Of a DNA stretch of 64,000 bases, positions 1 through 64,000 are shown piece by piece; within the stretch, counting starts at the first letter, position 1; each line of letters begins with the position of its first letter. The translations under genes and the position numbers were made by a program. Origin of the DNA: an uncultured Flavobacterium sp. GTDB lineage: Bacteria > Bacteroidota > Bacteroidia > Flavobacteriales > Flavobacteriaceae. The stretch covers positions 2,311 to 66,310 of the forward strand of contig CAZWAF010000002.1 in the NCBI GenBank assembly GCA_964631795.1, given 5' to 3'. The notes beneath the pieces were generated by a model. The model had not been told where the DNA came from and ran no database searches. It saw only the letters and a list, made by a program, of their open reading frames with translations.

Positions 1-21
1 TGTATTTTCCTGAAATGATTC

Positions 22-834
22 TCATGAGTTAAAAAGTATAAAATATTTTGAATTTTCGGCTGTTGAAAAATGATCCTGATATCCGGAAAGATCCAGAAAA
101 TCAATATTTCGAATGTATTTATAGGCGATTTTATACAAATCGCTCTCTTCTGAAATGTCTCCAAAAAGATATAGTTTGAAGAATTCAGGATTTAAATTCA
201 GTTGTTCGGCAACAAAAAGTATATAATAAATAAAATCTTCTTTGGTTTTGTATTCAAAAGAATTGAAAAGCAACAATTTTTGATTTTCAACAATTACTAT
301 TTCAAATTTATCAGCCTGAACATGTGCAAAAAATAATCTTTCTTCAATGTTTTTAGACAAATTCAATAATTTAGAAACCAAAATACTGTTTGAATGTTTG
401 TAATTAAAACTTCCAAACCAGTCAATTAAGAAATTATTAATATTTACATACGGAATATAAACATTGTTCATTTCCTGATTGGCCATTTCATCGAAAGTGA
501 AAAAATCATTTTCAAAAACCTTGTTGTTGAATTGCAAATATTCTTTGAGTAAATTTTTATCAAACAAAGCTTTCGGAACAAATGTGTTTAGATTATTATC
601 ATGTAATACCAACACTTCATCATATTTATGAGACAAAACGGAAGTTTCTGAAAATGCTTTCTGATAAAGTTCTTCCGGTTTGGAGTTTTTCTGAAAATCG
701 GAAAAATTAATAGATTCAACCATTTCGGCACTATGGTTCAAAGTATCAAAAACGCAATAGGAAAATCCATCCAAAGCAACCTGAAGTATTAGTTTTTTGT
801 ATTTCTTATCGGTGATGTTCGTTGTAATCGACAT
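22..834 (-). CDS. DUF3822 family protein
   Basis: Conserved Bacteroidota-type protein with motifs 'LQVALDGFSYC', 'FVPKALFD', 'DFIYYILFVAEQL'. Met at 834 preferred because a TAAGTTTG -7 box lies at 854-861. Confidence 0.7.
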   Translation of the reverse strand: MSITTNITDKKYKKLILQVALDGFSYCVFDTLNHSAEMVESINFSDFQKNSKPEELYQKAFSETSVLSHKYDEVLVLHDNNLNTFVPKALFDKNLLKEYLQFNNKVFENDFFTFDEMANQEMNNVYIPYVNINNFLIDWFGSFNYKHSNSILVSKLLNLSKNIEERLFFAHVQADKFEIVIVENQKLLLFNSFEYKTKEDFIYYILFVAEQLNLNPEFFKLYLFGDISEESDLYKIAYKYIRNIDFLDLSGYQDHFSTAENSKYFILFNS

Positions 835-955
835 AATATTTTGATAATGCACGCAAACTTACAAATTTATAACCGGAATTTTGAAAGAAGACAATTCTAT
901 AATTTAGAAATTTACCATTCATAATTTCTTTACTTTGCACATAAATTAAGAAAAA

Positions 956-2380
956 ATGAATTCCTCCTTGTTTTACAGTTTTTTGAAGAAACAATTTCCG
1001 TTTCAGCCTACAATTAATCAGGATTTATTTTTTCAGAAAATTGCTGTTTTTCTGACTGATAAAGAAAGTGATTCTATTTTTGTACTGAAAGGTTACGCCG
1101 GAACAGGAAAAACAACTGTGATTTCTACGATTGTAAACAGTTTGTCTGAAATTCAAAAAAAATATGTTTTGCTGGCACCTACAGGCCGGGCTGCAAAAGT
1201 AATTGCCAATTATTCCGAAAAACCGGCCTTTACCATTCATAAAAAAATCTATTTTCCAAAGAAAGTATCGGGTGGGGGAGTTTCGTTTTCGCTGCAACCC
1301 AACAAACATAAAAATACTATTTTCATAGTCGATGAAGCTTCTATGATTTCTGACAGAGATTCTGATTCCAAATTATACGCTAATGGTTCTCTGCTCGATG
1401 ATTTGATTTCTTATGTTTATTCGGGAACCAACTGCAAAATGATTCTTTTGGGAGATACGGCTCAGTTGCCACCGGTAAATTTAGACATCAGTCCGGCTTT
1501 GGACATTAATACTTTAAATTGGAATTATAATAAAGAAGTAGATTATATAGAATTGAACGAAGTAATGCGTCAGGAAGAAAATTCGGGAATTTTGTATAAT
1601 GCCACCGAATTACGTCAATTACTTGAAGATTCTTTTATTACCGATTTTCAATTTAATGTTAAAAAGTTCAAAGACATCGTGCGTTTGACCGATGGTTATG
1701 ATATTCAGGATGCCATTAATTCGGCTTACAGCAATTACAGCATAGAAGATACTGCTTTTATTGTGCGTTCGAACAAGCGTGCTAATCAGTACAATGAACA
1801 AATAAGAACCAAAATTTTAGACAAAGAAAGTGAACTTTCAACCGGTGATTTTCTGATGGTTGTTAAAAACAATTATTTCTGGCTCAAAGAAAGTGACGAA
1901 GCTGGATTCATTGCCAACGGAGACATTATAGAAGTATTGGAAATGTTTGGAATAAAGGAACTTTATGGTTTTAAATTTGCGAAAGTAAAAATAAGAATGG
2001 TCGATTATCCGAATCAGAAACCATTTGAAACGGTTTTATTACTCGATACAATTAAAAGTGAATCAGCTTCGTTGACTTATGAAGAATCAAACCGACTTTA
2101 TGAGGAAGTAATGAAAGATTATGAAGACGAAACAACCAAATACAAAAAGTTTCAAAAAGTCAAGGAAAACGAATATTTTAATGCTTTACAAGTTAAGTTT
2201 TCGTATGCTATGACTTGTCATAAATCGCAAGGTGGACAATGGAATACAGTTTTTATTGAACAACCCTATTTGCCGGACGGAATTAATCGTGATTACATCA
2301 GATGGCTTTATACGGCAATGACACGGGCTAAAAATAAGTTGTATTTGATTGGCTTTAAAGATGAGAATTTTGTCGATTAA
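956..2380 (+). CDS. RecD-like superfamily 1 ATP-dependent DNA helicase
   Basis: Walker A GYAGTGKT, APTGRAA, VDEASM, GDTAQLPPV and YAMTCHKSQG; YTAMTRAK at the C-terminus. Confidence 0.85.
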   Translation: MNSSLFYSFLKKQFPFQPTINQDLFFQKIAVFLTDKESDSIFVLKGYAGTGKTTVISTIVNSLSEIQKKYVLLAPTGRAAKVIANYSEKPAFTIHKKIYFPKKVSGGGVSFSLQPNKHKNTIFIVDEASMISDRDSDSKLYANGSLLDDLISYVYSGTNCKMILLGDTAQLPPVNLDISPALDINTLNWNYNKEVDYIELNEVMRQEENSGILYNATELRQLLEDSFITDFQFNVKKFKDIVRLTDGYDIQDAINSAYSNYSIEDTAFIVRSNKRANQYNEQIRTKILDKESELSTGDFLMVVKNNYFWLKESDEAGFIANGDIIEVLEMFGIKELYGFKFAKVKIRMVDYPNQKPFETVLLLDTIKSESASLTYEESNRLYEEVMKDYEDETTKYKKFQKVKENEYFNALQVKFSYAMTCHKSQGGQWNTVFIEQPYLPDGINRDYIRWLYTAMTRAKNKLYLIGFKDENFVD

Positions 2381-2391
2381 AAAGTAAAAAC

Positions 2392-3222
2392 ATGAATACT
2401 CTTAACGACTTACATAAAATTTCACAAGCATTTCCAAATACAGATAAAATGCCTGTTTTGTTTTTGGGACATGGCAGTCCGATGAATGCCATTGAAGAAA
2501 ACCAATTTACCATTAATTTCCAAAATCTTGGAAAAACATTGCCTAAGCCAAAAGCAATTTTGTGTATTTCGGCTCATTGGTTTACTAACGGAACCAAAGT
2601 TACCGCTATGGAAAAACCAAAAACGATACATGATTTTTATGGTTTTCCACAGGCTTTGTACGAAGTAGAATATCCGGCTCCAGGAAATCCGATTTTGGCA
2701 AAAGAAACCCAAAAATTGTTAGTACCAACTGAAGTTGAATTAGACCATGATTGGGGATTAGACCATGGAACTTGGAGTGTAATTAAACATTTATATAAAG
2801 AAGCTGATATACCTGTAATTCAATTAAGTATTGATTATACAAAACCGGCTAAATATCATTTTGAATTAGCACAAAAATTAGCTGCTTTACGTCAAAAAGG
2901 AATTCTGATTATTGGTAGTGGAAATATCATTCACAACCTGAGAATGGTTGATTTTCAAAATTTCGATAGAGACAATTACGGTTACGATTGGGCAATTGAA
3001 GCCAGAGAAAAAATTAATGATTTTATGCTGGATGGAAATTTCAATCCGTTAATAGAATACCAAAATCAGGGAAAAGCATTTCAATTAGCGATTCCTACAC
3101 CGGATCATTATTTGCCTTTGATTTATGCTTTGGGACTAAAAGAAAAAAATGAAGAATTGACTTTGTTTAATGACAAATTACAGGCTGGTTCGCTAAGTAT
3201 GACTTCGGTAAAAATATTTTAA
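2392..3222 (+). CDS. ygiD: 4,5-DOPA extradiol dioxygenase (LigB family)
   Basis: Motifs LFLGHGSPM, ISAHW, WGLDHG, GSGNIIHNL, PTPDHYLPL. Confidence 0.85.
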   Translation: MNTLNDLHKISQAFPNTDKMPVLFLGHGSPMNAIEENQFTINFQNLGKTLPKPKAILCISAHWFTNGTKVTAMEKPKTIHDFYGFPQALYEVEYPAPGNPILAKETQKLLVPTEVELDHDWGLDHGTWSVIKHLYKEADIPVIQLSIDYTKPAKYHFELAQKLAALRQKGILIIGSGNIIHNLRMVDFQNFDRDNYGYDWAIEAREKINDFMLDGNFNPLIEYQNQGKAFQLAIPTPDHYLPLIYALGLKEKNEELTLFNDKLQAGSLSMTSVKIF

Positions 3223-3229
3223 AAAGAAA

Positions 3230-4447
3230 TTAAAGTTCATACACTATCAACCCACTTCTGAATTTAGGCTCAATGTAAGTACTTTTAGGAGGCATGATTA
3301 AATTATTGTCGGCCAATGTTTTGATTTCACTTATATCAGATGCAAAAAGCGTAAATCCAACCTGAAATTCTCCTTCATCAACCATTTCTTTGATAGCGAT
3401 TATTGACTGGTTTCCGGGAACGTAATCAATGCGTTCATCGTTGCGCATATCGGTTATCCCAAGAATAGGACTTAAGACTTTTTCATACAAAATCTGCGAA
3501 TCTAAATTTTCAAGAATTCCTTCGGAATCAATAGCTTCTTTGAGATTCAAACTATAAAACTCACCATCAAGATACATCCCGAATTGTGATTTTTTAATTG
3601 GTTTCCACAATTCCTGTTCCTTGTTTTTAATCTTGAAATTTTTCTCTAATTCTTTCAGAAAATCCGCTTTAGAATGGCCGTTCAAATCACGAATGATTCG
3701 ATTGTATTCATAAATTTTTACATTACTTTCGGCAATCAAAAAACTCATGAAATAATTCAGATTTCTGTTTTTGAAGTCTTTGTATTCATCATACAGCATT
3801 TCGGCAGAAGCCGAACGATGATGGCCATCGGCTATATACAATTCAGGAATTTGTTCAAATTGATTTTGCAACCAATTGATTTCTTCTTCGGAATTTATTT
3901 TCCAAAGAGTATGTTTTTCTTTGTTGGGTGTAGAAAAACAGTAAACAGGTTGTTCTTTTTTCTTTTCAGGAATCCAATTATTCAAAGCTTCACTGTCAGG
4001 ATAAGTAATCAAAACCGGTTCGGTATTGAAACCTGTTTGGTGCAGATAATCTTTGAACAATTCCACACGGTACTGAAGAGTATCTTCGTGCTTTTTGATG
4101 ACGTTATTCTTATAGTCATCAATAGAAGTTCCGGCCACAATTCCGGTGAAAGATTGGGTTTTGGTTTGAATTTCATACAAAAAGAAAACTGCTTTTTCTT
4201 CTTCTATAAAAATACCTTCGTTTTTAAAGTCTTGATATTTATAAGCAACTCCTTTAAAACGCTTGTCAAAAGTAATTCTTTGTGAATAAACAAAAGCGGG
4301 ATTAATCACGTGCAGAAACGAATACGGATTAAAGTCTAACCAGGCAGCCAATTCTGCCGGACTGTAATCGTCGTAATTTCTGCAAGTAACCAATGCCACT
4401 TTATCGGCCACCGGACGCACTGCTTTGAAAGGGATTATTTTGCTCAT
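3230..4447 (-). CDS. DUF1015 family protein
   Basis: Motifs IKKHEDT, YIADGHHRSASA, MPPKSTYIEPKFRSGL. Confidence 0.85.
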   Translation of the reverse strand: MSKIIPFKAVRPVADKVALVTCRNYDDYSPAELAAWLDFNPYSFLHVINPAFVYSQRITFDKRFKGVAYKYQDFKNEGIFIEEEKAVFFLYEIQTKTQSFTGIVAGTSIDDYKNNVIKKHEDTLQYRVELFKDYLHQTGFNTEPVLITYPDSEALNNWIPEKKKEQPVYCFSTPNKEKHTLWKINSEEEINWLQNQFEQIPELYIADGHHRSASAEMLYDEYKDFKNRNLNYFMSFLIAESNVKIYEYNRIIRDLNGHSKADFLKELEKNFKIKNKEQELWKPIKKSQFGMYLDGEFYSLNLKEAIDSEGILENLDSQILYEKVLSPILGITDMRNDERIDYVPGNQSIIAIKEMVDEGEFQVGFTLFASDISEIKTLADNNLIMPPKSTYIEPKFRSGLIVYEL

Positions 4448-4454
4448 GTGTTCA

Positions 4455-4521
4455 AGTGATTAGTGATTAGTAATTAGTGATTAGCACTTGGCTAGTCACT
4501 AATTACTAATCACTAGTTACT
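4455..4521. repeat. Inverted repeat built of tandem AGTGATT heptamers (31-bp arms, 5-nt loop)
   Basis: Left arm 4455-4485 and right arm 4491-4521 are reverse complements with 3 mismatches. Confidence 0.9.
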
Positions 4522-5410
4522 ATTTAGAAAATTGCTTAGAAACTTTCTCCGCTTTTTTGCTTTCAGAGTAATCGTAGAAACCTTCACCCGATTTTACTCC
4601 TAATTTTCCGGCACGTACCATGTTTACCAATAGCGGACACGGAGCATATTTAGGGTTTTTGAATCCATCGTACATTACGTTCAGGATAGATAAACATACG
4701 TCAAGACCAATGAAATCGGCCAATTGCAATGGTCCCATTGGGTGAGCCATTCCAAGTTTCATTACCGTGTCAATTTCTGAAACTCCACCAACACCATTGT
4801 ATAATGTTTCGATAGATTCGTTGATCATTGGCATTAAGATTCTGTTAGCAACAAATCCCGGGTAATCGTTTACTTCTGTTGGGATTTTACCCAATTTAAC
4901 AGAAAGATCCATGATGATTTTAGTCACTTCGTCAGAAGTATTGTAACCACGGATGATTTCTACCAATTTCATGATAGGCACCGGGTTCATAAAGTGCATT
5001 CCGATAACACGCTCAGGATGTGAAACCACAGAACCGATTTGCGTAATAGAAATTGAAGAAGTATTGGTAGCCAAAATAGTGTTGTGGTCACAAGATTCAT
5101 TCAATTGTCTGAAAATATTCAGTTTCAAATCAACGTTTTCTGTAGCTGCTTCAACAACCAAATCAACACCTACAACACCGTCTTTGATGTCGGTGTAAGT
5201 AATGATGTTACCGATGGTTTTCATTTTGTCTTCTTCGGTAATAGTACCTTTAGCAACCATTCTGTCAAGGTTTGCGGCGATAGTAGCCATTCCTTTATCC
5301 AAAGATTTCTCAGAAACATCAATCAATTTTACGGTAAATCCACTTTGTGCAAAAGTGTGGGCAATTCCGTTACCCATCGTTCCGGCTCCAATTACGGCTA
5401 TGTTTTTCAT
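4520..5410 (-). CDS. hbd: 3-hydroxybutyryl-CoA dehydrogenase
   Basis: Rossmann GAGTMGNG, EAATEN, TNTSSISI, GMHFMNP, PGFVANR, GPLQLAD. Confidence 0.9.
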   Translation of the reverse strand: MKNIAVIGAGTMGNGIAHTFAQSGFTVKLIDVSEKSLDKGMATIAANLDRMVAKGTITEEDKMKTIGNIITYTDIKDGVVGVDLVVEAATENVDLKLNIFRQLNESCDHNTILATNTSSISITQIGSVVSHPERVIGMHFMNPVPIMKLVEIIRGYNTSDEVTKIIMDLSVKLGKIPTEVNDYPGFVANRILMPMINESIETLYNGVGGVSEIDTVMKLGMAHPMGPLQLADFIGLDVCLSILNVMYDGFKNPKYAPCPLLVNMVRAGKLGVKSGEGFYDYSESKKAEKVSKQFSK

Positions 5411-5414
5411 TTTT

Positions 5415-6204
5415 TTATTTTAATTTATTTAATTTTCTAATTTCTGTCAATAACTGTTCTTCTGTGGGAAGATAAAGTTGATATTGGCTGGCTAATATAG
5501 TATTATTATTTTCTGGTAGTGAGTATTTTACAACAAGATCATTTTTATTTTTGTCTGGCAACAAATGAAAAGCCATTTCCTAATTCTAATATAAAATCCT
5601 GTAAATTAGAGATAATAGCTTGTTCAAAATCCTTTTCGTAATAAGAACTTTCGCGCTTTAGTCCGAGAAATTCCAAGACCAAGGGATCTTTTATGATCTC
5701 ATTCGGATTAGATGGAATAACTTCATTTCTTGCAACAGCTAAAACACTTTCTTTATCATTACTGAGTAGCAATCTTTCAAAAAGCTGACTGTTTATCTGC
5801 CGTTCCATTTGCCGTACCGACCAATTGTTTTTAACAGTTTCAACGATATAGTATTCTCTTTTATCCTCATTTTCAATTTTTAATAACAATCGATAATGAG
5901 TCCAACTCAATTGTGAACGCAGTGAGTTCACAATTGGAAAAGTTCTGTAAAATTGTCTGTACCAATATAAATTTCTAGACGAAAATCCACTGCCAAACTC
6001 AGGTTGTAACTGCTCTGAAAGATATTTGATTAGATAATTTCCATAATCAGCTCGGTCTTTTCCTTGTTGTTCTTCATTAAAAATGCGTTCTCCAATATGC
6101 CAATACATAATCATTCGGTGATAATCTACCGAACGAATAGCACTTTCCTTAGATTTGGCTATAAGAGATTTTATTTCAAATATTAAATTTTGAGACAGTT
6201 GCAT
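5415..6204 (-). pseudogene. YhcG/DUF1016 PD-(D/E)XK family gene with internal deletion and frameshift
   Basis: The 219-aa ORF has the DUF1016 N-terminus (YWHIGERI, LSWTHY, IKDPLVLEFLGL) and stops at GFSFVARQK. The family C-terminus (NKNDLVVKYSLPENNNTILASQYQLYLPTEEQLLTEI) follows at once in another frame, 5549-5415. Confidence 0.85.
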
Positions 6205-6232
6205 TTTTATGAGAATGAATTCTTGCTTTTTG

Positions 6233-7225
6233 TTAAATGAATTTTAGTTCCAAAGAAGTTTGCTTCTCCATAGATTCAATAATCTGATATGCCACTCTCA
6301 ACGCTTCGGTTCCGTCTTCCAAAGTCACAACCGGAGTTGTATCGTTGTTGATGGCATCGGCAAAAGATTCCAATTCGTCTAAAATAGCATTGTTCAGTTC
6401 TATTTCAGGATTAGCAAAATAGATTTGTTTTTTAATGCCCTCGGCATTTTGTAGAATCATATCGAAATCTCCCGGAACTTCTGGTGCATCTTTCATCTTA
6501 ACCACTTCACATTTTTTTTCTAAAAAGTCAACTGAGATATAAGCGTCTTTTTGGAAGAAACGTGACTTGCGCATATTTTTTAACGAAATTCGGCTTGAAG
6601 TCAAATTGGCAACACAACCGTTTTCAAATTCGATTCGGGCATTAGAAATATCCGGAGTTTCACTGATTACGGCAACTCCGCTGGCATTAACCGATTTTAC
6701 TTTTGATTTAACCACGCTCAAAATAGCGTCTATATCGTGAATCATAAGATCCAAAACCACAGGAACGTCCGTTCCGCGGGGATTGAATTCGGCCAAACGG
6801 TGCGTTTCTATAAACATTGGTTTGTCAATCATTTCTTTCACGGCTTTGAAAGCAGGATTGAATCTTTCAACATGGCCAACCTGACCTTTTATATTGTATT
6901 CTTTGGCCAAAGCAATGATTTCTTCGGCTTCTTCAACGGTATTTGAAATGGGTTTTTCAATAAAAATGTGTTTTCCTGATTTGATAGCTACTTTGGCACA
7001 TTTATAATGAGAAAGAGTAGGAGTTACAATATCTATAACATCAACGGCATGAATGAGTTTTGCAATAGTATCAAATTGGGTGTAACCAAATTCTTTGGCT
7101 ATTTTGGCTCCGTTTTCGTGATTTTCATCATAAAAACCGACTAATTCATATTTTTCTGACTGCTGTAATAATCTTAAATGTATTTTTCCAAGGTGGCCGG
7201 CACCTAAAACTCCCACTTTTAGCAT
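6233..7225 (-). CDS. Gfo/Idh/MocA family oxidoreductase
   Basis: GVLGAGHLG, IEKP, GHVERFNP, DLMIHDID. The ATG at 7225 is preferred over the longer track start. Confidence 0.85.
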   Translation of the reverse strand: MLKVGVLGAGHLGKIHLRLLQQSEKYELVGFYDENHENGAKIAKEFGYTQFDTIAKLIHAVDVIDIVTPTLSHYKCAKVAIKSGKHIFIEKPISNTVEEAEEIIALAKEYNIKGQVGHVERFNPAFKAVKEMIDKPMFIETHRLAEFNPRGTDVPVVLDLMIHDIDAILSVVKSKVKSVNASGVAVISETPDISNARIEFENGCVANLTSSRISLKNMRKSRFFQKDAYISVDFLEKKCEVVKMKDAPEVPGDFDMILQNAEGIKKQIYFANPEIELNNAILDELESFADAINNDTTPVVTLEDGTEALRVAYQIIESMEKQTSLELKFI

Positions 7226-7413
7226 AAAGATAAATTTCGTCAAAAATAATGATTTAATAAGAAATTCCAATCTTTAATCACGAAACTTCGGAACCAAATT
7301 CCAAAACTCATTAATTTGAATTAGAATTGAGTTTTGACCTATATTTTTTGGAATTTGACATTTGCATTTTGGGATTTTAACCTCTATTTTAGCCGAAATA
7401 AAAGAATTCAATT

Positions 7414-8061
7414 TTGAAAGATACTGCCAAACATCAAGGACTTCGTAATCAGTTGGTAGCCCTTTTACAAGAGAAAAAGATTACCGATAAAAACGTTTTA
7501 GAAGCTATTAGAAAGATTCCCCGACACTTATTTTTAAATTCTACATTTGAAAATTTTGCTTATCAGGACAAGCCTTTTCCTATTGGAGCCGGTCAAACAA
7601 TTTCACAACCATATACTGTTGCTTTTCAGTCTCAATTGTTGGAAGTGAAGCCCGGAGATAAAGTACTTGAAATCGGAACCGGTTGCGGGTATCAAACTGC
7701 CGTTTTGCAAATGTTGGGAGCTAAGGTGTACAGTATTGAAAGACAACATGAATTGTTTAAAAAGACTTCTGTGCTTTTGCCTAAATTAGGAATTCGACCT
7801 AAATTATTGTCTTTCGGAGATGGTTATAAGGGTTTGCCTAATTTTGCTCCCTTTGACGGAATTATTGTAACTGCCGGTGCTCCATATATTCCACAACCTT
7901 TAATGGCTCAATTGAAAATAGGAGGCAGATTGGTTATTCCTTTGGGAGAAGATATTCAGATTATGACATTGTTGATTCGAAAAAATGAAACTCAGTTTGA
8001 AAAACATGAGTTTGGAGAATTTAGATTTGTCCCTTTATTAGAAGATAAAAATTATTCATAA
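7414..8061 (+). CDS. pcm: Protein-L-isoaspartate O-methyltransferase
   Basis: QTISQPY, VLEIGTGCGYQTA, APFDGIIVTAG, GEFRFVPL. Confidence 0.92.
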   Translation: MKDTAKHQGLRNQLVALLQEKKITDKNVLEAIRKIPRHLFLNSTFENFAYQDKPFPIGAGQTISQPYTVAFQSQLLEVKPGDKVLEIGTGCGYQTAVLQMLGAKVYSIERQHELFKKTSVLLPKLGIRPKLLSFGDGYKGLPNFAPFDGIIVTAGAPYIPQPLMAQLKIGGRLVIPLGEDIQIMTLLIRKNETQFEKHEFGEFRFVPLLEDKNYS

Positions 8062-8090
8062 AAAATGCCTCATTTCTTGAGGCATTTTTT
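8060..8090. terminator. Bidirectional intrinsic terminator between pcm and the yebC-like gene
   Basis: aaaaatgcctca-tttct-tgaggcattttt. Confidence 0.8.
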
Positions 8091-8107
8091 ATGAGAATAA
8101 AGTAAGA

Positions 8108-8818
8108 TTATTCTTCCATAGTATGATAAACGTTCATCACATCGTCATCTTCTTCAATTTTCTCGATTAATTTTTCAACATCAGTCATTTGTTCTTCTGT
8201 CAATTTTTTAGTAACCTGTGGAATTCTTTCAAAACCGGAAGATAAAATTTCAAGATTTCTGTTTTCTAATTCCTTTTGGATTGTTCCAAAACTGTTGAAA
8301 GGCGCATAAATCAGGATTCCGTCTTCGTCTTCAAAAATTTCTTCAGCACCAAAATCAATTAATTCTAATTCTAATTCTTCAGGATCAATTCCTTCTTTCG
8401 GAATTCGGAAGTTACAAGTGTGGTCAAACATAAATTCAACCGAACCTTGAGTTCCCATAGTACCGTTGCACTTATTAAAATAACTTCTGATATTGGCAAC
8501 TGTTCTGTTATTATTATCTGTAGCAGTTTCAATCAAAAGTGCAATACCGTGAGGTGCATAACCTTCAAATAAAACTTCTTTATAGTTAGCGGTATCTTTA
8601 TCAGTTGCTTTTTTAATTGCACGTTCTACATTTTCCTTAGGCATATTGGCTGCCTTAGCATTTTGGATAACAGCTCTTAATCTGGCATTGGCATCAGGAT
8701 TTGGACCTCCTTCTTTTACAGCCATTACAATATCTTTACCAATTCTGGTAAATGCTTTAGCCATTGCAGCCCAGCGTTTCATTTTTCTACCTTTTCGGAA
8801 TTCAAATGCTCTTCCCAT
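8108..8818 (-). CDS. YebC/PmpR family protein
   Basis: NMPKENVERAIKKA, EGYAPHG, ATDNNNRT, DDDVMNVYH. Confidence 0.9.
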   Translation of the reverse strand: MGRAFEFRKGRKMKRWAAMAKAFTRIGKDIVMAVKEGGPNPDANARLRAVIQNAKAANMPKENVERAIKKATDKDTANYKEVLFEGYAPHGIALLIETATDNNNRTVANIRSYFNKCNGTMGTQGSVEFMFDHTCNFRIPKEGIDPEELELELIDFGAEEIFEDEDGILIYAPFNSFGTIQKELENRNLEILSSGFERIPQVTKKLTEEQMTDVEKLIEKIEEDDDVMNVYHTMEE

Positions 8819-8866
8819 TTCTAGTATATTTAATCGTAGTTTATTTCTAAAATTGATATTTAAACA

Positions 8867-8898
8867 AAAAACCGATAGACGTTTGTGTATCGGTTTTT
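8867..8898 (-). terminator. Intrinsic terminator after gcvT
   Basis: aaaaaccgata...tatcggttttt hairpin. Confidence 0.7.
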
Positions 8899-8918
8899 CG
8901 GTAATATTTTAAATGTAA

Positions 8919-10019
8919 TTATTTTTTGTAAAATGGTAATTTTACCACTTTTGCAGCTACATCATTTTTTCTGATTCTGATAAAAATCTCACTGTCAACA
9001 GCAGAGTTTGGAGTAGTAACATATCCTAAACCAATTCCTTTATTCAATGAAGGAGCCATGGTTCCTGAAGTTACAATTCCGATTACATTTCCTGAAGCGT
9101 CAACAATTTCATAATCGTGTCTTGGAACTCCTCTTTCTGTCAATTCAAAAGCTACCAATTTACGGGAAACTCCTTCTTCTTTTTGTTTTTTAAGATTATC
9201 AGAGTTTACAAAATCCTTAGTGAATTTAGTAATCCATCCCAAACCTGCTTCAAGCGGAGAAGTAGTGTCGTTGATATCGTTTCCGTATAAGCAGAATCCC
9301 ATTTCTAAACGCAAAGTATCACGGGCAGCCAAACCGATTGGTTTAATTCCGAAAGCAGCACCTGCTTCAAATACTTTGTTCCAGATAGTTTCTACCTGGT
9401 CGTTTTTACAGTAAATTTCAAAACCTCCTGAACCGGTATATCCTGTTGCAGAAATGATAACATCGTTGAATCCGGCGAAATCACCTACAGCAAAATGATA
9501 GTAAGCAATAGAAGACAAATCGATAGAAGATAATGATTGCATAGCTTCAACCGCTTTTGGTCCTTGAATAGCAAGTAAAGAATAGTCGTCAGAAAGATTT
9601 TCCATTTGAACTCCCATATCGTTGTGAGAACTAATCCAAGCCCAGTCTTTATCAATATTTGAAGCGTTTACAACCAATAAATATTGGTTTTCTCCCATTC
9701 TGTAAATGATTAAATCATCAACAATTCCACCATTATTGTTTGGCAAACAAGAATATTGAGCTCTTCCGATAGTTAAAGTTGAAGCGTCATTGGTAGTTAC
9801 TTTTTGGATTAAAGCCAAAGCATTTTCTCCGGTCAACATGAATTCTCCCATGTGAGAAACATCAAAAACACCTACAGCGTTTCTTACAGTTTCGTGTTCT
9901 GCATTTACTCCTTCATAAGTAATTGGCATATTATAACCTGCAAATGGAAGGATTTTAGCCCCTAATTGTTCGTGTATGTGCGTAAGAGCAGTATTTTTCA
10001 TTGTTATTGTTGTATCCAT
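8919..10019 (-). CDS. gcvT: Glycine cleavage system aminomethyltransferase T (alternative start 10001)
   Basis: [14 protein letters not shown]-like motif, [22 protein letters not shown]. Confidence 0.95.
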
Positions 10020-10160
10020 ATTTTTTTTATTGTAGTAAATTTTTATGGTCGCTAAGATATTGACTTTTTGCGGAGTTGCAAAGACTAATTCTTTTAAAAA
10101 TTCAGTAAATTTTGATTAAATCTGTATTATTTATTTTTTAACAATTTTATTTAAACATTA

Positions 10161-12551
10161 TTAATTTCTGAGTGCTTTTCCTTTCGTCAGCATATATTGA
10201 ATTCGTTCTAATGTCTTTCTTTCGGTACACAAACTCAAAAAGGCTTCTCTCTCCAAATCCAATAAATATTGTTCTGAAACCAAAGTTGCTTCCGATAAAT
10301 CGCCTCCAGCCATAACATAAGCGAGTTTGTTAGCAATTTTCTTGTCGTGTTCCGAAATGAATTTTCCGGCAAGCATTTGGTCGGTTCCAACTAAAAACAT
10401 TCCTAATGCTTGTTTTCCAAGAACTTTAATGTCATTTCTGCGAATGGGTTGAGTGTATCCGGCTTCTGCCATTAATAAAGCGTGTTTTTTAGCTTCTGCA
10501 ATTTGTCGGTCTTTGTTTACCACTACTATATCCTTTCCTTTTTGAAGAATTCCCAAATCAAAAGCTTCGTATGCCGAAGTCGAAACTTTTGCCATAGCAA
10601 TTGTAAGGAATTGTTCTTGTAAAGTATTTAATTCAACATCGTTTTTACGATACAAATCGGAAGCTCTCAATGTCATCTCTTTTGTTCCGGCACCTCCCGG
10701 AATAACTCCGATTCCAAATTCTACCAAACCGATATATGTTTCGGCAGCAGCTACAATTTTGTCGGCGTGTAAACTCATTTCGCAACCTCCTCCAAAAGTC
10801 ATTCCGTGCGGAGCAACCACAACCGGAATTCCGGAATAACGAACTCGCATAACCGTATCCTGAAACTGTTTGATTGCCATATTTAGTTCGTCATAATCCT
10901 GCTCAATTGCCATCATGTAAATCAAAGCAATATTGGCACCTACTGAGAAATTTGGCCCTTGATTTCCAATAACAAGTCCCTGAAATTCTTTTTCTGCCAA
11001 ATCAATGGCTTTGTTAATTCCCTGAATCACATCACCTCCAAGTGTATTCATTTTGGAGCGGAATTCAACATTAAGAATACCATCTCCCAAATCCTGAATT
11101 ATGGCACCGTTATTACTCCATACTTTTTTGCTTTCGCGAATGTTATTCAGAATAATAAAAGCATCTTGCCCCGGTACTTTTTTCTGTGATTTTGTTGAAA
11201 TATCATAGAAATAAGTTGCGCCTTCTTTTACAGTATAAAAACTTTTATTTCCGGAATTAAGCATTTCTGTAACCCAATTGGCAGGTTGCAGATTTTCTGC
11301 TTTCATCAATTCAATTCCATTCTCAATACCAATAGCATCCCAAATTTCAAATGGTCCGTTTTCCCAACCAAAGCCGGCTTTCATCGCATCGTCAATTTTG
11401 TATAATTCATCCGAAATTTCCGGAATTCTGTTTGAAACATACGCAAAAAGAGACGTAAAATTCTTTCTGTAAAATTCTCCAGCTTTGTCGGTTCCTTTTA
11501 CCAAAATTTTGAATCGGTCAATTGACTTTTCTATCGTTTTGGTTTGTTCCAAAGTTGCAAAAGATGCTTTTTGTTGTGTACGATATTCGAAAGTATTTAA
11601 ATCGAGACTCAAAATTTCTTTATCTACTTTCTTATAAAATCCTTGTCCTGATTTACTGCCAAACCATTTATTTTCTACCATTTTACTGATAAAATCGGGA
11701 AGAGTAAACAAATCTTTGGCTTCATCGTTCGGACAATTAGCCGCCAATCCGTTGGCAACATGAACCAATGTATCCAATCCTACAACATCAACCGTTCTGA
11801 AAGTAGCCGATTTTGGTCTGCCAATAACCGGTCCTGTCAATTTATCGACTTCTTCTACAGTCAGATTCATTTCTTTGACTAAATGAAACAAACTCTGAAT
11901 TCCGAAAACACCAATTCTGTTCCCAATAAAAGCTGGAGTATCTTTGGCTACAACCGAAGTTTTTCCTAAAAATTGCTCTCCGTATTCTGTTAGAAAATCC
12001 AAAACTTCAGTTGAAGTTTGTGGTCCGGGAATGATTTCAAATAATTTCAGATAACGAGCCGGATTAAAAAAATGAGTTCCGCAGAAATGCTTCTGAAAAT
12101 CTTCACTTCGTCCTTCACTCATGAATTTTATTGGAATTCCCGAAGTATTTGAAGTAATCAATGTTCCGGGTTTTCGATAATTTTCAATTTGTTCAAAAAC
12201 CAACTTTTTGATATCCAATCGTTCTACAACCACTTCAATAATCCAATCGACATAAGCAATTTTAGCCATGTCGTCAGTGGTATTTCCGGTTGTAATTCGG
12301 CTGGCAAACTTTTGATTATAAATAGGTGAGGGGTTCGATTTTAAAGCATTTGCCAAATGTTCATTTGCAATTCTGTTTCTTACAATTTTATTTTCTAAAC
12401 TCAGTCCTTTTTTACTTTCAGTTTCATTTAATTCGTTTGGAAGTATGTCGAGCAAAAGTACTTCAACACCAATATTGGCAAAATGGCAGGCAATTCCGGA
12501 ACCCATGATTCCGGAACCTATAACTGCAACTTTCTTTATAATACGTTTCAT
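10161..12551 (-). CDS. 3-hydroxyacyl-CoA dehydrogenase/enoyl-CoA hydratase (FadN-like)
   Basis: GSGIMGSG, SNTSGIP, GTHFFNP, plus a crotonase domain (NFSVGAN, FGGGCE, GVIPGGAG). Confidence 0.9.
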   Translation of the reverse strand: MKRIIKKVAVIGSGIMGSGIACHFANIGVEVLLLDILPNELNETESKKGLSLENKIVRNRIANEHLANALKSNPSPIYNQKFASRITTGNTTDDMAKIAYVDWIIEVVVERLDIKKLVFEQIENYRKPGTLITSNTSGIPIKFMSEGRSEDFQKHFCGTHFFNPARYLKLFEIIPGPQTSTEVLDFLTEYGEQFLGKTSVVAKDTPAFIGNRIGVFGIQSLFHLVKEMNLTVEEVDKLTGPVIGRPKSATFRTVDVVGLDTLVHVANGLAANCPNDEAKDLFTLPDFISKMVENKWFGSKSGQGFYKKVDKEILSLDLNTFEYRTQQKASFATLEQTKTIEKSIDRFKILVKGTDKAGEFYRKNFTSLFAYVSNRIPEISDELYKIDDAMKAGFGWENGPFEIWDAIGIENGIELMKAENLQPANWVTEMLNSGNKSFYTVKEGATYFYDISTKSQKKVPGQDAFIILNNIRESKKVWSNNGAIIQDLGDGILNVEFRSKMNTLGGDVIQGINKAIDLAEKEFQGLVIGNQGPNFSVGANIALIYMMAIEQDYDELNMAIKQFQDTVMRVRYSGIPVVVAPHGMTFGGGCEMSLHADKIVAAAETYIGLVEFGIGVIPGGAGTKEMTLRASDLYRKNDVELNTLQEQFLTIAMAKVSTSAYEAFDLGILQKGKDIVVVNKDRQIAEAKKHALLMAEAGYTQPIRRNDIKVLGKQALGMFLVGTDQMLAGKFISEHDKKIANKLAYVMAGGDLSEATLVSEQYLLDLEREAFLSLCTERKTLERIQYMLTKGKALRN

Positions 12552-12584
12552 TTATTTTGGTTTGGTGGTTTTGTTATTGCAAAA

Positions 12585-14369
12585 TTATGCTTCTGTATGA
12601 GTATAAATTTTAGCGTACAGATCTTTGTATTTTTCTAAAATAATTTTTCTTTTTAGTTTCATTGTTGGAGTCAAATGACCGCTTTCAACATTCCAAACTT
12701 CAGGAGTCAATTCAAATTGTTTTATTTTTTCCCAGTTCCCGAATTTTAGATTTATTTTTTCAACTTCACTGGCAATTCTCTCAATTACTTTTGGATTTGC
12801 AATAATCTCCTTAGGAGAAGTTCCTATATCAATCTTTTTTTTCTTAGACCAATTCGCCAAATATTCAAAAGAAGGTTGTATAAAAGCTGCCGGCATTTTT
12901 TCTCCATCACCAATTACCATAATTTGCTCAATAAAAGGAGATTGTTTCATTGCATTTTCAATTATCTGAGGAGCAATGTATTTTCCTCCGGAGGTTTTAA
13001 ACATTTCTTTTTTACGATCAGTAATTTTCAGGAAACCATCTTTATCAATATGCCCGATGTCTCCGGTATGAAAATACCCGTTTTCAATTACCTGATTGGT
13101 AAGTTCTTCATCTTTATAATATCCCATCATCAAATTCGGACCTTTGAAAAGGATTTCACCGTCGGATGCGATTTTAACTTCTACATTTTCTATAGGTTTT
13201 CCAACAGTTCCGGCTCTAAAACCACGATTTCGCATATCATTAACTGCAATTACCGGCGATGTTTCGGTCAATCCGTAACCTTCCATAACCGGAATTTCAG
13301 CTGCCGCAAAAATCTTAGATAATCTTGGTTGCAGTGCTGCACTTCCTGAAACCATAAGGTCTAATTTTCCTCCTAAACCTTCTTTCCATTTACTGAAAAT
13401 TAGTTTTCGGGCAATTTTTAATTGTAATTCATACCAAAATCCATTGGCTCCATAAGGCTCGTATTTTATTCCTAAATTTAATGCCCAGAAAAATAAGTTT
13501 CTTTTAATTCCGGTTAATTCGGCTCCTTTTTCATAAATTTTTGCATATACTTTTTCAATTAGTCTTGGAACCACAGTTATAACTTCCGGTGAAACTTCTT
13601 TTAGGTTGTCGCTGAGTTTTTCGATAGATTCGGCAAAATAGATAGAAACTCCATAATATTGATAGAGATAGAGAACCATTCGTTCAAAAACATGACATAC
13701 AGGTAAAAAACTTAATGCTCTGGTATTTCCTGCCTGAAATGGAATTCTGGAAGCTGAGTTTAATACATTTGAAATTAGGTTTTTGTGAGAAAGCATAACT
13801 CCTTTTGGGCGGCCTGTAGTTCCGGAAGTATATATAATTGTAGCCAGATCTTCGGTATTTACGGAGTTTTTCCGTTCTTCAACCTCAGTTTGATTAGCGG
13901 TATCTTTGCCTAAATTGAGTAATTCATTCCAGTTTTTACAGTTTTCTATTTCATCAAAAGAATAAATCTCGATAAGATTTGGAACATTTTTTTTAATAGA
14001 ATTTATCTTAGCAAAAACCTCTGCATCCGAAACAAAACAATATTTTGCATCAGAATGATTCAGGATATATTCATAATCTTCCGCAGAAATAGTCGGATAA
14101 ATAGGTACATTTTGAGCACCAACCTGCAATACACCTATATCCAGAATATTCCATTCGGTTCTGTTTGTGGTCGAAATAACCGCAATTTTATCATTCTTTT
14201 GGATATTCATTCGCAAAAGAGCTCTCGAAATAGTATTGGCCTTATCAATATATTCTTGAGTTGAAGTTTTCATCCAATTGCCTTTTGTTTTTAAAACAAA
14301 AGCATCTGATAAAGGATATTTTTCAAGTTGATAATAAGGAAAGTCGAATATTCGTGTAATATTTTTCAT
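12585..14369 (-). CDS. Long-chain fatty acid-CoA ligase
   Basis: AMP-binding YTSGTTGRPKG, EGYGLTET, FHTGDIG, ITDRKK, LTPTMKLKR. Confidence 0.9.
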   Translation of the reverse strand: MKNITRIFDFPYYQLEKYPLSDAFVLKTKGNWMKTSTQEYIDKANTISRALLRMNIQKNDKIAVISTTNRTEWNILDIGVLQVGAQNVPIYPTISAEDYEYILNHSDAKYCFVSDAEVFAKINSIKKNVPNLIEIYSFDEIENCKNWNELLNLGKDTANQTEVEERKNSVNTEDLATIIYTSGTTGRPKGVMLSHKNLISNVLNSASRIPFQAGNTRALSFLPVCHVFERMVLYLYQYYGVSIYFAESIEKLSDNLKEVSPEVITVVPRLIEKVYAKIYEKGAELTGIKRNLFFWALNLGIKYEPYGANGFWYELQLKIARKLIFSKWKEGLGGKLDLMVSGSAALQPRLSKIFAAAEIPVMEGYGLTETSPVIAVNDMRNRGFRAGTVGKPIENVEVKIASDGEILFKGPNLMMGYYKDEELTNQVIENGYFHTGDIGHIDKDGFLKITDRKKEMFKTSGGKYIAPQIIENAMKQSPFIEQIMVIGDGEKMPAAFIQPSFEYLANWSKKKKIDIGTSPKEIIANPKVIERIASEVEKINLKFGNWEKIKQFELTPEVWNVESGHLTPTMKLKRKIILEKYKDLYAKIYTHTEA

Positions 14370-14595
14370 TTTTAGCAGGAATTTATTATCTGCAAATTAA
14401 ATAATATTACATTCACTCACAATTTTTATTTAAAATTTAAATTATTTTGATTAAAAATCATAAAATTATATTCAAAACACAATAAGATTTAGGTGTTTAA
14501 AATATTGGAAATCAAGCTGTAGCTTTAAAAAATAAACTTCAAGTGACCCAATCGAATGTTTTTTTAAGAGAAAAAGTTAAACGGTTTGTTTTTAT

Positions 14596-14617
14596 GATAG
14601 TAATTTTACTATCTTTG
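14596..14617 (+). promoter_or_regulatory. hicAB promoter: -7 box TATCTTTG overlapped by the palindrome GATAGTAA-tt-TTACTATC (likely HicB operator)
   Basis: Perfect 8-2-8 inverted repeat at 14596-14613; -7 box at 14610-14617, 24 nt before the hicA ATG. Confidence 0.7.
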
Positions 14618-14641
14618 AAAAGTTAAATAATAACAAGGTCT

Positions 14642-14821
14642 ATGAAATATAGCGAATTTTTTAAGCTAGCCAAGAAAAATGATTGGCAATTTTTAAGGCA
14701 AGGAAAGGGGAGTCATGAGATTTGGATTAAAGATGATAAAACAGTAGTAATTCCAAACCATGGTTCAAAAGAAATGCCAAAAGGATTAGAAAAAAGTTTA
14801 AAAAAGGAAATGGGATTATAG
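14642..14821 (+). CDS. hicA: HicA-family toxin (59 aa, absent from the ORF track)
   Basis: Manual translation: MKYSEFFKLAKKNDWQFLRQGKGSHEIWIKDDKTVVIPNHGSKEMPKGLEKSLKKEMGL, with the HicA GSH and PxH motifs. Confidence 0.88.
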   Translation: MKYSEFFKLAKKNDWQFLRQGKGSHEIWIKDDKTVVIPNHGSKEMPKGLEKSLKKEMGL

Positions 14822-14843
14822 TCTTATTTTAATAAATAATATT

Positions 14844-15233
14844 ATGAAAGAAATAAAAATTATAATTGAGAAAAGTACAGATTCATTTGGAGCATATTCC
14901 GAAAATATACAAGGAATTTACGGGGCTGGAGATACAGCCGATGAATGTAAACAATCCGTTTTAGATGCTATAGACACATTAAAAGAATTGGATAATTGTC
15001 CTAAAGAATTAAAAGGAGAATATGTAATAACATATAAATTTGATGCGGTTAGTTTTTTAAATTATTACAAAGGTATTTTTACAAATTCTGCCTTAGAAAA
15101 AATCACAGGAATAAATCAAAAACAAATACAACACTATGCAACTGGTTATCGTAAACCGAGACCAGAACAACGCCAAAAAATAGAAAATGCCTTACATAAA
15201 TTAGGTAAAGAACTTTTAGCTGTAGAACTTTAG
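14844..15233 (+). CDS. hicB: HicB-family antitoxin with C-terminal HTH
   Basis: N-terminal 'IIIEKSTDSFGAY..IQGIYGAGDT..E' and HTH 'LEKITGINQKQIQHYATG.RKPR'; directly follows hicA. Confidence 0.85.
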   Translation: MKEIKIIIEKSTDSFGAYSENIQGIYGAGDTADECKQSVLDAIDTLKELDNCPKELKGEYVITYKFDAVSFLNYYKGIFTNSALEKITGINQKQIQHYATGYRKPRPEQRQKIENALHKLGKELLAVEL

Positions 15234-15267
15234 TATTATTTGACGTTTTAATTTTATTTTACAATTT

Positions 15268-15291
15268 AGCCTCTCAATAAGAGGCTTTTTT
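15268..15291 (+). terminator. hicAB terminator
   Basis: agcctct-caata-agaggct followed by a T-tract. Confidence 0.75.
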
Positions 15292-15370
15292 ATGTTCTTT
15301 TGCCACTGTTGTAATTTTTTACAGTATAGATGTCGGCTAATGGTCGGCTGTGTTTTTGATACATAAAAGA

Positions 15371-15396
15371 AAAACCCCTTATTTCTAAGGGGTTTT
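15371..15396 (-). terminator. Hairpin just beyond the duplicated tRNA 3' end
   Basis: aaaacccctt-atttct-aaggggtttt, 22 nt from the att repeat. Confidence 0.6.
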
Positions 15397-15418
15397 AATT
15401 GGTTTTTTGACCTGAGAA

Positions 15419-15432
15419 GTGACCTCGACTGG
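15419..15432 (-). repeat. att site: copy of the tRNA-Arg 3' end
   Basis: gtgacctcgactgg is identical to 21541-21554. Confidence 0.9.
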
Positions 15433-15575
15433 GTCGTAACTTAAGTTAAATATCCCTTTATTTACAAGGGTTTAGAGCAGTAAATTTTAAAGAGGGGTAA
15501 CGATAGGGGTAATTATCATTGTAATATCAAATTTTACCCCATTTTATTACCTGAATGAAAAATGCAGAATCCTAA

Positions 15576-15833
15576 GTCAGGAAGATTAATTTTCTCAAAG
15601 ATGCTCTACTGATAACCCAGTTAATAACTAGATATACAAATCCTAATTATTGGATTAGTATTAAAGAGAAGTCTCCAAAAGTAATTTCTAGGTTAAAAAA
15701 GGACTTTAATAACCTATTAAACAAACACGATTTACTAAAGACCAAGAATGAATTGAGGGAGAAGCTAGAATCTAAATTTATAGAATTACTAAACTCCGAT
15801 TGTAGTGATTCAGAATATAGAGAAGTAGGATAG
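15576..15833 (+). pseudogene. Start-less open frame, probable C-terminal remnant of an element core gene
   Basis: 85 codons with no initiating ATG (...RYTNPNYWISIKEKSPKVISRLKKDFNNLLNKHDLLK...), followed by a terminator. Family not identified. Confidence 0.35.
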
Positions 15834-15860
15834 GGATTAAATGTCAACTATAAGACAATG

Positions 15861-15889
15861 AACAAACCCACTACAAGGTGGGTTTTGTT
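15861..15889. terminator. Bidirectional terminator ending the cargo operon
   Basis: aacaaacccac-tacaag-gtgggttttgtt. Confidence 0.7.
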
Positions 15890-15978
15890 GAATTATATTT
15901 TCGATATTAAAGACTAACAAATAGTAGGTTAGATGGTTATTTGTTGCGCTACATTCTTTCTATTATAATTTGCGGTAT

Positions 15979-17139
15979 TTAATTACAATAACTTGTTTGA
16001 GAATCTTTAATCCAATTTTTTGAAGTGGGAGTAAAACCATTATCAATTTTGATACATTTTAGTTCGTTATTTTGCTGTGTGTGCATATAATTAATGGATT
16101 TGTTTTTCCCATTTTGTAAATTGAGAGTCACTAAAATATTATTATCCAAATATATATTTTGCAAATTAGTTAAATTACTTGCATTAAAAATCGAAATTTT
16201 ATTATTGGTAGCAATTAGAGTTTCGATTAAATTGTTATTAGATACATTAAGATTTAACAACTGGTTATATCTTAAATCTATCCATTTTAATTTTGTGTTT
16301 TGTGAAATATCAATAGTAGTAAACCTATTACCTGAAACATCTAACCATTCAAGATTTGGAAATGTAGTAAGTGTTATAGTGGATAATTCATTCCATTGGT
16401 CATTAATACTTATCCTACCAATCTTTAAAGTTTGCAAATATGGATTTGTAAAATTTGAAAATTTTATAGATGTCAATCGGTTTGAAGTTAAATCAATTGT
16501 TGTTAATTTGTTACAACCAGAGAGGTCAAGTGCTCCTCCTAAATCCGAATCACGTAAGTTTAAAATTTCTAAATTTGATTGCATGGCAGTATTTAGAAGA
16601 TTAGCAACTGTATTTTCTGGAGAATTTAATGTTTTTAAAGTATTGCTCTTTGGTAAAACCAATTTTCCTATATAACCTTTTGTTTGCCCATTGCCGACAA
16701 CCCAACCCACATTAAAATTAATAGTTTCTAATTTTTTATTATTATAAAGATTTAGAGTTCCCCCATTTGTAATATCACCATTCCATAAATACACACATCC
16801 AGTTATAGTCTTCAAGTTTATTAATTGCTCTATACCCTTGAAATCACGAACAAAAGCACTTGAACCAAGATTTAATTCAGTTATTAATGAGGCTTCATAA
16901 CAAGATATTTTAGAATCATTATTTAAATCATAACCTCTAGAGATTAAAAAGTTTAAAAAATTACCAGTTACATTAAACTTAACAAAATCAACACATTCTG
17001 CACTTTCATATTCAGATAAAGATGATGTCGTATTGTTATTATTTGGAGGTGTTGTATTGTCATTCTTAGTTGGGCTATCATCAGATTTTGAACAGGATAA
17101 TATAGTCACTAAGCTTAAAATTAATAATAGTCTTTTCAT
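15979..17139 (-). CDS. Leucine-rich repeat lipoprotein (internalin-like LRRs)
   Basis: Lipobox ILSC, low-complexity N/T linker, and repeats such as LEWLDVSGNRF, LKWIDLRYNQL, LQNIYLDNNIL. Confidence 0.85.
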   Translation of the reverse strand: MKRLLLILSLVTILSCSKSDDSPTKNDNTTPPNNNNTTSSLSEYESAECVDFVKFNVTGNFLNFLISRGYDLNNDSKISCYEASLITELNLGSSAFVRDFKGIEQLINLKTITGCVYLWNGDITNGGTLNLYNNKKLETINFNVGWVVGNGQTKGYIGKLVLPKSNTLKTLNSPENTVANLLNTAMQSNLEILNLRDSDLGGALDLSGCNKLTTIDLTSNRLTSIKFSNFTNPYLQTLKIGRISINDQWNELSTITLTTFPNLEWLDVSGNRFTTIDISQNTKLKWIDLRYNQLLNLNVSNNNLIETLIATNNKISIFNASNLTNLQNIYLDNNILVTLNLQNGKNKSINYMHTQQNNELKCIKIDNGFTPTSKNWIKDSQTSYCN

Positions 17140-17181
17140 AATTGTTTATGATTTGTTAAAGTGTTATATTTTATTAGTCTC

Positions 17182-17727
17182 TTGATTATAAGTGAGATTT
17201 AATTATTCTATCAGCAGGGTCATTATCTAAATTCTTTTTAGGGGATTTAGAAATAGCCTTTTTCCTTTTTGGGTTTTCTTTTGTTCTAATCTCTTTTCCT
17301 GGGATATAATTCTTTTGCTTTGCTACACGCTTTCCACTTGATGTTGTAGTATATAAATCTGCCCCCTTATAAGTAGTATATGTTTCAAATCTTTGTTTCG
17401 GTTTTTTAGTTCCTAGATTTGAAAACAAATCCTGAGTTAATGCACCGTCTTCGTTTGTTCCTGATGTACTTCTAATTTGATTTTGGGGCAATACAGAAAT
17501 ACCACTCCTATCTGCTCTTCGGTCATTATTTGGAATATCAGGAACTCCCTGATACTTTATTTCTGGGAGTGGTGGTTGGGTTAAGTCTGTAGGGTTTACT
17601 TCATTTTGTGCCGAAGCTCCAATTGAAAGTAAAGTTGTAATCGCAAGTGTAAAGAGTGATTTTTTTATCATTGTTGTGTTTTTGATTATAAGTGACTCTT
17701 AATTATTCCATCCGCAGGGTCATTATC
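17182..17727. repeat. 46-bp imperfect direct repeat (17182-17227 and 17682-17727) covering two ORF ends
   Basis: 41/46 identity by manual alignment; period exactly 500 bp. Confidence 0.9.
17186..17671 (-). CDS. Secreted hypothetical protein ending ...DNDPADRIIKSHL
   Basis: Signal peptide MIKKSLFTLAITTLLSIGASA; 161 aa; lies within the operon. Confidence 0.65.
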   Translation of the reverse strand: MIKKSLFTLAITTLLSIGASAQNEVNPTDLTQPPLPEIKYQGVPDIPNNDRRADRSGISVLPQNQIRSTSGTNEDGALTQDLFSNLGTKKPKQRFETYTTYKGADLYTTTSSGKRVAKQKNYIPGKEIRTKENPKRKKAISKSPKKNLDNDPADRIIKSHL

Positions 17728-17913
17728 AGAACTTTTTTTACATGAGGTAGGAATTACAGACCAAACAATAAACCCTACTAGTAATGAGAATCCTAACTGA
17801 ACTATCCAAGAGTAAGCATCTTTAGGTTTGTCAGCTATAGATTTATCTTTAAAAAGTCCCCTAATAAGTAATCCGAAAATTGTTAATCCGAAAATTGTTA
17901 AAATTGTACCCAT
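17686..17913 (-). CDS. Small two-TM membrane protein ending ...DNDPADGIIKSHL
   Basis: Two hydrophobic segments; 75 aa. Confidence 0.6.
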   Translation of the reverse strand: MGTILTIFGLTIFGLLIRGLFKDKSIADKPKDAYSWIVQLGFSLLVGFIVWSVIPTSCKKSSDNDPADGIIKSHL

Positions 17914-18124
17914 AAATTATTTAAATAAATATAATTAGTTTATTGTCAAGCACTTTATTTGTGGTTAAACATTTCTTTTTTGGTGATTTCTCTAATTTAA
18001 TTATATAAAGGTCAATTTGCAACTGATTATTTTGAAGTATGTTAAGAACAATACCTCTCCATTTGTAGTGCGTTGTTTTTTAACCTTGACAAAGAGTATT
18101 AATTTTGTCTTATAATTAAAAGAA

Positions 18125-18538
18125 CTAATAATATCTAATTACTTTCTTTTTAGTCACTATAATTAGACTTGACTTATCAAAAGCCAGATATATGTTAACT
18201 CCAGTTTCTAAAGTAGTGGAATAAAAAATATTTCCTTCATAAACTTTTTCTCCCATTTTAAAGTTGTCGAGTGTAGATATAAAAGCGTAATAACCTTTTT
18301 CATCAGTGTCTCCATATATATCAAGAATAGGGCTATTTTTAACTTCAGTTGCTCTGCTGAAAGAGAATTCATAAACTCCTGACCCATAAGATATATTTTG
18401 ATAACTTGTTTTACCATATTGATTGATATATGGTGCTGACACATCTTTTTTATAAAATGTAAGTTTTTGAGGATAGTCAATTTGACAAAAAGATTTTGTA
18501 GCAATCAAGAAGATTACTAAAAGGATAAAATTTTTCAT
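18125..18538 (-). CDS. Secreted hypothetical protein
   Basis: Signal peptide MKNFILLVIFLIATKSFC; 137 aa. Confidence 0.6.
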   Translation of the reverse strand: MKNFILLVIFLIATKSFCQIDYPQKLTFYKKDVSAPYINQYGKTSYQNISYGSGVYEFSFSRATEVKNSPILDIYGDTDEKGYYAFISTLDNFKMGEKVYEGNIFYSTTLETGVNIYLAFDKSSLIIVTKKKVIRYY

Positions 18539-18583
18539 ATTTATTATTATTTAATTTAGTATTGAATCTGTTTATTTTCTTCA

Positions 18584-19666
18584 TCATTCTTCATAAAACT
18601 TCTTAACTTCATTTACTGGCACGCCAAAACTAAAATTTTGAGAGTTAGTGATTTTTGCAAAATTGACACCAACTAAATTTCCCCATTTATCAATAATTGG
18701 ACTGCCACTTGAACCCTCAAGTGTTGGAATTGTATATAAAATTCTTTCACCATCATTTTCTTGACTGATTTTTCCACTTGTGAATTGTGATTTAATTCCT
18801 TGTTTTGTATTCGCCAAAGAAAAACCTCTGTTAAAACCTATCATAAAAACATCTTCGTTTATTTTGATTGGATTTTTAATATTTCTTTCTTTATACTTTT
18901 CTGGATTTTCAACCAAGTTTGGATTATTGTCTTTGAAATTAAAAATGAAATTAGGTTTTGTGTTAAATGCTTTATTTTTTGTTTGTATAAGTGCTAAATC
19001 TATTTTTTCATTTTCAGATGTTTTTACCACAACGCATTCTTGTAAATCATCAAATTCAGTTATGTGCGTATCATTATATGCAATGCCTAACTTGTGGATT
19101 ATTAATTTTGAAGTTGAATTACTTAAATCTAGATTTTCAATTCCGTGATACAATTCAACTAAAATATTTTTTTTACTGACTACCCCTTTATATTGATTTT
19201 CATAATTCTGCTTCTCGTAATATTCCATTTGGTCATAGTACAGATTATATGTTGATTTTATTTGGTCAATAGTATCATTGTACATTCTAACTTCATCAAC
19301 GATTTTAATTTTTGCTTTCTCATATAAATTTACAAGCTCTGTTTTATAATTTTCGTCCTTATTATTTACTACGTGATTATTTGTTATTATTTCTCCATTT
19401 TCAGAGATAACAAATCCTGTTCCCGTGGAAAAGGATAAATTATTTAAAACTTCTTCTTTTGTGAAAAAAATTTTTTTTTCTGAACTTGGGGAATAATAAT
19501 AAGTTGCATTATCTGAATAGACTTCATAATAATATTGACTTGCAATTAAAACAACACTGCCTTTATATTTTTCAAAAATCTCCTCAGGTTTTTCTGGTTC
19601 TATTACTTTCGTACAAGAATTTAGCAGAAAAAAAGACAGAAGTATTTTAATGTATAATGCTTTCAT
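18584..19666 (-). CDS. Trypsin-like (S1) serine protease lipoprotein
   Basis: Lipobox LNSC, GTGF, TNNHVV (His), IDLALIQ (Asp), GSSGSP (Ser), LVGVNF. Confidence 0.88.
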   Translation of the reverse strand: MKALYIKILLSFFLLNSCTKVIEPEKPEEIFEKYKGSVVLIASQYYYEVYSDNATYYYSPSSEKKIFFTKEEVLNNLSFSTGTGFVISENGEIITNNHVVNNKDENYKTELVNLYEKAKIKIVDEVRMYNDTIDQIKSTYNLYYDQMEYYEKQNYENQYKGVVSKKNILVELYHGIENLDLSNSTSKLIIHKLGIAYNDTHITEFDDLQECVVVKTSENEKIDLALIQTKNKAFNTKPNFIFNFKDNNPNLVENPEKYKERNIKNPIKINEDVFMIGFNRGFSLANTKQGIKSQFTSGKISQENDGERILYTIPTLEGSSGSPIIDKWGNLVGVNFAKITNSQNFSFGVPVNEVKKFYEE

Positions 19667-19876
19667 AATCTAAATTTTTAATAAGGCAGGAGTTGTTCAA
19701 TTACACAAACAATTTCAATTAATATGTTAATTTCTTTGCTATTTGAATCATATTTTTTTGACTGATTGTATTGATTTTAAATAGTAATTAATAGCTGTTT
19801 TGAGATATTTTACAAAAATTAGGAATTTGAAATTAGAATCTTTACGGTTTTCCACATTTGGACGATTTTTTTTTTT

Positions 19877-19906
19877 CAAATATAAAAAATTGGACGCATA
19901 TATGCG
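19877..19906 (-). promoter_or_regulatory. Cargo-operon promoter (TATATTTG on minus strand) with adjacent palindrome CGCATATATGCG
   Basis: -7 box at 19877-19884; perfect 12-bp palindrome at 19895-19906, next to the XRE gene. Confidence 0.6.
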
Positions 19907-19941
19907 CTCAAATAATTTTTATTTGTTGATGACCTTTGAAA

Positions 19942-20172
19942 ATGATTTCAGGTCAAGATTTTCTAGTAAATTTAGGTGTTCACATTCGGCAGATTAGGGA
20001 GGTAAAAAAAATCTCGCAACAAAATCTTGCTGACTTATGTGATTTACCTAAAACAACTATTGGACGAATTGAAAGAGCTGAAATGAATACTACCATTAAA
20101 ACACTAGTAAAGATTGCCAACGCTTTAGAAATCGAACCAAAAGAGTTACTAAATTTTAAGATTAAAAATTAA
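19942..20172 (+). CDS. XRE-family HTH transcriptional regulator
   Basis: 'IRQIREVKKISQQNLADLCDLPKTTIGRIERAEMNTTIKTLVKIANALEI'. The ATG at 19942 is preferred to the TTG at 19936. Confidence 0.9.
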   Translation: MISGQDFLVNLGVHIRQIREVKKISQQNLADLCDLPKTTIGRIERAEMNTTIKTLVKIANALEIEPKELLNFKIKN

Positions 20173-20563
20173 ACTTGTGTTTTCTTAAAAGGTCGGAATA
20201 TTGTTTTAGGTTCTTAAATTCATTTTGTAAAATCGGATTCATCTTGTCGTAATCATAATCGTATAGATAAAACGCAAGCTCTAACAGACAATCCTCTAAA
20301 ATCCAAAGCTCCTCTAAATATTCACGGTTTTGTGGATTTGGCGTAGGCGGATATTTTGACCTTATCTCCATTCTAATCTCATCTATGGTTTTATTCTGAT
20401 AATCAATTCCTTTCTTTAAAAGCTCTTTGTTGATTAAATTATGAGCGGAATAAATATTGATTAAATTATGCTCGGTACTGACATAACAATTCGTAATCCT
20501 GCTTTTAATGAACCGATTGAATTTTTCCTCTAACGGAAGACTTATTAGTTTACCTATTGTCAT
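20162..20563 (-). CDS. Hypothetical protein
   Basis: 133-aa ORF with ATG, in tandem with the upstream ORF; no motif recognised. Confidence 0.5.
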   Translation of the reverse strand: MTIGKLISLPLEEKFNRFIKSRITNCYVSTEHNLINIYSAHNLINKELLKKGIDYQNKTIDEIRMEIRSKYPPTPNPQNREYLEELWILEDCLLELAFYLYDYDYDKMNPILQNEFKNLKQYSDLLRKHKFNF

Positions 20564-20577
20564 AATTCCTGAGTAAT

Positions 20578-20928
20578 TTAAATTTCAAAACGTTCTAGTC
20601 CAACCAAATCCAATTTCTCTTTAAAAGGAATCAATAATATATGCTTTGCGGTAGTTTGAATCGTAAACAAATGATTTTGCTTACCAGTGCTAAAAGAAGC
20701 TCCAGCAAAGTTTTGATTGCTGTCAAAAAAGATTAGTTGAAAGGGAGTTATGCCTGTCAAATCCATAAAGGAATTTAACTCATTGTGTACAACTGAAATA
20801 AAATAGGTTTGTTCTAAATCTATTTCATTGTTTCTTACAACGGTTGTTGATTGATTTTTTGATAATGCTATTGCATTGAAACCTTGAGCTTTGTTTTCAA
20901 ACTTTAAGGTAATAGAATAAGTATTCAT
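20578..20928 (-). CDS. Hypothetical protein
   Basis: 116-aa ORF with ATG; no motif recognised. Confidence 0.5.
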   Translation of the reverse strand: MNTYSITLKFENKAQGFNAIALSKNQSTTVVRNNEIDLEQTYFISVVHNELNSFMDLTGITPFQLIFFDSNQNFAGASFSTGKQNHLFTIQTTAKHILLIPFKEKLDLVGLERFEI

Positions 20929-21494
20929 ACATAAATAAATTAAGGTTGCAATTTAGTTATGTCGTGAAATGATAATAAGATTGTGGATTCTCAATACATT
21001 TTGACGACTGTCCGCATTCTAAACCACCGTGCAATTGAGTTGTCGGTTGGCGTGATAAATCACTTCTTGATGCTTTGCAAATATTAAATAAAAAATATTG
21101 AGAATCAAAATAAAATATTTAATATATTATGTAGATTTTTCTTTTTCAACAACCTTCACTTTATATATAAAGAAAATTGACATAATATAATAAATTGATT
21201 TATGGTAATTATCAAAATATTTAATCTCATATTTTAAATATATAGTATATGTATTATTTTATTATCAATATTGGTAGGGTAAAATGACTTATACAGTCCT
21301 CTCCTAAATGTCCATAAGAGATGGTTTAGGGATTGAAGTGTGTTTTGCCCCATACCCCCACCAAACGAAATGAAAAAGGTTTTTAAATACTGTTGTGTTT
21401 TACATACAGAAAACGGAATAAAAGAATAAAAAAGTGTGGATGTAAATATGTTTTTTTAATCAACAGTACAATAATCGTACAAATTTAGAAATAA

Positions 21495-21536
21495 AAAATC
21501 CTTAAACTCCTGATTTTCAGTATGTTTAAGGATTTT
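21495..21536 (-). terminator. Element-supplied terminator directly after the tRNA
   Basis: aaaatccttaaac-N16-gtttaaggatttt (13-bp stem). Confidence 0.7.
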
Positions 21537-21541
21537 ATTTG

Positions 21542-21615
21542 TGACCTCGACTGGATTCAAACCAGTAACCTTCTGAGCCGTAATCAGATGCGCTATTCAG
21601 TTGCGCCACGAGGCC
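21542..21615 (-). tRNA. tRNA-Arg(ACG)
   Basis: Cloverleaf: acceptor GGCCTCG/CGAGGTC, D-arm GCGC/GCGC, anticodon arm TCTGA-TT ACG GC-TCAGA, T-arm ACTGG/CCAGT; TAAATTTG promoter at 21640-21647. Confidence 0.95.
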
Positions 21616-21784
21616 TTGTTTGTTATTGTTTAACGAGTGCAAATTTAGAGATTATTTTATAACTTGCAAGTGTTTTTGAAAATAAAAGTAAAGTATTTTT
21701 AAAGTTATTTTTTAACACTTTGATATTGAATTTTTTAATTTTCAATTCAGCTAAACTTATTTAAAAAATAAAACAAAAAACTAA

Positions 21785-22297
21785 ATGAAAATTGAAAATT
21801 TTATCCGAGATATACAGGATTTCCCTAAAGAAGGAGTAGGATTTAAAGATATAACTCCATTATTAAGCAATGCAGAAGCCAGAACTTATTGTTTAAAAAT
21901 GATGATTAATAGCTTACATGGTATTAAAATCGATAAAGTAGTAGGAGCAGAAAGCCGGGGGTTTTTCTTTGGAATTCTTTTAGCACAAGAGTTAAATGTT
22001 GGATTTGTTCCTGTTAGAAAGAAAAACAAATTGCCTTTTGAAACAATTTCTGCAACTTATGAGTTAGAATATGGCAGCGATAGTTTGGAAATCCATATAG
22101 ATGCCATTCAAAAAGGAGACAAAGTTCTTATACACGATGATGTTTTGGCAACCGGAGGAACAGCTAAAGCCATTTGTGAATTGGTCGAAAAATTGGGAGG
22201 AGAAATTGTACAATGCAATTTTTTGATGGAATTAAACTTTTTAAAAGGAAGAGAAAAAATCCAAAATCATCCGATTTATTCTGTATTGAACTACTAA
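21785..22297 (+). CDS. apt: Adenine phosphoribosyltransferase
   Basis: FKDITPLL, AESRGF, VRKKNKLP, YELEYG, DDVLATGGT. Confidence 0.95.
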   Translation: MKIENFIRDIQDFPKEGVGFKDITPLLSNAEARTYCLKMMINSLHGIKIDKVVGAESRGFFFGILLAQELNVGFVPVRKKNKLPFETISATYELEYGSDSLEIHIDAIQKGDKVLIHDDVLATGGTAKAICELVEKLGGEIVQCNFLMELNFLKGREKIQNHPIYSVLNY

Positions 22298-22340
22298 AAA
22301 TAAAAGCCCGATTGCAATAAACACAATCGGGCTTTTATTT
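22297..22340. terminator. Bidirectional terminator
   Basis: aaaataaaagcccgattg...caatcgggcttttatttt. Confidence 0.8.
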
Positions 22341-22358
22341 TTTATTTAAAGTTCAAGA

Positions 22359-23411
22359 TTACTGAACTTTTATTTCAAACATTTTATTCCAGTTTTTACC
22401 TGTTACAAAAATGGTTTTTGTTTTAGGATTATGAGCAATTCCGTTCAAAGCTTCAGCTTCCGGATTGCTAACTAATTTTCTTAAACCCGAAAGGTCTATA
22501 ATTCCTTCAACAGCTCCCGAAGTCGGATCGATTACAGCCAAAGCATCTTTCATCCATACATTTCCGTAAATCTTACCGTTGATAAATTCCAATTCGTTTA
22601 CCTGTTTAATTTTAGCGCTTCCTGCATAAACATTGATATTATCAACCATTTTTTGAGTTTTAGGATCCATTCTCCAGATTTTCTCTGTCCCGTCTGACTG
22701 ATAAATATAAGTTCCGTCATTTGTCATTCCCCAACCTTCGATATCTTTATCATAAGTAAAGGTCTTTTCAAGTTTCAATGTGTTTGCATTATAAATAAAA
22801 CCTGTTTTTTCCTCCCAAGTCAATTGAAAAATCTTACCGTTGATAATCGTAATTCCTTCTCCAAAATATTTTTGTTCCAAATCAACCTGTTTAAAAACTT
22901 TTCCGGTTTTGTAATCATACTTTCTAAAATAAGATTCTCCATTTTTTCCGGTGCTTTCATATAAGGTATCTCTGAAAAACTCCAAACCTTCGGTAAATGA
23001 TTTTACATCATGCGCATAAGTATTCACAATAGTGTAATTCATTAATTTTGGTTGGATATTAGAAACCAATTCAATACGACTTTTAACCTCTTCTCCGGAA
23101 GTATTTCCATCGGCATAAACTAAAGCTTTTAAGTTTTGGTATCCTAATTTTTGTGATTTCAAATCAAAAGAAACAGCAGTTAAATCTTTTTTTGAAGCTA
23201 CTTTTTTGTCATTTACATAATAAATAATACTATCAATTTTGCTGTTTTCCGGGTTTAATAAAGACAACGAAAGCTGATCATCTATATAATATTCGGCTTT
23301 AAATTTTGAATTATCGAAGCTAAAGGCACTTTCTTCATTTTTTTTAGAACCTCCACAACCGACAATAGTTGCTGATAACAAAATGGCTGACAGTAAATTA
23401 TAGTTTTTCAT
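22359..23411 (-). CDS. Glutaminyl-peptide cyclotransferase (QC, beta-propeller type), lipoprotein
   Basis: FTEGLEF, LYESTG, YFGEGIT, EGWG, SDGT, NELE, LNGIA; lipobox IVGC after the Met at 23411. Confidence 0.88.
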   Translation of the reverse strand: MKNYNLLSAILLSATIVGCGGSKKNEESAFSFDNSKFKAEYYIDDQLSLSLLNPENSKIDSIIYYVNDKKVASKKDLTAVSFDLKSQKLGYQNLKALVYADGNTSGEEVKSRIELVSNIQPKLMNYTIVNTYAHDVKSFTEGLEFFRDTLYESTGKNGESYFRKYDYKTGKVFKQVDLEQKYFGEGITIINGKIFQLTWEEKTGFIYNANTLKLEKTFTYDKDIEGWGMTNDGTYIYQSDGTEKIWRMDPKTQKMVDNINVYAGSAKIKQVNELEFINGKIYGNVWMKDALAVIDPTSGAVEGIIDLSGLRKLVSNPEAEALNGIAHNPKTKTIFVTGKNWNKMFEIKVQ

Positions 23412-23500
23412 AATATATTTTAATTTGTTTTGGTCAATAATTTTAAATAAAAATTTGTGTTTGTATTTGCGAAAATACAAAAAGATTGTACATTTGCAAC

Positions 23501-23593
23501 GGCAAGTCCTACACGACCAGCTCCTGCAAACTCCCCCAGGATGGGAACATAGCAAGGGTATGTGGTTGAGCGGTGCGATGTAGGTCGCTTGCC
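23501..23593 (+). ncRNA. ffs: Small bacterial SRP RNA (4.5S)
   Basis: Helix-8 signature CAGG-ATG-GGAA-CAT-AGCA; terminal stem GGCAAG/CTTGCC with T-tract; TACATTTG promoter at 23489-23496. Confidence 0.9.
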
Positions 23594-23664
23594 TTTTTTT
23601 ATTTTATGTAATCTTCCTTTGGGAAGATTTTTTGTTTTTAGGACATTTCTAATTTTAAAATATA

Positions 23665-24468
23665 ATGAGTAAAGTAGTCTTAATTACCGGAGGTTCTTCA
23701 GGTATCGGAAAATCTATCGGAAATTTTCTTCATAAAAAAGGTTTTACGGTTTATGGAACGAGTAGAAATCCTGAAAAAATAAGTAATTCCAATTTTCCTT
23801 TAATTGCTTTAGATGTCAGAAATACTCAAAGCATTGCAATTGCTGTTTCTGAAGTAATTAAATTATCCGGAAGAATTGATGTTTTAATCAATAATGCGGG
23901 AGTTGGAATTACGGGACCACTGGAAGAAATTCCAACTCAGGAAATTAAGAATAATTTTGAAACCAATTTATTTGGTCCTATCGAAATGATGAAAGCGGTT
24001 TTACCTCAGATGCGTTTACAAAAATCGGGTTTAATAATTAATGTTACTTCGATTGCCGGATATATGGGATTGCCTTATAGAAGTGTTTATTCTTCTTCTA
24101 AAGGAGCTTTGGAACTTATTACCGAAGCTTTGCGAATGGAGGTAAAATTGTTCGGAATCCATATTACAAATGTAGCTCCGGGTGATTTTGCAACCAATAT
24201 CGCTTCGGGACGTTTTCATGCTCCATTATTAAAAGATTCTGCTTATAAAATTCCTTATGGAAATACCCTGAAAATGATGGATGAACATGTAGATCACGGA
24301 AGCAATCCTGATGAAATGGCTCAGGCTGTCTATAACATTATTCAAAATCCAAATCCAAAGATTCATTATAAAGTAGGTGCATTTTTACAGAAGTTTTCTA
24401 TCGTTCTAAAACGTATTTTACCAGATAAAGTTTATGAAAAAATGTTAATGAATCATTATAAGTTGTAA
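23665..24468 (+). CDS. Short-chain dehydrogenase/reductase
   Basis: TGGSSGIG, NNAG, YSSSK. Confidence 0.9.
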   Translation: MSKVVLITGGSSGIGKSIGNFLHKKGFTVYGTSRNPEKISNSNFPLIALDVRNTQSIAIAVSEVIKLSGRIDVLINNAGVGITGPLEEIPTQEIKNNFETNLFGPIEMMKAVLPQMRLQKSGLIINVTSIAGYMGLPYRSVYSSSKGALELITEALRMEVKLFGIHITNVAPGDFATNIASGRFHAPLLKDSAYKIPYGNTLKMMDEHVDHGSNPDEMAQAVYNIIQNPNPKIHYKVGAFLQKFSIVLKRILPDKVYEKMLMNHYKL

Positions 24469-24594
24469 TTTAAAATTACAAGAAATATTTATAAAAATTT
24501 TAATCACACATCAATCGAAATATAAAAAAGAGGAAAAGAATTTATTTCATTTCCTCTTTTTTATTATGTGTAAACGATATTTCCTCTAAATAAT

Positions 24595-24765
24595 TCCTCG
24601 AGGCCTTGCCTCGGGGTTTCCGCTTCCACCTCTCCTTGGGAGAGGTCGGATTTACGGAGTAAATCCGGGTGAGGCAAAATAAAAGAATTTCGGTTTTTGA
24701 CCTTCAGGTCAAAATGAAACCGGCGAAATACCCCGATGGCTCTGCCTCGGGGATAGTCGGTTTCA
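24595..24765. repeat. Cluster of five GC-rich palindromes (REP/BIME-like)
   Basis: cctcgaggc/gcctcgggg, acctctcc/ggagaggt, cggatttac/gtaaatccg, ttttgacct/aggtcaaaa and ccccga..ggc/gcctcgggg, between convergent genes. Confidence 0.75.
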
Positions 24766-24824
24766 AGAAATTATTTTATTTAACTGCTGCTGAAAAATTT
24801 GTCAATAAATATATTTTCGTCATT

Positions 24825-27095
24825 TCAATTTTTGTTATTGACGAACCATTCTATTTTTTTCTTTTCTCCAACGATCCATACAACGTCATTTATTTCAAAA
24901 ACCGTAGTTGAGTCAGGATTCAATATTCGCTGGCGGTCTCGCTCAATTCCGATAATCAAACCATTGGTTCGTTCTCTCAATCCCGACTGACGGATGTTTA
25001 ACCCTTTTAGATTAATTTGATTATTCACAATAAATTTCTGTAACACAAAATCTTCTACTTTAACATCGGCTGTTTCACTTTTTGTTACTGTATGAAACAT
25101 CGGTTTAAATATTTTTATTTGCTCATCGGTTGCCAGGATTCCAACCTCGTCATAGGGCAGCAGGAGACTGTTCTTATCGGGTAATGAAATTAATCGTTCT
25201 CCTCGTTTAATATACACCACATTAATACCGTATTTTTCTCTCCATGTAAGTTCTTGTAACATTCTACCCACGTATTCGGCCTCATAGGGAACCTCCAGCT
25301 GAATAATATGTGCATCCCAAGGATGTAATTCTGATTCCATCAATGCGCTTTTTCTTTTTACACTTGCAGAAAAGGTATTGTATTCTGCTGTTTCTCTTGC
25401 ATTGAGGTTCTTTACAAACATATCTTCTATATGTTGATAAAAAAAACGAATTCGTTCACCGAAAATAAAAAGCAAAATGATTATTATCGGAACAATAATA
25501 AAAGTTGCAGGATGCAGTAAAAAAATTCTATATACCCAAAAAGAAATAAGAGATATTCCTATGAGTATTCTTATCATTTCAATTGTAAAAAGAGGGCCTA
25601 ATCTATACCTTTTATTATGCCAGAGTTCTTTGTACTCGATAATATTGGGGCGTTTTACCATTAAAGCCCATAAAAAAGGAGAGGCAATAATAAGTAAAAA
25701 AATAAGTCCTCCAATATTAGAAAGCATCAAATTATTTGTTCTTTCATGCAAAAACGGAATTAAAAAATTCAAGGAAAGAAATATCAATGATGAAAGTATA
25801 ACAAAATTGACAATAATGATAAGTAAGTAAACTTTGATTACTTTTTTCCAATTACCCTCTGTCTGGATACTTTGGGTACTTTGTGAATAGCTGTTTATTC
25901 TTTTAATCCATTTATTAGGAAGCTTTTGTTCTAAAAACTCCGAAACAGGTGCAGATAATCTTATCAGATAAGGTGTGGTAAAAGTTGTTATTGCCGAAGC
26001 TCCTACAGCCACAGGAAATAAAAAGTCTGATATTACGCCGAGTGAAAGACCAAGAGTTGCAACGATAAAGGCAAACTCTCCAATTTGTGCCATACTCATT
26101 CCCACCTGAACTGACTGCCTTAGAGACTGGCCTGATAAAATAGCACCCAATGTTGTGCTGAAAAGTTTTCCAAATAAGGTAAGCAATGTTACACAAACTA
26201 CCGGCCATCCGTATTCTATTATTGCATTTGGATCAATCAACATCCCTACCGATACAAAAAATACAGCACCAAACATATCTTTTATTGGTTTTATAACATG
26301 TTCTACTTTTTCGGCCGATGTTGTTTCTGCTATTATAGATCCCATTATAAATGCCCCCAGTTCGGCTGAAAAACCAACCTGTGTTGCAAGGACAACCATT
26401 CCAAGACAAAGTCCTATCGAAAGAATAAGTAATGTTTCTTCATCAAGCAGCGGTTTTGTCTTTTTAAGTAATGTAGGGAGCAGAAAAATTCCGCCAATGA
26501 ACCATAATGAAAGAAAGAAAATAAGTTTAAGAACCGTTAATAATATTTCGGTCCCTTGAAATTGCATGGTTACTGCTATAGAAGAAAGCAAAACCATAAG
26601 TAATATCACCACAATATCTTCAACAATTAAAACCCCAAAAACAACACGTGCATATTGAAATGTTTTAACTCCCAATTCATCAAATGCCCGGATAATAATG
26701 GTGGTAGAGGAGCTTGCCAGCATACCTCCCAAAAATAAACTATCCATAAAGGACCATCCCAAAAGTTTTCCTGTGAAATAACCTGCAATCGTAATAAAAA
26801 CAATTTCAACCAAAGCCGTAATAGAAGCAGAGCCTCCTACACGCATTAACTTTTTAAAACTAAACTCAAGCCCAAGCCCAAACAGAAGAAAAATCACCCC
26901 GATTTCAGCAAGTATATCAATGTTTTTTATATCGGTAACAGTTGGTAAAAAATGCATGTGGGGACCAACTAAAAAACCTGCAATGATGTAACCCAATACA
27001 AGAGGCTGTTTAATTTTTCTGAATAAGATAGTAGTAATTGCTCCAGTCGTCAATATCAAAGCTAAATCTCTGATCAAATCAGGTAAATGCACCAT
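24825..27095 (-). CDS. CPA2 cation:proton antiporter with C-terminal TrkA-C (RCK-C) domains
   Basis: GYIIAGFLVGP, LFGLGLEF, LIVED, FFVSVG, QIGEFAF, followed by two soluble RCK-C-like repeats. Confidence 0.88.
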   Translation of the reverse strand: MVHLPDLIRDLALILTTGAITTILFRKIKQPLVLGYIIAGFLVGPHMHFLPTVTDIKNIDILAEIGVIFLLFGLGLEFSFKKLMRVGGSASITALVEIVFITIAGYFTGKLLGWSFMDSLFLGGMLASSSTTIIIRAFDELGVKTFQYARVVFGVLIVEDIVVILLMVLLSSIAVTMQFQGTEILLTVLKLIFFLSLWFIGGIFLLPTLLKKTKPLLDEETLLILSIGLCLGMVVLATQVGFSAELGAFIMGSIIAETTSAEKVEHVIKPIKDMFGAVFFVSVGMLIDPNAIIEYGWPVVCVTLLTLFGKLFSTTLGAILSGQSLRQSVQVGMSMAQIGEFAFIVATLGLSLGVISDFLFPVAVGASAITTFTTPYLIRLSAPVSEFLEQKLPNKWIKRINSYSQSTQSIQTEGNWKKVIKVYLLIIIVNFVILSSLIFLSLNFLIPFLHERTNNLMLSNIGGLIFLLIIASPFLWALMVKRPNIIEYKELWHNKRYRLGPLFTIEMIRILIGISLISFWVYRIFLLHPATFIIVPIIIILLFIFGERIRFFYQHIEDMFVKNLNARETAEYNTFSASVKRKSALMESELHPWDAHIIQLEVPYEAEYVGRMLQELTWREKYGINVVYIKRGERLISLPDKNSLLLPYDEVGILATDEQIKIFKPMFHTVTKSETADVKVEDFVLQKFIVNNQINLKGLNIRQSGLRERTNGLIIGIERDRQRILNPDSTTVFEINDVVWIVGEKKKIEWFVNNKN

Positions 27096-27310
27096 ATTTT
27101 AAATATTTTGGTTTTCGCAAATTTACATTTTTGTGTTTAATAAGAATTATAAATCTGAGGTTAATTTCAATATAAAAATCGATTTCAAGAGCAATATCAA
27201 ATCCTAAATCAAAAAATGATTTATTAAGAATAGAATTATTATATTTGAGAGTAAAGTATATTTTCAAAAAAAACTTTACAAAGAAAAGTACAACTTATAA
27301 TTTTAATGCC

Positions 27311-27970
27311 ATGAGATTTTTTATAGATACTGCCAATTTGGCTCAGATAAAAGAAGCACTGGACTTGGGGATTTTAGACGGAGTAACAACCAATCCGAGT
27401 TTGATGGCAAAAGAAGGAATTGTTGGCAAAAACAATATCTTAAAACATTATGTTGATATATGCAATATAGTAGATGGTGATGTAAGTGCCGAAGTGATTG
27501 CCGTAGATTTTGATGGTATGATAAGGGAAGGCGAGGAGTTATCAGAACTTCATGACCAAATTGTTGTAAAACTCCCAATGACCAAAGACGGCATTAAGGC
27601 TACCAAATATTTTTCGCAAAGAGGTATTAAAACCAATGTAACCTTAGTCTTTTCCGCAGGTCAGGCATTGCTGGCCGCCAAAGCCGGAGCCACTTATGTT
27701 TCTCCTTTCATGGGACGTCTGGACGATATTTCTACTGATGGACTTTCTCTTATTGACGAAATACGCATCATTTATGATAATTATGAATTTGAAACCCAAA
27801 TTTTAGCCGCTTCTATTCGTCATAGTATGCACATAGTTAATTGTGCCAAAATTGGTGCCGATGTAATAACTGCACCTCTGGATGCTATTTTAGGATTACT
27901 TAAACATCCTTTGACTGATATTGGTTTGGCTCAGTTCATTGCCGATTTTGAAAAAGGAAATAAAAAGTAA
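27311..27970 (+). CDS. fsa: Transaldolase / fructose-6-phosphate aldolase family
   Basis: [40 protein letters not shown]; start at ATG 27311. Confidence 0.88.
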
Positions 27971-28498
27971 TTTTTACTTTGACCTTAAATTCAAGTATGA
28001 TTTTTATGATTTCATAGTGAAACAAAGTTATTTACTCACTTTAATAATTTGTTGATCAATAAATTCAAGGTTAATTATTTTCTTTGTATTCTACACTTCA
28101 TTTCCAGACAGAAATTTTCAAAAAATTAAATAATTTCATTTAATGATATTCATTTTTCAATGTTAATTGGAAATAACTTTTGGAGCCTATTTAAATTAAC
28201 AGAAAATTATTCTACAACTCTTTCTGCTATTTATGTTTCGATTCTAAGAAAACATATTTTATCTGATATAGTTTACAAAATGATATTAATGGACTATTAA
28301 AATTATAAGAAAACTCTTTTTATTAAGACTTTTTTTTCAATAAATAGCCATTTTATATTATGAAGTCTATGTGAGCAATATTCTTTTTTATAATATAAAT
28401 CATAAATTTATCTTAAAAAAGTAAATATTTATTACATTAATGTTTTTGTAGATAGTTTTCTGATAAAACTGTTTATAAAGCCAATAAAAAAAGTAAAT

Positions 28499-28542
28499 AT
28501 GATATTTATCATAATAAAGGACTATTATGTCTTTTATATTTA
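28499..28542 (+). promoter_or_regulatory. nirK promoter: FNR-like box, 9-6-9 palindrome and -7 box
   Basis: ATGAT-ATTT-ATCAT at 28499-28512; ATAAAGGAC-N6-GTCTTTTAT at 28514-28537; TATATTTA at 28535-28542. Confidence 0.7.
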
Positions 28543-28577
28543 CATCATAATTTATTTACTAATCAAATGCACTATTT

Positions 28578-30047
28578 ATGAAAACTATCTTTAAAAACAG
28601 TAAGACGTTAAAAATAGCTTTATTCGGTAGTCTGTTAGCATCTGCGGGTTTGATTGCCTTCGGATGTACAGATAAGAGTAAGAATAAAAACGATTCTGTA
28701 AAAGGAGAAATGATTGCCGAACTAACGGCACCACCGATGGTACCAAAACCAGTAGGAGACAGAGCTGCCACAAAATTAGTGGTAAACATGGAAATTAAAG
28801 AAATGGAAGGCGAAATGGCCGATGGGGTAAAATATACCTATTGGACATTTGGAGGTTCTGTTCCCGGAAGTTTCATCAGAACAAGAGTGGGGGATGAAGT
28901 GGAGTTTCACTTAAAAAATCACCCGGACAACAAATTACCACACAATATTGATTTGCATGCTGTGACAGGTCCCGGAGGAGGGGCTACATCATCATTGGTA
29001 GCACCTGGTCACGAAAAAATATTCAATTTTAAAGTTTTAAATCCGGGTCTTTACGTTTACCATTGTGCTACTGCTCCTGTAGGAATGCATATTGCCAACG
29101 GGATGTATGGTTTAATTTTAGTAGAACCGGAAGGAGGATTACCTAAAGTAGATAGAGAGTACTACGTAATGCAAGGAGATTTCTACACTAAAGGTGCTAA
29201 TGGAGAACAAGGTTTACAGCCATTTGACATGAATAAAGCCATCAAAGAGCAACCTGATTATGTAGTTTTTAATGGAAAAACAGGAGCATTAACAGGAGAA
29301 GGTGCTTTAACTGCAAAGGTAGGTGAAACAGTTCGTCTTTTTGTAGGTAACGGTGGACCAAACTTGGTGTCTTCGTTTCACGTAATTGGTGAAATCTTTG
29401 ACGATGTTTATATAGAAGGAGGAGATATGGTTAATAAAAACGTACAAACCACATTGATTCCTGCCGGAGGATCAGCAATTGTTGATTTCAAAGTAGATGT
29501 GCCGGGTACATTTATTTTGGTTGACCACTCTATTTTTAGAGCTTTCAATAAAGGTGCCTTGGGTATGCTGAAAGTTGAAGGTCCGGAAGACAAAACAATT
29601 TATTCAGGAACAATTCAGGAAGGTGTTTATTTACCTGAAGGAGGTGGAATTCAATCTATGCCAAAAGCAAAAGCAACTGAAAAATCGCAAGTAGCCTTAA
29701 CAGTACCACAACAAATTGCCGCAGGTAAATCTATTTATGGAAAAACTTGTTTTGCTTGCCACCAGTCAGAAGGGCAAGGGGTTCCAACAGTATTCCCTCC
29801 ATTAGCTAAATCTGATTTCTTGAATGCAGATCCGAATAGAGCTATTAAAGCGGTCTTAAAAGGATTAAGTGGAGAAATTACAGTAAACGGTAAAAAATAT
29901 AACAATGTAATGACCAGTCAAAATCTGACTGATGACGAAGTTGCAAATGTATTGACTTATGTTTATAATAGTTGGGGCAACAATAAAACAGTTGTAACTC
30001 CTGCGATGGTTAAATCAGTAAGAAATAAAACAGAAGGTGAACACTAA
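28578..30047 (+). CDS. nirK: Copper nitrite reductase with fused C-terminal cytochrome c; lipoprotein
   Basis: [33 protein letters not shown]; C-terminal CFACH; lipobox AFGC. Confidence 0.93.
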
Positions 30048-30127
30048 ATAAAAGTAATTAAATCGCCATGATTCAAGCTGAAGAGTGGCGATTTTATATC
30101 AATCAATAAATTTTAAAATTTTACAAA

Positions 30128-30505
30128 ATGAAAAAAACATTTTTAGGATTAGCAGCTTTCATATTTGCTTTTAGCTTAAATGCAACAGCTCAAGACAAAG
30201 GGAAAACAGTTTATACACAAACATGTGTAGCTTGTCATCAGGCTAATGGTCAAGGAATTCCAAATGCGTTTCCTCCTTTGGCTAAATCTGATTATTTGAA
30301 CAAAGATGTTAATCGAGCTATCAAACAAGTTATCAAAGGATCTTCGGGACCAATGGTGGTAAACGGAAAAAAATACAATGGAGCCATGCCTGCTCAAAAC
30401 TTAACCGATCAGCAAGTGGCAGACGTATTGACGTATGTTTATGCAAACTGGGGTAACAATAAAACAAAAGTTACTGCCGCAATGGTAAAAGCTCAAAGAA
30501 AATAA
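30128..30505 (+). CDS. Soluble class I cytochrome c, paralog of the NirK cytochrome domain
   Basis: Signal peptide, [13 protein letters not shown], axial MP. Confidence 0.9.
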   Translation: MKKTFLGLAAFIFAFSLNATAQDKGKTVYTQTCVACHQANGQGIPNAFPPLAKSDYLNKDVNRAIKQVIKGSSGPMVVNGKKYNGAMPAQNLTDQQVADVLTYVYANWGNNKTKVTAAMVKAQRK

Positions 30506-30526
30506 TAATTCTAAAAACAAAAAAAG

Positions 30527-31309
30527 ATGTATGCTAAGCTAAAACTGAAAATTTATTTGTCAGTATTTTTAATGCTGATCATAACATCTTTATGGGCACA
30601 AGACACCAGGATGGTTTCTATAAAAAGGGGAACTTACATTCCCCTTTATGGAACCACCGACAAAAAGCCGGTAACTGTAAACGATTTTTATTTAGATGTT
30701 TATCCGGTGACCAACGCTCAGTATTTGGAATTTTTAAAAAGAAATCCCGAATATACCCAATCAAAAATTAAAGGAATATTTGCAGACAAAAGCTATTTAT
30801 CTCATTGGGAAAACAATTACAGTTACGGAAAAAAGAATCTCAGCAATGCTCCGGTAACAAATATTTCCTGGTTTGCAGCAAAAAAATACTGCGAATGTCA
30901 GGGAAAGCGATTGCCAACCATGGATGAATGGGAATATGCGGCCATGGCCGATGAAAAACGTATTGATGCAAGATCAAAAGAAGAATTCAACAAATACATA
31001 CTTTCCTGGTATGAAAAATCACAAACCTATGCTAATCCGGTAGGAAAAACATTTAAAAATTATTGGGGAGTTTGGGATATGCACGGACTGGTATGGGAAT
31101 GGACTTCTGATTTCAACAGTATTTTCCTTTCGGGAGAATCCAGAAAAGATAAAGAGACCGACAAAAATTTATTTTGCGGAAGCGGTTCTGTAAATGCTTC
31201 CGATTTAATGAACTATGCTGCTTTCATGCGCTATGGATTCAGAGCCAGTTTAAAGGCAAAATACACAACAATAAACTTAGGATTTCGTTGTGCCAAAGAT
31301 TCAAAATAG
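30527..31309 (+). CDS. FGE-sulfatase domain protein (NirV-like)
   Basis: DVYPVTNAQY, RLPTMDEWEYAA, DMHGLVWEW, GFRCA; located next to nirK. Confidence 0.8.
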   Translation: MYAKLKLKIYLSVFLMLIITSLWAQDTRMVSIKRGTYIPLYGTTDKKPVTVNDFYLDVYPVTNAQYLEFLKRNPEYTQSKIKGIFADKSYLSHWENNYSYGKKNLSNAPVTNISWFAAKKYCECQGKRLPTMDEWEYAAMADEKRIDARSKEEFNKYILSWYEKSQTYANPVGKTFKNYWGVWDMHGLVWEWTSDFNSIFLSGESRKDKETDKNLFCGSGSVNASDLMNYAAFMRYGFRASLKAKYTTINLGFRCAKDSK

Positions 31310-31335
31310 AATTATCCAAATTAAAAAGTAAAGTA

Positions 31336-31983
31336 ATGAAACCCAAAATACATAAATTCCAAAAAATACAATTTCTAAATAGCGGAGGTAGAAAATTAAT
31401 TTTTGGAATATTGTCAATTCTGTTCTTTTTGCAAAGTTGTGATCCCAAAAAAAACACTCCGGAAGACCCTAAATCCAAAAACATTTCTGATTTATCTATC
31501 TACAATCTTCCATCAAAATGGACAAACCAAGACGGAAAAGACATTGAACTGAAAGATATGAAAGGCAAAGTACTTGTCATGGTCATGATTTACACTTCTT
31601 GTAAAGCTGCCTGTCCAAGACTGGTTGCCGATATGCGAAATATTGAAAGTCGTTTACCCAAAGAGATTAAGCAAAATGTACAACTCGTTTTAGTAAGTAT
31701 TGATCCCGAAGTAGATACCCCAAAACGCTTAAAAGCATTTTCAATCGAAAATAAAATGGACGGAGACCAATGGACATTCCTGCGTTCGACCGAAGAAAAT
31801 ACCAGAGAATTTGCAGCAGTCTTGGCTGTAAATTACAAAAAAATATCTCCTATAGATTTCTCCCATTCCAATATCATAAGTGTTTTTAATACTCAGGGAG
31901 AACTGGTATATCAACAAGAAGGTATCAATGCTAATGCAGACGAAACCATCAAAAAAATTACAGCAGAAGCTAAATCATTATAA
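31336..31983 (+). CDS. SCO family copper chaperone lipoprotein
   Basis: YTSCKAACP (CxxxC), SIDPEVDTP, FSHS; lipobox LQSC; start at Met 31336. Confidence 0.88.
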   Translation: MKPKIHKFQKIQFLNSGGRKLIFGILSILFFLQSCDPKKNTPEDPKSKNISDLSIYNLPSKWTNQDGKDIELKDMKGKVLVMVMIYTSCKAACPRLVADMRNIESRLPKEIKQNVQLVLVSIDPEVDTPKRLKAFSIENKMDGDQWTFLRSTEENTREFAAVLAVNYKKISPIDFSHSNIISVFNTQGELVYQQEGINANADETIKKITAEAKSL

Positions 31984-31986
31984 TTT

Positions 31987-33270
31987 ATGAAAGCAATAAC
32001 AAAAATTGGTTTATCATTTTTAGGAATGATAAGCATGGGAACTTATGCCCAGGAATTTGACATAAATCTGCAATTGAGACCGCGTTATGAATACAGAAAC
32101 GGTTTTGGGTCACCTATAAATGACAAAACAGGAGAAATACCAGGTTCTTTTATATCTCAACGTTCGCGTTTGAACTTCAATTTCAAACAAGATAAATTAA
32201 AGACAAAACTTACTCTTCAAAACGTTCGTGTTTGGGGAGATATGATTATAACTCCTTCTGCATATACAAATGGAATAGGTCTTTTTGAAGCTTGGGCACA
32301 ATATGATTTCAATGCCAATTGGAGTACACGTATCGGACGTCAGGTGATTTCGTATGACAACCAACGTATATTTGGAGAAATTGATTGGGCACAACAAGCA
32401 CAAAGCCATGATGCCGCCATGATCACTTTCAAAAAACAAAAAAGTCAATTGGATTTCACGGCAGCATTCAATGCACAGGGACAAAACAATTTAACTCCTC
32501 AACCAATTTCTTATAATGTGTCTACTTACAGAAACATGCAATTTGCCTGGTATCACAATCAAATGGAGAAATTAGGTGTCAGTTTATTGGCGTTGAATAC
32601 GGGTTATGATTTTCCAAATGCACCAGTTACACCTCCGGTTGAATCCAAAACTTATTACAAACAAACTTTTGGGACTTATCTTACTTACAAAGCAGGGAAA
32701 TTAACAGGAGATTTGGGGCTTTATGCTCAAACAGGTAAAAACAACAATAAGGATGTGAGTGCTTTTTATGGAGGATTCAATTTAGGATATGCTGTTTCAG
32801 ATAAATTTTCTGCAGGTCTTGGATTCGAACACCTTTCGGGGACAGCGCAGGATGACACAAGCGGAAAAAACAAATCTTTCTCCCCACTATTTGGAACCAA
32901 CCATGCTTTCAACGGACACATGGATTATTTTTATGTAGGGAATTACCAAAATACAGTTGGTTTGAACGATGCTTATCTTAAATTTAATTACACTCATAAT
33001 AAGTGGAATTTCCTTTTAATGCCACATTATTTTGCTGCCGCTGCAACAGTATTGGATGCCAATGGTGCAAAAATGGATAATTATCTTGGTACTGAGATTG
33101 ACTTTAATGCGAGTTATGCAGTTCAGAAAGACATTACAGTAAGTGGAGGTTATTCTCAAATGTTTGGAACATCAACAATGGAAAGAGTAAAAGGAGCTAA
33201 TACAGATATTACAAATAATTGGGCTTGGGTAATGATTTCTTTTAATCCGAGATTATTTTCGATTAAATAA
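31987..33270 (+). CDS. Alginate-export-family outer-membrane beta-barrel
   Basis: LRPRYEYRNG, IGRQVISYDNQR, PLFGTNHAFNGHMDYFY, YLGTEID. Confidence 0.75.
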   Translation: MKAITKIGLSFLGMISMGTYAQEFDINLQLRPRYEYRNGFGSPINDKTGEIPGSFISQRSRLNFNFKQDKLKTKLTLQNVRVWGDMIITPSAYTNGIGLFEAWAQYDFNANWSTRIGRQVISYDNQRIFGEIDWAQQAQSHDAAMITFKKQKSQLDFTAAFNAQGQNNLTPQPISYNVSTYRNMQFAWYHNQMEKLGVSLLALNTGYDFPNAPVTPPVESKTYYKQTFGTYLTYKAGKLTGDLGLYAQTGKNNNKDVSAFYGGFNLGYAVSDKFSAGLGFEHLSGTAQDDTSGKNKSFSPLFGTNHAFNGHMDYFYVGNYQNTVGLNDAYLKFNYTHNKWNFLLMPHYFAAAATVLDANGAKMDNYLGTEIDFNASYAVQKDITVSGGYSQMFGTSTMERVKGANTDITNNWAWVMISFNPRLFSIK

Positions 33271-33294
33271 TTTATATTAGGTTAATTTTTTTTT

Positions 33295-33328
33295 AAAGGA
33301 CTATGTACTCATTCCATAGTCCTTTTTT
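33295..33328. terminator. Bidirectional terminator between the nir and ric operons
   Basis: aaaggactatg...catagtcctttttt. Confidence 0.75.
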
Positions 33329-33374
33329 ATTGTTCCAAAATTTCATTTTCTGTGCAGCCTCTGTAAAACATTCT

Positions 33375-34595
33375 TTAATGCATAAATTTATAACCAGAAT
33401 TAGAACGAATACTAGAAAGTAATATTAAAAAGAATCCTACTGGTAAACAACAACTTATAAAAAACAAATAGTTGTAATAATTGGGGATTTCTGCTTTTGT
33501 AAAATACTGAAACAGCCCTTGTCCAAAAAGCAATAACTCGGTAAGTGTATATCCAATTAAAAACAGAATAATTCCCAAACGAACCAACATAGATTTTTTG
33601 TTTAAAAACTGATTTTGAAGAATAAATGCAAACAAAAATCCCGTGATGATTCCAAGCATTGTTAAATGTATAAAACCAATAACCCAATTGCGGATTTGAT
33701 GGGAAATTTGGGCCAGTTCAGGAACCAATACCGCCAATTGCAGGATTATTTTTAATGTCAAAGAAAACAATGCAAAACCATAAACTATTTTCTCAATATT
33801 TTTTAAGGAGTCGAAAAAAGGTCTAAAATGAGGTCTGATCATTTGGATGAAAATCCAAAAAGCAGCGAATTGTAACAGCACTCCAATTCCGTTAATCAGG
33901 TTGAAAATCAGATTCGGAATATACCAACTTACAGGAAGTGCCAACATAAGAATTGTTCCGGTAACCAATAATTTATAAAATAGTTGGAACTGTTTTTTAT
34001 TTAATTTAACTTTAATTTGTTTGAAGAACAAAGCTAAAACGGCAAACAAAAACCAACCATTGAATTGAAAATGCAGAAAAAACTGAATGGCAATTTGATA
34101 AAAGTTACTTGCTTTGCCCAACATTCCTACTGCCGGTCCCAGACACCAAACTCCTAATGTTGACAAAAGCATAAAAACCAAAGCGGTTTTCAGCATCTTT
34201 TGCTCAGGAAGCGATTCTGACCGTGCATCTTTCCAGACCAATCGACAGAAATAGTAACTGCAAAAAATATGTAAGGTCGAAAAAGCTATTGAAAATAGGG
34301 CATATCCTTCAAAAGGAAACCGAAACATCATACCTACGACAGAAAATTGTGTTATCCAAAATAATCGGTTATATACCGGTTTTTGCTGTGCTTCTTTAGG
34401 TATAAAAAAATGAATAATAAGTCCGTACAACATCAGATAAACCCAACCCAACATAGCAACATGGGAATGACCGTGAAGTAAAAACTGATAATTTATTCCC
34501 AAAACAGGATATATATATATCAATCGAAGCAGCAATCCCATTAGGGAAGCTATAAAAAAATTAATCAGACAACTAACTAACCAACTTCTTCTCAT
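33375..34595 (-). CDS. Polytopic membrane protein with intramembrane His motifs (NnrS-like or oxidase-subunit-I-like)
   Basis: About 12 hydrophobic segments; HGHSHVAMLGW, LHFQFNGW, GFIHLTMLG. Confidence 0.6.
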   Translation of the reverse strand: MRRSWLVSCLINFFIASLMGLLLRLIYIYPVLGINYQFLLHGHSHVAMLGWVYLMLYGLIIHFFIPKEAQQKPVYNRLFWITQFSVVGMMFRFPFEGYALFSIAFSTLHIFCSYYFCRLVWKDARSESLPEQKMLKTALVFMLLSTLGVWCLGPAVGMLGKASNFYQIAIQFFLHFQFNGWFLFAVLALFFKQIKVKLNKKQFQLFYKLLVTGTILMLALPVSWYIPNLIFNLINGIGVLLQFAAFWIFIQMIRPHFRPFFDSLKNIEKIVYGFALFSLTLKIILQLAVLVPELAQISHQIRNWVIGFIHLTMLGIITGFLFAFILQNQFLNKKSMLVRLGIILFLIGYTLTELLLFGQGLFQYFTKAEIPNYYNYLFFISCCLPVGFFLILLSSIRSNSGYKFMH

Positions 34596-34654
34596 TCTTC
34601 TAAATTATTTATTAACCGCAAGAGCTCATCTAGCAGTAAAATTTGGATTAAATT

Positions 34655-35119
34655 TTATCTCCAGAAAACATCATCATTATTTTCAATAAAAACTTCTCCG
34701 GAATGAATTTTATTTATTTTATTCAATTGTTCTGTGGTTGCTTTCTTTTGGATTTCGCCAAACAATATCCGCTCTTCAAAACGAATGTGGGTTTCTAATA
34801 TTTTTTCTATTTGGCGTAAATTCTCTGTCAAATTAGAAGTTTGTTCGAATAATTTTTCCAAAAGACGATGCTCAATTAAAGCTTGTTTTATGAGTTTGTC
34901 CTCATTATTCAGAATGGTAAAAATATATTTTTCTTCTAATTCAAAATGTAGTTTTAAGTGGGTTTCAAAAAACCAATCTGCATATTTTTTGATTCGTTTT
35001 GGCTCGATATTCTTTGCTAATCCGGTTCGTATTTTCCAACACAATTGCAATCCGTGATGGTGATCGTGACTCAAAGGTTGCAATTCGGGAACTCTTTTTA
35101 AAGGTTTATTCGAATTCAT
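34655..35119 (-). CDS. Hemerythrin-like domain protein
   Basis: SHDHHHGL, HFELEEK.IF, EH..L, HIRFEER.LF. Confidence 0.8.
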   Translation of the reverse strand: MNSNKPLKRVPELQPLSHDHHHGLQLCWKIRTGLAKNIEPKRIKKYADWFFETHLKLHFELEEKYIFTILNNEDKLIKQALIEHRLLEKLFEQTSNLTENLRQIEKILETHIRFEERILFGEIQKKATTEQLNKINKIHSGEVFIENNDDVFWR

Positions 35120-35129
35120 TATTATAAAA

Positions 35130-35579
35130 TTAAAATCCACCAAAGCGGATGAATGAACCGAAAACCAACATCAAAATTCCTATTGTTGTGACAGACAAAA
35201 TATGAAATGCCATTTCGGGCAATTTGTTAGAATCGTTTCTAAGTTTAGGTATGACACGTATTTGAGCACTTAAAGCAAAGATTACCGTCAGAAGCAATAA
35301 AAGTAATTTTGCAGAAATAACTTGTTCTATTGGAGTTTTGAACTGAAACCAATACTGAAAATTCACACCATATTTATAAGCCATTAAAACTCCTGAAATC
35401 ACTAACAAAATCAGAGCAGTCATCCCAATTGGTTCATATTTCTTTTCAAAATTTAAAATAATATTCTGATCTTTTTCTTTCAGCGCTTTTGGTAAATATC
35501 CAATCGAAAGCAATAAATGTCCTCCAACCCAAATAGTTGCACTCAAAAGATGAATGACTAACAGCAAATGATGATTCAT
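35130..35579 (-). CDS. CopD-like four-TM membrane protein
   Basis: HLLSATIWVGG, LLVISG, MAFHI; four hydrophobic segments. Confidence 0.6.
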   Translation of the reverse strand: MNHHLLLVIHLLSATIWVGGHLLLSIGYLPKALKEKDQNIILNFEKKYEPIGMTALILLVISGVLMAYKYGVNFQYWFQFKTPIEQVISAKLLLLLLTVIFALSAQIRVIPKLRNDSNKLPEMAFHILSVTTIGILMLVFGSFIRFGGF

Positions 35580-35621
35580 GTTTTTATAGAATAGGGGGTT
35601 TTAGTGAAAACCAGAAAAATA

Positions 35622-36335
35622 TTATCCCCGAAAGTAAACTTTAATTTTTGAAGTATCAAACATCTCGTTTTTTAATCTATTGGTAGAATGCCCTAAATTT
35701 CCCAATGTTGAAACTCCGTTCACAAAATGTTGTATGTAATAATTTCCCTGATAATTGTATTTTTCCAGATATTGAATCATTGTTCTTAACTTTTCAGTAT
35801 TAATCAAATCAGAATGAACAGTTGTTCGTACTTCAAAAGGAATCTGACTTTTTATTAATAAATTCAAAGATTTTTCGAAAGGTTGAAATAAATCAGATTG
35901 TGTGATTTTTTCAAAATCAGAAGGCATTGCTTTGAAATCCAAAGCAACATAATCAATCAGATTATCAGCAATCAATTCCTGTAAAACCTCAGGTTTTGAA
36001 CCATTGGTATCAACTTTAACCAGATACCCCATGTGTTTGACTTCAATAATTAACTGAATTATGTTTTTGTGCAACAAACATTCTCCTCCGCTGAAAACCA
36101 CTGCATCGAGTAAATTTTTTCTGGATTGTAAAAAATGAAGTGCTTTTTCGAAAGAAATTGTTCCTTTTCCCAATACAATTTCAGGATTATAACAATACAA
36201 ACACCGCATATTGCAGCCTGCAAACCAAAGAATGCAGGCCGAATGATGCGGATAATCCAATAAAGTAAAAGGAGTTATTCCATAAACAGAATTTCTATAA
36301 GTTGTTTTTGGAACTTTAGGTTCGGTTGCATTCAT
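35622..36335 (-). CDS. nrdG: Anaerobic RNR activating radical SAM enzyme
   Basis: GCNMRCLYCYNP (CxxxCxxC), FSGGE, DTNGS, EVRTT. Confidence 0.9.
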   Translation of the reverse strand: MNATEPKVPKTTYRNSVYGITPFTLLDYPHHSACILWFAGCNMRCLYCYNPEIVLGKGTISFEKALHFLQSRKNLLDAVVFSGGECLLHKNIIQLIIEVKHMGYLVKVDTNGSKPEVLQELIADNLIDYVALDFKAMPSDFEKITQSDLFQPFEKSLNLLIKSQIPFEVRTTVHSDLINTEKLRTMIQYLEKYNYQGNYYIQHFVNGVSTLGNLGHSTNRLKNEMFDTSKIKVYFRG

Positions 36336-36346
36336 AATGGTTAAGA

Positions 36347-36520
36347 TCAATCAGGTTTAACGCATTTCATTTCCCGGAAATGAGTACGTTGTTTGTGTTC
36401 TCCTTTTTTGCCAATATTGAAACTTTCAACCGGACGATGATATCCCATTACCCGGGTATATACCAGACATTTTGTTCTTAAATGGGCATTTTGTTCTAAA
36501 ATAGGATTAGTTGTTTTCAT
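36347..36520 (-). CDS. Stand-alone glycyl-radical domain of class III RNR (57 aa, absent from the ORF track)
   Basis: Manual translation: MKTTNPILEQNAHLRTKCLVYTRVMGYHRPVESFNIGKKGEHKQRTHFREMKCVKPD. RVMGY corresponds to the NrdD C-terminal R-x-x-G-Y motif. Confidence 0.88.
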   Translation of the reverse strand: MKTTNPILEQNAHLRTKCLVYTRVMGYHRPVESFNIGKKGEHKQRTHFREMKCVKPD

Positions 36521-36626
36521 GTTTTTTAAGTTTTTGTTAGTTGTGGATTATTTTAGGTTCTAAGTTGTAAGTAATCTGTTAAATTGATATTGAAAAAGAT
36601 TAGATCTTCAAATAGGGTATCAAAAC

Positions 36627-38714
36627 TTAAAACGATTCGATTAATGCATCATCACATTTTGGGCAATATTCGTGTTCTCCATTCAAATAACCGTGAACCG
36701 GACATACGCTAAATACAGGTGTTACTGTTATGTAAGGTAATTTGAAATTCGATAACACTTTCTTTACAAACTGTTTACAGGCTTCAGGCGAACTTATTCT
36801 TTCACTCATATACAAATGCAAAACAGTTCCACCGGTATATTTGCATTGCAATTCATCCTGTAAAATCAAAGCTTCAAATGGATCTTCAGTATGATTTACA
36901 GGAATCTGAGAACTGTTGGTATAATAAATATTTTCTTCCTGTCCGGCCTGAAGAATTTCAGGAAAACGTTTCTTATCTTCTTTGGCAAAACGATAAGTAG
37001 TTCCTTCGGCAGGAGTAGCTTCCAGATTATATAAATTTCCGGTTTCTTCCTGAAATTCTTTCATGCGGTTTCGGATGTAATCCAAAATTTCTGAAGCAAA
37101 TTCAATTCCTGAAGATGAAGTAATATCTTCCTGATCTTTTGTAAAATTGATAATCATTTCATTCATCCCATTAACCCCGATGGTAGAAAAATGGTTTCTG
37201 AAATGAGGTAAATATCTTTTGGTATAAGGATACAATCCTCTATCGTACATTTCCTGAATAAAAACTCTTTTCTTTTCCAAAGTCGATTTGGAAATCAGCA
37301 ATAATCGATCTAATTGTCGATATAATTCGGCTTTATTTCCTTTGAATAAATAGCCCAAACGTGCCATATTGATGGTAACCACACCAATGCTTCCGGTCAT
37401 TTCGGCACTTCCAAAGAGTCCGTTTCCGCGTTTTAATAATTCTCGTAAATCGAGTTGCAAACGGCAACACATAGATCGCACAGCGTTGGGTTTATAAGCA
37501 TTCGGGTTTTCAACTTTATTACCGTTTTCGTCCAAATTATATTGGCTTCCTACAAAATTCTGAAAATAGGAGGAACCTATTTTGGCCGTATTTTCAAAAA
37601 GCAAATCGGTATTTTCTCCATTCCAATCAAATGCTTCGGTAATATTTACCGTAGGAATCGGAAATGTAAAAGGTTGTCCGTTGGCATCGCCTTCGGTCAT
37701 TATGGTGTAATACGCCTTATTTATCAGATTCATTTCTGTTTGAAAATGTTCATACCTCAAATCGGTAACTTTTTCTACGCCTCGAAGTTTGGCTCTTTGC
37801 AGAAGATCGTGTTGGAAATTACTCTCAAAAAGATGCAGGTCATTTTTGGTCGGAATCTGTTCTTTTAAATCATCGGGCACAACCCAATCCAAAGTAATAT
37901 TGGTAAAAGGCGATTGCCCCCAACGAGCCGGTACATTAAGATTATAAACAAAACTGCGAACGGCTTTCAATACGTCTTCAAAAGACAAATTATCTTTGAA
38001 AACATAAGGAGCCAGATAAGTATCAAACGAACTGAATGCCTGAGCACCGGCCCATTCGCTTTGCAAAATTCCGAGAAAATTAGCCATTTGTCCCAAAGCT
38101 TCCCTGAAATGGGAGGGAGCTTTGCTTTCGACTCTTCCGCGAACACCGTTGAAACCTTCGTTGAGCAAAACGCGCAAACTCCAACCGGCACAATATCCGG
38201 TCAGACAATCCAGATCATGAATATGAATATCACCATTTCGGTGCGCATAACCTTCTTCTTTTGAATAGACTTTGTCCAGCCAATAATTGGCAATGATTTT
38301 TCCGGCAACATTGTTGACCAAACCGGCATTGGAGTAGGAGGTATTGGCATTGGCATTAATGCGCCAATCGGTTTGAGAGATATATTCTTGTATAGTTTGT
38401 GTGCTGTCCACATAGGTTGTATCCTCGTTCAAACCGTTTACGTGTTCTCGTTGCAATTTTCGGGTATGTCGGTACAACATAAAAGAACGCATCACTTCGA
38501 AATATTGTTTTTCAAAGAGATTTTTCTCAATCAAATCCTGTATTTCCTCTACAGACCAGGTTTCTTTTTCCTGTAATTTTTCAATAATATTTTCAAAAAC
38601 ACTCTCATCAAATGCAATGTTTACACTTGTAAAGCTTTTTGCAATAGCATCTTTTATCTTAAAACATTCAAATGGCTTGTATTCTCCATTTCTTTTGATT
38701 ACGTATTTTTCCAT
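36627..38714 (-). CDS. nrdD: Class III ribonucleotide reductase, catalytic body lacking the glycyl-radical tail
   Basis: N-terminal ATP cone (VIKRNG), HIHDLD..GYCAGW, FTFPIPT, SMCCRL, EATPAEG, YTNSS, YTGGT, terminal CPVHG...CPKC, then stop. Confidence 0.92.
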   Translation of the reverse strand: MEKYVIKRNGEYKPFECFKIKDAIAKSFTSVNIAFDESVFENIIEKLQEKETWSVEEIQDLIEKNLFEKQYFEVMRSFMLYRHTRKLQREHVNGLNEDTTYVDSTQTIQEYISQTDWRINANANTSYSNAGLVNNVAGKIIANYWLDKVYSKEEGYAHRNGDIHIHDLDCLTGYCAGWSLRVLLNEGFNGVRGRVESKAPSHFREALGQMANFLGILQSEWAGAQAFSSFDTYLAPYVFKDNLSFEDVLKAVRSFVYNLNVPARWGQSPFTNITLDWVVPDDLKEQIPTKNDLHLFESNFQHDLLQRAKLRGVEKVTDLRYEHFQTEMNLINKAYYTIMTEGDANGQPFTFPIPTVNITEAFDWNGENTDLLFENTAKIGSSYFQNFVGSQYNLDENGNKVENPNAYKPNAVRSMCCRLQLDLRELLKRGNGLFGSAEMTGSIGVVTINMARLGYLFKGNKAELYRQLDRLLLISKSTLEKKRVFIQEMYDRGLYPYTKRYLPHFRNHFSTIGVNGMNEMIINFTKDQEDITSSSGIEFASEILDYIRNRMKEFQEETGNLYNLEATPAEGTTYRFAKEDKKRFPEILQAGQEENIYYTNSSQIPVNHTEDPFEALILQDELQCKYTGGTVLHLYMSERISSPEACKQFVKKVLSNFKLPYITVTPVFSVCPVHGYLNGEHEYCPKCDDALIESF

Positions 38715-38745
38715 CGCATCTGATTATTTATGTTTTTAATTACAT

Positions 38746-39477
38746 TTAGTATTCTGATTGAAATTTTGCTTCCATTTTTATAGCTTTAGGAAACAAAATA
38801 TTGTTTTCTAAGTGGATGTGTTTGTGCAAATCCTGTTCAAAATCATTCAACATGGCAAAAGTCACGCGATAGGTGTTGCAGGCATCAGCAGGAGAGGTAT
38901 AATCATTTGTTAATAAAGCAATTTTTCTAAAACGTTCCCCTTCGTTTTCATGCTCTTCTTTCATCATGTGAATCGGATTTTCAACACTGCCAAACGGAGG
39001 CATTGTAATGGCTTCTGAAGTCAAAATTGCTTTTGCCATTTTTTTGATAAACGGAAACAAAATTAACTCTTCTTTTTTCATGTGCTGAGTAAGTTCTCCT
39101 GCACAACCTCTGAATAGATCATTAATTTCAAACAATTCCGGATGTGAAGCCCCATGAACTTTGCATAATTTATCTAAAAACTGCAATAAAACCGGGATTT
39201 TTTCTTCCACATATCTATGGTGCGTTTTCTCTATGTAATCGGCTAATAAATCCAGAGGCCAGGATTTAAAATCAATTCCGTTATCGTTTTTTAATAACAA
39301 AACGGTTTCCAATTCCTGTTTCAAATCAGTAGCATCAACATCCTTTTTCTCACAAGCTTCCTCAATTGTTCTGTTTCCTTTGCAACAAAAATCTATTCCG
39401 TGTTTTGAAAAAACAGCTGCTGTTCTGAAATCCTGTGCTACTAATTCTCCTATTGTCATTCTCTCTAAAGTTTCCAT
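38746..39477 (-). CDS. ric: Iron-sulfur cluster repair di-iron protein
   Basis: GIDFCCKG (ScdA_N), THHRY, HMKKEELILFP, EHENEG, HIHLENNILFP. Confidence 0.93.
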   Translation of the reverse strand: METLERMTIGELVAQDFRTAAVFSKHGIDFCCKGNRTIEEACEKKDVDATDLKQELETVLLLKNDNGIDFKSWPLDLLADYIEKTHHRYVEEKIPVLLQFLDKLCKVHGASHPELFEINDLFRGCAGELTQHMKKEELILFPFIKKMAKAILTSEAITMPPFGSVENPIHMMKEEHENEGERFRKIALLTNDYTSPADACNTYRVTFAMLNDFEQDLHKHIHLENNILFPKAIKMEAKFQSEY

Positions 39478-39510
39478 ATGTTTTATTTTTAAATAATTAA
39501 ATTTTTGAAA

Positions 39511-39602
39511 CAAAACTAATCATTATTTTTTAAATAAAAGACAAAATTATCCGAATTAAATTATTAACCCTAAAGCGTTAATAAAAAAATGATTAAAATT
39601 AT
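39511..39602 (-). promoter_or_regulatory. ric-operon promoter region
   Basis: TAGTTTTG (minus) at 39511-39518; ATAAAAGAC-N6-ATCCGAATT at 39534-39557; ATGAT-TAAA-ATTAT at 39589-39602. Confidence 0.55.
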
Positions 39603-39667
39603 TTTTTTCTCTCATTCTTTGTCCATTTTATATTTATTAAAGAACTTCAAAAATGATTTTGTGTAAA

Positions 39668-39745
39668 ATGATTTTTATCATGTTTTAAACTTTTTATTGA
39701 TTCTAAATTTGTCACAAACAAATAAAAGATATTTTTATCCTTTAT
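39668..39745 (+). promoter_or_regulatory. norC promoter
   Basis: ATGAT-TTTT-ATCAT at 39668-39681; TAAATTTG at 39704-39711; ATAAAAGAT-N6-ATCCTTTAT at 39722-39745. Confidence 0.75.
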
Positions 39746-39787
39746 TTAAAAATCACTCAATTATCTAACAATCAAAAACAAACAATT

Positions 39788-40219
39788 ATGCTTTCAAAAT
39801 CTCAGGCAAGGGCATTTTTTTTGGGAGGAACGCTGGTCACATTCTTAATATTTATAGGACTGACGATTTACTCATTCATGCCTTCAAACGATCAGACCAA
39901 TTATGGTAAGATTGACAAACAAGTAGTAAGGGGAAAAGAAATTTGGGAATCAAACAACTGCATGGGCTGCCATACCATCATGGGAGAAGGAGGATATTAT
40001 GCTCCCGAGCTGACTAAGGTAGTTGATCGCCGTGGCGAAGGCTATATTAAAGCCGTTTTAATGTCGCCAATTCCTTGGGCTCCAAAGGGACGAAAAATGG
40101 TAGTTTACAACATGAACGAAAAAGATGCCGATGCAGTTGTGGCTTACCTTAAATGGATAGGTAAAATCGACTTAAACGGATTTGACCGTGTTGTTTCACC
40201 TTTAGCCAAAGATGAATAA
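39788..40219 (+). CDS. norC: Nitric oxide reductase cytochrome c subunit
   Basis: N-terminal TM, NCMGCHT, EGGYYAPELT. Confidence 0.93.
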   Translation: MLSKSQARAFFLGGTLVTFLIFIGLTIYSFMPSNDQTNYGKIDKQVVRGKEIWESNNCMGCHTIMGEGGYYAPELTKVVDRRGEGYIKAVLMSPIPWAPKGRKMVVYNMNEKDADAVVAYLKWIGKIDLNGFDRVVSPLAKDE

Positions 40220-40302
40220 TTAATCAATGAACTAATTTACCGATGTACCAATTATTACATTGATCAATTGTTACATTTTCACATTAAAAAATTAAAAAAA
40301 TC

Positions 40303-41637
40303 ATGAAATACAAATCACAAAAAATAGCCTATTGGTTCTTTGGTCTGTGTATGCTTTTGTTTTCACTGCAAATCATTTACGGATTTATCATGGGCTTTGA
40401 CCGCATCGGAATCCAGGGATTACACGATATAATTCCTTTCAATACAGCAAGAGCAGTACATACTAATTTACTGGTAGTTTGGTTGCTCACCGGTTTTATG
40501 GGAGCCGCCTATTACATTATACCCGAAGAAGCACAACGAGAATTAATCAGCGTTAAATGGGCTTATATCCAGTTAATATCATTAGCTGTTGTAGGAGTTA
40601 TTGCCATAGTTGGCTTTCACTTTAATCATTGGGAAGGACGAAAATTCCTTGAAATTCCCAGAGAATTAGATTTCCTTGTGGTAATTAATGTATTGCTTTT
40701 CCTTGGACTAATTTTAGGAACACTCTTTACAGGAAAACGCAAAACCACCACCGCTCTGGTTTTATCAATGGGATTGCTGTTTGCAGCCTTATTGTATTTA
40801 CCTGGAATGATTTGGTTCGACAGTCAGGTAACAGATTCTTTCTTCCGTTGGTGGGTAGTTCACCTTTGGGTTGAAGGTGTTTGGGAATTAATCATGGGAG
40901 GTATTCTTTCATTCTTATTAATTAAATTGACAGGTGTTGACAGAGAGGTTATCGAAAAATGGTTGTATGTAATTATTGGACTTACTTTCCTTTCGGGAGT
41001 TTTAGGAACAGGACATCACTATTATTACATTGGAGTAAATAAAATCTGGTTGGTTGTTGGTGGTATTTTCTCAGCATTAGAGCCACTTGCTTTTCTTGCT
41101 ATGGCATTGTTTGCAGTTAATATGTACAGAAAAGGCGAAAAAAATCATCCAAACAAAACCGCTCTGTTCTGGACTATCGGTTCGGCTATCGTTTCATTCA
41201 TCGGAGCAGGATTGTTAGGTTTTGCACATACTTTGCCTCAAACCAATCTTTATACTCACGGAACTTTGGTTACTGCTTCGCACGGACATTATGCTTTCTG
41301 GGGAGCTTACGCCATGATTGTTTTGGCAATGATTAGTTATTCTTTGCCAAATTTAACCGGGCGTAAACGTTATGAAAGTTCTGTAGGTATGGCTTCATTT
41401 TGGTTGTCTAATATTGGAATTTTAGGAATGACGGTTGCCTTTGGTGTTGCCGGTGTTGCTCAGGTGTATTTGGAACGAAAAATGAAAATGGACTTCATGG
41501 ATGTTCAAAACGAAATCAGCATTCACTTTGTTGTATTGCTCATTTGCGCCACCATGTTTACCGTAGGAATTGCAATGTTTATCTATGATTTCTTCAAACA
41601 TGGTCAACCTTCAGATGAAGCGTTAATTATAAAATAA
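40303..41637 (+). CDS. norB: Nitric oxide reductase large subunit (cNOR)
   Basis: All canonical ligands are present: ARAVH, WWVVHLWVEGVWE, GTGHHYY, SALEP, ASHGH. Confidence 0.95.
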   Translation: MKYKSQKIAYWFFGLCMLLFSLQIIYGFIMGFDRIGIQGLHDIIPFNTARAVHTNLLVVWLLTGFMGAAYYIIPEEAQRELISVKWAYIQLISLAVVGVIAIVGFHFNHWEGRKFLEIPRELDFLVVINVLLFLGLILGTLFTGKRKTTTALVLSMGLLFAALLYLPGMIWFDSQVTDSFFRWWVVHLWVEGVWELIMGGILSFLLIKLTGVDREVIEKWLYVIIGLTFLSGVLGTGHHYYYIGVNKIWLVVGGIFSALEPLAFLAMALFAVNMYRKGEKNHPNKTALFWTIGSAIVSFIGAGLLGFAHTLPQTNLYTHGTLVTASHGHYAFWGAYAMIVLAMISYSLPNLTGRKRYESSVGMASFWLSNIGILGMTVAFGVAGVAQVYLERKMKMDFMDVQNEISIHFVVLLICATMFTVGIAMFIYDFFKHGQPSDEALIIK

Positions 41638-41742
41638 ATCCAATCTGTTCTTTTTTACCTGAACGCTTTGATAACTGTTTTTTAGAATTGCATTTCCAAA
41701 AAACAAAAGTTAAGGCGTTTGGGTTTTATTAAACCTTAGGAT

Positions 41743-41824
41743 TTAACCTCAAGGTTCGCAAGGTTTTTCTTTATGAAAACTGATGCTTTAAGCACGCAAG
41801 AATCTTTGCGGTCCTTGCGGTTAA
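41743..41824. repeat. Imperfect 21-bp inverted repeat between norB and norQ
   Basis: ttaacctcaaggttcgcaagg / ctttgcggtccttgcggttaa, 17/21 complementary. Confidence 0.7.
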
Positions 41825-41848
41825 ACTTCTAAGCTAAAACTTAAAAAA

Positions 41849-42628
41849 ATGTCACAAAACGCACCATACTACCACGCTGTGGGCAAAGAAAAAGAAGTCT
41901 TTGAACACGCACATAAAAACAAATTACCGTTTCTCTTGAAAGGCCCTACCGGAACCGGAAAATCCCGTTTCATTGAACACATGGCGCATAAATTGGATAA
42001 AAAAATCATCACAATCAGTTGTCATGAAGAAACTTCTTCTACCGATTTGATTGGCCGGTTTATCATCAAAGGTGCCGAAACCATTTGGCTCGATGGTCCG
42101 CTTACCACTGCCGTAAAGGAAGGGGCGATTATTTATCTTGACGAAGTTGCCGAGGCTCGTCCCGATGTTATTGTGGCGATTCACTCGCTCACCGATCACC
42201 GCCGCGAACTGTTCATCGATAAATTGGGCGAAAGAGTAAAGGCTCACGATAATTTTATGTTGGTGGCTTCTTTCAATCCTGGTTATCAGCGTGGATTTAA
42301 AGAGTTAAAACCCTCGACACGTCAGCGTTTCATTGCGGTTTCTTTCGAATATCCCGAAGCTAAAATCGAAGCCGAAATCCTGATTAATGAAACCAATATT
42401 GATTCTGACAATGCCAAAAAACTGGTTGCCATCGGAAATAAAATCAGAAACCTGACCGAATTGGGATTGACAGAAACCGTTTCGACCCGACTTTTGGTTG
42501 ATGCCGCCCGATTAATTCACAGCGGATTGCCAAAAAGATTATCGGTTCACGTGGCAGTCGTGGAACCACTGACAGATGACTTACAAACATTGGAAGCATT
42601 GAAGAATTTGTGTGATTTGATGATATGA
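41849..42628 (+). CDS. norQ: NorQ/NirQ/CbbQ MoxR AAA+ ATPase
   Basis: GPTGTGKS, DLIGRF, YLDE, SFNPGYQ, STRQRF, STRLLV. Confidence 0.92.
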   Translation: MSQNAPYYHAVGKEKEVFEHAHKNKLPFLLKGPTGTGKSRFIEHMAHKLDKKIITISCHEETSSTDLIGRFIIKGAETIWLDGPLTTAVKEGAIIYLDEVAEARPDVIVAIHSLTDHRRELFIDKLGERVKAHDNFMLVASFNPGYQRGFKELKPSTRQRFIAVSFEYPEAKIEAEILINETNIDSDNAKKLVAIGNKIRNLTELGLTETVSTRLLVDAARLIHSGLPKRLSVHVAVVEPLTDDLQTLEALKNLCDLMI

Positions 42629-42707
42629 TAGGTTGTTTGTTGATAGTTTGTGGTTTTAGCGCAAACAACCATCAACCACTAACCACTAACCACAAACAAT
42701 AAAGAAA

Positions 42708-44483
42708 ATGGGATTCGAAATAGACGAATATTTGGTTGGGAAGTTTTTCAAGCAATTGAAAAAGGCCAAAAAAGTAAGTCCCGAAGTAATAGCCAGAACG
42801 GTTACTCTTAGCGAAATAAAACCCAAGCTTACCATTTTGGCCAGAGCCTTAACCGGTGAAGCCATCGAGATTTTCCCGGCCGAGCGAGAAGGCGGTTACA
42901 AAAACAATAACTTTTTCCTTCCGGTTTCCTTTGCCGAATTGCCAACGAAAGAGGAGAATCACACTTTTTATCTTTTCAGGATTTTATATTTAAGCGTTCA
43001 GCATCGTTTAAACCTGAATTGGACGGCTATGGGAGACGAACCGACTCTGGAACTTTCGCAGCAAAAAGCATTGGAGTCATCCGAAGAAATTCTGACTGTA
43101 TTGTTTAATGAATTTTCGCTGGATAAAGAATTTCATGACGATGCCAGACTACATTTCATTGTAAAATCAGATGAAAAAAAGGCTCCTGATTTTTCATGGC
43201 TTTACGGAAAATGGATGCTGAATGATTTGGAACAAAATTCGGATGGCGTACTTGAGAATTTTTCGGATAAAACCAAGGAAGCCAACGAAAACCAGCCCAC
43301 AACCACATTAAAATCGAAAGCAGTTGAAGAAGTAAAAACGGTTGAACTAGACAAAAAACAACAGGAAGATTACGTCTTGCTGCACAATTTTGAAAAGGTT
43401 GAGACCGCCGACGAATTCAACGGTACCTGGCGTGATTTCGACGGTTCCGATGAACTCGAAGACCATCAGGATGCTCTGGAAGATTTGAATCTGAAGAATA
43501 CTGTGCGTGTCGATGATACGGCACATTCGGTTTATCAGGCCGATTTTATCGAGAACACCACCATATCCGAGAGTACGCAAATTGATTCGAAAGGATTTCA
43601 CTTAACCTATGACGAATGGGATTTCAGTAAACGCATGTACAGGGAAAACTTCTGCAAAGTGTACCCTAAATCGCTTCTGAAAACCGATCCGAATTATTAT
43701 AAAAACACGATTGCCCAGAATGCTTCGACTTTGCTTGGATTGCGCAAAATGCTGACCAATGTCAACAATAAAATGCAGCAGCAAAAACGCATGACCCAAG
43801 GCGATGAGTTTGACATAGATGCCATAACCGATTTGTTTGTGGATGTGCATTCTAAACGCACACCGTCGGAGAATCTATACATTTCAAACAGAAAGAAAGA
43901 AAAAGATTTGTCGATTCTGATTTTGCTTGATGTAAGTCTTTCTAGCGATGGATATGCCGCCGGCAACAGAGTAATTGATGTGGAGAAAAAGGTTTCGATT
44001 CTTTTCGGGGAAATACTTAATGAGTTTAGCATCGATTTTTCAATTGACAGTTTTTATTCCAAGACCCGCAATTTCTCGACCTATTTAACGATCAAGGATT
44101 TTGACGAAAACTGGAATACTGCCAAACATAAAGTGGGTGCGGTCGAGCCAAGCGGCTACACCCGAATTGGCGCGGCTTTGCGTCACGCCGGCGCCCGACT
44201 CGACAAAAGAAACACCAAAAACAAATGGATCATTGTGATTTCTGACGGAAAACCCAATGATTACGACAAATATGAAGGCAAATACGGAATCAATGACGTG
44301 AAACAGGCGCTGCGTGAACTCAACAGCAGAAACATTAATTCCTACGGGCTTGCCATCGAAGCGCAGGCAAAGTATTATTTGCCTCAAATGTTCGGACAAA
44401 ACCACTATGAGATTTTGACTACTCCAGTGGAGTTGCTGAAATCGCTGGTAAAACTATATGAAAAAATTAAATATCAGAAGTAG
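42708..44483 (+). CDS. norD: NorD VWA-domain activation protein
   Basis: YDEWD, MIDAS-type LLDVSLSSD, YTRIGAALRHA, ISDGKPND. Confidence 0.88.
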   Translation: MGFEIDEYLVGKFFKQLKKAKKVSPEVIARTVTLSEIKPKLTILARALTGEAIEIFPAEREGGYKNNNFFLPVSFAELPTKEENHTFYLFRILYLSVQHRLNLNWTAMGDEPTLELSQQKALESSEEILTVLFNEFSLDKEFHDDARLHFIVKSDEKKAPDFSWLYGKWMLNDLEQNSDGVLENFSDKTKEANENQPTTTLKSKAVEEVKTVELDKKQQEDYVLLHNFEKVETADEFNGTWRDFDGSDELEDHQDALEDLNLKNTVRVDDTAHSVYQADFIENTTISESTQIDSKGFHLTYDEWDFSKRMYRENFCKVYPKSLLKTDPNYYKNTIAQNASTLLGLRKMLTNVNNKMQQQKRMTQGDEFDIDAITDLFVDVHSKRTPSENLYISNRKKEKDLSILILLDVSLSSDGYAAGNRVIDVEKKVSILFGEILNEFSIDFSIDSFYSKTRNFSTYLTIKDFDENWNTAKHKVGAVEPSGYTRIGAALRHAGARLDKRNTKNKWIIVISDGKPNDYDKYEGKYGINDVKQALRELNSRNINSYGLAIEAQAKYYLPQMFGQNHYEILTTPVELLKSLVKLYEKIKYQK

Positions 44484-44492
44484 TTAGTGAAA

Positions 44493-44583
44493 AGTGGTTA
44501 GTGACCAGTAATTAGTGATTAGCTTTTAACAGTTATCATTCTATTACCTTTTGCTAATCACTAGTTACTAATTACCAATCACT
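44493..44583. repeat. Second AGTGATT-heptamer inverted repeat
   Basis: Arms 44493-44523 and 44553-44583; inner ends AGTGATTAGC/GCTAATCACT match the 4455 element. Confidence 0.8.
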
Positions 44584-44595
44584 AATTAGAAAAAA

Positions 44596-45561
44596 ATGAA
44601 CGAGATTTTAAATGCAACGACTCTAGCTGAGGGTCATCCGGTACAAATTTATTTTCAGGAAAGAGAATTAATTGAAAAGCTATTAATAGAATTATCTGCG
44701 ACCAATCCGGCCGAAGACATACAGAAATACATCAATGTTTTCAACCAATTGGGGACTATTGAAAAAAGATTTGCCCGAAAAGAGAACCAATTATTTCCAT
44801 TTCTGGAAAAGAAAGGTTGGAACGGGCCATCACAGGGAATGTGGTCGTTTCATGACAACCTGAGAGAGCAAATAAGACTGATTCGTTACTATATTAAAAC
44901 ACAAAACACCGAAAAGATTACCAATAACACGGTTTATCTGGTTGAAGGAATTATAAGGCTGTTGGGCGTTGAGGAAAACATTTTGTTTCCGAATTCTTTG
45001 GACTTATTGGAAGAAAATGATTGGATAGCAATGCGCAAAGGCGAAGAAGAAATCGGCTGGATGCACACAGAAAATCCTGCGGCTTACCCAACGGAGGAAT
45101 ACATTCACCCAAGTCAGGATTTTACCAAAAGGGAACTTACGTTTTCTACCGAAAACACTTCGCACTATGACGAGGGTTATATGACGGTGGAGCAGGTGAA
45201 TCTTCTTTTCAGAACCATGCCGGTCGATTTGACTTATGTTGATGAGAACGATAAGGTGATTTTTTATAATAGGGGAGAAGATCGCGTGTTCCCGAGAAGC
45301 GCCGGTATTATTGGGCGCGAAGTTAAATTCTGTCATCCGCCAAAAAGTGTTGGAACGGTTCTTCAGATTTTGGAAGAATTCAGAAAAGGAACCAAAAACG
45401 AAGCTTCTTTCTGGATTAACTATAAAGAAAGACTGATTTACATCCGCTATTTTGCCGTGAGAGATGCTGAGAAAAAGTATAGGGGAGTAATCGAAATGTC
45501 GCAGGATATTACTGAGATAAAAACAATTGAAGGCGAAAACCGATTATTGAATTGGAATTAA
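44596..45561 (+). CDS. Hemerythrin-like plus PAS domain protein (DUF438-type)
   Basis: GHPV, ARKENQLFP, FHD, EENILFP, then PAS 'DLTYVDENDKVIFYN...GREVKFCHPP'. Confidence 0.8.
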   Translation: MNEILNATTLAEGHPVQIYFQERELIEKLLIELSATNPAEDIQKYINVFNQLGTIEKRFARKENQLFPFLEKKGWNGPSQGMWSFHDNLREQIRLIRYYIKTQNTEKITNNTVYLVEGIIRLLGVEENILFPNSLDLLEENDWIAMRKGEEEIGWMHTENPAAYPTEEYIHPSQDFTKRELTFSTENTSHYDEGYMTVEQVNLLFRTMPVDLTYVDENDKVIFYNRGEDRVFPRSAGIIGREVKFCHPPKSVGTVLQILEEFRKGTKNEASFWINYKERLIYIRYFAVRDAEKKYRGVIEMSQDITEIKTIEGENRLLNWN

Positions 45562-45572
45562 GCCTAAATATT

Positions 45573-45682
45573 TTTCACAGAGATTCGCAAAGAATTCGCA
45601 GAGTTACACGAAATTTTTAAGGTTTAAATATTCATTTTTTACTTTGAGAATCTCCGTGGATTCTTTGTAAATCTTCGTGGAA
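45573..45682. repeat. Imperfect ~41-bp inverted repeat between the PAS gene and norE
   Basis: cacagagattcgcaaagaattcgcagag / ctccgtggattctttgtaaatcttcgtg. Confidence 0.65.
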
Positions 45683-45699
45683 TAAAAAAATAATAATAA

Positions 45700-46281
45700 A
45701 TGCAAACAACACAAATAGATTATAAAAACTTTTATTATCCGCCGGGGGGAATCCTGATGTGGATAATCATATTTCTTGAACTCATCACCTTTGGGATGGC
45801 ATTGGTCGCATTTGTCTTTTACGGAAAAGAACAGCCTGAATTGTTTCACAATTCCCGACTACAACTCAACACCACAATGGGAGCCATTAATACCGTGTTT
45901 CTGCTTACAAGCGGTTACTTTATGGCCAATGCCGTTCATGAATTTAAAGACAATAATCGTAAAAAATCGTCTTTGTATTTCAAGCTGACCATGTTTGGAG
46001 GAATTTTGTTTCTGATTGTAAAAAGCTTTGAATATTACCATAAAATTCAGGCGGGGATTTCATTGGAAACCAATATATTTTTCAGTTTCTATTGGATGCT
46101 GACAGCTTTTCATCTTATCCACGTTATCATAGGTTTGGTGATTTTAGTCTGGACCAATTACGGAATGATGAAAAACGATTCAGATACCGAAGTAGAAGAC
46201 ATTGAAGCCTGCGCTGCGTTCTGGCACATGTGCGATTTGATCTGGCTGCTTTTGTTTCCTGTATTGTACTTAATCTTTTAA
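45700..46281 (+). CDS. norE: NorE (cytochrome oxidase subunit III-like)
   Basis: PPGGILMW, E..TF, NT.FLLTS, FH..HV, AAFWHMCDLIW. Confidence 0.82.
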   Translation: MQTTQIDYKNFYYPPGGILMWIIIFLELITFGMALVAFVFYGKEQPELFHNSRLQLNTTMGAINTVFLLTSGYFMANAVHEFKDNNRKKSSLYFKLTMFGGILFLIVKSFEYYHKIQAGISLETNIFFSFYWMLTAFHLIHVIIGLVILVWTNYGMMKNDSDTEVEDIEACAAFWHMCDLIWLLLFPVLYLIF

Positions 46282-46284
46282 AAA

Positions 46285-46530
46285 ATGAAAAAAACACTCA
46301 ACCTTAGCTTCGGATTATTGATTTTGCTGACATTTATTACAGCATTGATTTCTAATACTTCAAAATTTACCGAATTTGCAATTGGCTTAATAATGGCAAT
46401 TTCGGCAATCAAATTCATATTGGTTTCATTTCAGTTTATGGAATTAAAAAAGGCTAATATCTTTTGGAAAATCAGCCTTTTGTTTATTTTGGTTTTAATA
46501 ACCTTACCTATTATTTTAATTTTCATCTGA
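46285..46530 (+). CDS. Small three-TM oxidase subunit IV-like protein (NorF-like)
   Basis: 'KFILVSFQFMELK' motif; follows norE. Confidence 0.7.
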   Translation: MKKTLNLSFGLLILLTFITALISNTSKFTEFAIGLIMAISAIKFILVSFQFMELKKANIFWKISLLFILVLITLPIILIFI

Positions 46531-46666
46531 CTTTTTTTTAAAGTCTAATGTTTTTCTTGTATAAAATATATTTTATCTTAGGTAAAATTGATCCCAAAAT
46601 GTCGCGGATATGTCAGCGGTAAGCTAGCACATATCCGAATGATCCTTTAGTTATAATATTTGCTCT

Positions 46667-48049
46667 TTAAGATTCTTCATTTTTTATAACCTTAAAATTC
46701 AAATGCTTTTTTTCTGATACTTCTTTTGTACAATATGCTTTTACCAATTCTCGGATCAACGGAATAACAATCAACCATAATCCTACGAAAATCCCTATAC
46801 CGAAAAATAAAAACGAAATATAATACCAATGAAGTGAGGTTTGCATTTCGGAAAAAGGAATATCTCTGGTAAAATACATCCAGTTGCTTTTTTTAATACC
46901 GGCCAATAACAAACTAATCCAAAATCCTAATAATGAAATATTGAAAATGGAATATCCTATTCTCAATCGATTCATTTGAAAATTAAAATTCGGATTCACT
47001 TTTGAAACTATAAATAAGACCGATGCCAGTAAAATAGTGGTGTTGATTCCGATGGTAGTTCCCATTGAATGCGCCACGGTAATATGCGTGCCGTGTGTAA
47101 AAAAATTAATTGAAGGAATACTGAACAACAAAGCGAGAATCAGATTCAGGAAAACCCAAATATCGGCCGTTACCAGAAACTTGTAAGCAAGGAAATAGTC
47201 TTTTTTATTAGATTCGGTCAAAGATTTTCTCCAGGAATAAATCATGTGAAAAAGAATTATCCATTCGGTCATACTGATGCCGTAAGCGACAATTCGTACC
47301 CAAGGTTCGGTTGGAATAATATAAACATGGTGTGCCCAACCGAACATCAGATTGGTTAATCCCAAAAAATAGAAAAAGAAAGATTCTCTTTGTCTTCCGA
47401 TAGAATCGTCTCCTTTTATTTTTGCCATTAAAAAAACAGCAGTTCCATAAACCAGCATATTCCAGGAACCTACAAAAGAACCTCCGGCTTTCCATTGAAT
47501 GGCTAGTGTTTTAATGAAATTTTCTTTAAAATAGGGCATAAGCCAAAAATAAGCTTCGCTTAAATGATAGGTCATAAAGACAATTCCGGTTCCCCACATC
47601 CAATAATATACAGGCCAGTTGACCACTTTGCCAACCATGGTTTTTAAATAATTGATCCCGAAAAGCAACCACCCGATTAAGATTGGAAAAATAAGCATAG
47701 GAGGGAATTCCAGATATTCTTTTCCGCCAAAATTTCCGGAGAAATAGGAAATATAAATTCCGATTCCTGTAATCATAAAAATCAAAAAATGCGCTTTGGT
47801 TATTTTTTTTGAAAATATGTGCAAGGATTCTGTATTGGAAACATAAAAATAAATACCACCCGTTGCGCACAGAATAATCCAAGAAATTACGGTGGTCACG
47901 TGAAGCGGCCTCAAAGCAGAAAAGGGAAGTATTTCTTTGATAAACTCAGGGAGCAAATATTGCATTCCGGACAGAATACCGAAGAAAACCCCCGTTAATA
48001 ATGCAAAAAGAGCAGTGATAACAAATAATAAAGCTGTTTTATTCTTCAT
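46667..48049 (-). CDS. Divergent NorB-like heme-copper oxidase superfamily subunit I
   Basis: Colinear with NorB: PFSALRPLH, GGKEYLEFP, GWAHHVY, SMTEW, PSINFFTHGTHITVAHSM. Start at Met 48049. Confidence 0.88.
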   Translation of the reverse strand: MKNKTALLFVITALFALLTGVFFGILSGMQYLLPEFIKEILPFSALRPLHVTTVISWIILCATGGIYFYVSNTESLHIFSKKITKAHFLIFMITGIGIYISYFSGNFGGKEYLEFPPMLIFPILIGWLLFGINYLKTMVGKVVNWPVYYWMWGTGIVFMTYHLSEAYFWLMPYFKENFIKTLAIQWKAGGSFVGSWNMLVYGTAVFLMAKIKGDDSIGRQRESFFFYFLGLTNLMFGWAHHVYIIPTEPWVRIVAYGISMTEWIILFHMIYSWRKSLTESNKKDYFLAYKFLVTADIWVFLNLILALLFSIPSINFFTHGTHITVAHSMGTTIGINTTILLASVLFIVSKVNPNFNFQMNRLRIGYSIFNISLLGFWISLLLAGIKKSNWMYFTRDIPFSEMQTSLHWYYISFLFFGIGIFVGLWLIVIPLIRELVKAYCTKEVSEKKHLNFKVIKNEES

Positions 48050-48275
48050 TTTTATACTGTATTTCAACCCAACCATTAGGTTTAATGGAGGCATTGTGAT
48101 TAGGATAATAACCTGATTGATCTACTTCTTTCAAAAAAATAACCAGAGCTTCTTTCTCTTTTTCCGAAAAATGAAATTCGGGCATTGCTTTAATTCCACT
48201 ATTTAGGAAAGCCTTGATGTACTCTGGCCCTTTGGTTTTGTCTGAATAAGTATTGGTCAAATCAGGACCAAGGTA
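48039..48275 (-). pseudogene. N-terminally deleted NorC-like cytochrome c
   Basis: Homology starts at YLGPDLT (NorC YYAPELT) and includes KGPEYIKAFL and MP. No TM helix or CxxCH is present; the track's GTG lies inside the -7 box. Confidence 0.8.
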
Positions 48276-48282
48276 TATTATT

Positions 48283-48336
48283 TTAAAGAACACAAATATC
48301 TTTTATACAAAATCGATATAGTATGACATTTATCAG
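48283..48336 (-). promoter_or_regulatory. Promoter of the NorC'/NorB' operon
   Basis: ATGAC-ATTT-ATCAG at 48323-48336; GATATTTG (minus) at 48293-48300; minus-strand ATAAAAGAT-N6-GTTCTTTAA at 48283-48306. Confidence 0.7.
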
Positions 48337-48368
48337 TTATAAGAGATTTAGTGATAAATAATAATAAT

Positions 48369-48487
48369 CCGTTGGGTGTAAGTTGCCGAAGATAAATTCT
48401 CGTCAGTTCGAGTAAATTTTCAGAAAAAGCGAACAGCATTTTCTGAAAATTTACTCGAACTGACGATTCGTATAATTCCCCCAACGG
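48369..48487. repeat. REP/MITE-like element with a perfect 27-bp inner palindrome
   Basis: Arms 48401-48427 and 48439-48465 are exact reverse complements; outer ccgttggg/cccaacgg. Confidence 0.85.
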
Positions 48488-48540
48488 GTTAATAATATTC
48501 TTTATTGAGGATTCTTTTTGCGGAAATCAAAACAAATAAA

Positions 48541-48578
48541 AAAATCGGCTTGAAATTCTGTGTTTTCAAGCCGATTTT
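48541..48578 (-). terminator. Terminator after the Rrf2 gene
   Basis: aaaatcggcttgaaa/tttcaagccgatttt. Confidence 0.8.
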
Positions 48579-48599
48579 TATTTTAATCTTAAATTTTTC

Positions 48600-49034
48600 T
48601 TAGTATCTCAAGAAGGTATCTCCTGATTTTATACCCAGAGCTAATTCTTCGAGATTGGTATTTTCGAGCATATAAGCCAATTCATTTCTGATTGATTTGA
48701 ATTTTTCGTGCACCGGACAAGGATGTTCTTCAGAACATTGACTAAGTCCCAAACCGCAACCGGTAAAAACAGAATCTCCATCAATAGCAGTTACGATTTC
48801 AGCTAATTTAATCTGACTCATTCTCTGTCTAGGAATTTCAAAGCCACCGCCAACTCCCTTAATAGAATCAATAATATTGTTTCTGGACAAAATTTGCAGA
48901 ATTTTTGCCGTAAAAGCTTCAGGAGAGTCAATTTTTTTGGCAATATCTTTAAGGCCGGTTCTATTATCCTGATAAGATTCCGATGCTATAAAAATAGTTG
49001 CCCGGATTGCGTACTCACATGTTTTTGAAAACAT
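48600..49034 (-). CDS. Rrf2-family Fe-S transcriptional regulator (NsrR/IscR-like)
   Basis: MFSKTCEYAIRA, S.KGVGGGF, CGLGLSQCSEEHPCPVH (three Cys). Confidence 0.9.
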   Translation of the reverse strand: MFSKTCEYAIRATIFIASESYQDNRTGLKDIAKKIDSPEAFTAKILQILSRNNIIDSIKGVGGGFEIPRQRMSQIKLAEIVTAIDGDSVFTGCGLGLSQCSEEHPCPVHEKFKSIRNELAYMLENTNLEELALGIKSGDTFLRY

Positions 49035-49265
49035 AGTTAGAATTTTTCACAAATATAATTAAGATTTTATAAATAAGAGCTTTTAACGGAATGGAGATTC
49101 TATAAGTCAATAATTTGCCGAAATAACTAAGAGAAGAGTATAATCCCCGATAATTTTATTCGAACTACAGATTATCATTATAAATTAAACACAAGATTTT
49201 CAAAACTTTGCGTTTTTTCTTTATATAAGTCTTTTCAATTTTATAAATCTTATTTAAGTGTATAA

Positions 49266-50933
<1,668 letters not shown>

Positions 50934-50955
50934 ATTAAGATTAATTTAAAAAATT

Positions 50956-50993
50956 AAAGACCTATCTGTTTTAAAGTCAGATAGGTCTTTTTT
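50956..50993 (+). terminator. Terminator after the ABC-F gene
   Basis: aaagacctatctg/cagataggtcttt followed by a T-tract. Confidence 0.8.
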
Positions 50994-51106
50994 ATTTTTG
51001 AAAAAAAAGCTTTTAAACGATAATATTGTAGTTATATCGGAACTTACACAGATACAGAAAACAAACTATAATTCTTAATAAACAATAAAAGAAAATAGTT
51101 GTTTTT

Positions 51107-51150
51107 AAAACTGCCTCCAAAAAGTTTAAACCTTTTTAGAGGCAGTTTTT
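51107..51150 (-). terminator. Terminator after the MscS-family gene
   Basis: aaaactgcctc/gaggcagtttt. Confidence 0.7.
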
Positions 51151-51284
51151 TTATTATTCTATAATTTCCAACACAGATTGCAATAAATTATGATATAGAT
51201 TCTGATTTGTATAAAATCAATTTAATCCGCAAAACCGTATCTATGCGTAATCTTTGTTAAAATCTCCTATTTAAGGAGTAAATT

Positions 51285-53807
51285 CTATAAAGTTTCAGGC
51301 TCAGAATCAGAGTCAGATTTTGATTCTTTATTTACCACATGTATTTCATGTTGCTGAAATGGAATCACAATTTTATTTTTTTTTAAAGTTTTGTCAATGG
51401 CAATTATAAGTTCGCTTCTTACATCGTGATCCAAATCAAAATGTCTGATCCAATATTTTATAACTATATCAATTGAACTGTCGTTAAATTTGGTAAACCA
51501 AATTCCCGGCTGTGGTTTTTTCAATATATCTTTATTTTTATTTATAATTTCAAAAAGTAATTTTTTAGTCAATTCTAAATCAGTTCCGTAGGCTACTCCA
51601 AATCTGATTTCTGCTCTTCGACTACTGCTTCCTAAAGTCCAATTGGTTAAATTTTGGTTCAATAATTCTCCATTCGGAATAACTACATCTGCTCCGTCAA
51701 AAGTTGTAACCACACTGCTTCTGATTCCGATTGATTTCATTTTTCCTGATTGTCCTCCCACTTCAATAATATCGTCTAAACTCACAGGCTTCTCAAAAGC
51801 GATAATTAATCCGCTAATTAAATTATTGACTAAATTTTGCATACCAAATCCAATACCAACTCCCAATGCACTAATTATTAAGGTTATTTTATCCAATGGA
51901 ATACCGGCTGAACCAAAAGCAACCAGTATTCCTATGGTTACAATGGCTATTCGGGATAAAAACAACCAGCTTCCAATACTTTTAGTTTTGTCTTTACTAC
52001 CAATAATTTGACTGTCGGAAGCCAAAAAAGAAACAACTCTCGAAACAAATCCTGATAATAAAATTACAAGAATGAATATTATAATACTTTCGAACGTAAA
52101 TGTTATATTTCCCAGACTTCGGGATTCAGATATAGAATTTTTTAAAGGTTCAACCAAATTTTGAAAAGTATAAGTGTTTCTCGTCATTAGAAAAAACCAA
52201 CATGCAAAAATAATCAGGTAAAAACCAATAGTAAATTGATGCGGAATACCACTTATAATATTTTTTGGATCATCTTCATCGGTTTCTTTCAAAAAAGTGG
52301 AAATCATATTAATTTCCTTGATTGCAATGAAAGTAGTATAAAGAGAAAAAACCACTATAATGGTATGAACCCCTTTGGTCATTAAAAATTTACCTAAATT
52401 ATAATGTCCGTTTATTAAAAAATAGAATGATAAAATTTGAAGTACCGTACCTAAAACAATATACCATAAATAAATTTTTCTTTGAATTTTTGACCTGTTA
52501 TAAAATGCATAAACTCCTATTGCAATACCAAAACAATTTATAGCCAAAATCAAAAAGGATTCTCCTGGAAAGTGAATCAGGATTATAATGTCTAAAAGAG
52601 CTATTAAATTCAAAAGAAAAATAGCTGTCCAAATTTTCCAGACAAATATATTTATCGATTTCCACATCATTACTGTCAAGGCAATGGTTGAAATTGTCCA
52701 AAGAAGTATAGAAAAAATAAGCGGAGGCATAGGAAGTATGAATTGATATAAATTCAAGACTAATAAAACCGCCGATGCTACAGGACTGTTCAGGATATTA
52801 ATGCCAATTAACATATCCTTTTTGTAGCCCAGATTCTGGAATTTTCGCTTTTGTAATATTAAATATATTGCTGTTCCTATAATAAGAACCAGCATGGTCA
52901 GGATCGAATTTATATTATTTATCAGATAAAAATAAAGTACCAGATTATTTGTTTTTACAGAAAAATCCAAAGTATCTTCTGTCATTATTTTTTTGATGTC
53001 AGGACGTTCAAAAACTGTTACTTTTTTAGTAAATAATTGACGTGATTCTAGTTTTCTAAGTTTGTTATTCTCTATTATATCCGATTCAATTTTGTATTTC
53101 AGCTGATCTCCTAAAATTTCCAATGTTTGAATACTGTCAATCGCATTTTTTAATCTTTCAGAAACCTGATCAATGTCTGTATTCATCTTCAGGGTTTGCA
53201 GACGGTAAATTTCCCGCGAAGCCGAATCGATTGGTACATAATATAGATTTTTTTCGGCAACCAGCGAATCTATTTTTTCCCGTGTTCTGCTAAGATCCTG
53301 GTTTTCAATATTAATATTTTTCAAACGATTATTAGAACGTTTCAGTAATTCGTCAAGAAGAATAGAAATAGAGCTAAGATTTCTGTCGGTCATTACTCTG
53401 AATTTTTCCCCAACAATTCCTTTAACAGCAAATTCTTCCCATGCTTTCAATTGATGGATTTCTTCAGTAATATCTTTATAATCAAATCTTCTGTTTAAAA
53501 GAAACTTAGCATTTTGAACTTCCAGTTTAATTAAACCGAAAATTTTATTTTGCTTTTGAATATTTTGATGATTGATATATTTATCCTGTTTCTCTTTCTT
53601 TTCATCTTTTGCTATATTTTCAAGAGAAATCGCAGCAATTTTATTTTTAATTGCTACTTTATCTATTATGGTATCGGCTTTCTTTTTTGTATTTTGAGAA
53701 GCAACCGAAAAAAAGGAAATGAGAGCAAAAAAAACAAAAAAAGCTACCTGATTAATACTTTTCTTCTTTTTGACAGGACTTATATAGTGAGATGTAATTT
53801 TTGACAT
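51285..53807 (-). CDS. Large MscS/MscK-like mechanosensitive channel
   Basis: Signal peptide, coiled coil, many TMs, then GVGIGFGMQNLVNN.ISG, GIRSS, VVIPN, GVAYGTD. Confidence 0.88.
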   Translation of the reverse strand: MSKITSHYISPVKKKKSINQVAFFVFFALISFFSVASQNTKKKADTIIDKVAIKNKIAAISLENIAKDEKKEKQDKYINHQNIQKQNKIFGLIKLEVQNAKFLLNRRFDYKDITEEIHQLKAWEEFAVKGIVGEKFRVMTDRNLSSISILLDELLKRSNNRLKNINIENQDLSRTREKIDSLVAEKNLYYVPIDSASREIYRLQTLKMNTDIDQVSERLKNAIDSIQTLEILGDQLKYKIESDIIENNKLRKLESRQLFTKKVTVFERPDIKKIMTEDTLDFSVKTNNLVLYFYLINNINSILTMLVLIIGTAIYLILQKRKFQNLGYKKDMLIGINILNSPVASAVLLVLNLYQFILPMPPLIFSILLWTISTIALTVMMWKSINIFVWKIWTAIFLLNLIALLDIIILIHFPGESFLILAINCFGIAIGVYAFYNRSKIQRKIYLWYIVLGTVLQILSFYFLINGHYNLGKFLMTKGVHTIIVVFSLYTTFIAIKEINMISTFLKETDEDDPKNIISGIPHQFTIGFYLIIFACWFFLMTRNTYTFQNLVEPLKNSISESRSLGNITFTFESIIIFILVILLSGFVSRVVSFLASDSQIIGSKDKTKSIGSWLFLSRIAIVTIGILVAFGSAGIPLDKITLIISALGVGIGFGMQNLVNNLISGLIIAFEKPVSLDDIIEVGGQSGKMKSIGIRSSVVTTFDGADVVIPNGELLNQNLTNWTLGSSSRRAEIRFGVAYGTDLELTKKLLFEIINKNKDILKKPQPGIWFTKFNDSSIDIVIKYWIRHFDLDHDVRSELIIAIDKTLKKNKIVIPFQQHEIHVVNKESKSDSDSEPETL

Positions 53808-54284
53808 AAACTATGATTATTTATGAGACGATCTAATTTTTAATTTGACCTTATTTAAGAACTAAAAAATGAATCTGTTTTTATTTGAAAATTCAGCTTT
53901 ATAACTATTTAAATTAAAGCTTAATAGATGATATTATATCAAATTTAACAAAAAAACAATTACCAATAGATAAAACTTGAAATTCAGCCGTAAACACTTT
54001 AAATAAGCGTTTTTACAAAGATTATTACTTAATATTTTTACTCATTTGTATATTTTCTCAATAAAGTTTCAGGGGAATTCAAAATAAAAATATTTTAGAA
54101 TTAATAATACACTATTAAAAAATAAAATTAAATGTGCTATTGTATTTTTTTTATGTCTTTTTTTAATAAAAATAATGTTTTTCACATCAATAAATTCAAA
54201 AACAATATTTTAAACAGAAGACTCTTTTTCAGGTAGATTTATTTTAAATAAACTGTAAATTTGCGCCTTTAAAAAATTCGTTGA

Positions 54285-55784
54285 ATGACATCCAAAATGA
54301 CAAATACAGAAGCCGATGTAGTTTTGATTGGTGCCGGAATCATGAGTGCCACTCTTGGGCTACTTTTGAAAGAATTACAACCTGATATTAAAATCCAGAT
54401 TTTTGAACGTTTAGATATCGCTGCAGCTGAAAGTTCAGATGCATGGAATAATGCAGGAACAGGACATGCCGCTTTTTGTGAATTGAATTATACACCTGAA
54501 TTGCCAAACGGGACTATCGAAACTCATAAAGCAGAAAAAATCGTTGAAGCTTTTGAAGTATCTCGTCAGTTTTGGGCTTATTTGGTAGAAAAAGGATTAT
54601 TAAATAATCCTGAAAATTTTATCAAAAGCATTCCGCATTTAAGTTTTGTTTGGGGCGATAAAAACTCAAAATACCTTAAAAAACGTTACGAAGCGTTACA
54701 AAAATTCCATTTATTCAAAGGAATGGAATATACCGAAGATCCGGAAACAATCCGCAAATGGGCTCCACTGATTATGGATGGACGAAAAGATGCTAAAAAA
54801 GTTGCTGCTACCAATATGAAAATTGGTACCGATGTTAACTTTGGAGCATTAACACGCAGCATGTTTCATTATTTAGCTTCACTTGACGGAGTGGAGATCC
54901 ACTTTAACCACGAAGTTAAAAAATTAAAAAAAGAAGAAGACAATCGTTGGAGAATTAAGGTTAAAGACCTTAACACTAAATCCAAAAGAAATATTAAAAC
55001 CAAATTTGTTTTTATTGGTGCCGGTGGAGGATCATTACTACTACTTAAAAAAGCTAAAATTCCGGAAGCTGCCGGTTATGGCGGATTTCCGGTGAGTGGT
55101 CAGTGGTTAAAATGTATTAATCCTGAAATCATTGAAAAACACCAGGCCAAAGTTTACGGAAAAGCAGCTGTTGGTGCGCCACCTATGTCGGTTCCTCACA
55201 TTGATACCCGTATGATTGACGGTCAAAAGGCTTTATTATTTGGACCTTATGCCGGATTCAGTACCAAATTCCTTAAAACGGGATCTTATTTAGATTTACC
55301 AAAATCTATTAAAATGGGGAATATCAAACCAATGCTTTCAGCCGGTATGAACAATATTCCGTTAACCAAATATCTTATTGAGCAGGTAATTCAGTCGCAG
55401 GATGACAGAATGAGAGCTTTAAAGGAATATTTGCCGGATGCAAAAAAAGAAGATTGGGTATTAGAAAATGCCGGTCAGCGTGTGCAGGTTATCAAGAAAA
55501 ACAAAGCAGGAAAAGGTATTTTAGAATTTGGTACCGAGGTAATTAACTCAGCCGACGGATCTTTGGCAGTATTGCTTGGAGCTTCTCCCGGTGCATCTAC
55601 CACAGTTTCAATCATGTTGGATTTAATTAACCGTTGTTTCCCTGAACAGGTTCAATCATCAGAATGGCAATCGAAATTTAAAAAAATGATACCTTCTTAT
55701 GGTCAATCACTTAATGAAAACACTGCCTTAGCTGATGAAATCAGAGCTTATACAGCAAAAGTTTTAAAACTGGATACATTATAA
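54285..55784 (+). CDS. mqo: Malate:quinone oxidoreductase
   Basis: GAGIMSATL, ESSDAWNNAGTGH, PPMSVPHIDTR, NAGQRVQ, GASPGAST. Confidence 0.95.
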   Translation: MTSKMTNTEADVVLIGAGIMSATLGLLLKELQPDIKIQIFERLDIAAAESSDAWNNAGTGHAAFCELNYTPELPNGTIETHKAEKIVEAFEVSRQFWAYLVEKGLLNNPENFIKSIPHLSFVWGDKNSKYLKKRYEALQKFHLFKGMEYTEDPETIRKWAPLIMDGRKDAKKVAATNMKIGTDVNFGALTRSMFHYLASLDGVEIHFNHEVKKLKKEEDNRWRIKVKDLNTKSKRNIKTKFVFIGAGGGSLLLLKKAKIPEAAGYGGFPVSGQWLKCINPEIIEKHQAKVYGKAAVGAPPMSVPHIDTRMIDGQKALLFGPYAGFSTKFLKTGSYLDLPKSIKMGNIKPMLSAGMNNIPLTKYLIEQVIQSQDDRMRALKEYLPDAKKEDWVLENAGQRVQVIKKNKAGKGILEFGTEVINSADGSLAVLLGASPGASTTVSIMLDLINRCFPEQVQSSEWQSKFKKMIPSYGQSLNENTALADEIRAYTAKVLKLDTL

Positions 55785-55804
55785 TTCCAAAATATATAAA
55801 ATCA

Positions 55805-55834
55805 AAAAAACTCCTGCAAATGCAGGAGTTTTTT
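55805..55834 (+). terminator. mqo terminator
   Basis: aaaaaactcctgca/tgcaggagtttttt. Confidence 0.8.
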
Positions 55835-56019
55835 GTTTAACATTGATTGTTTGTATTGAACATTCATTCTAAAGTTTCGGGATTGAACCCAGAACTTAAA
55901 ATTCACAACTAAGAACTTCTCACTCATTACTTTTGGCTGGTTACTAATCACGATTTGCTAATCACTCTTTTTCAACTCAACAAAAAACATTACTTTTACG
56001 CTCCAAACAATACTTTAAC

Positions 56020-56571
56020 ATGAGTCAAAAAGTACTGCTCACTTCAAAAGAAGTCAATATTATACTACACCGTTTGGCTTGCCAGCTGATAGAAAAACAT
56101 CTTGATTTTTCAGATACGGTTTTAATAGGTATTCAACCCCGAGGGGCTTTCCTTGCCGAAAGAATTAAAGATTTATTAGAAAATGAGTATAAAGTTCCTA
56201 ATATTTCATTGGGCTATCTTGATATTACGTTCTTTAGAGATGATTTCCGCAGAAAAGAAAAACCTCTTGAAGCCAACAGAACTAAAATAGATTTCTTGGT
56301 AGAAAACAAAAAAGTAATTTTCATTGACGATGTATTATATACCGGACGCAGTATTCGTGCGGCTTTGACAGCTATACAATCTTTTGGACGACCTTCGGGA
56401 ATCGAACTTTTAACTCTGATTGATCGTCGTTTCAGTCGTGATTTGCCTATTCAACCCGATTACAGAGGTCGTCAGGTAGATGCTATCAATAATGAAAGAG
56501 TAAAAGTGAGCTGGATGGCACAAGATGGCGAAGACGGCGTTTTTTTAATCAATAATAATCAACAAGAATAG
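56020..56571 (+). CDS. pyrR: Pyrimidine regulatory protein / uracil phosphoribosyltransferase
   Basis: LDITFFRDD, DDVLYTGRS.RAA, RDLPIQPDY.G. Confidence 0.92.
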   Translation: MSQKVLLTSKEVNIILHRLACQLIEKHLDFSDTVLIGIQPRGAFLAERIKDLLENEYKVPNISLGYLDITFFRDDFRRKEKPLEANRTKIDFLVENKKVIFIDDVLYTGRSIRAALTAIQSFGRPSGIELLTLIDRRFSRDLPIQPDYRGRQVDAINNERVKVSWMAQDGEDGVFLINNNQQE

Positions 56572-56573
56572 AA

Positions 56574-57500
56574 ATGAGCGAATTAAGTGTAAATCATTTA
56601 TTAGGCATAAAATATATCAACAAACAGGATATTGACCTTATTTTTGAAACTGCCGATCATTTTAAAGAAGTTATCAACCGTCCGATAAAAAAAGTGCCTT
56701 CACTTCGTGACATTACTATTGCCAATATATTTTTTGAAAACAGTACCAGAACCAAGCTTTCATTCGAATTGGCCGAAAAACGTTTGTCGGCCGATGTGAT
56801 GAGTTTCTCAGCCGCACAATCTTCTGTTAAAAAAGGAGAAACGCTGATTGATACTGTAAACAATATTTTGGCAATGAAAGTAGATATGGTGGTAATGCGT
56901 CATTCTAATCCGGGAGCAGCTTATTTCCTTTCTAAAAATGTAAAAGCAAGTATTGTAAATGCTGGTGACGGAGCTCACGAACATCCCACTCAGGCCTTGC
57001 TTGATTGTTATTCTATCAGAGAAAAACTGGGTGAAGTAGCCGGAAAAAAAGTAGTGATTGTAGGTGATATTTTACATTCAAGAGTAGCACTTTCTAATAT
57101 TTATGCTTTGCAAATGTTGGGTGCCGAAGTCAAAGTTTGCGGACCAAAAACTCTTATTCCAAGATATATAGAATCACTTGGAGTAAAAGTTGAACCAAAT
57201 TTACGTAAAGCATTAGAATGGTGTGATGTAGCCAATATGCTTCGTGTGCAAAATGAACGTTTGGATGTGAACTATTTCCCTTCAACCAGAGAATACGCAC
57301 AGCAATACGGAGTAGATAAGGCTTTGCTTGATTCTTTGAACAAAGAAATAGTAATTATGCACCCGGGACCTATCAATCGAGGAGTAGAAATTACTTCGGA
57401 TGTGGCCGATTCTCAACAATCAGTAATCTTAGATCAGGTAGAAAACGGAGTGGCAACCAGAATGGCAGTAATTTATCTTTTGGCTTCAAAAATTAAATAA
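56574..57500 (+). CDS. pyrB: Aspartate carbamoyltransferase catalytic subunit
   Basis: FFENSTRT, HEHPTQALLD, LRVQNER, MHPGPINRG. Confidence 0.95.
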   Translation: MSELSVNHLLGIKYINKQDIDLIFETADHFKEVINRPIKKVPSLRDITIANIFFENSTRTKLSFELAEKRLSADVMSFSAAQSSVKKGETLIDTVNNILAMKVDMVVMRHSNPGAAYFLSKNVKASIVNAGDGAHEHPTQALLDCYSIREKLGEVAGKKVVIVGDILHSRVALSNIYALQMLGAEVKVCGPKTLIPRYIESLGVKVEPNLRKALEWCDVANMLRVQNERLDVNYFPSTREYAQQYGVDKALLDSLNKEIVIMHPGPINRGVEITSDVADSQQSVILDQVENGVATRMAVIYLLASKIK

Positions 57501-57602
57501 AAAACGAATCACTAATTACACTAATTACACTAATTCTTAATTTTATTTCTAAATGAAATTTGTGAGAATTTCTGCAATTAGTCTTTAAAATCCTTAATTC
57601 AA

Positions 57603-57935
57603 ATGAAAGTAGATACTAAAGGACACACAACAATTATAAAAGAAACAGAAGCAGACATGGTTTCTTTTTTGGAAAAAGTAAGTAGTCAACACGCTACTTT
57701 CAAAGATTCAAATCTTATTTTAGACCTTACGCACGACAAAAACGTAGATATAAAAGCGATTAAAACTTTTGCCGATTTATCTAAAAAACACAAAAAGGGA
57801 AAAAAATCCTTTGTCATTGTAGCCGAAGACGTAGATTTTAATGCTATTCCTGAATATTTGACTGTGGTTCCTACAGTTTTGGAAGCACATGACATCATTG
57901 AAATGGAAGAAATTGAACGCGATTTAGGGTTTTAA
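57603..57935 (+). CDS. Conserved hypothetical protein upstream of rnz
   Basis: Ends with VVPTVLEAHDIIEMEEIERDLGF; no metallo-beta-lactamase motif. Confidence 0.7.
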   Translation: MKVDTKGHTTIIKETEADMVSFLEKVSSQHATFKDSNLILDLTHDKNVDIKAIKTFADLSKKHKKGKKSFVIVAEDVDFNAIPEYLTVVPTVLEAHDIIEMEEIERDLGF

Positions 57936-57940
57936 AAAAG

Positions 57941-57991
57941 TGTTTATTTGTTTAACTGTTTAATTGGTTAAACGATTAAACAGTTAAACAA
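57941..57991. repeat. Inverted repeat of TGTTTAAC-type octamers
   Basis: ttgtttaactgtttaatt / gattaaacagttaaacaa (17/18). Confidence 0.75.
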
Positions 57992-57996
57992 ACAAA

Positions 57997-58902
57997 ATGA
58001 AATTAACCATTCTTGGCTGTTATGCCGCAACTCCCAGAACTATTACTAATCCTACCTCTCAGGTTTTGGAGATTAAAAACAGGTATTTTCTGATTGATTG
58101 CGGAGAAGGAACTCAGGTTCAGTTGCGAAAAAACAAAGTCAAGTTTTCAAAAATCAATCATATTTTTATTTCCCATTTACACGGAGATCATTTCTATGGA
58201 TTGATTGGTTTAATTTCGACTTTTATGTTGCTTAACCGAACGACTGATTTACATATTTATGGACCAAAAGGAATAGAAGAGATTGTGAAATTACAGCTTC
58301 GTCTTTCGAATTCCTGGACCAGCTACGGTTTGTTTTTTCATATTTTGGAATCAAAAGAAAGCGAAGTGGTTTATGAAGATAGCAAAGTAATTGTAAAAAC
58401 CATTCCGCTAAAGCATCGAATTTATACCAACGGCTATTTATTTCAGGAGAAACCGGCAGAACGAAAACTGAATTTTGATGCCGTTCAAGAATATGAAATA
58501 GATAAATGTTATTTTCAAAATATCAAAAACGGAAAAGACATTACACTCGAAGACGGCCGAATCATTGCAAATGAAAAACTCAGTTTTGATCCACCAGCTC
58601 CCATGAGTTATGCATTTTGTTCAGATACGGTTTATAACGAAGCTATTATCCCAATCATAAAAGATGTAGATATTTTGTACCACGAATCTACTTTTCTGGA
58701 ATCAGAAAGTAGTTTGGCCGAAAAAACAATGCATACTACGGCAAAGCAAGCTGCCAAAATTGCATTGAAAGCCAATGTAAAACAACTGGTTTTGGGACAT
58801 TATTCTACACGATATGATAATATTAAATTATTTAAGTCAGAAGCCGAGACAATTTTTCCGGAAATAATATTAGCTGATGACGGAAAATCATTTGAATTTT
58901 AA
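57997..58902 (+). CDS. rnz: Ribonuclease Z
   Basis: DCGEGTQ, SHLHGDH, HESTF, HTTA, GHYSTRY. Confidence 0.93.
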   Translation: MKLTILGCYAATPRTITNPTSQVLEIKNRYFLIDCGEGTQVQLRKNKVKFSKINHIFISHLHGDHFYGLIGLISTFMLLNRTTDLHIYGPKGIEEIVKLQLRLSNSWTSYGLFFHILESKESEVVYEDSKVIVKTIPLKHRIYTNGYLFQEKPAERKLNFDAVQEYEIDKCYFQNIKNGKDITLEDGRIIANEKLSFDPPAPMSYAFCSDTVYNEAIIPIIKDVDILYHESTFLESESSLAEKTMHTTAKQAAKIALKANVKQLVLGHYSTRYDNIKLFKSEAETIFPEIILADDGKSFEF

Positions 58903-58948
58903 CTTTTAGGATTATTCGATGATTCGAACAATCAAACAATCGAAAACA

Positions 58949-59593
58949 ATGAAAGATTTAAACGATTACAGAAAATCATACGAAAAAGGAGAACTTTGGG
59001 AAACCAATATTCCCGAAGATCCAATTAATCTTTTCAATCGTTGGTTTCACGAAGCCGAAGATTTGGGAAGAGAGGAAGAAGTCAATGCCATGACCGTTTC
59101 TACTATTGGATTGGATGGTTTTCCCAAAGCCCGCGTGGTATTGATGAAACAATATACTTACGAAGGATTTATATTTTATACCAATTATAATTCTGAAAAA
59201 GGAAAAGCAATTGCCAATAATCCGAATCTTTGTCTTTCATTTTTCTGGCATACCATGGAGCGTCAGGTAATTATTAAAGGTGTAGCCGAAAAAACATCCG
59301 AGAATATTTCAGACGGTTATTTTGAATCAAGACCAGACGGAAGTAAGCTGGGAGCCATTGTTTCTAATCAAAGTGAGGTAATTCCTTCCAGAAACTTTTT
59401 GGAAGACAATTTAAAACAATTGGAAAAAGATTTTGAAGGAAAAGAAATCAAAAGACCTGATTTTTGGGGTGGTTTTCTGGTAAAACCTGTAGAAGTAGAA
59501 TTCTGGCAAGGAAGACCCAACCGATTGCACGACCGGATCAGATATAAATTACAGGAAGATTATTCATGGAAAATGGATCGATTATCGCCTTAA
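58949..59593 (+). CDS. pdxH: Pyridoxamine 5'-phosphate oxidase
   Basis: ARVVLMK, FYTNYNSEKG, YFESRP, EFWQGR.NRLHDR. Confidence 0.95.
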   Translation: MKDLNDYRKSYEKGELWETNIPEDPINLFNRWFHEAEDLGREEEVNAMTVSTIGLDGFPKARVVLMKQYTYEGFIFYTNYNSEKGKAIANNPNLCLSFFWHTMERQVIIKGVAEKTSENISDGYFESRPDGSKLGAIVSNQSEVIPSRNFLEDNLKQLEKDFEGKEIKRPDFWGGFLVKPVEVEFWQGRPNRLHDRIRYKLQEDYSWKMDRLSP

Positions 59594-59699
59594 AACAGTT
59601 TAGATTTTTATTTTTGCAAACAACTAACTTTTATTTTTAAAATCCATTGTCGCCACATCGATTCTTTCGACTTTCGACTTTACAACTTTTGACTTAAAT

Positions 59700-60728
59700 A
59701 TGTACAAACAAATTATTCGTCCTATATTTTTCTCTTTCGATCCCGAAAAAATTCATCATTTTACATTTTCAATGTTAAAAGTTTTGAATAAAATTCCGGG
59801 ATATTCGGCAATTTCAAATGCTATTCTTGAAGTAAAAGACCCGAGATTGGAAACGGAAGTTTTTGGACTTAAATTCAAAAACCCGGTTGGATTGGCCGCC
59901 GGATTCGATAAAGATGCCAAATTGTATAAAGAATTATCCAATTTAGGTTTTGGATTTATCGAAATTGGAACCCTGACTCCAAAAGGACAGGACGGAAATC
60001 CTAAAAAACGAATATTCAGGCTTACTTCCGATAGTGCGCTTATCAACCGCATGGGGTTCAATAACGGTGGGGTAGAAGCTGCTGTTGAAAGGTTGAAGAA
60101 AAACAAAGACGTTTTAATTGGCGGAAATATTGGAAAAAACAAAGTTACGCCAAACGAAGAAGCAACTCTTGATTACGAAATTTGCTTTGATGCTTTATAC
60201 AATTATGTTGATTATTTTGTGGTAAATGTAAGTTCTCCAAATACTCCAAATCTTCGTGCTTTGCAGGACAAAGAACCTTTGACACAATTATTGCAGACTT
60301 TGCAGAATAAGAATTTGGCCAAACCAAAACAAAAACCAATTCTGCTTAAAATTGCTCCCGATTTGACCGATGACCAATTATTAGATATTATTGATATTGT
60401 AAAAGAAACCAAAATTGCCGGAGTTATTGCAACCAATACCACTCTTTCTCGTGAAGGACTTATTTCTGAAAACAAAGAAGAAATGGGAGGAATGTCGGGC
60501 AAACCATTAAGAAAACGTTCTACCGAAGTAATTCGTTTTCTTTCGGAAAAAAGCAACAAAGCATTCCCTATTATTGGTGTGGGAGGAATCCACACTGCCG
60601 AAGATGCTTTGGAAAAACTGGATGCTGGAGCTAGTTTAATCCAACTTTATACCGGATTTATTTATGAAGGCCCTGCTTTAATTAAGAAAATCAATAAAGC
60701 TATTTTAAAAAGTCGTTTAAAAAAGTAG
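59700..60728 (+). CDS. pyrD: Quinone-dependent dihydroorotate dehydrogenase
   Basis: [35 protein letters not shown]. Confidence 0.95.
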
Positions 60729-60856
60729 TTAAGTGGTAAAGTTATAAAGTAGTAAAGAGAATATTTTATATATTGGAAGTCTTTTTACAGACTCGTTACT
60801 TTTGTTACGACGTTTCGAAGCTGAAACTTTGTTACTTTGCAACTTAGAAAAAATCT

Positions 60857-61720
60857 ATGGAACCAATAAAAATAATAGAATGCCCTCGTGATGCCATGCA
60901 AGGCGTAAAGATGTTTATTCCTACCGAAAAAAAAGTAGCTTATATCCAATCTTTATTGCGTGTAGGTTTTGATACTATAGATTTTGGCAGTTTTGTTTCG
61001 GCCAAAGCCATTCCTCAAATGCAGGATACAGCCGAAGTTTTGGCACAACTCGATTTAAGCCAAACCAAAAGCAAATTATTGGCAATTATTGCCAACACTC
61101 AGGGTGCTCAAATGGCTTCACAACATCAGGCAATTCAATATTTGGGATTTCCTTTTTCTATTTCAGAAAATTTCCAAATGAGGAATACCCATAAAACCAT
61201 TGCCGAATCATTAATTACTTTACAGGAAATTCTGGAAATTGCCTATAAAAGTAATAAAGAAGTAGTCGCTTATCTTTCTATGGGTTTCGGAAATCCTTAT
61301 GGAGATCCCTGGAATGTGGAAATAGTAGGGGAGTGGACTGAAAAAATGTCGAATTTGGGCGTAAAAATCCTCTCTCTTTCTGATACCGTGGGAAGTTCTA
61401 CTCCTGAAGTGATTTCTTATTTATTTTCTAATTTAATTCCAAAATATCCGGCTATAGAATTTGGAGCTCATTTGCATACCACACCCAACAAATGGTTTGA
61501 AAAAATTGATGCTGCTTACCAATCGGGTTGTCGTCGTTTTGACGGAGCCATTCAGGGATTTGGTGGTTGCCCAATGGCAACAGATGTTTTAACAGGAAAT
61601 ATGCCTACTGAAAAATTGTTGTCTTATTTCACAGCCAAAAAAGAAAATACCAATACCAGCCCTATGAGTTTTGAAAGCGCTTATAATGAAGCTTCCAAGA
61701 TTTTTAATTTTTATCATTAA
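60857..61720 (+). CDS. Hydroxymethylglutaryl-CoA lyase
   Basis: ECPRDAMQG, SLSDTVG, HLH, GFGGCPMA, GNMPTE. Confidence 0.88.
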   Translation: MEPIKIIECPRDAMQGVKMFIPTEKKVAYIQSLLRVGFDTIDFGSFVSAKAIPQMQDTAEVLAQLDLSQTKSKLLAIIANTQGAQMASQHQAIQYLGFPFSISENFQMRNTHKTIAESLITLQEILEIAYKSNKEVVAYLSMGFGNPYGDPWNVEIVGEWTEKMSNLGVKILSLSDTVGSSTPEVISYLFSNLIPKYPAIEFGAHLHTTPNKWFEKIDAAYQSGCRRFDGAIQGFGGCPMATDVLTGNMPTEKLLSYFTAKKENTNTSPMSFESAYNEASKIFNFYH

Positions 61721-61782
61721 TCAATATCAAAAATTCATTTTAAACGCAGATAACTGAAAACCGGGACTGAACACTAAATATA

Positions 61783-64000
61783 TTATCTTCTGAATGCAGG
61801 ATCAGGATTATTTCTCTTATCCCATTTGATGTCGCTCAAGATTCCTGATTTTACACCAATAAAGAAACTCCAATAAGCATTCGGACCTATAGGTGACCAG
61901 TTTAAATCCATACGCCAACTCATCAAATCTCTTTCAAATCGCAATTGAGTATAAGTAACACCTCTTTGAATAAAATCATATCCTGAGGAACCTCCTATTT
62001 TCCATTTTGGAGAAATTTGCAGATTACCTGAAAACATCAACGAATTTCCTGTTAATTTATCTTCTTTGCTCATGTTACTGTAAGTAAGTGCATAAGCCAA
62101 TGTCAAATCCCAAGGTAATTTGTAATTAAAAAATTCAGTTACTTCTTTTTTATCATCAGAAGTGTCTTCATCATCTCCAAACTGACTTTCTCTACGGTCG
62201 CTCAAATCGGCATTAACACCAAATAAATCATCTTCACGACCACCATTTTTTGCTCCCTGAGTATTCGTTTTTTTTCCTCCCTGATAATCATTGCTTGTCA
62301 ATGAATAGTTTACTGTCATATTGGCACTGGTCATTCTGAAAAGACTTCCGCCGTTATCTATATTAAAAGTATTAATTCGTTGATTATTACTGTTAAGAGC
62401 ATAAGGATCTAAGGTAGTAGCGAAATTGACATTCATTTTATCTTTTAATAATAATGTACCTCCGCTTATTCTCATTGGTGTCCAAGCCAAAGAATCGGCA
62501 GCAAAATTATAACTGGTAGCTAAATTCAAATTATTTAACAACATGATTTTTTTAGCTTCCTTTTTCGAAGAATCTTTATTCTTAACTTTGGCTTCAAAAA
62601 CGTTATTTAATCCAATTCCGACTAAATTCGAATAATTTTTATTTGGTGCTCCGAAAAGTCCTTGTTCAAAACGAGAATAATCGCTTTGCATATTTCCACT
62701 GGCATCGGTTGCATAAGTATCATAATATTTCTCATAACTTGGCGTATAATTATGAGTTATAGAAGGACGAACAACGTGACGAATAGTCTGAATTTTCTTG
62801 TCTCTTCCAAAATTGAAAGTTCCGTAAATAGTTGTTCCTATACTAATGTTTGAAGTAATAGTTCTGTAAGAATCAAAACCATTTACTTCGGTAGTAGCAA
62901 CCTGATTGGTTGTAGAATCAAAATCTTTACGAATGGTTTTAAAATACCAAACCTCATTATAATTGGCTCCCGTGGTAACACTAAAATGTTTGAAAACCTT
63001 AAAATTGGTACTCAAAGGTATGGTGTGCTGAAATCCGAATTTAGCATCTTCAAACATTCTTGAAGTCATAAAATCAGCATCGGTGGTTTTAAGTCTGTTT
63101 TCTCCTCTTACACTATATTGTAAGTTGACATTTTTAATAAGACCTTTCTTTGAACCATCTTTTGGTGCAAAAGGAAAAATACGATCCACACTTGTCTGGA
63201 ATGTTGGTAAAGTCAGATTAATTTCTTTTGTCTGTGTATTTTGGGAATGCGTTGCCGTGAACGATGTATTAACTAAAGGAACTGATTGAAAAGTTTTGGA
63301 ATAGGAAACCGAAGAACTCATAGTATTATTCAATTGAGAACCTGCATTGACAATATTTAGGGAATTTTGATAATAATTACTACTTCCTAAATTGACAGAG
63401 GCCGAGAAAGTAGAATTAGGACTCGCTTTGGCATCTTGTGAATGATTCCATTGAATATTGTAAATTTTAGTACGGGAATAATCCGGAAATCCTTTTTCGC
63501 TTATAATTTGATTTTCATATCTAAAATTGGTACTTCCTCTGAATTTATATCGCTGCGCATAAGAAGACTGCATTCTTAAACCATAACTTCCGTTGGTGTA
63601 ATAATCTCCTAAAACAGATAAATCATATTTATCACTTAAAGCAAAATAATAACCTCCGTTTTGAATAGAATATCCTCTGTTTTGTGTATCCTGAAATGTT
63701 GGGATAATAATTCCGGACTGACTTTGCTGCATCATTGGGAAAAAAGCAAACGGCAAGGCTAGTGGAGTAGGCACGTTGGCAACATACATATTAGTAAATC
63801 CTACAACTACTTTTTTTCCGGGAACAAATTTGGCTTTTCGGGCAAGAAAATAATATTCGGGATCATCAATATCAACAGCAGTAGTGATTTTGGCATTTTT
63901 CATAAAATAAACCGAATCATTTTCTTTTTTAGAAATTTCTGCTATAATATTCAAATCTTGTTGTTTGGTTCTTGAATTCCAAACCAAAGCTCTTTTTGTG
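61783..64000 (-). CDS. LptD-like LPS-assembly outer-membrane protein (5' end outside the window)
   Basis: SGIIIPT, NGGYYF, GDYYTNGSYG, FERDL..W; the frame is open to the window edge. Confidence 0.75.
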   Translation of the reverse strand, partial: TKRALVWNSRTKQQDLNIIAEISKKENDSVYFMKNAKITTAVDIDDPEYYFLARKAKFVPGKKVVVGFTNMYVANVPTPLALPFAFFPMMQQSQSGIIIPTFQDTQNRGYSIQNGGYYFALSDKYDLSVLGDYYTNGSYGLRMQSSYAQRYKFRGSTNFRYENQIISEKGFPDYSRTKIYNIQWNHSQDAKASPNSTFSASVNLGSSNYYQNSLNIVNAGSQLNNTMSSSVSYSKTFQSVPLVNTSFTATHSQNTQTKEINLTLPTFQTSVDRIFPFAPKDGSKKGLIKNVNLQYSVRGENRLKTTDADFMTSRMFEDAKFGFQHTIPLSTNFKVFKHFSVTTGANYNEVWYFKTIRKDFDSTTNQVATTEVNGFDSYRTITSNISIGTTIYGTFNFGRDKKIQTIRHVVRPSITHNYTPSYEKYYDTYATDASGNMQSDYSRFEQGLFGAPNKNYSNLVGIGLNNVFEAKVKNKDSSKKEAKKIMLLNNLNLATSYNFAADSLAWTPMRISGGTLLLKDKMNVNFATTLDPYALNSNNQRINTFNIDNGGSLFRMTSANMTVNYSLTSNDYQGGKKTNTQGAKNGGREDDLFGVNADLSDRRESQFGDDEDTSDDKKEVTEFFNYKLPWDLTLAYALTYSNMSKEDKLTGNSLMFSGNLQISPKWKIGGSSGYDFIQRGVTYTQLRFERDLMSWRMDLNWSPIGPNAYWSFFIGVKSGILSDIKWDKRNNPDPAFRR

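What the first reader, a model, noticed from the sequence alone, without database searches (positions are those of the whole stretch)
46667..48049. Second NorB-like heme-copper protein with a rewired active site
Seen in sequence: the protein aligns motif by motif with the canonical NorB 5 kb away. It keeps the helix-II His (RPLH), the Ca-site Glu (EYLEFP), the His-His pair (GWAHH), the helix-VIII Glu (SMTEW) and the high-spin heme His. However, WWVVHLWVEGVWE becomes QWKAGGSFVGSWN with no gaps, and HGH becomes HSM. Established (P. aeruginosa cNOR numbering): this means H207 to Gly, E211 to Val, E215 to Asn and H349 to Met. An FeB ligand and two conserved Glu are lost, and the low-spin heme would be His/Met. 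A new H-x-x-E (YHLSE) appears in helix V. Inference: it is probably not an ordinary NO reductase. It could be a different-chemistry enzyme, an electron-transfer module or an NO sink, and its operon carries the same regulatory boxes as nir and nor. Divergent NOR-like families have been catalogued in HCO surveys, so novelty must be checked.
Basis: partly seen in the sequence, partly recalled or inferred. Interest (0 to 1): 0.85.

Follow-up and report, generated by a model that had tools for sequence, protein, structure and literature searches.

The report
Divergent NorB-like haem protein family
This gene belongs to a widespread but biochemically untested family of membrane haem proteins related to nitric-oxide reductase, with a conserved, rebuilt active site; in this strain a 207-bp deletion has removed half of its cytochrome c partner, so this copy is probably crippled.

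Summary
Gene X (46667-48049, minus strand, 460 aa) is a haem-copper-oxidase subunit I homologue. It is 21% identical to the canonical NorB 5 kb away. It keeps Pseudomonas aeruginosa (Pa) cNOR residues H60, E135, H258/H259, E280 and H347. It has no His or Glu in helix VI and has Met in place of H349.

These changes are not strain decay. They are invariant or nearly so in 120 close homologues and about 80 distant cluster representatives, and relatives were found in 229 species genomes, mostly Flavobacteriales. The signature is Q185-W-K187...G190...N197, H240-H241, E262, E165 and M329.

Every related locus with enough upstream sequence has a NorC-like monohaem cytochrome c upstream of X. Promoters share an FNR-type box with nirK and norC. 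Neighbours are NO and anoxia genes.

In this window a 207-bp deletion removes the start, membrane anchor and CxxCH of that cytochrome. The deletion is polymorphic in nature.

The family is probably the uncharacterised cNOR-related family that Murali et al. 2024 flagged as a putative N2O reductase. The best guess is a cytochrome c-dependent reductase of NO or another N-oxide with a non-canonical active site. Function is untested.

The parts
46667..48049 (-). Gene X: a 460-aa HCO subunit I homologue, predicted as 12 transmembrane helices. Residues present: H50 and M329 (low-spin haem), H327 (high-spin haem), H240/H241, E262, K187, G190, N197, E165, E111.
   Evidence: The ORF is intact. Against the 98%-identical allele in L081 there are 29 synonymous and 7 non-synonymous codon differences, none at invariant sites.
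48039..48275 (-). Remnant of the NorC-like monohaem cytochrome c partner gene. It corresponds to residues 68-144 only. The membrane anchor and the CxxCH haem site are missing. Its stop codon overlaps the ATG of X (ATGAAGAATAA).
   Evidence: tblastn of an intact partner matches only residues 68-144 here. The alignment with 25 intact partners is. The Pfam Cytochrome_CBB3 match covers profile positions 24-68 only.
48276..48277 (-). Junction of a 207-bp deletion relative to the intact allele (L081 positions 135-341). The deletion removes the start codon and codons 1-67 of the cytochrome c gene.
   Evidence: blastn of L081 against the window. Contigs of public runs X1 and X2 span the junction without a gap. 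Run X3 carries the intact start.
48322..48337 (-). FNR/CRP-type box ACTGATAAATGTCATA. It lies at -67 from the cytochrome c start in the intact allele.
   Evidence: Same position and near-identical sequence as boxes in L005, L007, L012, L022, L061 and L063. The motif is enriched in 67 cytc-X promoters.
48286..48302 (-). Second box, AAGATATTTGTGTTCTT. It contains the 13-mer ATAAAAGATATTT shared with the norC promoter. It may be an Rrf2 operator, or it may overlap the -7 promoter element.
   Evidence: Related A(A/G)GAT-N6-(A/G)TCTT boxes occur at -30 to -35 in L005-L007, L022 and L026. Who binds it is inference.
48600..49034 (-). Rrf2-family regulator carrying a Cys-x7-Cys-x5-Cys motif, read as a candidate Fe-S-cluster site. 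It is a candidate NsrR-like NO sensor and lies upstream of the X operon.
   Evidence: Pfam Rrf2 at 3.6e-24 and NCBIfam rrf2_super. An Rrf2 gene lies within 10 kb of X in 29 of 55 loci.
39788..46530 (+). Context: the canonical nor cluster. It comprises norC, norB (40303-41637), norQ, norD, a hemerythrin-PAS gene, a COX3-like gene (norE-like) and a COX4_pro-like gene (norF-like). It converges on X.
   Evidence: In many related loci the same genes precede cytc-X on the same strand.
39667..39682 (+). FNR-type box AATGATTTTTATCATG in the norC promoter.
28498..28513 (+). Perfect FNR-type box TATGATATTTATCATA, 80 bp before the nirK-cytochrome c fusion gene (28578-30047).

Best explanation
X is the catalytic subunit of a two-subunit, cytochrome c-dependent membrane reductase. 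It descends from the cbb3/cNOR branch of the haem-copper superfamily but is a discrete family.

Proposed mechanism:
- Electrons enter through a membrane-anchored NorC-like monohaem c subunit.
- They pass to a low-spin haem b with His50/Met329 ligation. This ligation probably raises its potential (an inference, taken from what Murali et al. say of nNOR).
- They reach a high-spin haem, whose proximal ligand is His327.
- The distal pocket has lost the helix VI metal His and Glu. Instead it offers His240, His241, Glu262 (= Pa E280), Lys187 and Asn197, with an obligatory Gly190 at the former His position.
- Either a 2-His-1-carboxylate metal site or a metal-free Lys/Glu/His pocket is possible.

Regulation and role. 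The operon is switched on with nirK and norCB by an FNR-type activator, and probably by an Rrf2 (NsrR-like) regulator, under anoxic, NO-generating conditions. The enzyme most likely reduces NO or another small N-oxide at the periplasmic face.

Shown here: homology, ligand pattern, family-wide conservation, the partner subunit, the regulatory boxes and the gene context.
Inferred: cofactor content, substrate and direction of proton supply.

This window. A 207-bp deletion has removed the anchor and haem site of the c subunit. This copy probably cannot receive electrons and is likely non-functional, although the X ORF is intact.
For: - Fold and nearest relatives: Pfam COX1; phmmer hits only cNOR NorB in the PDB (4xyd_A at 1e-14, 3o0r_B at 7e-8). 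The AF2 model has pLDDT 82.5 and pTM 0.87, and its top Foldseek hits are 4xyd_A and 3o0r_B, then cbb3 CcoN, then qNOR.
- Discrete family: an HMM built from distant representatives scores X-type ORFs at 366-539 bits, NorB at 108-127 and CcoN at 66-83.
- Conservation: 120 homologues of at least 60% identity and 76 full-length representatives down to 23% identity keep H50, E111, E165, Q185-W186-K187, G190, N197, H240/H241, Y243, E262, H319, H327 and M329.
- Covariation: a deep subfamily swaps K187, G190 and E262 for H187, D190 and A262. This suggests these positions form one functional site.
- Partner: a NorC-like cytochrome c with an anchor, CxxCH and a Met ligand lies upstream in every locus with enough upstream sequence, most often with a 10-11-nt overlap (37 of 68 pairs). 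Some distant members are fused to FixO-like and dihaem c domains.
- Regulation: FNR-type box enrichment of 34/67 against 4.4 expected, mostly at -59 to -71, and the same box before nirK and norC in the window.
- Context: Rrf2, ScdA/RIC, nrdDG, nadAB, norCBQD-EF and the nos cluster. The distant subfamily sits with ubiU-ubiV-ubiD-ubiT and an NnrS-like gene.
- Purifying selection on X: 29 synonymous and 7 non-synonymous codon differences.
- Deletion.
Against: - No biochemical data exist for any member.
- Two of the four canonical FeB ligands are gone. NO reduction by the cNOR mechanism is therefore not guaranteed.
- Many genomes carry X next to a complete canonical norCBQD (17 to 23 of 55 loci). 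A plain second NOR looks redundant there.
- The AF2 model is least confident exactly at residues 170-190, so the geometry of K187 and G190 is unknown.
- The gene context points to anoxia and NO stress in general and does not identify the substrate.
- The only published suggestion for what appears to be this family is N2O reduction, not NO reduction (PMC11214002).
Confidence: 0.45

Rival explanations
1. X is a haem-based, copper-independent nitrous oxide reductase. This is the function Murali et al. 2024 tentatively assign to an uncharacterised HCO family closely related to cNOR, on the basis of the membrane-bound, acetylene- and sulfide-insensitive N2O reductase activity of Flexibacter canadensis.
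For: - The paper's family matches in position (next to cNOR in the C-family branch) and in size (293 GTDB genomes, against 229 species genomes here). Its cited organism belongs to Bacteroidota, the phylum that dominates here.
- nos genes lie within 10 kb of X in 22 of 55 loci.
- The His/Met haem fits a high-potential acceptor.
Against: - Identity of the two families could not be tested.
- X often co-occurs with a NosZ/nosDFYL cluster, so it is not a replacement for NosZ.
- No chemical precedent for N2O reduction at such a site was found in the literature searched.
- Regulation by NO-type boxes does not discriminate between substrates.
Confidence: 0.17
2. X is a non-catalytic or degenerate paralogue: a haem-binding electron sink, an NO-binding buffer or sensor, or a pseudo-enzyme left after loss of the non-haem metal.
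For: - Two metal ligands are lost.
- X is often adjacent to a complete canonical nor cluster.
- In this window its partner is deleted without decay of X.
Against: - The replacement residues K187, G190, N197, E262 and E165 are themselves invariant across members as little as 23-30% identical to X, and they covary in a subfamily.
- A dedicated cytochrome c subunit is always present, and in some members it is fused to the X domain.
- X occurs in many loci with no canonical nor gene nearby.
Confidence: 0.1
3. X reduces O2 or a peroxide. It would act as a micro-oxic scavenger or peroxidase protecting anaerobic enzymes such as NrdD, NadA and NosZ, rather than acting on an N-oxide.
For: - X belongs to the C-family branch and shares the CcoN-like motifs RPLH and QW.
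- Its neighbours are O2-sensitive anaerobic enzymes.
- FNR-type control is typical of high-affinity oxidases.
Against: - X has no CuB His triad.
- The only conserved Tyr near the HH pair, Y243, is shared with NorB.
- Murali et al. state that O2 reduction in HCOs requires the cross-linked Tyr.
- These genomes already encode CcoNO.
Confidence: 0.08
4. X carries out different N-oxide chemistry, such as NO dismutation (making O2 and N2, or N2O) or nitrite or hydroxylamine reduction at a Lys/His/Glu haem pocket.
For: - The active site is unlike any characterised NOR.
- X is linked to pathways whose aerobic alternatives need O2 (nadAB, ubiTUV, nrdDG).
Against: - This is pure speculation.
- Those neighbours are the O2-independent isoenzymes, which argues against internal O2 supply.
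- The known NOD candidates derive from qNOR, not cNOR.
Confidence: 0.05
5. The substitutions are strain-specific decay of a duplicated norB.
For: The partner gene is damaged in this window.
Against: - The same residues are found in 120 close homologues, about 80 distant cluster representatives and relatives in 229 species genomes.
- dN/dS is low.
Confidence: 0.01

Closest known systems
cNOR catalytic subunit NorB (P. aeruginosa 3O0R, Roseobacter denitrificans 4XYD)
   Same: - Nearest solved structures by both sequence and fold.
- Twelve-helix HCO subunit I fold.
- Retains H60, E135 (Ca site), H258/H259, E280 and H347.
- Has a NorC-like monohaem c partner with the G-x-GG-Y motif.
- Shares FNR-type regulation with nirK and nor.
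   Different: - Only 17-21% identical.
- No H207, E211 or E215: Gly, Val and Asn stand there.
- The low-spin haem is His/Met rather than bis-His.
- New invariant residues are K187, Q185 and E165.
- It forms a separate family by HMM score (X-type 366-539 bits against NorB 108-127).
Uncharacterised 'N2O red' HCO family of Murali et al. 2024 (PNAS, PMC11214002)
   Same: - Described as an HCO family closely related to cNOR, with a novel active site and no biochemical characterisation.
- The organism whose N2O-reducing activity the paper cites (Flexibacter canadensis) belongs to Bacteroidota.
- Comparable size: 293 GTDB genomes, against 229 species genomes here.
   Different: - Identity with family X is inferred, not shown. 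The paper's main text gives no residues and its datasets were not available.
- The proposed N2O-reductase function is untested.
- It is not favoured by the frequent co-occurrence of X with NosZ clusters.
cbb3 oxidase subunit CcoN
   Same: - Same branch of the superfamily.
- Shares the RPLH (helix II) and QW (helix VI) motifs, and the four-residue spacing between the helix VI metal-ligand position and the following Gly or Ala.
- Some X members are fused to FixO-like and dihaem c domains, like CcoNOP.
   Different: - Gly replaces the CuB His.
- Nothing suggests a His-Tyr cross-link.
- Scores are lower than to NorB.
nNOR and gNOR (B-family-derived putative NORs, Murali et al. 2024)
   Same: - nNOR also has a His/Met low-spin haem.
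- gNOR is the precedent for replacing an active-site His (by Asp). X subfamily 2 also has Asp at that position.
   Different: - Both are related to B-family oxidases and have cupredoxin-type subunit II partners.
- nNOR keeps the full cNOR ligand set.
- X is C-family/cNOR-related and has a NorC-like partner.
NOD (putative NO dismutase, qNOR-derived)
   Same: An NOR relative with an altered non-haem metal site and an unproven function.
   Different: NOD branches within qNOR. From general knowledge, not tested here, qNORs are about 750-800 aa with a fused N-terminal domain. X is a 460-aa subunit with a separate cytochrome c.

Membership tests
canonical cNOR NorB | HCO subunit I fold with 12 transmembrane helices | tested here: met
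   Pfam COX1 at 1e-27. AF2 model with pTM 0.87; Foldseek TM-score 0.77-0.83 to 4xyd_A and 3o0r_B.
canonical cNOR NorB | Three His ligands of FeB (Pa H207, H258, H259) | tested here: not met
   H258/H259 are present as H240/H241. Helix VI has no His: Gly189 or Gly190 stands at H207.
canonical cNOR NorB | Glu ligand of FeB (E211) and the neighbouring E215 | tested here: not met
   Val193 (or a gap) and Asn197 stand there. N197 is invariant in the family.
canonical cNOR NorB | Bis-His low-spin haem b (H60, H349) | tested here: not met
   H60 is present as H50. H349 is Met329 in 120 of 120 close homologues and in nearly all representatives.
canonical cNOR NorB | His ligand of haem b3 (H347), E280 and the Ca-site Glu (E135) | tested here: met
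   H327, E262 and E111 are conserved across the family: E111 and H327 are invariant in the 120 close homologues, and all three have only a few exceptions among the distant representatives; E262 is Ala in subfamily 2.
canonical cNOR NorB | NorC-type membrane-anchored monohaem c partner encoded upstream | tested here: inconclusive
   Met for the family: all loci with enough upstream sequence have it. Not met in this window: the gene lacks codons 1-67, including CxxCH.
canonical cNOR NorB | NO reductase activity (2 NO to N2O) | not testable with these tools
   No member has been characterised. No paper was found.
'N2O red' HCO family (Murali et al. 2024) | HCO family closely related to cNOR within the C-family branch | tested here: met
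   Nearest characterised relatives are cNOR NorB, then CcoN.
'N2O red' HCO family (Murali et al. 2024) | Match to the authors' family HMM or tree leaves (Datasets S3/S4), and presence in Flexibacter (Solitalea) canadensis | not testable with these tools
   The supplements are not held.
'N2O red' HCO family (Murali et al. 2024) | N2O reductase activity | not testable with these tools
   This is a hypothesis in the paper only.
cbb3 oxidase CcoN | CuB His triad | tested here: not met
   X has QWKAGG where the CcoN of L030 has QWWYGH.
cbb3 oxidase CcoN | Helix VII Tyr cross-linked to the helix VI CuB His | not tested
   The His partner of the cross-link is absent from X. The Tyr position itself was not examined here; its location in cbb3 rests on general knowledge.
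nNOR | B-family-related subunit I with a cupredoxin-type subunit II and the full cNOR-like 3-His + Glu site | tested here: not met
   The partner is a NorC-like cytochrome c. The site lacks a His and a Glu. Only the His/Met haem is shared.
NOD | qNOR-derived | tested here: not met
   X is 460 aa with a separate cytochrome c subunit. qNOR structures rank below cNOR and cbb3. That qNOR-type proteins are about 750-800 aa with a fused N-terminal domain is general knowledge, not tested here.

The most novel reading that the evidence does not exclude
The X family catalyses chemistry that no characterised haem-copper enzyme performs. One candidate is copper-independent reduction of N2O to N2, a second biological N2O sink besides NosZ. 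Another is a different N-oxide transformation at a haem/Lys/Glu/His pocket without the canonical non-haem metal. The covarying K187/G190/E262 and H187/D190/A262 solutions would then be two versions of that new active site.
Probability: 0.22. Interest if true: 0.9.

Novelty: new member of a known kind. Interest (0 to 1): 0.55.

Why it matters
NosZ is described in the literature seen here as the only known biological N2O sink. NO reductases of the haem-copper superfamily catalyse production of N2O.

Relatives of X were found in 229 species genomes, most of them labelled Flavobacteriales, from isolates and metagenome-assembled genomes of varied origin. Its cluster representatives run into the hundreds. 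The gene is currently annotated either as 'cbb3-type cytochrome c oxidase subunit I' or as 'nitric oxide reductase subunit B'. Inventories built on those names will therefore miscount either oxidases or NORs.

If the family reduces NO, it adds an unrecognised N2O source with an unusual active site: two His plus a carboxylate and a Lys, and a His/Met haem. If it reduces N2O, it is a new greenhouse-gas sink.

The active-site covariation and the natural deletion allele found here make the question directly testable.

Tried and rejected
- Strain-specific decay. Rejected by conservation in close and distant homologues and by low dN/dS.
- The apparent absence of the cytochrome c partner in about 9 related loci. 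This was an artefact of my ORF calling; tblastn finds it in all of them.
- nadA-nadB as direct functional partners of X. They lie within 10 kb in 47 to 49 of 55 loci and are directly downstream in 26. I read this instead as membership of a common anoxia gene island, alongside nrdDG and, in subfamily 2, ubiTUV. This reading rests partly on general knowledge that many Bacteroidota use the O2-dependent kynurenine route to NAD. It is not tested here.
- norQD adjacent to cytc-X without norCB (L034, L037), as evidence that X needs the FeB chaperone. Inconclusive, because those contigs end too close to the genes.
- Pfam, NCBIfam and PDB searches for the recurrent 600-aa neighbour 'c8' and the 406-aa membrane protein at 33375-34595. 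Nothing was found.
- Taxonomy of distant representatives through cluster look-up. No organism names were returned.
- RNA evidence. No genuine RNA-seq run holds the locus.
- Literature searches for a characterised member or another description of the family. Only Murali et al. 2024 turned up.
- A window-wide count of the ATGAT-N4-ATCAT box with one mismatch allowed. It is not above chance (10 observed against 6.4 expected). The evidence for the box rests on the two perfect copies in the nirK and norC promoters and on the cross-genome enrichment.
- Active-site geometry from the AF2 model. No coordinates are available, and confidence is lowest at residues 170-190.
Full report
OBSERVATION

The ORF at 46667-48094 (minus strand) encodes a haem-copper-oxidase (HCO) subunit I homologue (Pfam COX1, 1e-27). 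This ATG overlaps the stop of the upstream ORF (ATGAAGAATAA). I call the 460-aa product X and number it from that Met.

X is 21% identical to the canonical NorB of the window (40303-41637) over 404 residues, E 3e-17.

The HMMER alignment to P. aeruginosa NorB (3o0r_B) can be counted residue by residue and reproduces the published numbering:
- H60 = H50
- H258/H259 = H240/H241
- E280 = E262
- H347 = H327
- H349 = M329
- E215 = N197

The alignment to the Roseobacter enzyme (4xyd_A) places GKEYLEFP on GREFLEQP, so the Ca-site Glu E135 = E111.

The helix VI segment AIQWKAGGSFVGSWNMLVYG contains no His, Glu or Asp. H207 and E211 are therefore missing in any register.

The register itself is uncertain by one residue. 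An ungapped alignment to cNOR (WWVVHLWVEGVWE) puts G189 at H207. HMMER, and an ungapped alignment to a flavobacterial CcoN (QWWYGHNAV), put the invariant G190 there.

FAMILY-WIDE CONSERVATION

These substitutions are not strain-specific decay.
- The protein search returned 2276 hits. The best 120 (at least 60% identity; those that carry an organism name are Bacteroidota or Chlorobi) all share the substitutions.
- The genome scan found relatives in 229 species genomes. Most of the 80 loci kept are labelled Flavobacteriales: Flavobacterium, Tenacibaculum, Aequorivita, Xanthomarina, Formosa, Winogradskyella, Crocinitomix and Fluviicola.
- An exhaustive phmmer search against 1.8 billion cluster representatives gave 124 clusters at E no greater than 1e-30.

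In an alignment of 76 full-length representatives (down to 23% identity), together with five close homologues, X and nine canonical NorBs, the following are invariant or have only a few exceptions: H50, E111, E165, Q185-W186-K187, G190, N197, H240-H241, Y243, E262, H319, H327 and M329. E165 is universal.

A deep subfamily of 11 representatives at 23-28% identity has H187, D190, H242 and A262 in place of K187, G190, a variable residue 242 and E262. It still has M329 and N197. This coordinated swap suggests that positions 187, 190 and 262 belong to one site. It also suggests a carboxylate ligand that can sit either on helix VI or on helix VIII.

An HMM built only from the distant representatives scores X-type ORFs at 366-539 bits, canonical NorB at 108-127 and CcoN at 66-83. 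The family is therefore discrete, and cNOR is its nearest characterised relative. The AlphaFold model (pLDDT 82.5, pTM 0.87) matches 4xyd_A and 3o0r_B best, then cbb3 CcoN, then qNOR. Confidence is lowest at residues 170-190, exactly where the site is rebuilt, so no geometry can be claimed.

THE PARTNER AND THE DAMAGE IN THIS WINDOW

In every related locus with enough upstream sequence, X is preceded by a gene for a cytochrome c of about 144 aa. This protein has an N-terminal membrane anchor, a C-x-S-C-H-Q haem site, the NorC-like G-L-G-G-Y motif and a Met-Pro ligand motif. Its gene most often overlaps X by 10-11 nt (37 of 68 pairs). Some distant members are single polypeptides of about 800 aa: X plus a FixO-like domain plus a dihaem cytochrome c. 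X is therefore the catalytic subunit of a cytochrome c-dependent complex, not an isolated haem protein.

In the window only residues 68-144 of this cytochrome are encoded (48039-48275). Comparison with a contig whose X is 98% identical at the protein level (97% over the aligned DNA; L081) shows a clean 207-bp deletion with its junction at 48276/48277. The deletion removes the start codon and codons 1-67, that is, the anchor and the CMSCH site. The promoter is left intact.

Public assemblies show that both alleles exist in nature. Contigs of two runs span the junction without a gap. A third run carries the intact start.

X itself is intact and differs from the L081 allele by 29 synonymous and 7 conservative non-synonymous codons, none at invariant positions.

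REGULATION AND CONTEXT

Two perfect ATGAT-N4-ATCAT palindromes occur in the window, before the nirK-cytochrome c fusion gene (28498-28513) and before norC (39667-39682). The X promoter has ACTGATAAATGTCATA (48322-48337), at -67 from the cytochrome c start in the intact allele.

Across 67 cytc-X promoters, the 16-mer TATGAT-N4-ATCATA is found with at most 2 mismatches in 34, against 4.4 expected from shuffles. Most copies lie at -59 to -71. That position and the palindromic form are what one expects of a Crp/Fnr-type activator site (general knowledge), and a Crp/Fnr gene is a frequent neighbour.

A second box, A(A/G)GAT-N6-(A/G)TCTT, occurs at -30 to -35 or at -85 to -88 in about 15 loci. Related sequences occur in the window's X and norC promoters. 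It may be the operator of the adjacent Rrf2 regulator (48600-49034), but that is inference.

Among the 55 loci of at least 15 kb, the following lie within 10 kb of X:
- nadA, 47
- nadB, 49
- Rrf2, 29
- ScdA/RIC, 29
- nrdD, 26
- norQ/norD, 23
- nos genes, 22
- canonical norB, 17

A 45%-identical member keeps nadAB, Rrf2 and nosFY nearby. The deep subfamily sits in a high-GC locus behind two Peptidase_U32 genes, a UbiD gene and an SCP2 gene, and in front of an NnrS-like gene. I read the first four as ubiU, ubiV, ubiD and ubiT of the O2-independent ubiquinone pathway; that identification rests on general knowledge.

The common theme is life without oxygen in the presence of NO.

MECHANISM

Shown here:
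- an HCO subunit I with both haem sites
- a dedicated c-type electron-entry subunit
- a conserved, non-canonical distal constellation
- co-regulation with nirK and nor

Inferred: electrons flow from haem c to haem b (His/Met, likely raised potential) to the high-spin haem. Substrate is reduced at a pocket formed by H240, H241, E262, K187 and N197, with Gly190 making room. Either a 2-His-1-carboxylate metal site or a metal-free acid-base pocket is possible. E165 lies near the periplasmic end of helix V in the model (helix 147-169), at about the same depth as K187. Together with E111 it may belong to a periplasmic proton path, as in cNOR (general knowledge).

I consider NO, or another small N-oxide, the most likely substrate (0.45). 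N2O reduction is the main rival (0.17). In this window the enzyme has probably lost its electron input.

COMPARISON WITH WHAT IS KNOWN

X fails the defining tests for canonical cNOR (helix VI His, E211, E215, bis-His haem b) and for cbb3 oxidase (CuB triad). It is not nNOR or gNOR, which are B-family-related with cupredoxin-type subunits, although nNOR shares the His/Met haem and gNOR is the precedent for a replaced active-site His. It is not NOD, which is qNOR-derived.

Murali et al. 2024 (PMC11214002) list one further uncharacterised family. [quoted passage not shown] Its position in the superfamily and its size fit X, and the organism it cites belongs to the phylum that dominates here. I could not verify identity, because the main text gives no residues and the datasets are not held. 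No other description and no biochemical work was found. Neither Pfam nor NCBIfam gave X a family-specific match, only generic COX1 and sub-threshold ccoN hits. Public annotations call it either 'cbb3-type cytochrome c oxidase subunit I' or 'nitric oxide reductase subunit B'.

VERDICT

The inference 'not an ordinary NOR' is sound. The gene is a new member of a catalogued but functionally uncharacterised family, and this particular operon is damaged.

The interest lies in the family: its substrate is an open and testable question with relevance to N2O budgets. The site signature, the covarying subfamily, the conserved FNR-type box and the natural deletion allele found here give concrete handles. 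Interest 0.55.

Noticed in passing
window 48369-48490: A palindromic element of about 120 bp lies between the Rrf2 terminator and the X promoter. It has two perfect 27-nt arms (48401-48427 and 48439-48465) and AACCCGTTGGG...CCCAACGG ends. In public assemblies it has 25- to 35-fold excess depth and many different flanks. It is therefore a multicopy MITE/REP-like repeat of this organism, although only one copy lies in the window.
   Followed up: partly
window 40303-41637 (canonical NorB), residue K114: The canonical NorB here, and in 8 other flavobacterial loci, has Lys (GRKFLE) at the position of the Ca-site Glu E135 of P. aeruginosa NorB. The divergent X family keeps the Glu invariantly. This may mean a different way of bridging the haem propionates in flavobacterial cNOR.
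   Followed up: no
L002:7648-9456 and homologues ('c8'); absent from the window: A protein of about 600 aa with no Pfam, NCBIfam or PDB match lies within 10 kb of cytc-X in 25 of 55 loci, often directly adjacent. It also occurs next to a 45%-identical member (L082 1787-3622). Function unknown. It may be an accessory factor.
   Followed up: partly
related loci (L001-L080); not in the window: nadA-nadB (quinolinate synthase and L-aspartate oxidase) follow X on the same strand in 26 loci and lie within 10 kb in 47 to 49 of 55, in several different arrangements. I read this as an O2-independent NAD route grouped with nrdDG in an anoxia island. That reading is not tested.
   Followed up: partly
L084 3610-10297, L085: The deep subfamily of X (QWHxxD, HHH, A262) sits in a high-GC locus directly after two Peptidase_U32 genes, UbiD and an SCP2 gene, and before an NnrS-like gene. 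The first four look like ubiU, ubiV, ubiD and ubiT of O2-independent ubiquinone synthesis.
   Followed up: partly
proteins P0144, P0151, P0160, P0200: These are polypeptides of about 800 aa in which an X-type domain is fused to a FixO-like monohaem domain and a dihaem cytochrome c, resembling a CcoN-O-P fusion.
   Followed up: partly
L082 15532-16884 (minus strand): A second, very divergent COX1-family protein (451 aa, HAHAG and SHH motifs) lies next to an FeS_assembly_P gene and a DUF2249/DUF1858 gene, in the genome of a 45%-identical X member. Its type was not determined.
   Followed up: no
window 33375-34595 (minus strand): A 406-aa polytopic membrane protein with no Pfam or NCBIfam match. 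It is homologous (32% identity) to cluster 'c7', which lies near X in 26 of 55 loci, usually beside a Crp/Fnr gene and a fasciclin gene.
   Followed up: partly
window 28578-39513: The rest of the denitrification and anoxia island: a nirK-cytochrome c fusion, a cytochrome c, an FGE-sulfatase-like gene, SCO1, an alginate-export-like porin, a hemerythrin, a CopD-like gene, nrdG, nrdD and ScdA/RIC. No nosZ, nadAB or Crp/Fnr gene is present in the 64-kb window.
   Followed up: partly
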